Origin: Yuukianura sp. NJ FZ-2021
Taxonomy: Eukaryota
Assembly (NCBI GenBank): GCA_046563655.1
Contig: CM102286.1
Coordinates: 7,998,001 to 8,062,000 of the forward strand
Reading direction: 5' to 3'
DNA: 64,000 nucleotides
The position numbers were made by a program, and so were the translations under genes. Positions 1 to 64,000 of this stretch are shown in pieces (positions within the stretch are counted from its first letter, which is position 1; each line of letters starts with the position of its first letter). Below the pieces are notes generated by a model. It was not told the origin of the DNA and did no database searches. It worked only from the letters and a program-made list of their open reading frames with translations.

Positions 1-306
1 TCTGACGATGTCATTTGTAGAGTAATTAAAGAAACTGCTCTATATAGATCCGCAAGAAATCTAAATTCACAATTTAATTGAAGAAATGCATGATTGCGGT
101 AACCTTTTCTTCAAGCTAGTGACCAAAATGAACGTTCATTTAGTATGCCATATTGACAAAAGAAAACGCTAAACCTGCAGGCGTCGTCAATTCTTCCGCT
201 TAATAGTGGTAATAAGGTTGAATTTCGGGAACAACAAGTGCCGACCTCTGAGTCCATATCTCAATCTCTTATTATAATAGCGAAGCTATTATTATAAAAG
301 TGGTTT

Positions 307-346
307 GTCTGTCCGTCTGTCCGTCTGTCCGTCCGTCCGTCTGTCC
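307..346 (+). repeat. (GTCY)10 microsatellite
   Basis: Ten tandem GTCT/GTCC units. Confidence 0.95.
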
Positions 347-660
347 CGGAAAACATTAGAACGATTTTCTCCGGAACTATTGGACCAATTTCAACCGGGT
401 TTTCACCAGTGACCATGTCATGACCCGGACCTATTCACTATTGAATATGACCCCCGTGGGTCAAATGCTTCCGGGTCAAAGGTCAAGGTCAACCGGTTTC
501 ATCCCCGGTAACCCGGAAAATGACCTCTACAAAAGTTGTTCATCTCATCGAGACCAACAACTTTTGTGTACATCACTTGACCCCAAGTGACCTCCTTCCG
601 GGTCAAAGGTCAACTTTTCAATTTTACATCCTGCTGTGAGGGAAGCTGTGGATCCACCAC

Positions 661-1376
661 CATTCCCACGGGGGGGACCTGAAGGTGGGAAAGTGGGGTG
701 AACACACCCCCACTCCCCCCGGGGGGGGGCGGGAAAGTGGGGGAACACACACCCCACTCCCCCCAGGGGGAGGGGACAGTGGGGGGAACCACCCCCTCTC
801 CCCCCGGTGGGGGGCGGGACAGTGGGGGGAACCACCCCCTCTCCCCCCGGGGAACCACCCCCTCTCCCCCGGGGAACCACCCCCTCTCCCCCCGGGGAAC
901 CACCCCCTCTCCCCCGGGGAACCACCCCCTCTCCCCCCGGGGAACCACCCCCTCTCCCCCGGGGAACCCACCCCCGCGCTCCCTGGGGTGCGGAGCAAAA
1001 AGTGCGGGGAACACCCCCACTCCCCCTGGGGGGCGGGAAATTGGGGGAACACCCCCCGCGCTCCCTGTGGTGCGGAGCAAAAAAGTGCGGGGAACACCCC
1101 CACTCCCCCTGGGGGGCGGGAAATTGGGGGAACACCCCCCGCGCTCCCTGTGGTGCGGAGCAAAAAAGTGCGGGGAACACCATCACTCCCCCGGGGGGGG
1201 GGGGGCGGAAAAGTGCGGGGAACACCCCCACTCTCCCGGGGGGGGCGGGAAAGTGGGGGGAACACACCCCCATTCCCCCGGGGGGGGGCGGGAAAGTGGC
1301 GGGAACACTCCTCCACTCCACCGAGCGGGGGGGGGGGCGGGGGAAAGTGGGGGGAACACATCCCCTTCGGGGGGCC
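661..1376. repeat. G/C-rich compound minisatellite inside the HINE-like element
   Basis: Tandem ~22-23-bp units GGGGAACCACCCCCTCTCCCCC(C) at ~781-970, then ~82-83-bp units (GCGCTCCC starts at 976, 1058, 1141), flanked by degenerate GGGGGCGGGAAAGTGGGG units. Confidence 0.9.
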
Positions 1377-2531
1377 CTATCTTCGCTATTATCATTATGG
1401 GCGGTTTACAACCGGTTTATTTCCTTTCAACACCTACGGAAACGGAACCGTCTGAATCAAACTCATGTCATGTACCATTGTGCAACAGTGCATGTACGAG
1501 TACGTGCATTGCATTTAAATCTTCGATATCTCCTCTCGAGTCAACTTCTGGTGGGTAAACCTGTTCCAGTTCCTCCTTCATTCCAGTGTTTAGTGTAGAA
1601 TTCGCTGGAGGTCTGGTTCCTGTTTACCATCCACCACTTTTGTTGGATCCTCTGTGCATCCGATTTTTGAAAACCTGGACAGACGGCACGGCGACAACGA
1701 GGCAGGATTTAATCTGGAGTGTTGTACATAAAATCCGGAACTCACGTTAATCGTATTGACTGGAGTTAAAACCTTCTGAGCTGACGACATCACGTTGAAC
1801 AGCACCATATAGTAGTGGCGGCAGATCTCACGTCGTCTGGTTGGTTAGTTTGTCAACGTAATTCCATTAGCGTATAAAGGTTAGGTTGCTGTATACTGGA
1901 ACTGGAAATGAACAATCATCGTTTTGTTTGCTAGATAGAGGGAACAGCTGGACTTCAACACACACAAGAGTCGCTTCTCTTCCTTGTCTTTGATTGAAGT
2001 TTGATTGTGCAGATTTATGTGTCTGGAGTTTCAGTAAGTCATGAACTATGAACCTTACTAGTTTTGTGGAAAAATGAATTGTAATCAATCACATAAGTAG
2101 CGTTGGTTTCTTTGTCGTAACTTTACTGAACCTAAGTTCACTAACAACTTGATTTCCAATTCTGTCTGCTATCTAGGAATGATTGAATGTCGACGCAGAA
2201 GGATTAATCACCACATCGATTCAATTTCTAGTCAACAACAGCAATTAGCACAAATAGTGCAACCAAGAAATAACCCCATGTCTCTTCTGCTATTTCTTTT
2301 CAATCTATCATTTTGTTTTCCGTAGTCTAGTATTTTTGTATACCTTTTATTTTTAGATCCCACCATTTGTAGTTCAGGTTAGGACATTTTTGTGTTTAGT
2401 TTAATTCCTTGATAACACTTTAGATTTTCACTAGCTGAATATAACTACCACCCTAGACATAATTTACTTTTCTTTAGTTAAAGACTTGTACTCCATGTTT
2501 ACTTTCAACGCTTAATTCTTCGGCCTATACA

Positions 2532-5500
2532 ATGCGGGTAGTTGCCCTAATTAGTGGAGGGAAAGACAGCTGCTTTAATATGATGCAGTGTGTCGCAGCG
2601 GGACATGAAATCGTCGCTTTGGCAAATCTACAACCCCGGGACAAGGGTAACAAAGCATATTCATGTTTAAGATAATTCAATTAGGACAAGTATCTAATTT
2701 TGGTTCTCGGATTAATTTGTAGATGAACTTGACAGCTATATGTACCAGACAGTGGGACACGATGGCATTTCACTTTATGCGGAAGCGATGGGTTTACCAC
2801 TATTTCGAAGATACATCGAAGGGAATGCGCTAATTCAACAGAAGCAATACTCCCCAGTCGACGGAGACGAAGTCGAGGATCTGTACCTGCTTCTCCAGGA
2901 AGTGAAAGTAAGTTCTCACAAAAATCTTTTTTCATTGACTTCATTTGACATTCAATCTTTTGTTTTACCATTGATTAGGATTCTATTGACTTCGATGGCG
3001 TATCGGTTGGTGCTATTTTATCCGATTACCAGAGGATCCGGGTCGAAAATGTGTAAGTAAAGCCATGCTAAAGCGTTGTGTTTGTTTACTCCATGATTAC
3101 TAATATGCAGCTGTATCAAACTAATGCTCGAAAGATCGAATATGTTTTTTTACATTTTAGTTGTTCCAGACTTGGTTGCGTGAGTTTGGCCTATCTTTGG
3201 AGAAGGAATCAAACGGAACTACTCCAGGAAATGATTGATTGTGACATAAGCGCAATTATTATTAAAACGGCATCGCTAGGCTTGGATCCAGCTAATCATC
3301 TCGGACAAACCTTGAAGCAAATACAACCACACCTTCTGAAATCGGTACAGCATTCATAACTTCTGAATTTTGATGTTTCGTTCACCTTTTTCAATCATTA
3401 AATAAATTACTTTTGGGTTTTATTACAAATAGAAAGAGAAGTACTCCATCAATGTTTGCGGCGAGGGCGGAGAGTACGAAACGTTTACGCTTGATTGTCC
3501 CTTGTTTTTGAAATCAATCGTGATGTAAGTCGATAAAGGAAAGGTGATTCGTTTTCGAAATTGAAGAACATTTGTAATCATATTTCGTCTTATTTTCAGT
3601 GATGAACAAGAAACAGTGATTCACTCGAATGATGCCATTGCCCCAGTCGGATACTTAAAGCTAAACAAGTTACACCTCGTTGAAAAATCGGTTCGTGGAC
3701 GATATTTTAGCGTAACCTTACCACTGGTGTTACATTTGTTTGACTTTCATCTTAACTGTTGTTCGCTATTTCTTCCAGGATTGTACTAAACAGCATCACA
3801 ATGGATCGGTCGACATGTCTTACCGAAGGCAACGGGAAATGTTGGAGGGAGTTCCTGTTAAGGCGCCACTTGATTACTTGTCAGAACTCAGAGACTGTAA
3901 CAAAGCTGATTGCTGTGATGGTAAACCATAGCCATGCTAAATTGGAGTATCAGTTACAGAAGGAGCAGAGATTTATTTCTGACTTTTAATTCTTTAGGCC
4001 GAGATGAGATTTGTCCCGACCAAAAGCTTGAAGAAGCGAGTAACCTTGGCGTTGAAGCTTCTACTTTTAGTAGCAACAGTAGTAATTGTAGCGGAGGTGG
4101 TGGCGGTAATAGTGATGTGGAAGGTTTTGATACTCGAAGCAAAGGTGAGCTTGTGGTGGGTGCTTCAACTAGTACTCACAGGGATGGTGATTGTCCGAAA
4201 CCTAACGGCATTGGAACTAATGACTCTGGAATATCCAAATACACAACTAGGGACATTTTACCTATTCCGCTAGCTATTAAAGTAACGACGAACGAAGGCG
4301 GATGGAGTTGGATCACAGGAATTGGGGCCAAAGGCGCGGATGTCCACCAGGAATGTGGTGCAGATTTGCTCAACAATCCCATGACTGCTGCCTTGCAGCA
4401 ACTCAAGGGTGAGCATTTTTTTTTACCTAACTTAACCTACCATTTAGTTACAAATTGAATTCATTACTTAATTTTAATTTGATACCAACGCTTTAATATG
4501 AATTTTTTTAACCTTCAATCAGATACCTTGGAGGAGAGAAATATGACTTTGAAGAACGTGATTGCCACTTTCATGTACATCAGTTCCATGAGTGACTACA
4601 CAAAATATAACGCAGAATACATAAAGGTCTTTTCGTCCCAACCACCAGTTCGAGTCTGCGTTGAACTTCCATTGACCTTGGGTCAACCCCTCATCATGGA
4701 GGCTATTGCTTTTCCTGGTGAAGCCGAAGATGAAACGATTTCCCGCAAATCCATGCATGTTCAAGGTATCTCCCACTGGGCTCCGGCAAACATCGGCCCT
4801 TACAGTCAATCACAACAAGTGGGAGACATAATATACGTAGCCGGGCAAATCGGTCTTGTACCTGGAAGCATGAAACTTGTCGAAGGCGGGGTTCGATTAG
4901 AATGCAAACTGGCTTTGCGACACATTAACAGAATTCTGAGGTCAACGGATTCGAAGGTTGAGCTACGTGATGTGGTACAGGTATGTCTAGTTTTCATTCA
5001 CAATTTGATTCGAATGATTTGAGTAATGTTTGTGGCATGTTCCCAACGTATTCATTTGTAAATTATTATTTCGCAGGGAATCTGCTTCGTAACCGATGCT
5101 GCTTCCATTGTCAAATGCAGAGAGGAATGGGAAAAACGATCTAACAATGGCATCGTAGAGTATCTTGTAGTCCCACGGTTACCGCGAGATGCTACCGTCG
5201 AATGGTGTGTCTGGGTAACTAAAGCTTGCTGCAATCTGTTGTTCATTTTACAAAAGTTATTTCAATTTTAAGTTTAACGCAAAATCCCCTTTTTATAACT
5301 TTAGGCACACAAGCACAACTCGGCATTCGAATGTAAGTACTATCTTCTACATTCTACTCTATATGTGCTTTATATTGATTGAATCAAACAAAGTTCCGTA
5401 CTCACACTGTATAATTTTAGATGAAGAGACTGGATGCTACATCGGCTCAGGAGTAAAAGTGAAAATCATCCGACGATGGTGTTACGAGAGTCGAGTAGCA

Positions 5501-5868
5501 GTAATTATTTGTAGAGCTTCCATTTGTAAGTGGAATTCACTAAAGCTTAAGATGTAGGGTTTGTATCAATGCAATTCTAATCTTTAGCCTCATCTTTATC
5601 TACAGGTGATCAAACTGGTAAAATCGGAAAGCACGAGCTGGCAGAGATTTCGGAGTATGCATTGGCAAAGTTACGTCAAGAAGCCAGTGGAACTGAGGAA
5701 TCGCTTGCCTCTGCTGTCAAGATTTTTTATAAAGTGAATTGCCTAAACCCTGCTGACATTAACCAAGTTTTCGATAGACATCTTCCCGTCGCCTGTTCCA
5801 TACTTCCGGTCTGCGCTCTTATTCAAGAGAACACAGTGTTGAGTATCATCGGAGTTCGTCACCATTGA
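2532..5868 (+). CDS. DPH6: Diphthine--ammonia ligase (diphthamide synthetase) with C-terminal RidA/YjgF-like domains, multi-exon
   Basis: Exon 1 MRVVALISGGKDS (PP-loop ATPase), DELDSYMYQTVGH, AYLWRRNQ, NVCGEGGEYETFTLDCPLF; downstream MHVQGISHWAPANIGPYSQ and VAGQIGL of the RidA-like domain; GT-AG introns (first 2647-2722); stop TGA 5866-5868. Confidence 0.93.
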
Positions 5869-6310
5869 GTACGGTTCAACTTTGCGTAACCCGTCAACCA
5901 AAATGGCCTTTAGTAAAACATTCTTGCTTTCATTTTTCCAATTTCTCTAAACAATAGAGCAAACAATCTAAACTTAAGAACTACTAATTATAAAGAATTT
6001 CGCATTTAATCAAGTATTCCAAAAGGCATTTTCTGATTATAACAGGCGGGCGAAGCCCTTGTAAGGTAAATAGACGCGACTGCTTGCTCTTGAAACTCAT
6101 TAAAGGCAAAGTTTAAAAAAAAAAGAGAACAAACGTCTTTAACAAAAGGGCGTCTTTGTTATTGCTAAAATGTGGGTGGGAAATGTGTTTCCTTTGAAGT
6201 GTTCCGTAGGTGGGTGGGTTGAAAGAATTCTTCATTGTCAAAGGTTTAAAATGGCTTCAAGTAACAAAGTAAGTTTTACATCACATATCCAGTCCTTTGT
6301 CATTTCACTT

Positions 6311-9300
6311 TTAGAGTTTGCTTTCTTCGGGGTTTTCAGGAGACCTGTTTGAAAAAGAAATTAGAAAATGTGTCGTGATCTTGAAAAACTTTTGAAAATT
6401 TAGGTTAGCACTGTTAAATTAGCGTTGTATAACAAGTTGTTTCTTAACCTATTTTCTTTCTTTGGAGTCGGACGATTCCATTTCTGTTCTTTTCCTTTAG
6501 CAAACAGAACAAAGAACAGATTCCCAAAGAATGTAATTGTGGCTCCAAGGAGAAAAACTTTACGCCATTGTTCTAGACTTGGCTGAAATTTGAAAATAAT
6601 GACAAATTCAAATTAGTTTCAAGGTTTCAAAATTCTACAGTCCCATTGTCTAACTTTTGTTAACGTGTAACTTACATTTCCTTTTAAGATGGATCCGGCA
6701 ACCAATGGAGCCAAGAATCCTGGAGCGGTAGCTAAACAATCACAAACACAACATCGAATTAGCATGGACTGTCAACATAACCTTACCGGTTTCACTCTAA
6801 CGTGTTATTAGCATGTCCATCTTACCTGCGGTGTTGGTGATGCCTGTTGGTGATTTGGAAAAAAAAAATATTTTTTTTTAGAAATTATACTAAAAAACGA
6901 TTTGTCAGAAATACGTAACCCCAATTTCTTACCCATCAGAATCGAGGCGTATCCTGGAAAATTTTCAAATATAACGTTATCACATCAAGTCAAACTTTAA
7001 GCTTAACTTGAGGTCAAGCTTTGTAATAACCGATTAAATTAAGGTTAAGGTGACCGTAAGTGCTTACGTGGTGCAATGTCAATGTGGTTGCAGAGTACCC
7101 CACTGTAAAACCCGCCTAAGGTCCCCAGCGCAGCCGCCAGGAAGGTCACGGCCATGACCCGATCACATCCCGAGTATGCGATACCAATCATACACGCACC
7201 GGCTCCCCACAAAGCTAAATCAGAAGTTCAAGTCAGGATTCGGGCGCCATTTTCATAATTTTGTTAGTTACGTCGTTTGTGAGCCTATGGCGTTACCTAT
7301 GCTGTTAGCCAATTTTCTAACCACGGCCGTAGAAGCCAACTTTTTCCGCAGAAGAAAGTGGCCGAGATAGGAAATTAGAATGGAGAAAATCCAAGTCAAC
7401 AGGTAGGGGAAAGCAGAAATCCAACTGTTCTGTGCATGAGAAAACAAAGTCATTCATTAAATTTCAATTATGAAAGTCAAGCGGTTGATTTTTCATTTCC
7501 CGGAATATGAACTTACTTGCTTCATGTCAAAGTTCAAAACAGTTTTCCTAAAACAGAAGAATTTACATAACGTTAGTCACATCACGAAACACCTAAAAAT
7601 ATCCTTTTTCTCGTTTTGAAATTTGAAAATCATGAGTTCTTAACCATAAAAAATCAAGTTCGGTAAAACTTACAAATACGTTGGGATTTCCGTCATGAGT
7701 GTGTACAATCCCCAAGTTTCCGCAGCATGCCCAATAAGAATGGCCCAGAACGGCAAGGACGTCCAAATTTCTTTCCAAGGAGTATCTTTCTCCTGTATGA
7801 AATTGCCGTGCTAGATTTTGAACATAATTTTTTAATTATTTTAGAATCTACCTCATCTTCTGGATCGTGCTGACCAATGTACTTGAGTTCTTCTTTTGAA
7901 ATTGTAGGATGGGCTGAGGGGGATTCGTAAACTAGGTAAGCCCAGAACATGGACCAAATGATGGCCACAATTCCAGTTGTGTAGAAGACAGTAGCCCATC
8001 CGAAGTAGTGGGCCAGATAACCGCTTATTAGCATTGTAATGGCACTTCCGAAGGACATTCCTGAAAAATTCAAACGTTCAAACCACTTTTTCCAAATTTT
8101 CTTTTAAAATTTTGGTAATGTAAATGGAGACCTCACCGGCATAGATAAACGGACTCAGCGTTCCGCGTTCTTCCAAGGGAACCCATCTGGCCAGCAGCCC
8201 GTGCGCCGATGACATGGTCAAACCCTGCAGTCAGATCGCGAATTTAGAAAATTTAATGTGAAATCAAACTAAAACTTGCGGAATTTGTCACTTTCCAGTT
8301 GAGTTCAAGAAAGAGGAGAAAGCTTTGTAAATTTTCTAAATGCTAAGATTTCAGGGTAACTTTAGAACAACGCTAAAAAAACGAGGTCAAACTTCAATGA
8401 GTTTAGGAAAAAAAAACAAAGGCTAAGCCTTTTGAAAATGCTGTATCGTACAGTTTCGAATTTCTTACCCCTCCGAGTCCTTGACCCACACGAACTGCCA
8501 TCAGCCACCCCGCGCCTAATCGAGCAGAAATCGGAGTCAGAAGAGCCAACAGTCCAGGAACAAAGATTCCAATGCCAAAACACCATTTTCCGCCATAGCG
8601 ATGACTAATTACGCCTGCTGGAAGTTGGGTCAGCATGTATCCCCAGAAGAACGAACCAAGGACATATCTGTACAACCGGAAAAAAAGTAAAACAACAACG
8701 ACAAAAATTCGAAAACAAGACTTTTTAAACGTGTTTTCTAGAATAGGCGTATTTTTTGTGTTTCAATTGTGCCGTACCCTTGCATTTCTTCGTTCCAGTT
8801 GAACTCCCCCTCCTCTTCATCTGCCTTCAAACTTGGAATTACTGATCTATTGGACACTGATTCTGCACCGGAGGTCAACAGGTCACTCGGAATCATTGGA
8901 CTAGGGAGGTCAAGGTTACATATCCTAGTGCCATGCATGTCTGGCTCAGTTTCAGCTGACATTTGACCCACAGCCGTGGAGTTTACCATAGCTACAATGG
9001 CTATTGATATGTTAAATCGTATTCCATAGGAAATGGCGAACCCAGTGAATCCAAGAACCGCAAAAGTGTGACGCTTTCCCCATCCTAAAAAAAAAATAAT
9101 TCCTTAATGGATCCAAAACCTTGATTCGAAGATGCTCTCATAATTTTGATGTTTTTTTAAGAAAACGAAGGCGTAAGTAGGACCGTGATCCAATTGTGTC
9201 AAAATCTATCCCGTGTATTATTATATAAACGCTTCTAATTATGTTCAATCGATTTCTACTTTGCTAGGCAACATTCCTACTTTCCCCATTTCTGATTTCA

Positions 9301-9528
9301 TCATGTTAGCAAATATGGAGGAGCATCTTCACAATTTCTACTGTTTGACTTGACTCAACTCAATTCAAAATCAAACGTTATGTCATGACTCATGAGAGGC
9401 AGAGAAGACTTTCATGTTAGGGCCAATCAAATCTTATTATTTCACAATTTCTAGGTTTCAGTAAATAAGTGGACCGTCTAACCTGTTGGCGACTTCTTCC
9501 GTTCAGGCAATTTCATCTCCATTGTCAT
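6311..9528 (-). CDS. SLC17-family MFS anion transporter (sialin / Na-dependent phosphate cotransporter-like), multi-exon with several microexons
   Basis: RFNISIAIVAMVN, LGSFFWGYMLTQLPAG, RVGQGLGG, WVPLEERG, GWATVFY, YESPSAHPTISKEE, NHIDIAP, FLAPLVAGSIL; ATG 9528 and TAA 6311 inferred by joining GT-AG exons. Confidence 0.88.
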
Positions 9529-10489
9529 GGAGGATGAGTAGATCTAGTGTTATTCCTTTAAGATACTGGAAGAACAAGCGTCTCCTTGGAAGACAATCGA
9601 CGCGACTTAAAAACACGAACAACTTTGTCGTGATATGGCCAGTTACAACGCAAAAACACAACTGACTTTTTTCTAAAGCAAAATTTCAATTTGTAACCTT
9701 TTGTAATCTCCAGAAAACTCGAAAATTTATCTTAAAGACTTTAGAAACTTTTAGAACCAAAACGCCTCCCAAGTCGTCAATCGGCTTACGGCAAAATGGG
9801 AAACCTTTCCTTTTATTAGCTCTTTGTAGATTTTTCTGTCCTTTTTTTGAAAATCCAGTTTGGATAGGTTCAACGGAACTGGTGCGATCTGGGTAAGCAT
9901 TTCCCCTTGAACCCATACCCATACTAGCCATACTTACAAACTTAAGACTTAAGGAAGAACAAAAGAAAGTCAACGATTAAGACCTTTATTCTGCTTCAAA
10001 TCGGTTTGAGGATAACAATATATTCAAACAACGGCGTATTTGGCATAGTCCACACCTCCTACTAATGTTTTTCGACGAAAAATAATACTCTGGTAGTAAC
10101 CAAAATAGTCATTCAACATTTTCCAAAATTAGTCATTTTTGTTGTATCACTTTTTGTTCTTAGCGAATTTCTGACTGCTGAGCAACATGCAAGCGTTAAG
10201 GTTAATGAAATTTTTGGTTTTACAACTACGTTCCTAACTCACTTCAAATGGACCAATGACAAACATTGTTACGGAAGCAGAAGTTTTAGGATCAAATAAA
10301 CTTTAGAATCTAATGAGGACACTACATTCATATTTTCAATTCAAATCGTCCTCAAACTTCAGATTCTCTTTTAGGATGAAGGGCAAGGATGCTGTTTTGT
10401 TTGCTTTAGAGGACAAACATCAAAAGTTGACCCTGTGACCTACATTGCCTAATGATCAGTTGGAAGTTATAAGGGCATTGAACAAGCCC

Positions 10490-12922
10490 TTAAAAGTCCA
10501 CTGATAGTTGAGAGCAATGAATAGGAGGATTGACTCCCGTGTGAAGAAAAACCAAGTTGCGAGCTGCTCTAAAGCAGCTACTAATCTTCTGATGGAGGTC
10601 AAATGGTGGAAACATGTCAGTGGGAAGTTCCTTAAGGGTCAGTAGAATTCCATAAGGGATCCAGAAGATCATGAAAATCAGCGAGTAGATCCATGAAGTC
10701 AGGAATAGTTGTTGACGCCGATCTTCCGTCAACACCCTGCGACCCTGAAAAAAAATTCCACAAGATCATGAGAAAATTAACACGGAGTGAGAAACTCAGA
10801 TTTTATTTAATAGGACTCATTTTTACCTCTCTCGTTAACAGGTACTTGATTTGAAACCTTGTTTTCCAGTGTTCTATTTCAAAATAAAAAAATCTTGAGA
10901 AAAAAAGTGCTTGTTAAGGATTTTGTTCATCAAAGAGTCGAATTTTATACTTTCTCTCTCAGAGTCAGATCAATGACAAATTGCAATTTGCAATAAGCGT
11001 TTTGCGCAACAAAAGCGAGCATTGTATTTTCGGCTTCGCAGATTTTTAAATCTCGGGTTTTGAAGGTCTGTGGATTTTTCCTTTTCTTGAGAATAAAACA
11101 AAGAGTTTGTGCAGTTCCTGGTATCGCTAATAAAGAAACTGAAAAAGCTTATGAAGACAAAATTCACTGTTATAAACGACAGTTGAGCGTAGCGCAATAC
11201 TAATAAGACTTGTTATGGTTACATAAATACTTTGAAAGCAATAGGTGAAGGGTCAAGGTCACTTAAAGAAAAGTTGTTTCGCTCATTCAGTTTAGTGAAT
11301 AACTTTGGTAGAGGTGATTTTTCATTGCCGTCAAGAAACTATTTGCTCGTGACATTCGAGCCGGAAGTAAGGGTAGGCTAGGTTCCGGACAAACCGGAAA
11401 CCTCCAGCCTATATGAGATTGATCAGTGTAACGAATCCAAAATTCGTACATAGGCTTGGAGTTACGCGTTTAGTGCAACCCACGCGATTCGTCGGCTTGT
11501 GAGAACCTTCGAAAACCCTAACTGAGAGATCGAGGTCACTTTTAAGACAGTTGTTTGTCTCAACGTGACAAACAACTTGTGCATTTTTTGATTGTCTTAA
11601 AAAAGCATGTCACCTCCACATTTGATCTGGAAGTAGTTCACTTCCAGTCAAAGCATTTAATCCATTACAGACCATGAGGTCTGCGAAGACAGATTGGAAA
11701 TGTACCCAGCATTTTCAGAGTTATTCTGACTAGCAGACTAACAATGGGGCGGACGGCCAGACAGACAAACAAACACATAAAGTAGCAAACTACATTTGCT
11801 ACTTAAGAAAAAGTTCCAAAAATATTCCGTCCCATAGAAATCCGTTAAGAATTTTTTCCAAAACCTTTTCTAAAAATAAACATTTGAACATAAAGTTCAT
11901 GTCGAATTGCTTTTCTACACAATTCAGAAACACAGAACGCTATCCAGATATTTAAAATAAATTCATTTCCGTTTTCCAAATTTCGAATTTTTTTTGCGGA
12001 CTTTTTTTTCCTGTTTTAGGTAATACTCACCGTACAGCATTTTGATCGTTGGTATGAACGAGACAGTGGTGAATTGCCAAACTCCATAAAGCGCAGAAAG
12101 GACCAAGCTGTTACAAATGGTTACCTAAAAATAAATTGGAAAAACTTCTAAAAATAATCTTAAGCTTTTAAGACAAAACGTTAGACAAAAATAAGTTGAG
12201 TTACTGAACCCATGTTCCTGTCACCTTTCGACATTTTACATTTCGAGGAGCCTTTTTGTCATAAGATCGAGTAAACACGACTGGAATGGAGACAAGAATG
12301 GAACTAAAGGTGACATAGAGCATCTTCTTCACGTAGTATTTTGGCGGACGTCGCTTTAATGGATTTCGGATGGCCTTTACTCGTTCGGTGCTAATCATCA
12401 TGGATGCCAACGTAGTCGCTGCAACAGATACGCCTTTAAATTAATATTCCAAATCAGCGTTATGTTAACTTACAACGCTTGCAATTAAGTCGTCCCCGCT
12501 CAAATTGATCAACTTACGCTGGGCAAAAATCCAGAAGCGACAAGTCGCATTCAGCCATCCTACGTTGAAGACTCCTCGTTTCATCATGTAGCGTAGGAAG
12601 TTCAACACGGCGGACACACCGCAACATGTGGACAAGTACACGAGCAAGTAGTTTGGCGGTCTACGATATAATGCAATGAAATGGAAGATTTCAAAAGGAA
12701 TTAAAAATGTTTCTTAATTTTTTTCAAACAAATTTATTTCACAACCACTTACTTTCGGTATTTCTTTTTGCACATAACAGAGACCACGAAGAGAAAGTTG
12801 GTAAGCATCGTGAAAACGGTTCCGCTGTACACATAAAGTGCTTGAGTGGAAGAACTTTCATCTTCCGTAAAGTAGCTATTGTTGTCAGATTCATTTAGGA
12901 AAGCTTGATGATTAAACTCCAT
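10490..12922 (-). CDS. Divergent class A (rhodopsin-like) GPCR, possibly frameshifted in TM7
   Basis: N-terminus with N-glycosylation sequons (NES, NNS), TM1 VFTMLTNFLFVVSV, TM3 C...SMMISTERVKAIRNPL (DRY equivalent ERV), TM4 SIPVVF, TM6 IFMIFWIPY, TM7 HTGVNPPIH; at least five GT-AG exons. Confidence 0.72.
11245..11806 (-). mobile_element. Decayed HINE-like element fragment related to the 269-1422 element
   Basis: Terminal hairpin AAGTAGCAAA-ctaca-TTTGCTACTT (11780-11804) next to an ACAG/ACAA microsatellite remnant (GTCT on the minus strand); internal GGTCAAGGTCA and AGTTGTT...AACAACTT palindromes like those at 480-567; lies in the long GPCR intron. Left end uncertain. Confidence 0.55.
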
Positions 12923-13609
12923 TGTTGTAAGAATCCGCTCTAAGAATCGGCCGTGCTTGACCTTAGACCCTCTACTGAACTCTTATTGTTTTTCAAATTC
13001 CACAGGTTGTGGAACTCCCCATAGTCCGTCCGAAGCGGGAGCTTCTCCGATGATTTCTGATAGTGAAAAGTACTTTCACCTCGTCTTTGTATCTCTGCGG
13101 TGGGTGACAGGGAGTAACTACCGTCATAATCCTGGAAAGTTACCGCAATCCGCGCACACCCTTATTACAATTACTAAGTTAGTATATGGAAAAATAAGAA
13201 GGTCACTCCTCAAACGACTTGTCTGAAACAAGTTAGGAAGTATCAGGAATCGGATACTGACAATGAGTGGAAATGACTCATTGACGTCACTAGTGAATTA
13301 AGGCAGAAAATCTGAAGCAAACAACAACTTTTTCGGTTCCAGTCTGCAAAAGACTCTGTGAAAGTGGCACTAAACTTTATTTGAATAATTTGTCTTTATT
13401 AGCACCGTTTTACCTTGTTTTTGTCTTTTTAAAACTGGGTCACGCCAAAACTACGAGATATTATTGCTAAGTTTTGCAAACACGGAAAATCGTTGGATGG
13501 ATACTAGCACCGAAGGCATCCTCCTGAGGATGCATTATTGCTTGAAAACTTTTAAGTTTAAGTTCATAACTCAATAAACACAAGTCGAAGTGACAAATCA
13601 CGAAAACAA

Positions 13610-16600
13610 TTAGTCTTTGCCACTTGACAATTCATCGGCTTGTTTCCGGAAACAGTCTCCCACTGGGAAGAAGTCCCAGCACCTCTTCTGATACATGTTC
13701 CAAACGTAAGTTTCTTGCCCAGTGTACTCCGTGTCAGGTTTGTTGATCAAGTGCATTATGAAAAACCTGAAAATTTGATCAAGATAGTGTCATTTTCCGG
13801 CATTAATGTAACTGATTATTCCGATTTTGAATCAAGGACATGAATTTTACATGTAATTGGCCAAATTGTGCTCTTTGAGAACATGAGTTTCAAAGCCATG
13901 CGGCACAATATCCAGAAAATCTTTGTTCATCCCGCAAATGAAGCAGTTGGACTCCATATTTTCTTTGACACTTTCCAATTGATCTCTGAGTTCACCAAAG
14001 GCGTCGATAATCAAACCTGAAAATGCAAAAAGATGTCAAAATTTGATTTTGAAAGTATTTTTTGTTACTCAATTACCTTGAATGATGGCGAGTAGAATGA
14101 CAATGACAAAGAAGAAGAAAGTAATGTCGAAAATGATGCGGTAGACTTCGTACTCATCTCCATCAGGAGATTCAATTTCGTCACCAATCCCTCCACCGGC
14201 ACGAACGCCTTTGTACAAGTGAAACACGAAGCACTGGAAAGAACATTATGCAAAAAGACTTTGATTACCATAACTGGAATAAGGTTGAAACTCCCTCTGA
14301 TGACTACAATTAGTGAAAAATTGGTATGCTGTTACCGTAAGCATGTCATGACACTTTCTATCCACTTGCTCATCTTCCTCTTGCACATAAAATTTCCGGA
14401 AGAAGTTAAACGCAAAGACGGTGTAGATGTAGACGATGATAGTGAGCAGCATCACAGTCAGCATTAACTGTAAAGATTATTTGAAAAGCAATAGTAAATG
14501 GCAGGAAATTGTCAATAATTGAACCACACACTAATTTGTGAAATTCGTTTCTATAATGGCTAAAACACTCTTAAGGCTTATTTGAAATGAATTCACTTTG
14601 TACGTTTCGCTATTTCGACACATCGCTTTTGAAAGTTTTGAAACAACACTCTATTTTTTTTACCCAAAAGAGAAAGTTTTTAAAGGCAGAGCGGGGTAAT
14701 TCTCGTAAAAGTTCCCTGTTTTATCTAAATTCTTTGTAAAACTTATCTTTGCAATACAAGCTTAAAGTTTTGCAACATCATGGAAGAAGAAAATTATCGG
14801 AACAATTCTTTGCCTTTTTACAAAAAGTGTTTTTACTCTCTTGCTTGGGGAAAGTTTAAAATTTCAAAATGCAATATAAAAAGCGTTGTTGGACAGACGA
14901 AAAAAAAATATTTTTTTAAAAGATTATTTTAACAAAAAAGTGTTCGATAAGCTTACTTGTTTTCCGTTATGTGTTACGGATTGTAAAATCGTTTTCAGTG
15001 CTGGAACTGCAACGGCAATATCCAGGAGATGCGCGGCAAAGAAAAAGAAGTTGACTGTATTTCCAAAAACGGACATCCCAAAATACCACAAACTGTAGAG
15101 AAAGGCCTAAGAGAACAAAGTTTCCAAATTTTTATTTAAAAAAAAACACGAGAATGAAAAAATGTTTAGAAGAAAAAAATTAAACCTAACCTGGTCCATA
15201 AATGTCACACCCACTTTCCAAATTTGATAGCGCCAATCAATCGAGCAAATGCTGCAAAATTAAAAAAAAACACTCCGCCTTATATATTTATGCTAAATTG
15301 GAATTAATAATCGGTTGACTCTCAAATGTCGCCGTGCGTCGCTTACTAATTGACGATTCCTTCCTCCTGTTGCTCTTGCATTCGAAACGACGTCTTTTCC
15401 ATTCCAAGCAACGTACTTATGGAGTCAAAGTCATACGCTTCGCTGTATCTTTGTCTAACTTTCTTCTTGACAAATTTATCCCAGTAGTTGACAGGAAAGC
15501 ACTTGGCGGATATCACGAGTCGGTCCCACATTCCGTTAAAACCGCCATCAGTTGGTTGCTCAACGATGTACAGACCTTCAAATTCCAGCTTCCTGGCAAT
15601 TTCCTTTTCCCGCTTGAAGATGGCTAATGGCACCTATGGGACATACGAGTTTTGGGAATCAAAAGTCAATTTCCGAACTGAAGCGAAGGCGTTTTAAGAA
15701 TACTGAAACTTCGTTTCGTGAAGGTGTGAATTAAATTTACCTTCAAATGGTAGTATGCAACCAGCATTGCCAGGGATACAATTGAATGAATAATGGCCAA
15801 TATCCGTATGGTGGGAGCCAAATAAAACAACTTTTCATCCATATGAACCAGTTCCGGAGCGTCTTCATCCCCATCTCCGTCGTCTTCGCCTATTCCAGAT
15901 CCTTCGAGGTCCATGCCCCCTGACCCCTCAAATCCTGAACCTTCTTCACCATCCTCATCTAAGCCTTCAGCTAGTGAAGTTGCTTTGAAGAACAGCAGCA
16001 TGAAGTTGATCACAAATGCCAAGACGAGGGCGACAATTTTGAGGTTATAGAAGTTTCGGGCCAAGAAACTAACGAGTTGCTTCACATATTCTCCAAAGTT
16101 AATCTAAGAATTACATATAAAAAGTGTGAATTAACTAAAAATTAAAATTTAAATATTTAAACATTTTAAAATTTAAACGTAAATTGCTCTAATTCTAGTA
16201 AATTTTAGTATCTACGTTACAAAGTTTTAGAATACCGAGTCGATAAACATCGCAATCCTGACAATCGTTCGTGAAATCGACCGTAAAAGCAGCTTGCGAT
16301 TAAGTTAAATAGATTATTTAGCACGTCATAATCATATTCATGCCATTTTGGTTACAAGCATCTGAACGTTCCGCGGAAACAGTCATTTTTTAAAATTATT
16401 AAGAATGCATTAGGTCAAACCTGCGACACTGCTGGTGGTTCCTCGGCAACTTGCGACGCTTTGGCTTCGTCCAGAGCCTTTTGTGCCGATTCCTGTGGCG
16501 ACGGTGATTCCTGTGGACGAAATTCGCTGTGTACAACAACGGCTTGGCTCTTGGACATCACAGTCGGTGTCTCAGGTCCTTCCGTTTTCCCGCCATGCGC

Positions 16601-19600
16601 AGTTCCCTCATCTTCACCACTAGTTTCGCCACCACTTCGTTCCGCTCCACTTGATTCCGGACTTCCTGGGACAGACTCGTGCGGTGTAGCAGGATTGTTC
16701 TGAGAATTTGGATCGAAGAGTTCGAGTTGTTGTCGTGCAGGATCCTTTGCCTCTTCCGTTGAACCTGGGAGAGGCACTTTCAGAGGCGTCATTTTGGTCG
16801 GCGTATCCAACGTTTCCGCTACTTCAACTTTCTCTTGAGCCGGACCTCGCATCAGATTAATTAGAGCTCGGAACAAGTATCTGACCAAAACCACAAACAA
16901 TTGACTTATAATGTGCCAGCAATATCTAATTTGTTCACAGATTTTGTAATTTTCAGGACTTCTTGACCCGTGCCGTACCTTATGACATAGCCTATGCTGT
17001 ATATTCCATAGTAGAATCCGTAGAACATAATCTTCAAAAAGCCGGTAATGAGCTCTGGAGTAGACATTTGTTGAAGTTCGCGCATCTTTCTTTTTATGTT
17101 GGCAGGCGACAGGATTGCAAACAAGTAGCGAACATTTTCTTTCATCGAAGAGAAAGTCTGCTTCACTAGATTTCCCCTGAGAAAATCCGCAAAAATTCAT
17201 TCGTTAAAAATACTAGGAAAAATTTGTAAAACAGCAAAATAATCTAACTATTTTGTACAAATTAGATTTAAAACAACAATATAAAAAGCACAATAAAAAT
17301 TAGTGCAAGTTTGTCTAAGGTAAAACGAAAGCTATTTTGAACAAACGTCTCACCTTTGTGACCACGTGAGGTTACCACTATTTTCACTACAAAAGACAAA
17401 CAGACAAAACATCTAAAAAATCTAACAGTTGAAACGTCACAACAAAAATCGGAAATCGAAAAATCACATCAGTTGAATTTGACAAACAGAATTTTCTTTT
17501 TTTAGAAAACATGTTTGAAGATTTGTACTTTTCCTGATCGTCATCCAGATTCAATTGATAGGCAGCTTCACGAGCTTTCCCGCTTCCACTACTTTCTTCT
17601 GTCGCCATCAACCCACTTGCATGTTGCATTTCAAAAATAGCGTCTTCACAGAAATTGACAAAAGCCTCCAATTTCTCTTTGTCTCCACCTTCGGTAACAA
17701 TGGAGTAAAAGAAGGCACGTTTCGATTCCTAGAAGATTCAAAACTTCAAACTACTTTTAGATCAAAAAGGAATTTTGTAATACTTTTTACCTTGATTTGA
17801 GGTTTTTCCCATTGTTCAATGTTAGACTCCTTGATTTCAAAGTAAACCCGTTCAATCTTGTGGCTTCCGCCCATTATTTCAATTCTTCCCAGAAACGGTT
17901 CAAAGTAATTCAAAACACTTCCAGCCGTTTCTAGAAACCGCGCGAGTCTGGAAAAAAAAGGCGCAATAATTTAGTTTACGCGCTCATGGACTACTTCTAG
18001 GAAATCTCCTTGTCTATCACATCATGTCTGCAACGCAAAAGTTTTACATAATCCATGTATAATGAGACATGGATTTGTATATTAATACGAAGACATCCTC
18101 CATCATGGTTACGCCCTCTTATAAGACCTTATTTTCAAACTTTTTGCAATTACTTTACACAAAGTTTAACAAATCCATTTTCCGCGAACTAACCTGGGTT
18201 CGTTTGGCATATGTTCAGACAGGTTGGTTAGAAGAACGGCCAAGTTGAAGCCAATATCCTTCGCAGGGTTATGAAACCTCTCGGTAAATTCTACATAGTC
18301 AATCTTTCCGTCGTGATTTGTGTCACAACACATGAGGAGAAAGTTGATTTCTTCCCTGTAAAAGTCATTAAAAGTTTTAAAAACATAAAATAACTGAAAA
18401 GTTTCCTTTTTATGTAAAATATTAAATATTACGCCGTGTAGTTTTTGAACTGTTCCATTTTTTCTTTGAACTCTCTTGGAGTTATCCAACCGTCCTTATT
18501 GATATCCATTTCCTATTTTAAATGAATTCAACTTATAAACTGCAAAATTTTTTGTAGGACAGTAACAAGTTAATAAAATAAATCAAAAAATAAAAACGAA
18601 AATAAAACCTGGAACGTTGCCGATGATGTCAAATCCTTCAGCTTCAAAAACATATCGAAATAGCGCAGAATAATCTAAAAAAACAAATTGTGAAAACAAA
18701 TCATAAAGTGACGACAAGCAAAATTAGGCAAGTTGCAACTAAAACTGAATAGATCTGTGACATTAAACATCCATAACAACTTTCTCCATACCCGAAATGC
18801 ACTACTCGATGTCAATGCTTTCAATTTTAGAGAAGTTTGAATAAACCTCAAAATTCTCTTTAGCAGCAGTTGAATTTAAATTTTAAATACTTGTCAATTA
18901 ACTTCATTCCAACTAATGTTGAAAATTGTCGAATTACCTCTACATTAGATGCGGATTCCACTAGGGTGTCCACCATTTGCTTGCCAATTGTTCCGTTAAT
19001 TACGTTTCCTAATTAAAACCGATCCAGATTTACGAAATTTCGATTGAATCGTAAAGCGTAATGGAATTGAACAAAATCCTTCATATATGTACCATTTTTT
19101 ACCTTCTAACATTGACAGCATCATGATGACCATGTCTTTCTGTAAATTGAGCAACTCCTTCAGAAGATCCACTTGACTGGAATTCTTGGACAATTTGGCT
19201 TGCATGTGAGCAAACAAAAACAGGAATCCTCCAACAGCATCCCACAATCTGATCAAAACAATTTTCTCAAAATGTGCTCAAAATGTGTTTTAAATTGTTT
19301 AACTTTCACATGACAGTTGCAAATTTTGAACAGTTTTGACATGTTACCGAGAATGTGCAAGTGCCTGTTGATTTTGCGTGCAGGGCCCTTGAATTACTTC
19401 TGTGAGGGTATTGAACACTTGACTGGCGACACCAATTGCTTTGAAGAAATTTGCTTTCCCAGCAGGGTCAATCAGCTCTTTGCTGGAGTAGTGCCAGTAA
19501 AAGTCCATGATGGATTCCTGGCACCAAAATCAAATTCAGTCGAAAATTAAAAGTCTAAAACTTCAATGTTATATTTGAAGTTTTCAAAATTTGAAAGTTA

Positions 19601-22600
19601 GAACTGCGCATGGTAGAGGGCTACCTGTAATCGTAGCAAGTAATCCACAGTGCAAATTACGACATTGACTGTTGTCGTATTTCCCGCTTGAGTTCGCAAG
19701 TAATTCTGCCAATCTAAAAAAAAAAGCTCATTTTGTCACTCTTCAATTGAAAACTGATTTTCATGTTTGTTTTGAACTGAAATTACCCAAGTTGTGCCCT
19801 TCACAAGTGAGTTGAATAAACCTGAATAGTGCACATGTAAATTCAGCATCGTGCATATTCTTTTCACCAGCAGCTCCTTCTGCTCCAACACCAAGTCCTT
19901 CTGCTTTCGTATTCCTTTCAAAGGCATCCAAATCCAAAACGCTGCAAGAGTTCATCAGACCGGCAATTGATGTAAAAAACCCAACTTCCTTTTTCTCTTT
20001 CAAATGATTGAGCATTCCCTGGAAGAATTATGCATTTAAAAATACAATAACAAAATTTCATTACAGAATGCTTGAGAATTCCAGGAGGTAAATAATTTTT
20101 TGTTACCATTTGGACATCAATATTTCCACCGCGCAGAATCGCAATTCCAAGTTCAAGTGTTTTCATGACCATGTCGGAGTTGACGCCTTTGCAAGCTGAA
20201 ATGTGCAGCAAAACCATTTCTGCCACGCCGCGATTTGCCAGTCGTGCTTGATGGAACAACAGTTTCTGCTTTTCCATTTCTTGTTCCTGAAATCATATTG
20301 TTTTGACTTGACATTAAAATTGGATAAAATCAAGTGAAAATTGTTTTACCATCATCTTTGTCATACTATGCTGCATGTGAAGCAAATAATTAGGTTGCAG
20401 TTAATTGTATTGTTATGTTAAATTCAATCACTCAAGTTCAATCTGTTTTGGAGAATTTGAAATCGCAACGAATGATTACATGAATAGACGCTCCCCCTTC
20501 ATCCCCCTCTCCTTCGGCCTCTTCATCCCCTTCCTCTTCTTCTTCGCCACAAGATTTGGCCATAACTTCCGCATAGCACATGTACAGTAGATCCTCTTGC
20601 AAAGCTCCACTGCGTTCTAAAATTAATTAAAACTTAATTAGTCTTAGTCAATGAACCGTAAATACTCGCTCTCACCTGTCATGGCTCCGCGACAGAACGT
20701 TGTTACGAGTTGCGTCACGGGATCAGGCTTGCCTTCCTCTTCCTCCGCCTCTTTTTTCTTCAACTCCGAGTCTTCAAAGGATTGCTACGAAAAAAGTAAC
20801 TCTTAAAGTTTTAAACATTTAGTACTTGATTTATTATTGAAAATTAAGCAGTGGTGTGATGCAATAAGTTATCATAGCGGGACTTACTGTCAGATCTTCT
20901 ATCATGACCTCTTGACCCACATTTTCATCGCCCAACCAAATTTCTCGATATGTACGCAAAAATAGATTGATAGCTCGGTGCCTACGGTAAAAATAAAGTA
21001 ATGTTACGGTATTTTGTGGCTATAACAAGAAACTGTTTAATCTGAAAAGAGTTAAGTAATGAAAAGATTTTAAACGCAATCAGTTAATACAGTACTGTTA
21101 GTTAGATATTAAAATTTACCGTCGTAAAGTGTAATATGGCGTACAAAAGAAACATGCCAAAGCGGCACGTCGTCGAGCACAGGACAAAATTTTTCTCCAA
21201 CCGCTTCGAGCTTTAGGACGATTTTCAGCCTGTTAAAGCGGAAGTTAGCTTTTCACACAATTTGACAAATTCCTAATAGTTAATTTTCAATTAAGAGTTA
21301 TTATTATGTTATTCGTTAATTTGTATTATTTATGTAATTCTATCAAGCATACCAAACCAAACAATACCAAAACTAAAAAAACAGAAAAACAATACAAGTA
21401 AAGAATACCTGTGCATAGAATGGAGGGAGGTTTGTCGAAAACCTATATAATAAATTAAATAATTAACTTAACGGTGAACAAAATATTTAACTAATAAAGG
21501 GGAATTCCTCACATTGGATTACTGCCTTTTTTCTTTGAGAGGATACGACGGAGCGATAAGCGCCTTTTTGTTGCTGTTGAGGATGATCAATCTGGGTCAA
21601 AACAAAATCAAAATTGAAACAAAAACGAACAAATAATCTAAGAAACTGGCGACTGGGAAGTTAGTGCAATTGAAATTACCATGTGAAGGCCAAAGAGTAC
21701 TTTGGCCATTGCCACAATCCGATCCACTAGCTCGTCCAGAAGTTGTTGTTTGGTCATGTTGACATTAGGTTGTTTAAGATTAATATCGTTTTCTTCCGCT
21801 GGTGACTTTTTACTTCCCAATTTAGAATAAAGGTGATGCTGCCAAGACATGGCGTCAGAAGGATCGATTTTATCCGGAAGTGTGAGCTGCGTCTTTGCAA
21901 AGTCAACGATTTCTGACTCCATCATTTTCTGTCAGCAAGTTTCAAGTAACATTTTAAAAGTTGTTTAATGGAATTCAAATATCATAAATTCTGAAATTTA
22001 CTTTGAGATATCGATCTTTGCAGTGCTGAACAAGTTCCTGCTCTCTTCCAGCAAATAAGTTTAAGCCAACTGGAAGAAGACGCTTTAGAGACGCAACCAT
22101 GAGACTGGACGCAAGCTCTTTATCCTTGTCTCTTTTCTTGTCCCGATGTTTCTTCTTCTTGATCTGTATAAAATATTATAAGTAGTATGAATTAATATAG
22201 TTATTTCACAATTACAATTATTAACTTTATAGATAAGTACCTTTCCGCCGGTTTGATTTTGAGCGGCGTCAGAAATCACAGCTCTCCTAGATGACGTTGG
22301 CATAATGAGAGCCATGTTGTCAATTTCATGAGCCGAAATAAAGTTAGTTTCTTCTTTGCGGAAAAACTAAGTTAAAATATTACACGCAGAATTAATATTT
22401 TCAAAATACTCGTTGCATAAGTATTTATGACCATTTTTGCCAGACCTGTGATTTTGACCAAAGGTTAAACATTTCTGCAACATGGTTGTACAAATGTTCG
22501 GCTTCACTTGTGTTATGTTTTAGCCAATTGTTCCTCTGAAGATCCACATATTTAATTAGGAGAGGGTAGAAGGCATAAATATCTCGGACAAGAAGTTGCC

Positions 22601-25600
22601 ACTCTTCTTGGATTTGACTCTCGACCTAAAACACCACAGAAAATATTTCACACTAGCTTGCAAGTTTGAAAATTCGGTTTTAAAAAGTACCTGCGAGGTA
22701 TCTTCCGTAGTGGATTTGAGAAATCCCTTGAGGGACTCTTCCTTATGAAACATTAAATCAGTCTTTTTGCGAAGTTTTTCAGCTACTGGTAGGAAGACAT
22801 CTTTGAGGAGTTCCTCTGATGAGCAAATTATAATCTGTTGTGTGTAGGCCGCTATTCGGGTCATCCAGGGTGCATTCTCGTTTCCAATATTTGTTCGAAT
22901 CAGGTTCAGAACATGTTTCAGGAGACAGTTCATATGACTTGCAGTAACCAGCGATACATACCCGCTTTTGCAATAAACAAAAATTAATAAGCTTAACTTA
23001 AGTTAGGGTTTGGTGCTACAATCATGTTTTTTAAACATACTCCTGAGCCACGTTCGTAGCATTGTCTGGGCCTTGACTCCACCAAAATGGTAGATATGAA
23101 CATAGCATAGGAAGAGCAATGTCAATGATATGAGGAACTTCGTTGTGGGTTTTTCCGGACAGCACAAATTGTTCAACTTCGGAAATGATTGCATCCAAAG
23201 TCGGCATGTTACCGCCCAATCGCTGCATTACATCTGTATATCAAAAGTTTGACAATTAATTCGTGTATGAAATTTTTTGAAATTGCATTTGGAAATACAG
23301 ACCAGTTCCTGCGGCAGGATCTTGAAGCTTATGATGCAATGAATGAGGATTGTTTTTGTTCTGTCCTGGTTCTAGGTATGCAATTGGAAATGTCGATGCA
23401 AAGGCTCCAATGCAGCTTCCGACTTGCGGTCGATAGCGATCAATTTCCTGTCGCACATACTTCCTATTCCTCGAAAGCGTCATATCAGTTCCCAAAGTGT
23501 ACAAGCTGGACAGCATTTTGTAACTGGCCACTTGAAGGTCATCGACTGTAAATGTGTTTAAAGGAAACAAGTTTTTAAGTAGAAATATTTCAAATGTGTT
23601 TTAACTTGGTTACTTTCTTACGAATAATGTCACTGCCAAATTCGTAGGCCGCCAAATGGTCGAACAGGGCCGTCAAAATGGGAAGCACGACTGTGTGAAC
23701 GTAGTTGAGTGAGCTTGACGTTTTTAGATGAGTTCCACGGAGATGCGGGTATTTTCGTTCTTGTAAGTTACTAATAGTGTGGCCTAAATCTTCTGCACAG
23801 TTGTTGAAGAAAGCCAGCATGGAAGTACGGATAAATTCTGGAGAACTCTTGACAATGGATCTGTAATAATTAAATATTCAACTAAAATTTAATACAAATT
23901 TGGTAAGTAATATTGAATTATGTCATGTTTAAAATTAAACTAATACCTCGCATCAAACGATTTCATAAGAACCTGGAGACAAGTGACAGTAATTTTCACG
24001 TCGCTTCCGAACGCCGAAAATTTAGTACGCAACAAGGATGCCAAACGACAGAACAAGCTGCAAATGAATTTTTATCGTTAAACTTTTCTTATCTACTAAA
24101 TTTACTGAATATCAGTTACCTAGCAACCATTTCCTTTTCTCGTAACGAAGCAGCACCACTTGAAGACAGTGCCGTTGCGACTGCCATAAAATAACCCTTG
24201 TGTGTTGTAAAATATTTTTCAAGTAACGGAAGTACTACCTGGAATTAAGAAAATGTTGAAATACTTCATCTGCTTCATGTTTGAAGTAGTAGAACGCACC
24301 TTTGTAAAAAATTTAACATCTCGAGTTGTATTTTTGAAACTGCCGCGCCGGCTGTATGTGGAAGACGGCTTCATCATTTTCATATTAACCGAGGCAATAT
24401 CCAAGTACTGGATGAGTTTCTCCAGCAAGCTAAAAGCAAATCGACGCTCCACTGTTGCCGCGGTTACTGTCGTTTGATCCAAGTCCATTGGTTGAGTTTT
24501 AGCTACACGGTACATGTTGTACCCCTGATACTGGATGTACTTGAGCAGTTCTTGGCAACGCTCTCTGTCCTTCTTTTTCTCTTTGTCTGTCAGCAAGTCG
24601 TACGGAACTAGTTGAGGGTGAGGACTGCCACCTTCAAAATTAAAAAGAAAATCTCACTAAAAATTTTGGAAAAAAATCAAAATAGTTAAAAATACTGTAC
24701 CAGTTGACTCGATTTCTTCTTTTCTTTTCTTGGCCCAGAGGTCATGAGCATTTTCAGCCAGTCTTTCAGCCATATTCTGCATTTCACGACTCAGCGTCAA
24801 GTTGGTCATGTCAACCGGGTTTGGATTATAATTGAATGGCGTACTTCGGGTATCTCCTCCCTATAGTTAGAAGTTAATTAAAATTCAATTTGTTACTTTC
24901 AGTCGCAGTTACTATATTAGCAACAATACAGAATTTACATACAATGCTGGATTTTGAACCGCGGCGACCATTTCTGTTGGCACTATTCATATCCGAGTCG
25001 CCATGTTGAATCGTCCAATTTAGAGCCAATAAAGCTTTGACTGAATCTCGAATTGGCTCCTTGTACCTTTCCTTTTCCTATTCAATAAAATTTAACGTTA
25101 TAGATTGAGGATTTGAAATTTGGTGGTAAAAATTTTAGAATTTGGTGGCTGAGTTACGTAATCTGTGAGCATGTGGTAAGGCTTCAGACGGGGATGGATC
25201 TTGTCGTTCCAGGTGTACTGCTCTCCAAATTGCCAACCGTTGTCCAATTTACGCCCTGCCCATGCGTCATGGTAATGTTCCGAGAACTTTTGAATCAGCA
25301 TGTTCAAATCTTGTGTAATTTGTACTCTGTGGAAAACACAAAAACCCCAACTGTTTAATATGTTCCTACATGCAGATTTAAAATGCTTCAACAATTTTTA
25401 CGCATTGGTTTCAATTGGTTCTGGTTGGTATGGTCCACCGGAATCGGAAACAGACGCTTTGATAACTTCGTCGTCCCCACCGGCAGATAAGCTGTAGTCA
25501 GGAGGTAGAGCACAACCAATCGCACTAAGGCATGGAAGAGCTTTTCCAAACAGTTCTGGATCGTATTCCTAAACAGTACACCAAACAAAAATGAAATCTA

Positions 25601-28600
25601 AAAAATTTGAATTTAGTCCAGTAAGTTGAAAATTTTAAAGTCTAACGACGAGCGAGAGTTATTACCATTTTAGATAATGAATCAAAAATGTTGCTAAATA
25701 ACATCATGGTTAAGCGCTTCTCTTCTTCGCTGGCAATTCCATAAACACCTTGTCCGCTCGTTGAGCCGTAGTATTTTCCGCAGCGCTCATAGTGAAGTGT
25801 CAACAGCTATTTCAAAACATTCAAATAGTTTCAATCCAAACGCACAAAGTTTGACAAGATTGTGAGCAATCCTTCCCTTACCCGGAGAGCAACAGTGGTA
25901 TACTCGGAAAGCTTTGACACATCGACAGTAAGCTTCCGCAACAATTTCAACAGCATGCTTGGTTGCATTTCCCTAAGCAGTTTTAAATGATTAGTAAAAA
26001 CCAATTTTTGAAAAACTAAAAACGTCAACTTTAGCAAAATTCAGTTCCAAACCTTGTCAATGCCACTAGAAAGTCTGAGACGGCTTCTCGTTGTCCTTTT
26101 GTCAGCATTTTTATTTTGGAGAGTCGGTACACTGTATGAAGCGTTGCATCTAACAGGCTCGAATAATTGTCCGCCTCTGCGTAAAATTTGGATTGAGCTA
26201 TAAGCAACGGCAGAATGGAGTTTCCGATGTATCGATTCAACGCAAGACCCATGTCGGAATCTCCGCCATCGTGCTGTAAAATTCAAAAATTTGTTAATTT
26301 TAATTTCACTTCCTTTTTAAATTATTTTACTGTCTTACGCGATCCAACATTGTCGCGGCACGAAGATCAGGCAGGAAGGCTTCTTCAAGTAACCGGAAAA
26401 ATAGCTCCCTGTCCTCCATTCCATATACACGCTCCAAAAACAAAACGATACTTTGTTTATGGCTCGGTACCAAACCTAAGGAACATAAATCAGAGTTTAT
26501 TTCTATGACTAACTTAACAACAAAAATGGTTGACTTTGTCATGTTGAATTACCCGGTGGCATGTCACTCCTTGGCGCTTCATCGAGACCAACCAAACTTT
26601 GCAAGCTAAATCTCAAACTCAAAGCTCCACGAAGATCTTCCAACGGAACAAGAGACCGAAGAATAGCTCTTGCTCGCAGTGATTCATTCTTGCCCTGAAA
26701 TAAAATAAAATATTAATTGCTCTTATAATAACATTAATAAATATTGATATTAACTTTCACTTTTGTGGTTGTACTAACCTGTGCAATAACTGCCGAGTCC
26801 GGAGCACATCTTCCTAGAAGATCAACCAACGTACAGTAGAAATTCAAAATGGCCGCTCCAGTGTCAACATAGTCTTCGTCATCTTCCCCTTGTGGAAGTG
26901 GATGGTCAAAATTTCCAACCATTCCGCCATCTTCTGTTCTCGAATTCTTCTGAGCAGCAATTCTATCGGACATCTTGTTGGCATCTATGATGGCTCTCAA
27001 CAGACCTTCACCTTCCCCTCGTAAAGCTGGGCCAAGACATTCCGGTCGTCGAATGAGTAGTCGAATCACTAAGTTTGCGTTTTCTTCAACACTTTCACCA
27101 CTGACCCAGACGCAAAATCGCAAAAAGTCCAAGTAGCGCTCGCCCTCTACTGGATCCCAACCCAAATCTGGGTATCCCTTTTCAACAAGTTCTGTGCTGG
27201 ACTGGAGTCCGCAACGCGACAGGTAAATTGCAATCTTTTCAAGGAGATGCTCCCTAGCAGAAAATAAAGAAATATTTATCTATTCAGTTAATTAAAAAAA
27301 AGTAAAGGTTAGCATGAATGTTAGGGTCACCTTAGAGCCAGAGCAAGTTCGGTATTGTCCATCAGCGAAGAGTATGCAACGTCCAACGGCGTACTTCCAC
27401 GGAGAGATGGTCTCGACAGCAAAATGTTACTGTGTTCCAAAAGAAATCCTAAGTGCTCAAACATTGCCTTCTGATTTTGGCGGGAAGTTCGGCAGAAGTA
27501 ACAAAGGAAGCGACAACAAGCTACAACCATTTCGTGTGATGTGTCCTACAAAAAATTAGCAAATATTAACTCAATTAACTTCGTAGTTTTTTCTCAAATT
27601 AGAAAACTTGAAAAAAATATTTCAAAGTGAAAAGAAATTTTACTTTCTCTTTCGGCACAAGGTCCATTTCTTGACCTGGGGAAGAGACTTGCTGACTTTT
27701 CTCTTGAGCTTCCGACGTTGCCTGAGCTCTGCCAAGCGTGTTCATCATCAATGCCATCACGTTTTCATGAACTCTAAGAATTCTTATGAGGTCAGGGTGT
27801 TGGAAGAAAACGTAGTTGTTGACCAGTTCCCTGCAACAGCCAATGAATTTGAGAAATTTAGAAAAAGTGACAATTAGTGCCAAAATAGCAGCATTACCAT
27901 AAAAGCGTTCTCATGAGTCCCTCTTCCTCTTGCGACATTTGCACAGGTTGAAGTGCACGAATTCTGCTCAGCCCCACCCACATTTTGTTGATGTGCGGAG
28001 TTGTATTGCTGTTGAAAACATAGGATTTTTCTAATGCCCGAATCAACTCTCCGACCATGTCATACTGACGCAACAGAAGGCCAAACATTTCCCGTACAAG
28101 AAGCGGCGTTTCAAACTGGCTCTCCTCCGCCCAATGCACGATTGTCGTTGTAAGGACTTTTCGAAATTTTTCTACAAAATATACAAAAGCATTAAAATTT
28201 GAACTTTATTTTTGTATTTATAACCCCAGAACCTTCCGGTAGTAATTCCTTAGGCGGTTCTTCAGGTTTAGGCTCTTCCGGTGGTTCCAATTTCTTGACA
28301 ATGTTGAGCATATTTACTACCCGGGTGGCTAGACCAATTTTATTTTCATCTGCATCTTCCTACAAAACGTAATAAATTGTGTCAGTCAGTAATTTTCCTC
28401 AGTTTTTATACGATCAAGTATGACTGGCTATGATTACCCCAGACGGATCCTGCAACGCTGCCAGAGTCAACTTGGACATCAATTCGTCATGAAAGTCAGT
28501 AAGCAATCCGCGCAATTCATCTCCGCATGGACAATTCTCCTTTTCTTCTTCCTCCAAGTTTTTGAACCCGAGAATTGCATTAACCTAATCAAATTAACGA

Positions 28601-31600
28601 AAGCAAGTTCACAAGTTGCAACTAACCAAATAAGTGTTTGAGGTGAGAAGTTAGATTTGTTTGAAATTCAAATTCGTACCTGCTCCACTGGTGGACAACG
28701 GAACTCCTTCGTTTTCTTAGCCGCAATGGCGGAGGGCAAGTCGGACTGCTTGATTTCAATGTAGCGTCGTAGTTGATCCTAAATTTTTAGTGAAACAGAA
28801 TATCATGAATATCAATCCGGTTATTTTGTTTCAATAACGTAAGAAATACAATAAGTTATTGAAAAGCTTTCTTACAGCCTGAATTTCACCAACGTAGTCA
28901 TGACTGAAAGTGACAATGGCTTCCACACGATGACGGAGTTGGAAGTCGTTCATATGGTGGAGAAGGTAGCACATTTGCAATTTGACGCCTTCCGCCAACT
29001 CCATCTGTAGTAGGCCTTTCCGGTGGTCTTCTCCATCATCCTCGGTTGGAAATCTTTCAAATCGGAAGACTTCGGCTGCTCAAAAAATTAGCATTTAAAA
29101 AAACGTTTAGCATCGCCGGACCAAATCTTGTCGTTTACATTTCAGTTTTTCGGAGTCCCATGTATTGGGATGTATAACGATCAGCAGCCGTTCCACATCT
29201 TCATCTTCGATTACTCCAACTAAAAGTAACTTGTCCAGCAATTTCAGAAGAGGCACAAACAAATTTTCGTTACTTCCACCAACTGGGTCTCGGTTGTGGA
29301 CTTGGTTGATCTTTACAGCCTCTTCCAAAGCTTGTATTGCAAAATCTCGAACAACTTGCAGCGGAAAGTATGGACTGCTCAGGTTTTTAATGTTCTCTAC
29401 CACTTCACTGTAAAAAAAAAAGAATTTCAAACATTTTTCAAGACGCAAAAACATGCTGCTCAAAAAATTTTCAGACAACAATTATTCAGAATTACTCAAT
29501 TTCGGTCATTGTCATCTCTGGTCGGATGCACAAGGTTTTGACTGATCGCAGACTATGACGCATCGCTTCATCCTCGTATAGTTCCTTCAATTCTGGCGTT
29601 AGCGGAATAATGTATTCGTTTTTACAAACCTCCCTGACAGCGTAAATCAATGATTAAAAATAATCTCACTTTTCAAAAGTTAGAGAATTTTTCTTACATT
29701 GTGGTGGCGAACGACTCCAAATGCAGGGCGATCAGCAAGTCGTAGAATCCGCGTCGTAGGGGTCCAGAGAGATACTCAGCTTGAATGGCGTACAACAACT
29801 GCTTTTGGTCAACGTACATGCAGAGAGTATGCGCAGCTCTGTAATTCGACTGGTAGCACAGTGCAGCGTACAGTGTCAGCGTATGGTAGTGGAAGCTGGA
29901 ACAAATTTTTAAAATATCGGACATCAAAATTTTAGAAAATAGTCGCTTCCTCCGTTCAAAATAGTACAAAAGCTTGTACGCGTTAGTAAGTGCTACACTT
30001 GTAGTAAGACAAAAAAATAGCAAAACTATACCTTAGTAATCTGTCCATTTCAATCAGTTCCAAAATGTCAATACAACGATCTTCTTCTGGAATATGCAGT
30101 GCCAACATTGAAACTGGATCTTCACATAGCGTACTCCACCCACGAGTGTCGGACAACTTAAGAGCATGTAGTTTCAGGGAAGTGTTTGGAACCCGTGCCC
30201 ACTGATGTGGTCGAAGAACTTGAACTTTTAATCGTGGTGGGAACTGTGCCAAATCGGATTGTTCAAATGTGCTGAGAATGAAACTTGTGTTTAAAAAACA
30301 GTTAAAATGAAGCGCTTACCTGTGGAGACAAGTGCTTTTCTGAATTTTGTAATACGGCAGCGGAAATGGGAAGCGTGCTTGGCGTCCGCCCAAGTTCAAA
30401 TTGCAGAATGTCTTTACTTGTTGCTTCCACAAAAATGGCTGGAAAAACTTTTGTTCCAGGTTCGAGCTAATATGTAGAATTTAGGCAGTTGAAAGTTAAA
30501 AACATAAGATATTTTTATAAAAAATCCGGTAAAAAAAGTAATACCAACCTTGAATTCTAGTTTTGTAGGCTTCCCTTCACATTCAAAATGGATCATGCCA
30601 GTGGATGTGTCAATGAAACATCCAATGAACATTCCCTGTGTCCCCTTCCCAGTTGCGTCTTGGTTCACTTGTGCGTACAACTCATCTGCAGATACCATGT
30701 AGCAGCTATTACGTTTGACTCTGAAAAGTAGACAAAAAAAAATTAAATTTTTAGAAGATTCTAAACAAACTTTTTCCACCAGGAGAAAATTTTTGAAAGA
30801 TTTACTGCTCAATGTCTGGATCAAATTCTTCTGTTCCTGCAATGGTCACTTGGCGTACTTTCCCTTGGTTGAATACTTTACTATGAAAATGGTACTGTGT
30901 TGTCACATAGCCAACATAAACATGTCCAGGATCTTGACCAGGGAAAATTCGAACACCATAAAAGTACTCGTCCATGAGCTTGAGACATTCAGCATCGAAC
31001 AGTTCTGCGTCATCGTCTTCGTAACCTACCATCATCTGAGCACCAGCAACCGACTTTCGTTGTCCCATTGGAGACACACCTAAGCAGATTTCAATTCAAA
31101 ACGCAGCAGAACATTTTAAAAAAGAAAAAATCGTTTACCTTTTCCCTGTCTCTCTGGAACCGCTGGAGGCACAATTTTCAAATTGCTCTAAAAAAATTAG
31201 TTTTTAACAGATTTCTAAAAATCATGACAATTACTATATGACATAATTATGTTAAATAGTTACCTGTGAAAGCCGAATGTTGTGACTCTTTACATTCAGT
31301 AAGTTTTGCTTTTTATCTCCAGCAGGCTCTGGTTCCGGCGTCCTAGACGATTTAGCGCGTTCCTTGCTTTCCTCTCTTTTTCTTGTGAAGAATCTGTCAA
31401 AAATTGCACATAAAGTTTGTTATTAAATTGTAAATTAAAAAAACACAAGTTGATAATTTTACCAAAAACAATTAACGAAAATATTTTCTAAATGAAATTA
31501 AAACTGTCAGAAAAATATTTGTTTGAGGAAGGTATTGGTTAAATTTGAGTTAGTGGCTCACCGATTCGTAAATATCATTCCGAGTTCTGTTATTTCGTCA

Positions 31601-34600
31601 ACGGAATACATACTGCAGTAGTGCGTGTTAGATGTTAGCATGAAAATCCAATAACCGAATTGAAAGGTGAGAATAACAGGATTAGTTGAAAAGTGAAAGT
31701 TCTTATCACCTGAATGGAGACTTTCCTCGTTTCTTTTTATCCTCCTTTGAGTCCGGGCGGGGCGTTAGCTCTTTGTTACGTCTCGCATTAATTTGGAGCT
31801 CACTGGCAGCTCTCTCCATTTTCCCATGAGCAGAGGCAGTGGATCCATTCAGTTGACTTGTATCGTCGTAATCGAACATTTTAGAAGTGGATCCCGCCCT
31901 TGCCGATCTTGGTGGAAGTTTCACATTTTTTCCTATAGTTCCCGCTCTCTTTCGCCCGCGGTCGTCGTTTCCATTGACCATTCCAGCATCGTCCTCCGCT
32001 GCGTCTTCGGAGTAACCACGCTGCAGTTCTTCAATTATCGTTTCGGAAAATAAAATATCAAATTTCTAACTCAATTCTAATTCAATCTTATGATAATCCG
32101 AGGTTTCAAAAAAATGGAGAAAGTAATGGCCCTCACCCTTAATGTCATTCATGGTAAATCCGGATTTGAGCATGGATTGTTCCAAATTGTTATTACGGGA
32201 TGTGTAGCCAGTTGAGCGGAGACGATGTTGCCTGATTCTAATTTCCTGCCATCGACGTGCCTTCTCCTCTTCGCTGTAAATAAGGCATAAGATGTCAATC
32301 ATCTTAAAATAGATTTAGATTATGCCTTGTTAGTTTGAATTGAGAGAATTTGTCTTTGACATAGTGACATCTACATAATTATTCTTACTCGATGAACTCA
32401 TCATGACAGATTACTGGAAGAGAAAGTCTGAGGAACTCCCAGTTGGCTTTCTCCATGGTTTCAAATGTTTTGTGACTTATGCGAAGACTTGGCGGGGTGT
32501 CCGACCCAGCAGGCAAACGACTCACTTCGATGTTCGCATCCGGAGATTCATCCACGTTTTCGAAAATGGGCTGGTCTTTTGTATACCAAAAGGTCATAGG
32601 TCGGTTCATATTCCTACAGCGTACAAAGTTCACAGAATAAATGCGACAGTTGCTCTCAAGTATGTCGCTTTCTTCAGTCACATGAAGATGGATGAATTTG
32701 GTGTGATGTGAATGAAACATCTTCATTTAACAACTTACACACAGAAGGGCTCGTAGCCTTCTTGGAGACCGCAGAGCGTAAAGAAGCGAAGTGCATTCAC
32801 GTCATGTCCAAAGGACAATTTGGCGCGTTGTCCTACTCCAAGGGTGCATGCTGGAACGAATGCTTGGCCCTGCACATCCGTAAAGGCAGTTTCTCCTCCC
32901 ATGGCGTCCATGAGCAACTCACCGTTAAGGGAAAAGCCTATTAATTTTTATTAGGAAATTAAAGTCGATGTTGTTTAAAGTCGATTAAGTTGAAGTAAAG
33001 TGAAAGCAAAGCACTTGGGCATCAAGCTGACTTCACAACATTAAACAGCATGTGTACTTATTAAACTTTGCTCCTGCATTTTCAAGTTTGTCTGACTTTT
33101 TGGAAATGTTTCTAAAAATTTTTATTTTTTGAGTTGGTTTTCGAAAAGCTTTGCGTTTACATTTGGTTTGTTAGTAAACTAAAACTGATATTTTTGTTTT
33201 TGTTTAAAACTGATAACTATCTAATGAAACTTTTGAAGATGAAAGTATTCGAAAAAAAAATAAACGTTAGGTATAGGAAAGCTATAGGTTTCTGGAAACA
33301 AAATGGCGGGAATGTTAACACCACTTTACGTTTGAACTTACTGATTGTTTTGTCAATTAAGTCAAGGAGAACACCAATGACATCTCCAGCAGCCCATTGT
33401 TTACCATACGACTCCGTTCCGCCCATGAAGCATTTTTCCTCCTTTGAAATCAAAAGTGGAAGGATTGTGCAAGTTGCGGCTAATTAGGTAAACATTTTGA
33501 TTCTCAAAGTGGACATTGTTAAGCAGCGCCACTTTTGCTGAGACGTTAGCAACGTAGCGCAAACATGGAATTTTTGCGTATGAAATTAAAATTGCGCTGG
33601 CAATAACATAAAACAGGCGTTTATAAAATTTGCAATTTTGGACAACATGAAGCAAGTAACGATTCCTCGTCGATGCCGCTTTTGTGAAACGTGTGTCAGA
33701 ATTAGTGAACAATTGACTAAACTAAGGTTAAACTCACGAATTGTTTGATTAGTTAGATCTAACATGCAACCCATTGTATCTCCTACTCTCCAATTCCGCC
33801 CAAAATATTCTCGACAGGTCTGATGGGTCTTGACACACTGTATTCACACGGACGGAAAAGTCATTTTTTTGTTATTAGTAGATATATTTGCTTTTTGCTG
33901 GCTTTTTCGAGGCTTTTTCAAAATTGTCATTGGTCTTTTTCAAAAAAAGTGAAAGCAAAGGAAAATGGCAAGTCACGCGAACGGCTTAATTCGAGGGAGG
34001 GATGAGGAGATTCCACATTCTGGATTGAATTACTCTGCGTGCATCTCTACTACCTCTTCATCAATTTTTAGAAAAATTCTAGAAGTGGCACTTACGTTAA
34101 ATCCATCAAAAGCCCATGAATATTCATCGCTACCAATTTGTTTTCCAGGCTTGCAGTCAACACTCATCCAACCGACACGCATCGGACCGGCCGTCAGGAC
34201 TTCAAACTCGAAATACCTAAAAAGTCAAGGGCAAAGTGGATTTCAGTTTTTTTTTTTTTGGATTTTGACTTTCTCTCTCTTTTTTGATGATTTTTGGTTT
34301 TTATTGATTTGATTTAGTACCATTTGCCGGAAGTGACTTCGTAAGTTTTCTCGGCTCGATAAGTTCTGTAGTCGGCTTGTGATTTGTCCTCAGATTCTGC
34401 TTTCACTGGAACAAGAACAAAAGAGAAAGCGTTAGAAATGATTTGTTTTCTATAGGCTTTTCACATGGGATAATTCTGGAAGATCTTATATAGAAAACCT
34501 TCATGGGTTTCTCCAGCGGGTGGTTCGAGCAGATAACCGTAAACCAGCAAAGTCCTTACGGTCTCACTTGCGGTGTCCCTATAAAACGTAATGGAGGATA

Positions 34601-37600
34601 CACGGAATGTTAGCGGCGAACAAAATTTAATTTTGGTGCAAAAAAAAAAACGTAACAAAGTAGCATTCTTTACCAGTTGGCAATTTTAATGGCCTCATCC
34701 ACTTTACTGTAAGGAACCAAATGTGGACTTCGCTTTGTTTCTGCGTCCTAATTTTTTAGAAAAGCAGTTTTATTTATTTCCCGCTGCGAAGTCTATGGTG
34801 CGTAAAATTGTTCAAAAAGCAAGTTTAAAACAAAACTCTTCCAAAAAATTGTGTCTAAAAAAGAATTCCTCTTTCGTTAAAAAATATCCCCAAGTAACTT
34901 TCTTTTGACTTTTTTTTTCGGAAAATTTGCATTCACTTTTAGCTATGCCTTTCCCCTGTCAAGCGTTTTTCCGCTTTCCTTTGATGATTGATGATAACAT
35001 TAATTCATCATTTGAATTTTAAAATTGAGCGCTGTTGTTTAAATTCAAATTAATATTTTGTTTTTGAAAGAACCTCGTTTAGAGCATAAGTCCATCCTTC
35101 TGCAACGCGTTCTTTGGCCCAAATATTATGCGTATTTTCTGCCAATTGATCCACAAGTTCCTCCAGCTTCTGGTTTAGGTTAATGGCGCTCAAGTCCAAC
35201 GGTGCAGGTTTGTATCCATTGGGTTGCATAAATGGATCATTGGGTAAGCGGATGCTGCGGATGCGTGAAGGCGGTTTATCCAGTGATATATGATAGCCTA
35301 GTGCAATGATCGTCCTAATATGGAAAAACATCTCGTTGGAACTGGGCCAAGAAACTCTGAGAGGCAAAGATTTCGCATAAAGATCAACAGTGTAAAAAGT
35401 ACTTGAGTGTTTGCTGGGCCAACTGGATATCAAATCTCTTCTCTGCTGGCGGAAGCCGGTCGAATGGAGTCAAGCACGGATGGTAGCGTTCATAGTCGTC
35501 CCGGTACTCTCCATACATCCAACCCGCTTCGATCTTGTTCATTGCCCACATTTCATGAATATTCTCCGCCAGCTTGTCTCGAACAGTTTCAACATAACCG
35601 GGAAGAGTCACCTAAAGTTTTGAAAATTCGAAAAAGTTTTTGAGTCAGAATTGAAGTTGAAACATCTCTTTCCTTTCAAAACCAAATCGAAATTTTGAAC
35701 TTTAGTACATTTGATGTGTCGACGGGTTTTGGGACAAAGGCAACATCGTCTTCGACAAATAGAGGTCCTGACAGAACTCCTTTGGCCAAATCCCCAAAGA
35801 AAAAGCATGGATCGAGGTACAAAGACTGTGTTGGTTGTAGACACTCTACCAAGGGAGAATGATCTTCTGGAGGCGGAAAGCGTAGCTTTCCCTGATCCCC
35901 ACCAAAGAGAAAGCGACAACTGCAAGTCAAATAACAAAACAGGAAATTCAATCTCCTAAACAGACACTTTCAGCTTCAATAAAACCCATTTTGAATTTGG
36001 GTTCCAAATTCCAATTTCTGAGAGCCAACGCAAATGCTCTAAGGTTGATGCATTGACGCTTTCCAGATCAACCGTTCAAGTCTTTTCTGTAAATATTTGC
36101 AAAGCCTCTCCGCAAACAAAAGTCTTAAACCGAAGTACTTCAGAATTTTTACATTTGATCTTTCTGGAATTTGGTGTCACAGCAAATATGAATGACATGA
36201 CTTACCTAACTTTGGCTGAAGCACTCACAACTACAACGTCAAAACAATTTTTAAACAAAGTTTACTGTCTTAAATTTTCTATTTTCTGTATTTATGGTAT
36301 GTACCTGGAAAAAACATTCCATCCAAATTGAAATTTTTAAAAGACCCACGGATTTTGACTCCGTTGAAGTAAAAAGTCATGATGGGAACGGACAAATCCA
36401 GGGCACATCCAATCACATCTCCCTTTCGAATGAATGGTTCCGACGACCCAGGAACCACACATGTACTTCGGCCACCTTATTTTGAAAAAATAATGAAACA
36501 AGATTTTTTTTCTAGAAAGTCAATTCCATAAATTTTTATAAGACATTGGCATTTTGAAAGTCTGAAGGACCATCCTGACCTGACCACAAATAGGCGCCAT
36601 CAAAACTGTAAGAGTAAAGGTCATCCCCAACGCCGTTTCCGCCCCACTTTTCTCCTCCGCCAGGATAAGGAATGTACCTGCCAAAATAAATCTTTTTCAA
36701 AAATAGTCTTTTGAAGCCTTTTGTCATTTCAAGTCATTTTCATCATAGCTGAAAAAAATTTAAGTTGAAGATGCCGAATTTGAAAATTCTCCGACATTTT
36801 TTGAAAACAAATTCATGGATTGTTTTTTGTACAAATATCATAAACTCTTGACTGTACCCTGCCGTATTTGCCCATCCAATTCGTAGGTGTGGTAGCATGT
36901 GAGTTGCCTGTTCGATGTGGTCCAGCGTCACTTCAAAGTACCATTTTTGGTAAACCGCAGACCCGTCCACTTTTCCCACAAAAATATTTGGTCGAACGCT
37001 ATAAAAAGAAAAAACACATAAAACTAAGGAAGGAAATTCTTGGGAAAAGTTATGATTTTCAATCTCATAACCCAAGCAGAGACAAAAGATGCAGTTTCCA
37101 ACCATGGATTTCCCAAATTCCTGACATGAATCTTCCTGAAACAATGCACTAGGATCTTACCTCCCTACATGATCCACAAGTAGGGTATGAAGAAGTAAAT
37201 TTTTGCCTGGTAACAAGGAGTCGCAAATGTTATTCTGAGATGAACGCACAGCAACTCCATTTCCAACACACAGGGAACAAAGGACGTCAAGAACTTTGGG
37301 ATCTCGGCCATGTTTCTCAAGGAGGGAGATGATGACTTTGATGTGTTCTTCCTACAAAACAAAGGAAATAACAAAGGTTTCGTTGTGTTCACCCACTTTT
37401 TGCGACATTATTTGGAATACGTGTTCCACTCTACCCGCATCATATTTAGAGCCTCTGGACTGTCAATTAGAACACAATGGAGCACATCCAGCATTCCCAT
37501 TGTTGAGGAAATCTGTCGGGAAAGAAAATAGTGTAAAACTACAAAGGTATTCAGGAGGTGTATACAAAGCACTTCGAAAACCACCGCGGCAAAACTCTTT

Positions 37601-40600
37601 CAAAAAGTCGATTTCAAAATTCCTTTGTGATGTAAATGTTTGAATTACTTTCTTTTGTTTGCTTTCTCCAGCGGCACTCCCTGATCCACCTTCTCCAGAG
37701 GCCTGTGACCCAAGTCGACCGAATAACCAATTGAGTCGACTCGCATTGGCAAACTGAGCACAATTGGTGTGGTTTCCCTTAATAATGGCGGCTACAAAAA
37801 AAAGTTTGAGCGGGAATTTCAAGTTTCTTCTTGTTATTTGCAGAAGTTCTTCCATTTCATGTTTGAATTTATGGTTTACCGAGAAGTTGATACAGAAATC
37901 CTGAGATGACATCCCAATTTTGTCCTGCTTCTTCTGTAGCAATAGCTGCAATGAATCCTTGGGAAGTGATGACAGTGATGTTGTCAATTGCATCCAGAAT
38001 GAGGTTCAGAATGCCTTCTTCCTGAAACAAGTCTTGTCGATTCCGGAGGGCACGCAGTTTGTTCTGCTTCTCTTCATGCTCTTATAGTGTAAAGAGAAAG
38101 AAAAGATGAAAGAAATTCTTTAGACCCAGACTAAAATTCTAAAAACCCAACTTTCTCTTGCTTGTTTCTCACCCATATCATCTTCAGGCTGAGCAAAGTA
38201 GTTTATTAGATCCTCCAAGCACATCACCATTTCTCCAAGATTCACGGATTTCAAAAATATTTCTGTCTTTCCCGTCATTTGAAGCGACCTGAGTCCCCTG
38301 TTGGAATCGCAAATAAAACAACTTAAGCTCCAAACTAATTTAGGTTTCAAAAGAAAAAAGTTTTCTCTAGAGGAAGTTTCAAAATTTCTCCTTTCTATCT
38401 GCCCTACATTTTCCAAAAGTAATTTTTACACAAATTTTAACCTTAAGCGGAAAGGATGCCTTTGAATAATGAATTAGTTAATGGGTTTCCCATTCTGTGT
38501 AGCTCTAATGCACGGGAGTAGCGAGGCGTCACTCAAGTCAGAAACCAGTACCATTAGGCCACAAACGAAAATTTTCTAAACAAAATTCTGGCGCGGAAAA
38601 AAGTGAAGTCTTACTTGATAAACCGCGTAAAGTGGGAAGAACATTTTCGAATGACGCGGGCGGTTCGGGACTCCTCTTCTTGACTGCGGCTAAACTCAAG
38701 TCCATCGTCCATCTTCCCCTCTTCGTGCAAAATGGCTTGTTTCTCCTCAACTTTTCCCACGCCTTTCTTCTTTGTTTCGTATGTTTTGTAGGAGAGCCAG
38801 AGCCCGGTCTCTGTGTGTTGAACTATCACGGTACTGTCACCATACTTGATCACTGGACTTCCGATGACCTCCAAGTCCTTGTCTTCCAGCACATTTTTCT
38901 GATCGTCTTTCTCCTGACGAAGGCAGAAGGAAGTGGCAGAAAGTGTACCATCATCCCTATAAAAAATTTAAAAAGTAATCCGTCAAAAATTTTGGTTTGT
39001 CAATAAATTATGCATAAATGGAGAACACGACAGCGACTATTCGGACGAAACTTTTTTCTCCAATTCAAAATGGTACAACCATATGTTATAACATTCTAAC
39101 GTATAACATAGCGTATTTTAAGATATGTTAAACTTAATAGTTTTAGGCGAGATAATTTTGGAAAAAAAAAAACAATCTCAAAAGCTAATTCGACAAAAAA
39201 TCAAAAAAGTTTTTGGTTAAATCAGGCAAAAATCGCCAAAATCTTGGAACAATTGAGATAAATTTTCAAAACTGAGCATACCGATGGAGCAGAATCAGTT
39301 CATTGTTTTCGTTGAAACTCAAGTATCTGCCAGTAGTGATGTGCTTGATTCGCATCGGATGGAGCCAGTTGATGAATCCTCCAGCCCATTTTGTTCTGGC
39401 AAGTTCAAGTCTCCAGAGAGACCGTGCTTGACTAACGACATTTCCTCCCTCGTAGATTACCATGCTATACAAAAGAAAATTGGAGAAAGTCATTGAAAAG
39501 AGTAGGCGGTAGTTTTAGGATGAGGTTACTAATGGCAGTAGTTTTGGTGGTTACTTGTGTTCTGGGTCGTCGCTCCAAGTTGCCGGAACAGTAAGACATT
39601 CATCACCGCCATGAAAAAATCGAAGAACTTCACCCCCAAACACATAACCTAAATTTCAAAGAAAGTTACTCAAATCAATATAAGGGATACTGCCTACCAC
39701 TTTTCCCACAGCCACTTCCATTCCCAAATCGATTTTAATCTCTAGAGACCGGAGTAGGTTCTATCAATAAGTCATTGTCCAAAATATTATTTAAATTGCC
39801 TCTAACGACAGCTCTTTCAAGCTTACCCACGTATTTGACCCTGCTCAGTCCAGTTCCATAGGGTTGGACAGACCAGTGAGTGACATGGAAGGAGGCGTTT
39901 ACCACAGACAGTTCGTGTTCCTTGGCCGTGTGCTGAGTTATAAATATCGTTTAAAGCTATAGCATTAGCATTAGAAGTAAGTTTAGGTTAGCAAACTTTT
40001 TTTTTTAAATAGACTAACCAAGTATCGCTCAGTGGCGACTGACACCAAAATGAGGTCATCTCCGACTCGGATCTTCTCTCCCTCTGACCTTTGCTTCGAC
40101 GCCGGATGGACGGTCCACCAACAAGCCTCTCCTGCGAATTTCAATTGAATTTACGCGCCGAAATTAAATGAACCAGCGTTGTTAAGTGGATTGTCGTAAG
40201 TACCTTGTGAGTGGTCTTGAAGACCCACATCAAAGGCCAGTTTGTCATTTGAAGAGCTTGTGGAGAGGCAAGCCAAGTACTGTAAAAGTTAATGAACAAG
40301 TAAAAAAACCGAAATCCGTCTGAAGTTTTGACCTCGACGTAACCCTTACCATTTTACTGTTGTTGTGTCTAAGTAGAATAGCATTTCCGTATAGTAAGGT
40401 ACGATGTCCAGACCCAGTTCCTTTTCCCTAATTTAAAAGGAAGTCATGTTAATGCTCAAACTTGACATGAATAAACGCTTCACCATAAGGTTCAGAATTT
40501 TATTTCTAGTAAAAGTTCAAATTTTTTTTTGATATTTAATTAAATCGAATAATTTTTCCAGTTTTCGTGATTTTGATTCATTTCAAACACATCGGTTTCC

Positions 40601-43600
40601 GGAATATTGGAATTATGACAAAAGTACGTGACAAAATGCATGACTACGGGAGGATGACAGTCACAAAATCTGGCAATAAATGACGTCAGGTTTTCCATTG
40701 TTTTTGCCTAAAGGAATTGTAAAACGGAACTCGTACCCATACATGGCCATTGTGGGGGTTATTCCCCACAAATCCTCCCATAGCCACTTCGGTTCCCTTT
40801 CCCCCTTCTTCTCCCCCTTCGTCCTTCCAGCAGCAGCACAACAACAACTCCACGTCCTCACCACCAAAACCACTCGCCCACCAATCAGATGCACGGGAAG
40901 TTGCATCATCCATCACTTGGACACGCATCCCGTCATCATCATCATCACCACTGTCCACTTCTTCCTCCACACAGTCTCTCCCTACTCGTCACTCTGCCCG
41001 GATCTTGTCCCGTCTCTCTCTCCACGTCTCCTCCATCTTGGATTGGCCACTGGACCACGCCGGAACTACTGTTGTGACCCGGACTGACCTCTACAAGCCC
41101 CACCGGACCAGTACCTGGTCAATCCTGCACAGGACCGAGCCCCACCAACCTCTACACTTCATCAATTCAACATTTGGCCCTCATTAGACCGTAAACTCTA
41201 TCCTAATTACTGTAAATAAAGTTCATTGTCCATTTGTAGCCATTGTCGTGACCTCTGCCCCACTTTATTGTTCGAGTGGCCTGTGTGCCAGTCGTCGGGG
41301 CATTGCAACCCCTCAGGTGGGATGCTCAGCCGGGAAACGAGCCACCGTGACCTCACCGCAACCGAATCGTGAATCATGCCACAAGGAGCCCTGTGACCCC
41401 CGTGACCTCTCCAAAAACTAATCAAAATTTTTTTTTTTAATAGCAGTATTTGAAAAAATATTGGTTTCGAAATCATGCTCATTCTTTCTCGATTTTTTTC
41501 AGATCTCCTGAGCGAGCCACCAACCTGCCAGTAGCCAGTAGCCACGAGCCACCATCATCCAAAAAGCCCACGAGGAGCCGACAAAAGCCACAACCGCCAC
41601 GTCACACCCACTCTTCATCTCCACGCTCCAAGTCCACGCTCCAACTCATCACTTCCTGCCTCCACGTCATCTCGTCTTTTCTTCACTGCCTCCTCCGTGC
41701 AGTCACTGACCGATTGAGGCAAGGTCACAAAGGTCAGCCGTTTTCTTTTGGTTATCCCCCCTCCCACTGCGCGAGCGTTTTTTTAACGAAAAGTAGCAGC
41801 CCCGCGTAAAGTTCAAATTCAAAAATCCTAACGTCCCCCTGTTCAAAATTTTTCAAATTTTCAAAAACTTAGCCGTTTTCCTTCAAATTTAAATTTCTTT
41901 TTCAAAAAGCGTAACGCCCCACCCAAACTAAAGTACCCCAGTCTTCCCTGCAAAGGTCAAGAGGCTATTCCACTTTCCCTCCCTTCTGAAATTTTGGTCT
42001 GAAAATTTTTGAAACATAACCTAAATTCGAAAAACGTTAATCCCTACCCAACCCCTGTCAAAATTTTTTCTAAAATTAAAGTAGTTTGAAATTTTTCGGT
42101 TTTCAAAATTTTTTTGAATTGAGCCTGCCCCACCTAGTCCCACCATTGAACAACGTTACCAAATTCACATTTTCCTTACCCCTTAACAGAACTCTGCCCA
42201 AATTTTTCTTGATTTCCGACACTTAGCAGAATTCCGATTTTTGTTTACCCCTACCTAACCTAATCCCCAGAGTCAGCCGATTCTACTGATTTTTCAAGTC
42301 GCACGTAACTGCGATATCCCCCATTCCCCTGAATAGTCGGATTTTCCAGAATTTGGCTAAAAACTATTCCTAATTCCTAAATTACGTTACGTTCTAACTT
42401 TACATTAATTAAATTCAGATTTTCGTCCAAACTTCAAAAATTAAAAGCGGCTTTTCGTCCCAAACCCCTGCCCGATTTTCCCAAAATTCTAAAAACTTAA
42501 AACTTTTCAAGTCGGTGTGCGTTTAGTCAGTGAGTGAGTAGGTACTACCTATTCCCCTGACTTCGCCGATTCTTCAGATAACGCGATTTTACGTCGTGCC
42601 CTCCCCTATTGAAGTTCCCATTCCAATTTTTCGGTTCTTTTTCTGAAAATTAAGCTCAGTAATGCAAATTATTGAGTGGTTTCTTTGGCTCGTCGGTTTC
42701 TTAATGTGGTTTGGCATTGCATCGGTTGGCGTACGACTCGTTTTTCTCGTTCTTCTTGTCCGATTGGTTCTTTATTTTTTCTAAAGTTCTGTTTTGGAGG
42801 AATTTGATTGTAAAATCATAGCCCCTAGACAGTAGCTAATTCTACAAACCCTATTTTTTTCAAATTCCCATTTCTTTCTTTTTCTAGATTTAAGCTTACA
42901 AATATTCATATCCAAAATAAGTTCATATTTAATACATTTTTTGAAGTATTTATAGAAAGTCCCTGCCCAGTCCAGAAAAGCAAGCGATGTACTCCCCATT
43001 CCTTTACATTGTCTTGATCGTTGTGATTGCTACGATTGGTGTCATTGTTCAACGGATTGTCGTTTTCTTTTTGGTCTCTCTTCTCCTACATTTTCTTGAG
43101 TAAAGCTTAAGTGCTGAAAAGCATTTAAGTTATTTTGAAGTCCCTGCAAATGCAAATTTTTTGGTCCTTTCTAAAGACAGTCGTATTTCTCGGCTTAGCA
43201 GCATTCTTCGGGATCTGCTTCATCCTTTTGGTCCTTGAAACTGTGTATCTCATTGCAACATTCCTCTCCCACATTACTTATTCCTGTCTAATAGCGACAT
43301 TTTCGGTTGTTTCTGACTATATCGCCCTCCACATTATCCCAGTCTTCTACTTACGGCAAGCTCCGAGGACTTATCGTTACTTCTTCCGGGTCCTCATTGG
43401 CACCGAGACTTACTACTTCCTAGCCCTAATTGTACGAGTCCTATACTACCACTGGGATTTCTTCGGTCCAATTTACCGGTGGTTGTTCAAAGCATTTGCT
43501 AACGCCCAAGGCTGGTTAGTGTTCGAGTCAGAACCCCGTGTAGACCCGAGACGCCGTCTCTAAGCGATTTCAAAAATGTTGTCGTACTTTGCGAGACCAT

Positions 43601-46600
43601 TTGCCTCTACCCCCCAACAAGATGGACAGTCCCCTCAACATATCTTGTCGCAATCTACAATTCCCATGGATACTGCTACCCAGACTCTTCCTCCTACTCT
43701 CAATTTGTCAACTCAAGGTCAACCTGCTGCAGTTCATTTTGCCCCAACACAAGCCCAATTCGTTCCTACACCCCCCACCCCAGCAAGTACTATTGCTAGC
43801 CCTGCAGCTGTACAAGCTTCCATTCCCCAAATTTTTCGAAATTTCCCCCCACCCGACCCAAGCAAGCAGGACATCAAGATATTCAAACACATTCGACAGT
43901 ACGATGGAATGAGCGATCCTGCTGAATACATGGCCCGATACAAATACGACTTGGGCGGATCAGGCTTTGGTGCATTCGGAGCGCTTAGTCATTTTGACAG
44001 AGTGTTGACGGGTGTTGCTAGTGCCTGGTTTGTTTCCATTTGGCCCCATTTCCGTGAGCAGTTGCAAGTTCCCTACGCAGACGCAGAAAACATTTGGAGC
44101 AAATTTGAAAAAGAATTTGTTTCCCATTTTTCCCTTAAAGAGCGACGGGAGGTTTTCAAAGCTCAGAGTAAAGCTCTGCGGTTCAAAATAGGGGACAACA
44201 TTGATCAGTATGTAGCTGAGAAAATCCAAATTCTTTCCAAACTTGATCCCATGATGCCAGAATCCCGGAAGGTTGAACAATTAGTTCGTGGTCTCCCACA
44301 CGAGCTGGAACAAGCATTTGTCATGCAGAATATCCAGACCCCTTCCGAATTCCAGAAGATCCTGAGACGAGTTGCTGATGTCCATACCCGCTCTAAAGGA
44401 AGTTCCGATCCAATGGTTTCTCTTCGTGGACTTGAAACTCAAATGGCTCCCGCCATTCCAAATGCTAATTTCCCTACAACTGTTCCCTACCAAGTCCAGC
44501 AGTACCAACGCCCTCCTGCTCAAGCCCAACCAGCAGTTCAAACTGCTCCCCAGCCCGATCGCCCTTTCCCTCCACAACAGAATCGTCGTTCTGATGATGG
44601 AAAGCCAATTTGCGATTACTGCAACAATATTGGACATATTGTTCGATACTGTCACAAATGGTGGTGGAGCCAAGGCATTGACCCTTTGACCCGCAACTGT
44701 AGACCACTGCGCCCCCGAAACAATCCTAATAATCAACAACCCCAGCAGCTGGCTAGTTATAGCCAAGCTGTTCAACGTCCCTTCCCTAACGTTGATTCAA
44801 GACCACTACAAACCAGCCCACATCAGCCGCAGTCATTTCAAAATCCACAAACTGGACCACCAGCTCAGGAAAACCAATGGGTTCCTTCGATGATGTCTGC
44901 TTTCTCTACAATGACGGATCTTCTTACAAACATCGCATCCGCCGTACTTCCAAAACCTCCGGAAAACCAATAGAGCTGCCGTTGCAGGGACGTCAGCTTC
45001 TATTACCACCCAATCCAGTCTCTCAAATTAAGGTACAAGCCCCACCCAGGGTTTGTCCAACACGTCCCAAATCCCGAAAAATCAAACAACCTAAATTTCA
45101 AACCCACAAGAATTGTTCAGCTTTTGGCAGGAAGCACAATTCTAAAATTCCCATTATTCCAGAAGAGTTTCTTTCCAAACTACAAGCTCTTTTTGACCAC
45201 CACCGAACTTGTCCTAAATCAAATCCCCAGCCTATTTCACCTTTGGTCGTTGGGGAGGCTACTACAACCTTCCCAAACTTTTGTTCTGACGCTGCAGTCC
45301 CTACAGTCCCTACTTCTCTTCGTAACTCCGCCGCTACTAATCCTACTTCCCTTCTGGGACCTACAACTACAACTACAACCGCCGCCGCTACTACTACTTC
45401 TGTTCTTCCCCCTACTCAACCTACCGCTGCAGTACCAAAGTTTGTTTCTGTTTGTGTTGGCCCTTCTGAACCTTGCCCTTCCGCTTTTGTGTGTGGCCCT
45501 ACTCAACTCAACCCACTAGCCGTTTCTCTCACTTCCAAATTTGGCATTAGCCCCTCCAATGTAAGCCGAGTCGCTGACTGGGTAAATTATTCCGCCCCTG
45601 AGTTCTCAGCTGCAAATTCCAAAGTTCCAGATCCCACTTCTTTCGATTTTGATTCCCCACCTAAGTCCCCAAGTCACGATTCCGAGTTTCCTTCGGGAAT
45701 CTCAGCTGCAAAGTTCATTTCCGGAATTGACTCCACCCCCCATTCTACTTTCCATACCGATGTTGTCTTTGGTTCTACGACTCTTCGAGTCCTGTGTGAT
45801 ACAGGTGCTTCTCTTTGTTGTGTCCACCCTGATTTTCTAAGGAGGTTCCCCAATATTGTTTCCCAAGCGGTTGATGTTCAACCTGTTCGAGTCAAACTTT
45901 CTTTTGGTTCTTACGTTCGTTGTGGTTCCCCCCAAACCACAATGATCACTTTCTCAATTGCTGGCGTCTCTTTCCAATACCCCTTTTACATCTTCCAACA
46001 CCTTTCAAATGAGATCGTTTTGGGCTCAGATTTCCTCCGTTCCCAACATTTTCTTTTGGATCCCGCGAATGAGCGCCTTGTAAAAGGTGAACTCCCGTGT
46101 ACAGACCTCAGAAATGAGTATGTTTGTATTCCAAAATCCCAAGTCCCTGTCCTTAACAAATTAACTTTGTCAGAAACTGAAGAAGTTTCTGATAGTCCCA
46201 GTATTCCAAAGTCTTCGGAAGCAGAACCAAAGTCGATCCCTCCCAAATGTACAGCCAGTCCCAAAAACCAAAACCCTCTAGCTATTGACATGGCTCTGAA
46301 TTCATCTCAGTCCCCAGATACTTCAAATTCCCCTTCCCTACTTGACTCCGAAGCGTCCTTCGTGAGCAATTCGAATTTATCTCAAAATTCTACTCCCCCT
46401 CCGTGCCTGAGACTGGCCAGGTCAATCCTCATTAACCCAAGAACAATGAAACGAGTCAGTGTAAAAACTGATTTACCTTTCACCGGAGACATTTTGGTTT
46501 CCCCTCGTCGTGAGCTCCAACACGCAAAACATATTGCCATTGGGAATTCCATTTCTACGCTTAAAGATGGCAGCGGAGTTACGTTCTTGTGGAATTTGAG

Positions 46601-49600
46601 TGACCGCCCTGTGAAACTTCTTCAAAACATCTCTATTGGCACCTTCGAACCCTTCGCAGAGTCTTCCGTACTCTGTGACCTTGATGAATTCGACCATGTT
46701 AGCTCTAAATCCTCCCAATCTTCCCTCCCAGCGCACGAGATCTTAGGACTTTCGGTTAATGATGACGCTGAAATAGCAACACTGAAACTGCAAAAGAGGA
46801 TCGAGGCGTTCCAGATTTCAAATTCCCTAACCCCTGAACAGCGCCAAATTATGCAAGATTTTCTTGTAGCGAATTTGGATGTTTTCAATTTTGATCCTGC
46901 TACCCTTGGCCGTACTCACCTAACCACCCACAAAATCGACACAGGTTCTGCTAAACCGATTGCTTCCCATCCCCACAGAACCGGATTTACAGAGCGGAGG
47001 GAAATTCAAAACCAAGTCGAGCGTCTTTTGAATCTCAATGCTATTACTCCGAGCGATAGCCCTTGGTGTTCCCCAGTCCTTCTGGTCAAAAAGCCCGACG
47101 AAAGTTGGCGGTTTTGTGTTGACTTTCGTAAGGTCAACGCAGTGACTCGGAAAGATTCTTACCCCCTTCCCCGAATTGATGATACCCTCGACAGACTTAA
47201 TGGCGCCAAGTATTTTTCCTCCATGGATTGTGACCAAGCGTATTACCAGGTTGAAGTGGAGCCTGAGGACCGAGAAAAGACCAGTTTTGTGACCCCCGAC
47301 GGACAATATGAGTTCGTTGTAATGCCCTTTGGTTTGACCAATGCCCCCGCTACTTGGCAACGCCTAATTGACAATGTCTTAGGTCGTTTGAAGTGGTCCA
47401 TAGCACTCGTTTATTTAGACGATGTGGTTTGCTACTCCCGAACTTTTGAAGAGCATTTGGATCACTTAGCCCAAATTTTTTGTGCCCTTAGAAGAGCTGG
47501 TCTGAGTCTTAAACCCAAAAAGTGTAACTTTGGCGAAGATTCCCTAAAATTCCTTGGCCATATTGTTTCCAGAAATGGAATTGCAGTTGACCCCAACAAA
47601 ACAAAAGCAGTTCGTGAATTCCCTACTCCCACGACTGTTAGAGGTGTCCGTTCCTTCATTGGTCTTTGCAGTTACTATCGCCGATTTATCGAGGGTTTTG
47701 CCGAAATTGCCCGTCCCCTTCATCTTCTCGTTGCTGCGAAACGTGGTACCCCTTTTCATTGGACCCCCGAAGCCGAAACAGCGTTTCAGACGCTAAAAGA
47801 CAAATTAACATCTCCCCCTGTCCTTGCGTTCCCTGATGAAGAAGCCGAAACGTCCGTCCATTGTGATGCGTCTGGACTCGGTTTTGGAGCGACCCTTTGC
47901 CAAATTCAGGACGGAAAAGAGAGAGTGGTTGCTTATGCTTCCAGAGCGGTTTCCCCCTCCGAATCAAAATTTGGAACCCCCCAATTGGAAATGAAGGCTT
48001 TTGTTTGGGCTGTAGAGAAATTTCGACCGTATTTATACGGCCGTCATTTTAAAGTTGTCACTGACCACCATTCCCTTTGTGACATGCTAAAATTTAAAGA
48101 CCCCTATGGCCAAATTTCCCGTTGGTCTTTAGCCCTCCAACCTTATGATTTTACCGTAATTCATAAGAGTGGTCGTGTTCACACCGATGCTGATCCCCTT
48201 TCCCGTAACCCAGTTGACCCAGCCCCTCTGACACAGACCATTTGGCCATTGAACATCATCTTCTGGCCTTAGCGGTTTCCCCTGAATCCCCACGAAGAGT
48301 TAGAGATGCAAAACTGAAAGATCTCCAGCTTAAAGAGCCAGAATGGCTTCCTGTCATTGAGTATTTGAAAGCAGAACAATCTGGTACTTCCCATAGTTTG
48401 CCCGAACCCAAGAAATTGAGAGAGCACAGTCTTCGTGATGGCATTTTGTACCGGATGAACTACTCGGAATTTGGAAATCTCTGGCGTCTTTGTCTCCCGA
48501 AATCCCTCCGAAAATCGTCCATGGAATCCGTACATAACGACTCCCTTAGCCACCTCGGCTTACACAAGACTTGGCATCTTCTACGCTCCAGGTTTTATTG
48601 GCCCCGGATGTATCGCGATGTGGTGAAATTTGTCACGTCGTGCCACTTGTGTCAGATCCATAATAGACGGAATTTTGCTCTCCCGCCAAATAGCGCTGGT
48701 CTTGACGTTCCCGCCATTCCATTCCACACCATTGCCCTAGACTACTTAGGCCCATTCCCCGTCACAGCGAGACGTAACAAGTACATTCTGACAGTAATTG
48801 ATCTCCATACCCGTTACGTAGAAGCCTGGCCAGTTCCCGCAGCAGATTCTGCTCAAGCGATTAAAGTACTTAACAAACACGTCCTTTTTCGCCACGGAAT
48901 TCCCAAAATCATTCTGTCAGACCGTGGTACGGTTTTCCTTTCCGACGAATTTGAAGATTTCCTTTCCCTCCACGCCATTGAACACAGATCCACGACTTCC
49001 TATCATCCCAAGTCTAACGGCGTCTGTGAACGACATAACGGCACGGTAAAGTCAGTAATCGCCAAATTCGTAAGTGAAAACCACAAGGATTGGGATCTAC
49101 ATCTCCCCAGGGCGGTATTTTCCATTAATTGTTCAGTACATCGTGTCACTAATTTTTCTCCTTATTTTCTGGTCTTTGGTAGGGAGCCGGTTTTGCCGGT
49201 TGACAGGCTGTTCCCCCTTCCCCGGGAATATTTAGAGCCCGACGATGCCCTGGACCGATTATTTGTTGCGAATAACGTAGCCCACGAGCTATCCCGTGAG
49301 CAGCAGCTTCTCAGAGTTAAGGCCCAATTACAGATCCGTTTCCCGACTTATGTCGTTGGTATGAAAGTTCTGCTCAGGAACTTTCAGCGGAAAAAGGGTC
49401 GTGTCGGCAAATTTACGAAGAAGTGGATTGGCCCTTACAAAGTCATTGACGTCCTCCATAACGGCACTGTTCGAATTACTTCTGTTCCCCCTCGGCAGCC
49501 TCACGAGACTGTCGTGAACGTTCAGCGCCTTAAACCTTATCATCAGCGTGTCTCTGACACGTCTGATGCAGACAGTAGTTCCTCTGAGTCGTCTGATAAC

Positions 49601-52600
49601 GATTTTGTCCCTCCTCCAGTGTCTGACCCTGATTTGTCCTCTACATTACCAAAATTGCCAATTCCGACTGAGCAAAATGACCCTCTTACGCTTCCCGTAA
49701 CGCCAAACCAAAATTCTGACCCCCCTAATGTTGACTTAAATGACCAAAATCAAAGCCGTGACCCAGAAATCCTAATTCCACCAATTTTACTCGCCCAGGA
49801 TACCCTGCATCCCGTTGCGAGTGAAATCCCCGTATTTTGCGCCCCTGCCAGCGTAAAAACCCCGATTTCTAGTCGTCCGAAACGCGCGGCTTACACTAAA
49901 GCTCTGTCTTGCATTTCCCGCCTTGCGAAGCCAAAGAAGCGCTGACTCAGTAATTAAATACTGATGCTGTTCTTTTTATATATTTTTAGATGGACCCCCC
50001 TCACGATGATGACATGATGGACGAAGGAGATGACGCCTCTGAGGGCATTGCCGAGATCGATTTGGCTGCAGAAGATGACCTTTTGAACTCTCCTCCTCAA
50101 AATGATGCTGTTTCTCGGTCTTCTTCATCTTCGTCTTCGTCTCCGTCTCCTACCGTCATTGCTGCTCCAATTTCTACGCCTGCCATTGCACCGATTCCGG
50201 ATGACGACTGGGATATGCCCACTGCTGCTGCTTCCCCTCCAAAATCCCCGAAAAAGCTCAATCGGCAGTTGTTTTCCCCAAGCTCTAGCAGCTTCCAACC
50301 GAATTCCCCCCAAAAGTCACTCCAGGACATGGTTTCGGCTCCTCCTCCAGCGCCACGCCCAAGACTTGCTTCGGTCGTCGTGGTTGTTCCCCCCAAGTCC
50401 CAGGATTCTGCCACGTTTCGTCGTCCTCGTGACCCAGCCCCAAAATCGAAGCTACAGGCTCAGCGTCATGGATCTGCGAAGATTCCCTCGCTTCTGGATT
50501 TGCAGTTTCCAAACGGACCCCCAAAACAACCCCCAGTTGGTCGTTCGCGATCCAGCTCCCCTACAGCTTTGACACGCAAAATGTCAAATGTTTCCTTGTC
50601 CCCAAGAACCCCTAAAAACCCCCAAAACCCTGGACCCAGCACTTCATCAAAATCTGTTCCCCCTGTTCGAGCTCAATTCCGTTCCAATCGGCCTTCTCCA
50701 TACAACGCTCGTCCAGCTCCTCCCCGAAATCGCTCAGCTTCTCCCCAGATTCGGCCACTTTCTCCAAATTCACGTCCAGTTTCTCCAGCCACTTCTTCAA
50801 CTTCACCAATTCCGTCCACTTCAACTTCAATTACCGTTCCTGTCACTTCGGCCGCTTCACAATTCCCATTTTCATCAATTCCCCCCGGATATTTCCCCTA
50901 CTACACCCTTCTCCCGAATTCAGCAACTTCTGTTACCTTCACTTTCAACTCCCCACCAACTCCAATTTTAACCCCTCCCCCAGCTCCAGTAGTTTCAGCT
51001 CCAGCAGCTTCAGCTCCCCCAGCTCCTGTACAAGGACGTTTTCCCCCTGTCCCACCTAATCCACCAGCTCCGAATCGGCAGCAGAGACGTGCTCGTTGGT
51101 GGGCCCTGAACTCGGCCAATGCTCCACCTCCGCCGAGGAAGAATTCCCCAAAACGCCGAGATCCTCCAGCTCCACCAAAATAACCCCCACGTCTTCTTCA
51201 AATGTCGCCGGGACGTCTCCAGGTCGTTGGGGACCTGTGGGGGTTATTCCCCACAAATCCTCCCATAGCCACTTCGGTTCCCTTTCCCCCTTCTTCTCCC
51301 CCTTCGTCCTTCCAGCAGCAGCACAACAACAACTCCACGTCCTCACCACCAAAACCACTCGCCCACCAATCAGATGCACGGGAAGTTGCATCATCCATCA
51401 CTTGGACACGCATCCCGTCATCATCATCATCACCACTGTCCACTTCTTCCTCCACACAGTCTCTCCCTACTCGTCACTCTGCCCGGATCTTGTCCCGTCT
51501 CTCTCTCCACGTCTCCTCCATCTTGGATTGGCCACTGGACCACGCCGGAACTACTGTTGTGACCCGGACTGACCTCTACAAGCCCCACCGGACCAGTACC
51601 TGGTCAATCCTGCACAGGACCGAGCCCCACCAACCTCTACACTTCATCAATTCAACATTTGGCCCTCATTAGACCGTAAACTCTATCCTAATTACTGTAA
51701 ATAAAGTTCATTGTCCATTTGTAGCCATTGTCGTGACCTCTGCCCCACTTTATTGTTCGAGTGGCCTGTGTGCCAGTCGTCGGGGCATTGCAACCCCTCA
51801 CCATGTATCAATCAGTATCATCAAAGTCAGGTTTTTGACGCGATGTTGTAAAACTTTTGACTCATGGCGAAGCGTCAAAGACCGATAAATTGCATTTTCA
51901 CATCACAAGTTCGCACATCTCACACGTATCTATTGCAGATTTGGCAGATAAGATTTGTTAACCGCAGAGTTAGCAAATAAACAAACTAAATTCTATACAA
52001 ACAAAATCGGTCGTTTTACTTTGAACAGTTATTCCGTTAACTACGAAATTGAGGTTTATGGTTTAAGTTCATTGGATCTGATCTGAATATTAAATGAAAA
52101 CCTAAAAGGTCAAAGTTTTGTGACTAATTGTAAGTCGTAGCGATTACTTCGAGACGAATATTTTTGTTTTTTGCGTAATTTTATCAATTTGTTGGCAATG
52201 TCGAGTCAACAAGTCAGAACAGTTAAATCACTTTGAGATAACTAAGGTCATGAGTCATAATTTTTAAATTAAGCTGTAAACAGTAACGACGGAAATCGTG
52301 TAAAAGTGAAAACTAACGTTTGGGTTAGGTTATGCGAGATTTTGCGATTCCACTACGTAGTAAGTAACGAGACAAAGTGAGTAAGAAGGAAAGTTTAATT
52401 AAAGCAGTAGCATGAAATGTGGCTAAAAGGTCCTTTGTATTACTTTAAACTACAACGACATAAAAAGATGAGGAAAACTAATGAAACAAAATGGAAAGTT
52501 GAAGAGGGAAGAGTTGGAGAAAGTAGTTGCAGAAGATTTCTTAGAAGAAAGTGAAAGCAAATTTTCTTTCGCTTAATCAAAAGAAAAAGAAGTTTAGAAG

Positions 52601-53798
52601 CCCATGCCCAATTGCTTTGAATTAACTTTTCTCTTTAGAACCTTTCTAATTCTATTGATTTTTAGAAAATCAGTGACCTATAACCTAAACGAGCTATTCA
52701 AAAACTTTTTTAAGGCAACAGGAGGCTTTTGGTCTTACCGATTCTGATCCAGCAGCAGTCACGAGTTCCTGGAGAGCACGGACGGATAGGGCTTGCTCAA
52801 TCACAAATACGCAGCAACTCAAGTCTGGCGGCACGTTCTAATATTGAATTAGAATTATTAGCTAATTACCAATTACTAATTCACGCATTTTGCATGTCTT
52901 CCGACATTTAGCCCACCGGTATTAGAATTTTGACAAGTGCAAGTAGCATCTCCAAGTTTTTTTTTTCAAAATTTTGAAAATGCTGCACGTCACCTCATCT
53001 TTTTTTCTTTGTCTAACTCTGCTTTCTGAAACCAAAGTACTTTCTCTTCCTGTTTTCTTTCACTTCGCTTCCTGCGTTTTCTTTCACTTCGATCTGGGTT
53101 AGTGCAATTAAGGATGCAAATGGTGATGAAAACTCATTTCGGAATACAAAGTTAGTGAAAGCATCTCTGTCGGCCGAAGTGGATAATACTTTTAACAAAA
53201 CTTGCTCTGCTGTTACGGCGTGAATTTGGGCAACAAAGATGAAAGTTTTACCTTGTCAGCAATATTTTCCAGGAAGCAGTGTCTATTTCCGAATCCTTCT
53301 GCTGCGAGACACACTCTCTCGCCAGTTGCAGTACATGAGAGACAAACATTGTCTTCCTAAACAAAGCAAAACAGGGTCAGAGGTCAACAACTTCAACAAT
53401 CACAAACGCCGTGTTCACATCCAACACGAACTGTAAATTCATTTGTGTGACAGAAAAAAAATCATAACAAATGAGAATTCAATTAAGCTCCAAACTTAAT
53501 TAACAAGCTAAAAGAGAAAGTTTTGTAATTTCGATTTTTCTAAAGCACTGACGAAGTGACGAAACAAAAGTTCGACATTCAGGCATTAACTCGTAATTTA
53601 ATCCAAGCTGAAGCCCAGCTCAAAAACCTAGCTTAACCTTACACATTTCGCTCAACGTTAAGCTTTTACGTCTAACAGTATTCATTCAAGCCAATGGCAT
53701 GATTAATGGATTCTAAAGCTAATGCTAGCTTAGGGTAAACTTACTGTTCGAAGAAATGATACATCATCCTGCTCCGAACTTCCTTCGTTGTCAGCCAT
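13610..53798 (-). CDS. RyR: Ryanodine receptor, complete multi-exon gene
   Basis: Start [18 protein letters not shown] (ATG 53798); MIR/RIH N-terminus, SPRY domains, RyR repeats ([20 protein letters not shown]), EF-hand [13 protein letters not shown], pore [10 protein letters not shown] (~14180-14209), zinc finger CFICG...HVLKEH, end [14 protein letters not shown]; stop TAA 13610-13612. Confidence 0.98.
21120..21229 (-). other. RyR candidate mutually exclusive exon: alternative calmodulin-binding segment
   Basis: 110-nt AG/GT-bounded exon encoding [36 protein letters not shown](R), phase 0 to 2, paralogous to the exon pair 21513-21591 + 21409-21442. Confidence 0.8.
33342..33837 (-). other. 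RyR SPRY2 mutually exclusive exon pair
   Basis: Two 100-nt exons of identical phase: 33738-33837 ([33 protein letters not shown]) and 33342-33441 ([33 protein letters not shown]). Confidence 0.88.
40751..41315 (+). repeat. 5' LTR
   Basis: TGTGGGGGTT...AACCCCTCA imperfect terminal inverted repeat; AATAAA 41215-41220; no difference from the 3' LTR seen by eye. Confidence 0.97.
42662..42784 (+). CDS. Retrotransposon sORF-a, 40-aa hydrophobic peptide
   Basis: [40 protein letters not shown]; below the ORF-track cutoff, translated by hand. Confidence 0.45.
   Translation: MQIIEWFLWLVGFLMWFGIASVGVRLVFLVLLVRLVLYFF
42987..43103 (+). CDS. Retrotransposon sORF-b, 38-aa hydrophobic peptide
   Basis: [38 protein letters not shown]; translated by hand. 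Confidence 0.45.
   Translation: MYSPFLYIVLIVVIATIGVIVQRIVVFFLVSLLLHFLE
43150..43563 (+). CDS. Retrotransposon sORF-c, 137-aa predicted membrane protein upstream of gag
   Basis: First ATG at 43150; long hydrophobic stretches, basic patch [12 protein letters not shown], tail PRRRL; stop lies 12 nt before the gag ATG. Confidence 0.6.
   Translation: MQIFWSFLKTVVFLGLAAFFGICFILLVLETVYLIATFLSHITYSCLIATFSVVSDYIALHIIPVFYLRQAPRTYRYFFRVLIGTETYYFLALIVRVLYYHWDFFGPIYRWLFKAFANAQGWLVFESEPRVDPRRRL
43576..44973 (+). CDS. gag: Gag (capsid domain plus CCHC zinc knuckle)
   Basis: [10 protein letters not shown]...LTGVASAWF...[12 protein letters not shown] retrotransposon gag pattern, [20 protein letters not shown] (C-X2-C-X4-H-X4-C). 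Confidence 0.92.
   Translation: MLSYFARPFASTPQQDGQSPQHILSQSTIPMDTATQTLPPTLNLSTQGQPAAVHFAPTQAQFVPTPPTPASTIASPAAVQASIPQIFRNFPPPDPSKQDIKIFKHIRQYDGMSDPAEYMARYKYDLGGSGFGAFGALSHFDRVLTGVASAWFVSIWPHFREQLQVPYADAENIWSKFEKEFVSHFSLKERREVFKAQSKALRFKIGDNIDQYVAEKIQILSKLDPMMPESRKVEQLVRGLPHELEQAFVMQNIQTPSEFQKILRRVADVHTRSKGSSDPMVSLRGLETQMAPAIPNANFPTTVPYQVQQYQRPPAQAQPAVQTAPQPDRPFPPQQNRRSDDGKPICDYCNNIGHIVRYCHKWWWSQGIDPLTRNCRPLRPRNNPNNQQPQQLASYSQAVQRPFPNVDSRPLQTSPHQPQSFQNPQTGPPAQENQWVPSMMSAFSTMTDLLTNIASAVLPKPPENQ
44877..48272 (+). CDS. pol: Pol part 1: aspartic protease, reverse transcriptase, RNase H (-1 frame relative to gag)
   Basis: LCDTGAS protease motif after ~300 aa of low-complexity leader; [37 protein letters not shown]; RNase H HCDASG, TDHHSL. 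Confidence 0.96.
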   Translation: MGSFDDVCFLYNDGSSYKHRIRRTSKTSGKPIELPLQGRQLLLPPNPVSQIKVQAPPRVCPTRPKSRKIKQPKFQTHKNCSAFGRKHNSKIPIIPEEFLSKLQALFDHHRTCPKSNPQPISPLVVGEATTTFPNFCSDAAVPTVPTSLRNSAATNPTSLLGPTTTTTTAAATTTSVLPPTQPTAAVPKFVSVCVGPSEPCPSAFVCGPTQLNPLAVSLTSKFGISPSNVSRVADWVNYSAPEFSAANSKVPDPTSFDFDSPPKSPSHDSEFPSGISAAKFISGIDSTPHSTFHTDVVFGSTTLRVLCDTGASLCCVHPDFLRRFPNIVSQAVDVQPVRVKLSFGSYVRCGSPQTTMITFSIAGVSFQYPFYIFQHLSNEIVLGSDFLRSQHFLLDPANERLVKGELPCTDLRNEYVCIPKSQVPVLNKLTLSETEEVSDSPSIPKSSEAEPKSIPPKCTASPKNQNPLAIDMALNSSQSPDTSNSPSLLDSEASFVSNSNLSQNSTPPPCLRLARSILINPRTMKRVSVKTDLPFTGDILVSPRRELQHAKHIAIGNSISTLKDGSGVTFLWNLSDRPVKLLQNISIGTFEPFAESSVLCDLDEFDHVSSKSSQSSLPAHEILGLSVNDDAEIATLKLQKRIEAFQISNSLTPEQRQIMQDFLVANLDVFNFDPATLGRTHLTTHKIDTGSAKPIASHPHRTGFTERREIQNQVERLLNLNAITPSDSPWCSPVLLVKKPDESWRFCVDFRKVNAVTRKDSYPLPRIDDTLDRLNGAKYFSSMDCDQAYYQVEVEPEDREKTSFVTPDGQYEFVVMPFGLTNAPATWQRLIDNVLGRLKWSIALVYLDDVVCYSRTFEEHLDHLAQIFCALRRAGLSLKPKKCNFGEDSLKFLGHIVSRNGIAVDPNKTKAVREFPTPTTVRGVRSFIGLCSYYRRFIEGFAEIARPLHLLVAAKRGTPFHWTPEAETAFQTLKDKLTSPPVLAFPDEEAETSVHCDASGLGFGATLCQIQDGKERVVAYASRAVSPSESKFGTPQLEMKAFVWAVEKFRPYLYGRHFKVVTDHHSLCDMLKFKDPYGQISRWSLALQPYDFTVIHKSGRVHTDADPLSRNPVDPAPLTQTIWPLNIIFWP
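48218..49945 (+). CDS. Pol part 2: integrase (frame open from 48218, -1 relative to Pol part 1)
   Basis: HHCC zinc domain (HNDSLSH...CHLC), DDE core (LDYLGP, SDRGTVF, ERHNG), GPY/F module WIGPYKV, long S/P-rich tail ending in basic residues. Confidence 0.94.
   Translation, partial: PSPSDTDHLAIEHHLLALAVSPESPRRVRDAKLKDLQLKEPEWLPVIEYLKAEQSGTSHSLPEPKKLREHSLRDGILYRMNYSEFGNLWRLCLPKSLRKSSMESVHNDSLSHLGLHKTWHLLRSRFYWPRMYRDVVKFVTSCHLCQIHNRRNFALPPNSAGLDVPAIPFHTIALDYLGPFPVTARRNKYILTVIDLHTRYVEAWPVPAADSAQAIKVLNKHVLFRHGIPKIILSDRGTVFLSDEFEDFLSLHAIEHRSTTSYHPKSNGVCERHNGTVKSVIAKFVSENHKDWDLHLPRAVFSINCSVHRVTNFSPYFLVFGREPVLPVDRLFPLPREYLEPDDALDRLFVANNVAHELSREQQLLRVKAQLQIRFPTYVVGMKVLLRNFQRKKGRVGKFTKKWIGPYKVIDVLHNGTVRITSVPPRQPHETVVNVQRLKPYHQRVSDTSDADSSSSESSDNDFVPPPVSDPDLSSTLPKLPIPTEQNDPLTLPVTPNQNSDPPNVDLNDQNQSRDPEILIPPILLAQDTLHPVASEIPVFCAPASVKTPISSRPKRAAYTKALSCISRLAKPKKR
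49990..51183 (+). CDS. Retrotransposon ORF3, 397-aa Pro/Ser-rich predicted disordered protein of unknown function (not env)
   Basis: Uninterrupted ORF filling the space between integrase and the 3' LTR; ATG directly follows TTCTTTTTATATATTTTTAG; acidic N-terminus, basic C-terminus; no signal peptide or TM segment. Confidence 0.72.
   Translation: MDPPHDDDMMDEGDDASEGIAEIDLAAEDDLLNSPPQNDAVSRSSSSSSSSPSPTVIAAPISTPAIAPIPDDDWDMPTAAASPPKSPKKLNRQLFSPSSSSFQPNSPQKSLQDMVSAPPPAPRPRLASVVVVVPPKSQDSATFRRPRDPAPKSKLQAQRHGSAKIPSLLDLQFPNGPPKQPPVGRSRSSSPTALTRKMSNVSLSPRTPKNPQNPGPSTSSKSVPPVRAQFRSNRPSPYNARPAPPRNRSASPQIRPLSPNSRPVSPATSSTSPIPSTSTSITVPVTSAASQFPFSSIPPGYFPYYTLLPNSATSVTFTFNSPPTPILTPPPAPVVSAPAASAPPAPVQGRFPPVPPNPPAPNRQQRRARWWALNSANAPPPPRKNSPKRRDPPAPPK
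51236..51800 (+). repeat. 3' LTR
   Basis: 565-bp direct repeat of 40751-41315. Confidence 0.97.
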
Positions 53799-54876
53799 TT
53801 TATTTCAATACGCTTAACAATGAGCGGCAAACAAGGTCATAGTTTACGTCTTAGTTCAAAATTGTGCACAAGTAAAACAATGGCGACGAGCACTTAGGAT
53901 CCGAAATAGTCATTGGCTGCGGTTCAGCGATTAGTCAGATTCCAAACCCTGGTGACTTCAGACACAACTTTGACACAACGTTGGGAACTACACCGATAGA
54001 GGCCACAGAGGCTTCCACTAGCCACGAATTCTAGAATAATCGGAGTTCACACTTTTGAAAAACGAGATGCTAAGATTTTAAAAATAGATTTGCAAAATAC
54101 TGGGAGCAATAGGAGACACAGCAGCGTTGGTGGAGATGCTTCCCCTCCAGCCTAAACCAAACAACGGATTCAGATGTTGTGGCTGGAACGACTGAACATT
54201 TCACTACGGCTATTTTGCTCAATTGAAAAGACCGACTTAGTTTTAGACTTAAGCGAAGCACGGCGTGCGCTTCTACGCCGACTCCAAACCATGCCAAAAT
54301 CATTTTTAGAAAAAAGAAAGACACTCCACTTCTTGCAGTCAGACTTCACTCCAATTCCAATTCAACTCCCTACACTGTGAATAAGATACTTGCGAAACAG
54401 AGATACTTGGCAAGAGAACAAATATTCCTTCCGTATCCGGGACTCTCGAACTCGCTTCTTCACATCCTAAGCAAAAATTAAAGTTGGATACATGAATACT
54501 TGGAGGAGAAATTCATATGAAGTTTCGTTTATTAACCTGTAGTAAATTTTGGTAGAATAATTGATAACTCTTGACAAGACATTGAGAACCGAATGTATAA
54601 AATCAGTTGAGGGTTTTAGAATTAATTTTGTTTTTCCAAGAAATTAAATGTTTCAAGCCTTTTAAAGATGTCCTCCAAGTATTGTTGTTGTTGTTGCTTT
54701 TTTAAGTTAAAGTATCTTACGCTTATCAGAATCAGTACGAGTGTAATGTGTATTAGTTTCGGTCATCCAGTAGATGTTAGCCAAGCTATCATACCTTAGG
54801 TAGTATTTATTGTGTGTGGACATACAACATGCATGACAGTAAGATTATTCTGGTGATGACCGGAACATGGGACTCC

Positions 54877-56191
54877 TCAGTTACGGTCGGTCTCCCGCAT
54901 TTTCTGCTCCACTACATCGTAAGCATATTCAGATGAATCGGTAGCCTGTAAAAACGCAAAAAGTAATAAAATTAGACCATCAGTGTGCCCAATAGTTTCC
55001 AGATGTTATTAGGGCAGAGTATGGAAACAGTACCTGGATGGTTTTATGCACACCGACGAGGACTTTCTTCAATGCATCGAAACTGGAAGTATTCAACATC
55101 TTAGACCGTGTCTTTGCCGTATCCGGACACCAGTTCATGAGGAACAATTTTTGCTTCTTTGTAGCCTAAAAAGAAATAGATTAGGATTAATAAACCACCA
55201 ATTCATGAGTTGTAAGAATTCCGATATACTGTGAACAAGTCACGATCATTACCTCAGTGGTCCCTTGACACTGGTGAGAATATTCAAAGTCGAAGAGTCC
55301 GTAACGGCAGGAGGCAGGACCATCTTCTTGAAGGGCCTTGATAAAATCGTCATAAGTAGCATCACGTGGACCTAGACAAAAGGAAATCGGTTATACATGA
55401 AGACATACGAACAGTGTGTCCATTTCCAAGACCACGTCATCAAAAAACAAGGCATGTTCGGTATGTGCTCACCTAGGTGCTCTACTTCGATTTGCTTCTC
55501 ATCCTTGATGTAGTAAATGACAAAGCGATGCTTCTTGTCCTTCTTGATCTCATCGTATTTAACCTTACAATCATCCGCTACTGTGACACCGGAAGACTGA
55601 AATAGAATAAGAATACTGTTCACTTTAACCGAACTTAAAAAGGCAGCAGTGCGGTTGTCGTCAGGAAATCGTTGTCTTCGAGCAGGCCAATCAAGCAAAT
55701 GTCGATTCGTTACTTAACGTTAATTTAGGAATTTAGCTACTTCCGGATGAAAATTCATGGTTTGCCAGCATGTTAGATGTACGTCAAGGAGTACAGTATC
55801 GATACCTTTACGTTAATCCTGATAAAAACAATAATAAGAGCAAAAAGCCGGGATCTTTATCTTAAGATCATTCAGGATCTAAGGAAACTGTAATGGTCAC
55901 AAATGTAGGGGATGGGCTACGGTTGGGTGGAAAGTCATTGTTAAATTTAAACTGACATAACATGACTAAACGTCAAAATTTAAGGATTAAGATAACCTCA
56001 TCTGACCCAACCATGCAAGTACGAGTAAGCCGCCCCTGTCTTTTCGGCTTCCCTATGAATCATAGGCCCATGACAATGTAATTCCTTCAACTGTCGATTT
56101 CTAGCGACTTAATTGGCTACGCTCCTTGCCAGTTTGGTTTTTAGAAAGCCGGGGTCAGTAGTGCGTTTAGTATTGTTAAGTGACTTACCAT
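54877..56191 (-). CDS. tsr: Cofilin/actin-depolymerizing factor (twinstar-like)
   Basis: ATG-only first coding exon (56189-56191, ATG|gtaagt); SSGVTVADDCKVKYDEIKKDKKHRFVIYYIKDEKQIEVE, CRYGLFDFEYSHQCQGT, WCPDTAKTRSKMLNTSSFDALKKSLVG, end QKMRETDRN*. Confidence 0.95.
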
Positions 56192-57179
56192 TATTGAATT
56201 TTGAGTGTAGATTTGACTCCAAAATCGCAAGTAATCGTGAGGGCGAGTAAAATGGCAGGAGGAAACAGGAAAGAGTAGACACACGTATCGAACTATTCAA
56301 AGAAAGAAAGATGACTGTCGAGTGAGTCGAATGCCGAAGTTAGCAACCACAGGGAGCGAGCGGAGCGGCAGAAGCAGGGATCATCGGACTCTCCCTTTCC
56401 CGTTTCTCCCCTCTTTTGGTAATGCAGCACAAGAGCCAAGGAAAAAGAGAGAGAGGGAGAGAGAAGTGAGTAATGGGCTGACGTAAGCTTTTCCCTGCTT
56501 CCTCTGCCCTCTCATGCACTTTACTTGCAATACACCGAATTTCGCGTTCTCAGTCAGCTGACCATGACCAACAATCGTCACAATTATCCAGAAAACATGC
56601 TTAACCTAACACCAATTAGAAATTAACCAGGAATTTTATACAAATTATTGTCTATTTTTCTAAGAAGTCCACTCAACCCATTCAAATTTAAACTTAATTT
56701 GTGGTCGAATTTGACCAAACTAAACGCGATCGTACCCATAATTGGACATGACATTTTCTAGTTTGTAACGTAATGTAACTGCGCGTGAATCATGTTTTGG
56801 TAAACAAAAAATGACAAGTACGTTCATGTTATCTATCGACCCTCCAAGCAACCGAAGTTGCCTCTGAGGAATCTGCGAAACAGAGATCAGGAATGGAATT
56901 CCTAAGGGATTTCTAAAGACTTTCCAAAGCATCCCGAACAGGGATCTCAAAGGAAGATTCAAAACTGTAACCACGAATTTTTTTTTAGAAGTTCATAAGA
57001 TTGGCTTGCTTCAGCAAGCCGAATTTCGTCTTCCGTTGCTTGCTAAACTTCATCAATCTTATCTTGGTTGGGTTCGAAAGTGGACTTCTTGAAAAAAATA
57101 GACAAACATTTGCATAATATTTATTTAAAAATTGATTAAATGATGAACAATTAATTGAAGAAATAAGAACGCAAGAACC

Positions 57180-60100
57180 TTAAATTAAACCCCGCTTCCT
57201 TTTGTAATCGTCCAAATTCAATGACCGCCTTGGAGCAGGTTCTCGAATAGGAGGGACCGAAGGTCGTGACACAACGGGAAGATTTACTGAACATAACATC
57301 AAAATTTTGATTAAACTTGGTATTGAAACATTCGAAAATGAAAAGTGTAGAACAAAATGTGAATCTTACGTGGTAACTTTGCATCGAGTTCCAGATTAAT
57401 ATCAAAGTCATGGGCCGAAAATAAATCGTTGGTGGTTAAAACTTTCTTCGGTTTTCCATCTATTCCGACTACATCAATCTTTAGCGGAGCTGTTATGTCC
57501 AACGCTTCCAAAGGAGGCAATTTCTGGAACAGTACAACAGTAGGCAAGTTATTAAACTAATCATAATAAGATTTCTTCCTAGAGCGATCATGTAACTTAT
57601 TTTTAAAATGAGGATCTTACAATTACAGGTTTTTCTTCAACTGGAGCTGGAGGAGGTTGTGGATCATCTGTCACTGTCACTGTCGTATTTTCAGCATTTT
57701 CATTCTCATCGTCATCTCCACGGCGCAGCAGGTCTTCGTTCTTGATATCATCGATGGCAGTGATTTCTTGAATTTCATCTAGGTCTAATTTCACGACCGT
57801 AGTGTTGAAGCTGCTTTCAGGAGTATAAGGAGAAAGCTGCCCCGGCGTTGAAACTCCACCAGGAGTTAAACGATTGACGACCATCGGCATTGGTTTTGTA
57901 TTGCGCCTTGTAAACGGATCCTCCACTTTCTTTCCTTTACTCTCCTTAAGTTCCTCCTAAAGTAACAACGAAAAACATATTATGCAGTGTTTTTGTTCTA
58001 TACTCATATGCTGTACTACTACGTCCTAATTTCTTGATTTTTACCATGATGGCCATTTCCGCCTTCTCGACATTCTTCTTCCGATTGCGTTCGTTGATAT
58101 AACTAATACTTTGTATGCTTTGGGATCTTGCTTTGTCCAATTCTTTAGCCCGTTCATCCAGTTCCGCAATTTCCCTTCCAATTTCTTCAACTCGCATGTC
58201 ATCTCCTCTAAAATCCGGAAGCAACACATCAATTTTTCCAACCATGAAGGCTTATTAGTCATTCGAAATTTTACCGTTGTTGAGCAGTTTCCTTTTCCTT
58301 CATCAGCTGCGTCTTCCTTACGGCGAAGTTTACTGGCGACTGTTTGAACCGTTGTTTCTCTTGAATGATCTATAAATGACGATAAAAAGGATTTACCAAT
58401 ATTTTTGAAATAAGCTAGTCATCGATAAGTGCTCAGAGAATTTGCTTTTATAACTTACGTGCTCAACATCAGCGTCTTTAAATTGATAATTACTGGCCTC
58501 CTTCAATTCCACTTCCTTCTTTTCAACATCTTGCATAGTAGGCGGACTAATGTTGGCAGAACGGCAAGACTGAAGCCATTTTAGGAATTCTTCATCTGTG
58601 AACTCTTGTGAACTTATAAACTCCAGTCGAAAGACCCTTTCGTCCAATCCATGTCGGAGTCTAAATCCTTTGTTTGTTCTTATCGAACTTCCTAATTTGT
58701 AGATTTTCGGTGTCTCTACTACGTCGATAATTTCAGCAATCTGACGAATGACGAAACAAGCAAAACATCAGGATTCAGTTACATTCGTCTACATATAATT
58801 TAAAAACAAACTGATCGGAGTACCCGGTAGACTGATTTCTGCTCCTTCGGATTGTGCCCAATTCCTAGACGAACAAACATTCCTTTTGCCAAGGTATTGA
58901 AGAAAGGGTAGTGAAGATATTTTTCAATCTTTTGCCTGGATAAGCGGAGACGACTGAGCTGCGCGTTATTAGTGATGATAATCGGCTTTCTACAACAATT
59001 CGCAAAAAGTAACGATTAATAATTACATTCGAAGTCAAGACGAAGAGTTACTAACTTAGCTAAAAACTATGAGACTGAATTACTTGTGCTCAGACTCGGA
59101 GTCGGAATCGCTGGATGAGCTGCTTCCGCCTCTGTCTCGTTTTACCTTCAATGTCGATCCAGTCTCAACATCTGACCCGCTGTCATCAGAGTAAATGTCT
59201 GAAGCTTTAAGTTTCTTCTTCATTGATCTCTCTGTGATGGCGGATGACACGTCATCTTTCACATCGAAGTCGTCTTCACCTGCGCCTACAGCAGTCATTT
59301 CCTCCCGTCGCTTCTCTTGTTCCAGTCTTTGTTTCTCTTTTTCTTCTTCTCGTTCCTTTTTCGCTTCACGTTTCGCTTTGAGCAAATCCATTGCCTGACT
59401 CTTTTTGTCTGTTCTTCCTTCTACCGTCTTCTTCCTTTCCTTGCTTCGCTCTTTGGCGTCCATCTTGAATTTCGACATTAAATTGTCAGATTTCTTTTGC
59501 CTAAACAACAAATAGAAACTCAAACATTTGTCAAGCTATAGCGTCAATCAAAAAGTAAACGTACATTTTCCGTTCTTTCTTCCTGGCTTGTTTCAATTTC
59601 TTCTCGATTTCATATCTCGTCTTTTTAATTTCCCGAGCTTCAACTCGTTTAAAAATTTCTTGCTCTCTTTCCTTTTCGGTCATTTCGCTGAGACGTTTCT
59701 TGTCTTCGTCGTCACCCATGAGATTTTCGTCGTATCCGTCGTCGAATTCCCCATCAGAACTTTCGTCGTCTGAGTCCGAGCTGGAGACTTCCCCTTCTTC
59801 GAGATCAGAAGCGGTTGCTTTCTTTGGTGGGGAAGTGGATTCAGTAGATTTCACCGCAGGAAACGTTTCGTCCTCGTCTGATTTATCATCTTCTTCATCA
59901 GATCCAACAGTTGAATTTCTGGCAGAAGATTTTTTGGTTTTCTTTTTCTTCTTCTTGTGCGTTGTTTTTGCACCCCAATCTGAACCGGATCCCGAAGAAT
60001 CCGAATCGTACATCTCCTTCAATTTCTTTGGTGCAGGCGTAGATACCGGGGATACTGCTTTCTTCTTCTTGGATAATAGCAGCATCTCCTGATAACAGAA

Positions 60101-60303
60101 AACAATCGTATGAATTTCATCATTAGGAACCCGTACGATTCTGGTGATTGACTCGTTTTTAAGCCAACCAAATTGGTTTAAAGCGTTCCATTTTTCCTTC
60201 GTACCTGCTCTAGGTCAGATCCAGATCCTGACCCTGCATCACTGTCACTGTTTAGCATATTACCCTTACGCTTCAATCCACCGCCACCACCGCTTCCTAC
60301 CAT
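57180..60303 (-). CDS. RTF1: RNA polymerase-associated protein RTF1 (Paf1 complex; Plus3 domain)
   Basis: [43 protein letters not shown], Plus3 [10 protein letters not shown]...FVRLGIG...[28 protein letters not shown], end [16 protein letters not shown]. Confidence 0.95.
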
Positions 60304-60810
60304 TGCTGGACTAACTTCTTATGAATAGGCCACTGTAGTATCGTTGATCTTTCTAAGCAGCAGACAACTAACTATACAAAGGAAATATTATTATACATAT
60401 TCGGAAACCGAATTCCGACGCTCACAACAATTTATTTTACACGGGTTTGCAATTCAAAGAAAATGATAAATCTAATACCTGAAGTTCAGTTTTGAAAAGT
60501 ACAGCGATCAGGAACCATTCGAGAATACGTAAATATCTCTCGGACTCCTTTGTTGTTAGTATTCAGACTTCAGACAATGATCAAGATCATGGTTGGACAA
60601 CAAATACGGGGTCTCCAACTCTCAGTGATTGATAAATGGAGATGAATGACGTCTACTAGCAGGACGATGACCCACTAAAAAGACACTTGGACTTTACGAA
60701 CTTGACAATGACAAACCTCACAGGCACTACCCTTTCAAGGGAAAGGAAGATGTTTTTAAAATTTCAGCCATTCGAAACTGCAAATGCGAAATGACAAAAT
60801 AAAAGAAATG

Positions 60811-61242
60811 CACAGTGGGGCAGAATCAAAAATAACGCGCCACCGTTGTTAGGGGAAACGTGAAGTTAAATTTTGCAATTACATTAAAAATGAATGCCAA
60901 AATCAGGATTTACAAAGATCAAATCGTCCAAAAATGTCCATTACCTACAGATAACCTGAATATCGTAATAAAAACTAGACAGCATCACGTACCAAGTCCG
61001 ACCGCCACTTGGCGCCACTTTACCAATTTAGTATTTTTAACTGATTTTTGAAGTTGGTGAAAAATTTGGTGAATGGGGGGTCAGCTAGGTCACCACGCAT
61101 AAAAATTGAAGGCGCATAGTGTTTTCAGTTGCTATGCCGATAGTTTAGCGATTGTTTCGCCTCCATAATTGTGTATTTTTCAACACTTAATTTGTTTCCC
61201 CCGAAACGCTTGTCGTTGTTTGTATGAATCGACCCCACTGTG
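60811..61242. mobile_element. Transib-like MITE (432 bp)
   Basis: Terminal inverted repeat CACAGTGGGG...CCCCACTGTG (10 bp perfect, imperfect to ~20 bp); 5-bp TSD AAATG at 60806-60810 and 61243-61247; no coding capacity. Confidence 0.82.
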
Positions 61243-62259
61243 AAATGTGAAATGTAAAATACCAAATATTGTCCAGTCAAACTGTTTCCATTATAAGGAA
61301 TTTCATAAATTAAGTACTTTGTTATCAATTTAACATGACTTAAAAACATACGTAAGACAAACAAAATACATTATAAGAATACGTAAAATGTAAATACATA
61401 CATAAAATATCCCTATCCGCATTACCATTAGGAATAATTTGAAAAGTGCAAACTGTTCGAAGATTGGCATTTAGCAATACTGAGGTTGATTCACCAGTTT
61501 CGCACGAATTCCAGTCTAGCAGGCAGAGGCAGACCCATCCATTTCATGACGGGCGACAGAATCCAAACAATGCGGGTACATCATATCCATGCGTGCTAAC
61601 ATTAACCGTTACTTAATTTTTATTAATATAAATTGATGTAAACACTTTGAATGTAATTAAAGAAAAGCCGTGCGAATTACGCCTGGCCTTTAGCGAATGC
61701 GGTAGGACTGGGAGTTTCATGGTGTAAAAACTGCGGTGATATTTAGCGGGTACGCTTTTTAGTGGAAACTAAAACATTAGAAGCTTTAACCTAACATACC
61801 CGGCAACAGAAAAGTGATATTCTTAAATTGTGTGGTGTAGCCACCCATTGTTGTAGCCGCAGATGTTCGTTACACCTTATTCCCACCAAGCATGTTAATG
61901 AAGAACCGAAAAAATGAAACCGGAGACTAATAAATTAATTTTAATCCTCAAATATAAGCAGAATTTTATGAAAACTCATAGAAACTGGAATGAAGTGTCC
62001 GAAAATTATGTTCAAATAGCCTAGAATATTTTGCATTTAAATTCGTATAAATCTATAGACTAATTAGGGGTTAAGGGCTCAGGCTTGACGACGGGGTGCC
62101 AACGTTTTTGGCACTTTGTGATTGTGTTGTAAATTCAGTTCATGTCAAAAGGTTCCATTATGCTTGGTTCCTTTTGTTCTCAGCAATTTTAGTTGAATAG
62201 ACGCGGAGGTGGTGAACCGACACGGTGAAAAGGAAACACTTAAAGACTTCAAGGCATCA

Positions 62260-63843
62260 CTACCCTGGACGGACGCCCAACTTTTCTAATACTCGAACTC
62301 CCTTTTCTTGAAATTCCTCTCTGGACATCCAAAATGTTTCTTTATCCTTCATTACATTTGCCAAAACGGCACCGCCAATGAACACCATGTCCTTTCTCCT
62401 TGGTGGATCCTCAATTTTAATTTTGAATTTCTGTGATACAAAATCCAAACATCACGAGTAAAATTCAAAATTGATACGTTTACCTTAACGCCAGTAAAAA
62501 CCACCCGCAATGTATAAACTCACAGAAAGTTTGTCCGCTTCTCCTTTGAGTACACGCTCCAAGTAAAGTTGTTTGATTTCCCTTTCCAAACGACTAGGAA
62601 GACCAGGGTACATGGTGGAACCACCAGACAAAACAATATGTTTGTACAACTCTGGTCGAATGTCGATATCCGCTTGCTGAATGGTACTGAAAACAAGCTC
62701 TGCAATGCCTGTAAAATAACTACGGTTTAGTTAATGAGCTATTACGACAATGGGCCAGATGTTGACGAATAACGACAGGAGCGCCAATGGCGGGAGAAAC
62801 GTATTATTATAGTACCTTGTCCTTCTACATTGATAAGGTGGGGTTGAAAAAGTGCTTCGGGAGCCTCGAACCTTTCACCTCCGACTTTGATTACCCTGCC
62901 GTCGGGTAACTGTGAAATATAAGTAAAAACAACGATGAGTTTAGGTTTCACGTTTTTACTCAACGTTTTCCTAATTCACTTACCGTGTAAGACTCGACGA
63001 GAACAGTTGTTTCTAAGGCTAATCTCTGCTCTGTTTCCAAATTGTAGCCAATGTAGCAAAGTTTTTCCTTCATCATTCGAACGGTTTCGAAGTCGGCAGA
63101 ATGGTTGAATGCGTACCCCCGAAGCAGAAGTAGCTGCAATGAAATTGAACAAACAAGTTCTAGTTCACATCGAATCGAATGTAGTGCGAACCTTAATATT
63201 AAGGGGCAAATGTGTATGGATTGAATACCTTTATAAGATATCTGGTAATATCTCTTCCGGCGATGTCGAGCCTACGCGTTAGATGGGGTAGCGCAAACCC
63301 ATCGTATACCGGGCAAATATGAGTGACACCGTCGCCGGAATCCACAACAACTCCAGTCAGAAGCCCTTGTGCGTAGAGAGTAAGTACTGCTTGGATTGCT
63401 ATGTAGGCTCCTGCGAATCCATACTTCTCGAACATTACCTAAACAGCATCAGCATAATATTGACAACACCATCACAATAACATCAATTCATACAATTAAT
63501 TAGTAAAGCCAACTAATATAAGACAACCTCACCTCAATCATTTTTTCGCGGTTTTTGGTAGGATTCATCGGTGGCTCTGTAAGCATGACTTTGCATTCGG
63601 TGGGATTTATGTTCATTTTCTCCGGTCCAAAAGTGTAATCCCATAAATGAATCATGTCTTCCCAATTCCTGGTTCAGAAAATGGAAATATTTCTAAGTTA
63701 AAGCTTCCAATACTTAGCAAAAATACTTCTTCAAAGATTGATTTGTCCAACCCATAAGCTTACCGAACGATTCCATTTTCCATTGGATAATTTACTTCCA
63801 ACATAGACCTCAGTTGACTCGCGTCATCCCCCAGCATTAAGTC
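62260..63843 (-). CDS. Arp2: Actin-related protein 2 (5' exons lie beyond the window)
   Basis: [99 protein letters not shown]; stop TAG 62260-62262. Confidence 0.96.
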
Positions 63844-64000
63844 CTGAATGGTTTTCAAAATGTTGTAAATTAGTATTTTATCACTGATTCCATGCGTTTA
63901 CGAAGCAGTTACCACTTTCAACGAACAAATATGCAGTTATAGCATGCAATGAAATTGTTTGTTCCTTGTTCGAAGGTCAGCAAACTAAACCACATAGTAA

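Follow-up and report, generated by a model that had tools for sequence, protein, structure and literature searches.

[quoted passage not shown] The two routes that the initial annotation had traced between positions 21680 and 20981 were recovered with the same coordinates, splice sites, lengths and peptides (Table 1). Route A comprises 113 nt (79 + 34) and route B 110 nt, and all of the splice sites of both routes are of the AG/GT type. The upstream exon is bounded by an AG acceptor at 21930-21929 and a GT donor at 21679-21678, and a CTAAC branch-point-like motif is located about 18 nt 5' of exon B.

Table 1. Features of the RyR calmodulin site in the window
Feature	Position	Strand	Characteristics
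Upstream constitutive RyR exon	21928-21680	minus	249 nt, phase 0 to 0, end ..FGLHM|gt
Exon A1, first part of the A-type (IDHPQ...) cassette	21591-21513	minus	79 nt, cag|ATT...CAAT|gtgag
Intron within the A cassette	21443..21512	minus	70 nt, lineage-specific
Exon A2, micro-exon, end of the A cassette	21442-21409	minus	34 nt, tatag|GTT...CACAG|gtatt
Exon B, B-type cassette (P0001), Trp...Phe anchor pair	21229-21120	minus	110 nt, aacag|GCT...CGACG|gtaaa
Downstream constitutive exon	20981-20888	minus	94 nt, entered in phase 2, cgtag|GCACCG...ACA|gtaagt

The identity of the gene as a RyR is provided by the upstream constitutive exon, which matches both RyR fragments and full-length RyRs with precomputed Pfam domains (PF02026, PF06459, PF08454, PF01365, and PF00520); these domains are those of the matched proteins, to which the window gene is linked by the homology of this exon. 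The exon is 76% identical to a RyR fragment of Allacma fusca (P0004) and 86% identical to locus L001, the closest relative, in a search whose query carried one extra N-terminal residue derived from the intron (the true exon start being 21928). The downstream exon scored 77 bits against an HMM for that exon, and the alternative pair is located between an exon whose end reads ..KVL(F/Y)GLH(M/I/V) and an exon whose start reads (R)H(R/S)A(I/V)N.

Mutual exclusion of the two routes, as proposed in the initial annotation, is borne out by the reading frame. Both cassettes are 2 mod 3 in length and the flanking exons leave in phase 0 and enter in phase 2; therefore single inclusion alone keeps the frame. 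The frame was found to be open only with A1+A2 or with B alone, and all six other combinations (viz. A1+A2+B, neither, A1 alone, A2 alone, A1+B, and A2+B) lead to a premature stop. Removal of the 70-nt intron is also required, because unspliced read-through of A1 meets a TAA codon. The pre-mRNA would take the A or the B cassette between two constitutive exons, and nonsense-mediated decay would presumably eliminate the double-inclusion, skipped and hybrid transcripts with their premature stops. Intronic docking/selector pairing was considered as a mechanism of exclusivity and dropped, as a repeat search of positions 20900-21760 yielded no convincing pairing; the 13 inverted pairs that it returned were AT-rich and short (10-19 nt), with a complementarity of 72-92%.

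In agreement with the earlier assignment, the peptides specified by the two routes are alternative forms of one segment, whose vertebrate counterparts by alignment are residues 3617-3644 of RyR1 and 3576-3611 of RyR2. A phmmer search of the PDB with the 36 amino acid (aa) B peptide returned only ryanodine receptors at E <= 10 (26 distinct sequences), the top match being the RyR1 peptide chain 2bcx_B (E 2.7e-5), which exceeds chance expectation. The B peptide aligns with residues 4-29 of this chain and with RyR1 3617-3644, W falling on W and ACF on ACF, and A1 aligns with RyR2 3576-3600. The window segment is homologous to the vertebrate helix formed by RyR1 3614-3643 and RyR2 3581-3610 (PDB 2bcx, 6y4o). 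As first described, B retains the Trp and the RRRA..ACF and TP.Y patterns (W, RRRA, ACF, and TP.Y each align on their counterpart in the vertebrate helix) and A has a Tyr. Both cassettes possess two anchors, the W and F of B lying on the W and F of 2bcx_B, and A having Y and F with the same 16-residue spacing in a basic helix. The signatures of the two cassettes, IDHPQ...QRKRAV.ACF...SLHSLP for A and A..P...W..(L/V)LS.AR(K/R)RAA.AC(L)...P(L/F)Y for B, are present in the window in the order A then B.

When the anchors were scored by position, Phe was found in 36 of 36 distinct A sequences and Trp in 18 of 19 distinct B sequences, the position-specific pattern failing to match two rows (the B row of Nymphon, whose anchors by eye are W...L, and the A row of L029). 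The B exon of the window has Phe as its second anchor, as opposed to Leu in other B exons, and reads ACFFC where the others read ACLRS or ACLLS. The choice of cassette would replace 37-38 residues that are expected to form the main calmodulin-binding helix, the residues at the two anchor positions, 16 residues apart, being Tyr...Phe in A, Trp...Phe in B of the window, and Trp...Leu in B of other arthropods. Isoform-specific tuning of the calmodulin regulation of the channel is the likely effect, as was proposed earlier (Troczka et al., 2015). The vertebrate RyR paralogues whose sequences were compared each have one form of this segment, with no alternative cassette seen; arthropods appear to make two forms from one gene by splicing. 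Exchange of the main calmodulin-binding helix through an alternative cassette could plausibly provide tissues with different Ca2+ feedback from a single gene.

The pair could also be in use with a main role other than calmodulin tuning, viz. intramolecular contacts of the helix or the binding of another partner, although we consider this unlikely. In A as well as in B, the helix is still basic and amphipathic, with hydrophobic residues at the two anchors, and hence A and B may bind calmodulin similarly; the two also differ most at their flanks (IDHPQ vs. A..P. at the N-terminal end and SLHSLP vs. P(L/F)Y at the C-terminal end). However, the retention of the anchors is reciprocal and systematic (Phe in 36/36 A, Trp in 18/19 B), which suggests that selection has acted on the calmodulin anchors, and the calmodulin interpretation is the only one that has been published (PMC4309888).

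A suggestion of the initial annotation, by which splicing would alter the redox regulation of the channel by way of additional cysteines in B, has fared poorly and is, in our judgment, highly improbable. The B exon of the window indeed contains three Cys vs. one in A, but among the 19 distinct B exons scored it is the only one with three (the others having two Cys, n = 10; one, n = 7; or none, n = 1); a single Cys is present in B of L002 and of L005, the exons closest to it, and a Cys adjoining the second anchor is common to A and B. S100A1 represents a vertebrate protein family, and the S100A1 analogy drawn for this segment is therefore probably not transferable to arthropods.

The initial annotation had made its reading of exon B depend in part on conservation among relatives. 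Of 29 related loci from metagenomes, 9 have an intact B at the same place, in the orthologous intron (L002, L004, L005, L007, L011, L024-26, and L029; 7 distinct), A being found in 23. Thirteen of the loci also hold the downstream exon: B is located between A and this exon in eight, three are intronless, and two lack B. The order A then B is common to L002, L004, L005, L007, L011, L024, and L029, and every B match in these loci ends at a consensus donor of the AG|GTA type. Among the 10 intron-bearing loci with the whole interval, B is absent from two, L022 (interval of 390 nt) and L027 (interval of 70 nt), and the alternative exon was likewise not found in Myzus persicae (Troczka et al., PMC4309888); hence, lineages can lose B.

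These losses raise the alternative that the window species inherited the ancestral pair and that its exon B is a decaying duplicate that is no longer spliced in. Exon B also evolves about twice as fast as A (dN 0.43-0.47 vs. 0.24-0.26 for the window against L005 and L002), and the window has Phe for Leu where 18/19 other B exons agree. Against this alternative, exon B is a 110-nt open frame with a consensus acceptor and donor and the branch-point-like motif noted above, and its length is identical to that of B in L002, L005, L011, and L024, the 2-mod-3 exon lengths of other loci being partly by construction as our script sought in-frame AG acceptors and GT donors in that phase. Against a B-type HMM that was derived from 5 distinct arthropod segments with annotation and did not include the window, the window ORF reached 50.4 bits (E 1e-13 among the ORFs searched), more than is expected by chance. 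In comparison with L005 (20/36 residues identical; pS 0.64, pN 0.33) and L002 (18/36 residues identical; pS 0.99, pN 0.35), pN is well below pS, which is saturated, and the introns around exon B are diverged or unalignable even in relation to the closest relative. Decay of exon B is on this evidence quite improbable; judged from its sequence, the exon does not look like a dead duplicate and looks functional. In a phylogenetic tree based on 38 columns only, 14 B rows formed one group (support 95/95) and 24 A rows another (99/97), and B of the window joined the B exons of L002 and L005 (96/84).

B-type segments are also found in annotated arthropod proteins. A first set of 53 protein matches contained one B-type segment (Nymphon striatum, P0054) and 12 clear A-type segments, the rest entering intron sequence or stopping at the junction. 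The second set (n = 46) contained six B-type proteins (from Eumeta, two Timema, Kerria, Penaeus japonicus isoform X4, and Drosophila montana isoform X15), 28 A-type, and one with A plus a B fragment (Homalodisca, labeled LOW QUALITY); the junction motif was not found in six (four of them vertebrate), and in five the segment was absent or read otherwise. Another 28 new matches comprised eight of B-type and 20 of A-type. Both forms are modeled by RefSeq as isoforms of one gene in Macrobrachium, viz. in M. rosenbergii (X4 and X26 are B; X16-X25 are A) and M. nipponense (X23 is B; X18, X19, X21, and X22 are A), and B-type RefSeq isoforms also occur in Penaeus, Venturia, Cryptotermes, Periplaneta, and Drosophila montana. 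The presence of B-type segments in decapods and in a sea spider suggests that the pair predates insects and, taken together with the pair in the springtail-like lineage of the window, points to an early-arthropod origin.

The initial annotation treated this event as possibly undescribed. However, a second mutually exclusive site, with a proposed tuning of calmodulin sensitivity, was described by Troczka et al. (2015, Gene 556:106; PMC4309888 section 3.4, Fig. 3 legend) and is also mentioned by Troczka et al. (2018; PMC6026295 section 3.3). The calmodulin inference is the same, and RefSeq isoforms carry both forms; since the A/B pair is thus already described and annotated for arthropod RyR, the pair in the window is sound but not new. 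The site of Troczka et al. lies, like that of the window, between the ..FGLHM and HRAIN.. exons (residues 3720-3756 of Myzus RyR), and both its cassette types and the role proposed for it, in calmodulin sensitivity, are those of the pair in the window. Their 2015 description was limited to isoforms predicted for four insects (Apis, Musca, Ceratitis, and Drosophila), whereas the window derives from a springtail-like genome, and it differs from their site in that an extra intron interrupts its A cassette and the second anchor of its B cassette is Phe, not Leu. With the calmodulin-tuning idea published for insects and built into RefSeq isoform models, the addition made by the window is modest.

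The SPRY2 mutually exclusive pair (a/b) of insect RyR, which is represented in the window by two 100-nt exons (33738-33837 and 33342-33441), belongs to this gene too and is likewise built from tandem duplicated exons of equal phase. Unlike the calmodulin-site pair, it affects the second SPRY domain and, in the portions of the literature consulted, is validated by cloning in several insects; for the calmodulin-site pair, the support in the literature searched is computational only, and a functional test of the A vs. B forms was not found there. In the parts of seven other papers that were consulted (PMC3787966, PMC4204029, PMC5778984, PMC3989282, PMC5459510, PMC7644089, and PMC5451214), only the SPRY2 pair or unrelated splicing is covered.

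The distribution of the anchors allows a further, tentative proposal, for which a reciprocal-anchor or divided-helix precedent was not found in the literature searched. The A/B pair may possibly have arisen before the split between chelicerates and pancrustaceans, with the features of the ancestral helix divided between the two copies, such that splicing would toggle which calmodulin lobe is tightly anchored. Under this proposal, A would have kept the Phe anchor along with the initial (D/E)HP and the central QRKRAV, usually losing the Trp, and B would have kept Trp as an anchor along with the turn K(L/V)LS and the terminal P(L/F)Y, with Leu for Phe; the Trp and Phe of B in the window would then be a lineage-specific return to a vertebrate-like double anchor. 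If true, the pair would be a single-gene equivalent of the differences between vertebrate RyR paralogues, and the reciprocal retention of anchors offers a concrete hypothesis for peptide-binding work.

The geometry of two exons against one, which the initial annotation considered unusual, is real. An A-type HMM scored window A at 57 bits for A1 (profile positions 1-27) and 13 bits for A2. In all 14 of the other loci that were examined, A consists of one undivided exon of 113 nt. The split is found only in the window and in L001, where an intron at the same position (79 nt, diverged) separates an exon A1 with a T|GTGAG donor from an exon A2 that keeps the same CACAG|GTA donor. The extra intron in A is a feature specific to the window lineage that is common to L001.

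The calmodulin-binding region of the ryanodine receptor (RyR) gene contains two cassettes, viz. route A (exons A1 and A2) and route B (exon B), located between two constitutive exons in the minus-strand layout that the initial annotation had described (see the table). When the exons were concatenated by coordinate in a script and translated through the downstream exon, the frame stayed open only for A1+A2 (113 nt) or B alone (110 nt), and premature stops were met in A1+A2+B, A1, A2, A1+B, A2+B and with neither cassette; the downstream exon was entered in the script as ending at 20889, one base short of 20888, with no effect on this frame result. A TAA is also met on reading past A1 if its 70-nt intron is not spliced, and a CTAAC motif is located about 18 nt 5' of the exon B acceptor. 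These results show two cassettes with correct splice sites, whose single inclusion is enforced by the reading frame, and the two routes were correctly seen as interchangeable. Transcripts with aberrant cassette combinations would presumably be removed by nonsense-mediated decay, and the choice between A and B may be under tissue or stage regulation; docking-selector-type intronic pairing was looked for around the cassettes and not found.

Features of the RyR locus and its surroundings in the window
Feature	Position	Strand	Remarks
Upstream constitutive RyR exon	21928-21680	minus	249 nt, followed by GT
Exon A1	21591-21513	minus	79 nt, cag/ATT...CAAT/gtgag
Intron within A	21512-21443	minus	70 nt
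Exon A2	21442-21409	minus	34 nt, tatag/GTT...CACAG/gtatt
Intron A2 to B	21408-21230	minus	179 nt
Exon B	21229-21120	minus	110 nt, aacag/GCT...CGACG/gtaaa
Intron B to downstream exon	21119-20982	minus	138 nt
Downstream constitutive RyR exon	20981-20888	minus	94 nt, cgtag/GCACCG...ACA/gtaagt
First SPRY2-like exon	33738-33837	minus	100 nt, AG/GT sites
Second SPRY2-like exon	33342-33441	minus	100 nt, AG/GT sites
LTR retrotransposon	~40750-51535	plus	
gag ORF	43564-44973	plus	Pfam
Aspartyl protease, RT, RNase H ORF	44796-48272	plus	Pfam
Integrase ORF	48218-49945	plus	Pfam
Putative cofilin/ADF-like ORF	55372-55713	minus	named by eye

A profile built from 5 distinct annotated arthropod B-type segments, excluding the window, matched the window's exon B ORF with 50.4 bits, an E of 1e-13 for the set of ORFs that was scanned. 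A phmmer comparison of the 36-residue exon B peptide (P0001) with all PDB chains retrieved 26 distinct sequences at E <= 10, all of them ryanodine receptors. The top match, 2bcx_B (E 2.7e-5), is a 30-residue chain named "Ryanodine receptor 1", the RyR1 peptide in complex with calmodulin, and W, RRRA, ACF and TP.Y are paired with their counterparts in the alignment. The exon B peptide matches residues 3617-3644 of full-length RyR1 and 3584-3611 of RyR2, and the 26-residue A1 peptide matches RyR2 3576-3600 at an E of only 1.7. Because these peptides align to the same RyR segment, both routes encode the same helix, as the proposal of two versions of the calmodulin-binding segment had held, and the A/B swap may act on calmodulin regulation of RyR.

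Annotated RyR proteins were typed as A or B by the sequence following the ..GLH(M/I/V) junction. Among 53 hits of 148-2000 aa, 12 are clearly A-type and only that from the sea spider Nymphon striatum (P0054) is B-type, the rest ending at the junction or running into intron. The 46 hits of 2805-5000 aa include 28 A-type and 6 B-type proteins (Eumeta, Timema cristinae, Timema bartmani, Kerria lacca, Penaeus japonicus isoform X4, and Drosophila montana isoform X15), one with A plus a B fragment (Homalodisca, record marked LOW QUALITY), 6 without the junction motif (4 of them vertebrate) and 5 in which the segment is absent or otherwise read. Near 4952 aa, 28 hits (new ones only) comprise 20 A-type, 8 B-type and no other sequences, the B-type being from crustaceans (Macrobrachium nipponense X23, M. 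rosenbergii X26 and X4) and from Venturia canescens X10, Gryllus bimaculatus, Ranatra chinensis, Cryptotermes secundus X6, and Periplaneta americana X7. Since A and B isoforms are annotated for a single gene in both Macrobrachium species, the pair is already present in public annotation. Troczka et al. (2015; PMC4309888), aligning isoforms predicted by NCBI for Apis, Musca, Ceratitis and Drosophila, described a second mutually exclusive site that overlies a predicted calmodulin-binding site and proposed that it tunes calmodulin sensitivity; the exon was not found in Myzus. The site is noted again in Troczka et al. (2018; PMC6026295). The window's A/B pair is the orthologue of this annotated and published event, and its supposed novelty is lost. 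Our literature search found no functional study of A versus B forms, no springtail RyR paper and, supplements of Troczka et al. (2018) aside, no statement of a pre-insect origin of the pair. The remaining interest lies in its probable early-arthropod age, the reciprocal anchors, the Trp...Phe B of the window lineage and the young intron in A.

Scanning metagenome contigs with an upstream-exon alignment yielded 29 related loci, against which one profile each for exon A, exon B and the downstream exon was run. This profile search found exon A in 23 of the 29 loci and not in L003, L010, L012, L016, L017, or L018. By the B profile, a B exon is present 3' of A in 9 of the 29 (L002, L004, L005, L007, L011, L024, L025, L026, and L029), amounting to 7 distinct loci, L024-L026 being identical here. 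The downstream exon is also present in 13 loci (8 with B between, 3 intronless, 2 without B). The B profile detected no B exon in the complete A-to-downstream interval of L022 (390 nt) or L027 (70 nt), suggesting that some arachnid-like lineages lost B or never had it. The A exons of L022 and L027 are chelicerate-like and keep Trp and FRM. The intronless L008, L009, and L028 have the look of assembled transcripts or of retrocopies: their RyR ORFs are very long, reaching 14.4 kb, and join the A cassette directly to both flanking exons. L011 shares its A peptide with L008 and L009 yet also has introns and a B exon, and so resembles their genomic counterpart.

With duplicates, L001, one partial locus and the intronless loci set aside, a boundary search in 14 loci gave a single 113-nt exon A in all 14. 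In 8 sequences, exon B is 110 nt (window, L002, L005, L011, and L024), 116 nt (L004), most likely 113 nt (L007; 104 or 107 possible) and most likely 107 nt (L029; 86 or 71 possible), these "2 mod 3" lengths arising partly by construction since the script demanded in-frame acceptors and phase-2 donors. An AG/GTA-type donor is located exactly at the match end in 8/8 B sequences.

The best named relative of the window's upstream exon is a RyR fragment from the springtail Allacma fusca (76% identity), and the closest metagenome loci are L001 (86%), L002 (77%), and L005 (70%); in the cassette tree, exon A of both L002 and L005 groups with Allacma (82/76). The window is therefore probably collembolan or from a close relative of that group. 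In L001, whose contig stops short of where B could appear, the A cassette is split at the same place, with a T/GTGAG donor after A1 and a CACAG/GTA donor after A2 as in the window; the splitting intron is diverged (79 nt in L001 versus 70 nt in the window) and the exons are well conserved. This intron is absent from all other loci of the boundary search. Being confined to the window and L001, it is a young intron, specific to this lineage, that splits an old cassette and is no part of the splice switch itself; the two-exons-versus-one geometry is thus real in the window, but is not a feature of the switch.

The two anchors, hydrophobic positions 16 residues apart, were counted over 36 distinct A and 19 distinct B sequences. 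The first anchor of A is Tyr in 17, Trp in 11 and another residue in 8, and the second is Phe in 36/36; B has Trp (18/19) and Leu (18/19), with the single Phe in the window. The Nymphon B, outside the anchor pattern used for scoring, is W...L by eye. A (D/E)(H/Q/L)P start is found in 33/34 A and 0/20 B segments, QR(K/R)(K/R)AV in 27/34 and 0/20, and P(L/F/Y)(Y/F) in 0/34 and 16/20, respectively, each being present in 3/3 amphibian RyR3. Therefore A and B keep different subsets of features joined in vertebrate RyRs, and non-arthropod representatives hint at the same pattern. The window's is the only B exon with 3 cysteines (of the others, 10 have 2, 7 have 1, and 1 has none), and the Cys next to the second anchor is common to A and B; hence the redox switch proposed from these three cysteines would be species-specific at best.

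The window's exon B shares 20/36 residues with that of L005 (pS 0.64, pN 0.33) and 18/36 with that of L002 (pS 0.99, pN 0.35); for A the values are 27/37 (pS 0.82, pN 0.21) and 25/37 (pS 0.99, pN 0.22). In these comparisons synonymous sites are saturated or nearly so and B changes at about twice the rate of A. The retention of frame, splice sites, length and motif despite near-saturated synonymous sites fits purifying selection on exon B, and the window's A/B pair is very probably functional. In a cassette tree over 38 columns, whose 42 rows comprise 24 of type A, 14 of type B and 4 RyR3 segments of named amphibians, a short alignment with several long B branches and a root that is not established, one branch separates all A rows (99/97) and another all B rows (95/95), and the window's B groups with those of L002 and L005 (96/84). 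As A and B rows group apart, the duplication is older than the split of the sampled lineages and, if the Nymphon model is right, would precede the chelicerate-pancrustacean split.

Elsewhere in the window, two tandem exons, whose peptides share 41% identity over 32 residues (E 7e-10), resemble the a/b pair of SPRY2, a mutually exclusive site well documented in insect RyRs, in which case both known exclusive sites are present in one RyR gene. An LTR retrotransposon, on the strand opposite to RyR, adjoins or lies inside the RyR 5' region; its two direct repeats, at least 300 nt each and 10,485 nt apart, enclose the gag, protease-RT-RNase H and integrase ORFs of the table and are 100% identical, an identity which suggests a recent insertion. 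A further ORF encodes a putative cofilin/ADF-like peptide (..VKYDEIKKDKKHRFVIYYIKDEKQIEVEH..).

Follow-up and report, generated by a model that had tools for sequence, protein, structure and literature searches.

A cassette of three hydrophobic open reading frames in an AUG-depleted region upstream of gag in a young Ty3/gypsy retrotransposon

A complete Ty3/gypsy LTR retrotransposon with three small hydrophobic ORFs (ORFa, ORFb, and ORFc) immediately upstream of gag was found in arthropod DNA, within a 64,000-nucleotide stretch from Yuukianura sp. NJ FZ-2021 (hereinafter referred to as the window). The explanation that we favor, with modest confidence, is that ORFa to ORFc are genuine upstream cistrons on the unspliced genomic RNA of this young, apparently active element in a pancrustacean (insect-like) host and may constitute a membrane-acting accessory module. 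The ORFs are real features that appear to be under selection and translated: they lie in an ATG desert, show frame-specific hydrophobicity, and are undisrupted in this copy, whose LTRs are identical. The features of the element are as follows.

40747-40750 and 51801-51804, target-site duplication CCAT, flanking the LTRs
40751-41315, plus strand, 5' LTR, 565 bp, TG..CA, 100% identical to 51236-51800
41316-42661, plus strand, leader, 1,346 nt, from the LTR end (41315) to ORFa
42662-42784, plus strand, ORFa, 40 aa, ATG start, nearly all hydrophobic
42785-42986, plus strand, ORFa-ORFb spacer, 202 nt, no ATG
42987-43103, plus strand, ORFb, 38 aa, ATG start, hydrophobic
43150-43563, plus strand, ORFc, 137 aa, ATG start, stop 12 nt before the gag ATG
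43576-44973, plus strand, gag, 465 aa, Retrotrans_gag PF03732 (E 4.2e-05), CCHC knuckle
44796-48272, plus strand, pol with protease, RT, and RNase H (Pfam), -1 frame relative to gag
48218-49945, plus strand, pol with integrase (Pfam); the whole of pol spans 44796-49945
45033-49989, plus strand, intron-like segment, GT..AG, pyrimidine tract before the AG
49990-51183, plus strand, ORF3, 397 aa, Pro/Ser-rich, no Pfam family
51236-51800, plus strand, 3' LTR, followed by CCAT at 51801-51804

Pfam matches along the element were, in order, PF03732, PF13975, PF00078 (3.7e-36), PF17919/PF17917, and PF17921 with PF00665, and the gene order gag, protease, RT, RNase H, integrase is that of Ty3/gypsy elements (Metaviridae). 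Because the two LTRs, with TG..CA ends and a 4-bp target-site duplication, were 100% identical over 565 bp, the copy is young and complete; it also appears to be active. In the window, pol changes frame inside the overlap at 48218-48272, and since DNA contigs of four out of four sequencing runs differed from the window by one letter in length there, this frame break is probably an assembly error. The segment 45033-49989 was precisely missing from one DNA contig (run X1; joint from 45030 to 49988, cut +2), and the resulting junction links the pol frame to the ATG of ORF3. The initial annotation had described the element as env-less, which was borne out: no env-like ORF was found in it, and the 397-aa ORF3 after pol had neither a hydrophobic segment (best 19-residue Kyte-Doolittle mean, 0.93) nor a Pfam match. 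The nearest pol sequences in the databases were 48-58% identical, from sources including arachnids and one nematode. Searches of IMG/VR with gag and with RT-RNase H gave no matches, and a search of the ESM Atlas with gag gave generic Retrotrans_gag clusters only. An Rfam scan yielded no credible family, with four sub-threshold snoRNA-like matches located in the LTRs. Tandem repeats in the leader were limited to trivial short arrays; a low-stringency repeat search returned degenerate motifs.

The three sense ATG-initiated ORFs of 40, 38, and 137 aa, the leader of about 1.3 kb, and the 12-nt gap to gag were located exactly where they had been annotated initially, and their reported hydrophobic character was reflected in GRAVY values of 1.94 (ORFa), 2.12 (ORFb), and 0.77 (ORFc). 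The proteins start with MQII, MYSP, and MQIF, respectively, and hydrophobic segments in Kyte-Doolittle windows begin at residues 1-5 in all three. ORFa contains two basic residues (R25 and R34) and ORFb one (R23, within a central Q22-R23). ORFc consists of continuous hydrophobic segments over residues 1-66, an Arg/aromatic-rich stretch (R68, R72, R75, R79), a hydrophobic/aromatic region at about 80-100, and a charged tail, with RRR near its C-terminal end. A single-sequence AlphaFold2 model of ORFc contained helices only, two of them long; with a pTM of 0.39, it was judged too uncertain to support a fold search. The ORFs had also been proposed to originate by duplication. The shared 10-mers cited for this were present (AATGCAAATT at 42661 and 43149; AAGTCCCTGC at 42957 and 43138), and short DNA repeats were in excess (four pairs of 10-mers vs. 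0.8 expected, P = 0.0085), but the proposal was not upheld at the protein level, where similarity was not significant for any pair (a-b, P = 0.064; a-c, P = 0.27; b-c, P = 0.94).

The leader and the cassette are purged of sense-strand AUGs. Between 41478 and 43575 (2,098 nt, up to the gag start), 4 sense ATGs were present vs. 15.9 expected, and none of 2,000 dinucleotide shuffles had four or fewer. ATG was the most depleted of the 64 trinucleotides in this region (observed/expected, 0.25), whereas its reverse complement CAT was not depleted (33 vs. 31 expected), and no ATG depletion was seen in gag or pol. Three of the four ATGs start the ORFs, and the fourth is an in-frame Met codon of ORFa (42704); the non-coding parts of the desert (1,444 nt) contained 18 CATs and no ATG. 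Nor did the ORFs contain any out-of-frame ATG, where codon-order shuffles predicted 3.6 (P = 0.012) and redrawing of synonymous codons 2.3 (P = 0.047). The leader portion at 41478-42661 (1,184 nt) had no sense ATG vs. 6.1 expected (P = 0.0025), with 12 CATs vs. 15.8. Three short uORFs, with ATGs at 41322, 41376, and 41475 and lengths of 16, 6, and 19 codons, were located near the 5' end of the leader, before the desert. The start contexts were gtaATGc for ORFa, gcgATGt for ORFb, caaATGc for ORFc (C at -3), and aaaATGt for gag; ORFa and ORFb have a purine at -3.

The ATG desert is in keeping with a polycistronic RNA translated by scanning and leaky scanning, a mode known from rice tungro bacilliform virus (RTBV). 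Under the favored explanation, ribosomes would move through the AUG-free leader and start at one of the three ORF AUGs (AUG-a, AUG-b, AUG-c), which appear to have moderate to weak contexts, and those that pass the upstream AUGs, or reinitiate after the two 40-codon ORFs, would reach the gag AUG, which seems to have the best context (AAAAUG). This polycistronic strategy would be that of RTBV and the badnaviruses. As described in PMC5902531, these are also reverse-transcribing and have consecutive AUG-free ORFs before the capsid-polymerase ORF, with weak or moderate upstream contexts; they differ in that they are plant pararetroviruses, that their upstream ORFs do not encode membrane proteins, and that a ribosome shunt precedes scanning. 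The upstream ORFs and spacers of the present element (41478-43575) contained no internal AUG, bar the one in-frame AUG of ORFa, and leaky scanning is predicted here from sequence alone, in contrast to RTBV. As counter-points to the favored explanation, the 137 codons of ORFc, which stop 12 nt short of gag, would lower gag translation if AUG-c were not leaky, and the three short uORFs before the desert, the compositional share of the hydrophobicity, and the low pTM also count against it.

The products would be two peptides of roughly 40 aa, consisting of membrane helix nearly throughout, and a membrane protein of 137 aa that has several segments and a cytosolic part of basic and aromatic character. 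These may form an accessory module at the membrane, most likely for capsid transfer between cells, which is the weakest step of the proposal; membrane permeabilization or membrane anchoring of assembly are alternative candidate functions. For the role in membrane handling or cell-to-cell spread as such, we go no further than inference. Very short, mostly transmembrane products are known from HIV-1 (Vpu), paramyxoviruses (SH), papillomaviruses (E5), and potexviruses (TGB2/TGB3). Leaky scanning from a shared RNA is used for Vpu-Env and for TGB2/TGB3, and small viral hydrophobic proteins function as ion channels, in receptor modulation, or in movement. The resemblance of ORFa to ORFc to these proteins is one of small size and hydrophobicity.

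DNA contigs of four sequencing runs were compared, covering 40 of 1,223 substitutions and 12 of 109 indels. Contigs of run X4, which came from another study under another organism label, contained copies of ORFa and ORFc about 97% identical to those in the window; the listed X4 pieces cover ORFa and ORFc, and none covers ORFb. Over ORFa, X4 had 19 differences and no gap in 564 nt; over ORFc and gag, it had 65 differences and 5 gap letters, two of them unplaced, in about 2,376 nt. Among the 40 of 1,223 substitutions, five were inside the ORFs, of which three were synonymous (R25, L68, F125) and two conservative (V36F, V97I); the synonymous proportion (3/5 vs. 27% expected, P = 0.12) comes from a tiny sample. 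Among the 12 of 109 indels, none was inside ORFa, ORFb, or ORFc, at least six, mostly of single letters, were in the ORFa-ORFb spacer, where those not a multiple of three clustered at 42922-42980, and those in gag, pol, and ORF3 were multiples of three or compensating pairs.

Searches with ORFc detected no homologue among 5.8 billion clustered proteins (near lengths only) or 1.84 billion representative proteins, and the ESM Atlas gave no usable match, which counts against the favored explanation; conservation of ORFc is therefore seen only among copies that are roughly 97% identical. An 18-residue match in IMG/VR (L001) was taken as chance. A metagenome scan gave 80 loci with 38-50% identity, not including the database relatives with 52-58% identity; 45 had enough upstream sequence, 3 of these lacked a usable ORF chain, and 42 were scored. 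These loci provided background only. With gag starts crudely defined, a single hydrophobic short ORF was found in 4 of the 42 loci and two in none. The locus with 50% identity in RT-RNase H (L002) had, over the 550 nt leading up to gag, a single ORF of 5 codons. The nearest accessible relatives thus appear to be without the cassette, which also counts against the favored explanation. In the 400 nt before gag of 18 relative loci, there were 68 ATGs vs. 103 CATs, and one locus (L040) had 1,418 nt without ATG. As the leaders of relatives are AUG-poor, scanning to gag would be a habit of the family.

The hydrophobicity of ORFa to ORFc is specific to their reading frames. When the letters of each ORF were shuffled and only open shuffles were kept, the observed GRAVY was reached with P = 0.04 (a), 0.0055 (b), and 0.0185 (c), and the observed frequency of T at codon position 2 with P = 0.007 (a), 0.004 (b), and 0.010 (c); the two remaining frames of each ORF were far less hydrophobic. 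Part of the hydrophobicity is compositional, because T-richness alone yields a GRAVY of 1.2-1.3 in open shuffles of ORFa and ORFb. This figure is in line with a reading in which the ORFs are regulatory uORFs only, throttling or timing gag-pol translation, and the peptides are functionless, their hydrophobicity being a by-product of the T-rich leader. We consider this reading unlikely, though it deserves some weight: the leader has three more short uORFs at its 5' end, no homologues were detected in the protein searches above, and the leaders of the nearest accessible relatives are simply AUG-poor, lacking ORFs of this kind. Against it, the ORFs are much longer than usual regulatory uORFs (137 codons in ORFc), and GRAVY and T at codon position 2 exceeded the composition-matched open shuffles in all three. 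ORFc, moreover, is free of internal ATGs in all frames, Met codons included, which fits ribosome pass-on plus an encoded product, and the substitutions seen within the ORFs (among 40 of 1,223) were synonymous or conservative.

It is quite improbable that the ORFs are chance open frames in a T-rich non-coding leader, untranslated, neutral, and specific to a subfamily. The failure to detect homologues, a composition that favors hydrophobic codons, and the non-significant protein-level similarity among the three ORFs would agree with this. In 2,000 dinucleotide shuffles of 42662-43575, however, an ATG-initiated ORF of at least 137 aa occurred in 0.6%, and two or more hydrophobic ORFs (at least 38 aa, GRAVY at least 1) in 12 of 2,000, so that ORF length and ORF number each exceeded T-rich chance with P about 0.006. 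At the regional stop frequency, three ATGs would jointly open frames of 38, 40, and 137 codons with a chance of 2.5e-5. That the sole ATGs in 2.1 kb are the ORF starts and one in-frame Met codon also argues against chance frames, as does the placement of single-letter indels of sister copies in the spacer, outside the ORFs (among 12 of 109).

Very little probability is given to ORFc being mainly an optional N-terminal membrane anchor for Gag through occasional read-through of its TAA. ORFc is in the gag frame, separated from it by one TAA and four codons, although any two ORFs share a frame with a prior of one in three; a parallel would be the glyco-Gag of murine leukemia virus, which is extended at its N terminus. 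No stable structure (161 nt, z = 0.11) and no Rfam element was found at the ORFc-gag junction, and TAA followed by G is not known to be a leaky context. Equally remote is the reading of the ORFs as exons of one spliced gene for a larger multi-pass membrane protein, which the three different reading frames and the splicing of the element elsewhere (45033-49989) would accommodate, but each ORF has its own ATG and stop, and no joint within 42.6-43.6 kb occurred among the listed DNA-contig joints, a weak point as these are DNA contigs only.

The precedent of the MDG1 elements given in the initial annotation proved correct: Voichek et al. (2025; PMC11952523) report sORF1 and sORF2 before gag. The Drosophila elements with this pair belong to the MDG1 group and include 412, Mdg1, Stalker, Blood, and Tabor (PMC11952523; PMC13486581). 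In PMC11952523, the fly sORFs are carried on unspliced full-length RNA; sORF1 encodes a nuclear helix-turn-helix protein of roughly 110 aa, and sORF2 a single-pass, FAST-like transmembrane protein of roughly 70 aa, implicated in env-independent transfer, with an ectodomain of about 30 aa, often MGxxxS/T, and a polybasic patch. The sORF2/FAST layout given there is a single central transmembrane domain after an ectodomain of about 30 residues, in 63-107 aa, and the MGxxxS/T myristoylation motif, used as a screen criterion, is present in 4 of 6 fly sORF2s. ORFa to ORFc are short sense ORFs upstream of gag in an LTR retrotransposon, like sORF2, but none starts with MG or has MGxxxS/T, and, in Kyte-Doolittle windows, none is single-pass with an ectodomain and 63-107 aa. 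ORFc carries R68, R72, R75, and R79 after its hydrophobic N-terminal half and RRR near the end, vs. two basic residues in ORFa and one in ORFb. The present element resembles MDG1 elements in being an env-less arthropod Ty3/gypsy element with small sense ORFs between the leader and gag and at least one membrane-embedded product (predicted here). It differs from the fly pair, in layout, by having three ORFs, all hydrophobic from the first residues, two of 38-40 aa and one multi-segment. The reovirus FAST proteins, as characterized in PMC11952523, are also small virus-encoded membrane proteins of non-enveloped agents. They span the membrane once and have a small ectodomain, an amphipathic endodomain, a polybasic cluster, and acylation; none of these features was seen in ORFa or ORFb, and the one possible match in ORFc is its Arg-rich stretch. 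As the sORF2/FAST layout is absent from all three ORFs, the suggestion in the initial annotation of a different module holds, and the data suggest a module that differs from the only one described in fruit-fly elements and would be analogous rather than homologous to MDG1-group sORF2 if the proposed function is right.

According to PMC11952523, pre-gag accessory ORFs make fruit-fly MDG1 elements infectious without env, and the published screen for more such genes demanded one transmembrane domain and a myristoylation motif. Polycistronic reading, leaky scanning, reinitiation, or an IRES are not discussed in that paper, and no publication on a multi-ORF hydrophobic cassette before gag was found in the open-access literature. 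Distinctly unlikely, in our estimate, is the far-reaching version of the favored explanation, in which the three proteins form a machine unrelated to FAST/sORF2 that is expressed by RTBV-style leaky scanning and replaces env, opening or fusing membranes so that capsids can pass from cell to cell. If true, infectivity without env would have been invented a second time, independently, within Metaviridae, and such a machine would be invisible to screens built on myristoylation motifs. The AUG-free architecture offers a concrete candidate mechanism by which several cistrons and gag could be expressed from one unspliced animal retrotransposon RNA. To judge from the present cassette, membrane proteins of quite different kinds, several at once, can occupy the pre-gag slot, and therefore the diversity of such modules may be underestimated.

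The cassette ahead of gag was located in a complete Ty3/gypsy LTR retrotransposon, for which the following features were identified:

40751-51800, +, complete LTR retrotransposon with two LTRs and CCAT flanks
41316-42661, +, leader (1,346 nt)
42662-42784, +, ORFa (40 aa)
42987-43103, +, ORFb (38 aa)
43150-43563, +, ORFc (137 aa), ending 12 nt before the gag ATG
43576-44973, +, gag
44796-49945, +, pol
49990-51183, +, ORF3 (397 aa), Pro/Ser-rich with an acidic N-terminus, a third large gene located where env would be

The two LTRs were identical (565 bp each, TG..CA ends) and CCAT was repeated at both flanks, which indicates a very recent insertion of a formerly active element. Pfam domains followed the Ty3/gypsy order, namely gag (PF03732), protease, RT (3.7e-36), RNase H, and integrase. 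No second copy was present within the window, and no close relative of the RT-RNase H region was found among 5.8 billion clustered proteins, where the best matches (arachnids, a nematode, and other contigs) were only 48-58% identical. The pol reading frame shifts between RNase H and integrase (48218-48272); contigs of all four sequencing runs compared differed there in length from the window by a single letter, so this break probably arose during assembly rather than through a defect in the element.

As for the surroundings, the target site was a near-palindrome about CCAT. The element is antisense to a ryanodine-receptor gene (26700-39500, -) and sits in its 5' part or immediately upstream. 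The RIH exon of this gene (26737-27279, -) showed up to 84% identity with insect proteins and 76-78% with crustacean ones, which places the host among the arthropods. An exon-like ORF (39266-39493), identified by eye only, lies some 1.3 kb from the insertion site (40747-40750). Other exon-like ORFs (55372-55713 and 57600-60214, -) resembled ADF/cofilin-type and Rtf1-like acid-rich proteins, likewise by eye only. At 545-1600, a Gly/Pro/Arg-rich repeat stretch was open in every one of the six frames, with ORFs of 190-298 codons on either strand, and is probably a GC-rich tandem repeat, not a gene.

ORF3 had neither a Pfam family nor a hydrophobic segment. The element thus has no env. Sister copies of the element showed a 9-nt in-frame length difference in ORF3 (51009). 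In a DNA contig from one run (X1), position 45032 was joined straight to 49990. The missing 4,957 nt (45033-49989) resembles a canonical intron because it starts with GT, following AAG, and ends with a pyrimidine tract and AG. The junction preserves the pol frame and leads into the ORF3 ATG, which suggests a spliced subgenomic RNA without pol that has itself been reverse-transcribed into pol-less genomic copies, and on which ORF3 would be translated by frameshifting after gag.

The coordinates and motifs first annotated for the cassette were all correct on re-examination. ORFa and ORFb were hydrophobic from end to end except for one or two arginines, while ORFc comprised a hydrophobic part (residues 1-66), an Arg/aromatic-rich stretch, a second hydrophobic/aromatic region, and a charged tail. 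In 2,000 dinucleotide shuffles of the cassette, an ATG-initiated ORF of at least 137 aa appeared in 0.6%, and two or more hydrophobic ORFs (at least 38 aa, GRAVY at least 1) appeared in 12. When the letters of each ORF were shuffled and open outcomes alone retained, the observed GRAVY of ORFa, ORFb, and ORFc (1.94, 2.12, and 0.77) exceeded the shuffle means (1.32, 1.18, and 0.34; P = 0.04, 0.0055, and 0.0185), as did T at codon position 2 (P = 0.007, 0.004, and 0.010). Hydrophobicity was far lower in the remaining two frames. The probability that three ATGs open 38, 40, and 137 codons at the regional stop-codon frequency was 2.5e-5. The cassette therefore exceeds T-rich chance, though composition contributes. 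An origin of the three ORFs by duplication, as had been proposed, found no support in protein-level similarity; at the nucleotide level, shared 10-mers were in excess (4 pairs against 0.8 expected), and a 24-nt stretch at the starts of ORFa and ORFc was 79% identical.

The inventory of sense ATGs between the LTR and gag began with three short uORFs, all in the first 160 nt after the LTR. A stretch of 1,184 nt without any sense ATG followed, after which the only ATGs were the ORFa start, an in-frame Met of ORFa, and the ORFb, ORFc, and gag starts. Between 41478 and 43575, 4 ATGs were counted against 15.9 expected, a number that low being reached in 0 of 2,000 dinucleotide-preserving shuffles; ATG was the most depleted of the 64 trinucleotides, whereas its reverse complement CAT was near expectation (33 vs 31). 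No ATG depletion was detected in gag and pol. Counted separately, the 1,444 nt of non-coding sequence held no ATG and 18 CATs. Since hydrophobic codons disfavour out-of-frame ATGs, the ORFs were tested separately: none occurred, whereas shuffling the codon order predicted 3.6 (P = 0.012) and redrawing synonymous codons at gag-pol usage predicted 2.3 (P = 0.047). The first Met of ORFc was its sole Met. In more distant relatives (18 loci on metagenome contigs), 68 ATGs and 103 CATs were found in the 400 nt before gag, and one locus had 1,418 nt free of ATG; scanning to gag thus seems to be a rule of the group. Here, the only AUGs tolerated en route to gag are those opening long hydrophobic frames. 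The ATG-free leader also contained three occurrences of a degenerate, roughly 31-nt motif (CCTAWTCCCCWGA..GCCGATTCT..AGA), at 42258-42290, 42320-42350, and 42547-42579.

Contigs of the four runs, three of them from the probable source sample, were compared over the element interior. The fourth (X4) had a different organism label and came from a different study; its contigs covered the whole of ORFa (42248-42811; 19 differences, gapless) and the whole of ORFc and gag (43103-45481; 65 differences and 5 gap letters, three forming a 3-nt loss in pol and two without an assigned position). Among the 40 substitutions listed of 1,223, five were in the ORFs. The changes at ORFa R25 and at ORFc L68 and F125 were synonymous, and the other two (V36F and V97I) were conservative; the synonymous share, 3 of 5, was not significant against the 27% expected (P = 0.12). 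Among the 12 indels listed of 109, none was in ORFa, ORFb, or ORFc, and six, mostly single letters, were in the ORFa-ORFb spacer; those in pol and ORF3 coding sequence either had lengths divisible by three or formed a pair that cancelled out. In this small, tool-selected sample, the pattern is consistent with the coding map proposed. In some sister copies, 74 nt of the leader (41436-41509), including the third short uORF, were absent, and several contigs lost the match at 42095, 42248, 42459, and 42499-42506, indicating that subfamilies differ far more in the leader than in the cassette.

A purely regulatory role of ORFa-c as uORFs is unlikely, as their hydrophobicity is frame-specific and the substitutions listed are conservative. 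Chance frames are less probable still, being opposed by both the shuffle statistics and the ATG pattern. ORFc and gag share a frame, with one TAA and four codons between them (43561-43578), and read-through would give a membrane-anchored Gag; such a fusion was considered very improbable, and the same very low weight was given to ORFa-c being exons of one spliced gene.

ORFa-c and gag are probably translated from one polycistronic RNA via leaky scanning and reinitiation. The start contexts were gtaATGc (ORFa), gcgATGt (ORFb), caaATGc (ORFc), and aaaATGt (gag), the last of which we take to be nearest to the arthropod consensus. The weakest, with C at -3, belonged to ORFc, the long ORF abutting gag. 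No Rfam element pointed to another mechanism, and no unusual structure was found at the ORFc-gag junction. Polycistronic expression by leaky scanning with reinitiation is established for rice tungro bacilliform virus and the badnaviruses, in which the absence of internal AUGs from ORFs I and II lets ribosomes through to the capsid-polymerase ORF (PMC5902531). The cassette layout is of this type, as we infer from sequence.

For ORFc, no homologue was found among 5.8 billion clustered proteins at near lengths, 1.84 billion representatives, the ESM Atlas, or IMG/VR, and a single-sequence AlphaFold2 model contained long helices only (pLDDT 75.7, pTM 0.39). In Drosophila MDG1-group elements, sORF2 encodes a FAST-like single-pass protein of about 70 aa in follicle-cell protrusions, implicated in env-independent transfer (PMC11952523) and reportedly conserved throughout drosophilids (PMC13486581). 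Unlike sORF2, none of ORFa-c has the MG start or the roughly 30-residue ectodomain; ORFa and ORFb are half as long, ORFc has several hydrophobic segments, and only the Arg-rich stretch of ORFc is reminiscent of the sORF2 polybasic patch. ORFa-c were thus classed as a pre-gag membrane module of another kind. The initial annotation of the cassette now stands on firmer ground, and its interpretation was borne out in part: the putative translated membrane cistrons were retained as distinct from sORF2, and duplication lacked support at the protein level. ORFa-c are likely to be real, translated membrane-protein cistrons. The most appealing conjecture is that they would serve in transfer between cells; alternatively, they may permeabilise membranes as viroporins do, act as tiny transmembrane peptides that modulate membrane proteins of the host, or anchor assembly. 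Accessory ORFs before gag are already known in arthropod Ty3/gypsy elements, and this cassette is a variant of those.
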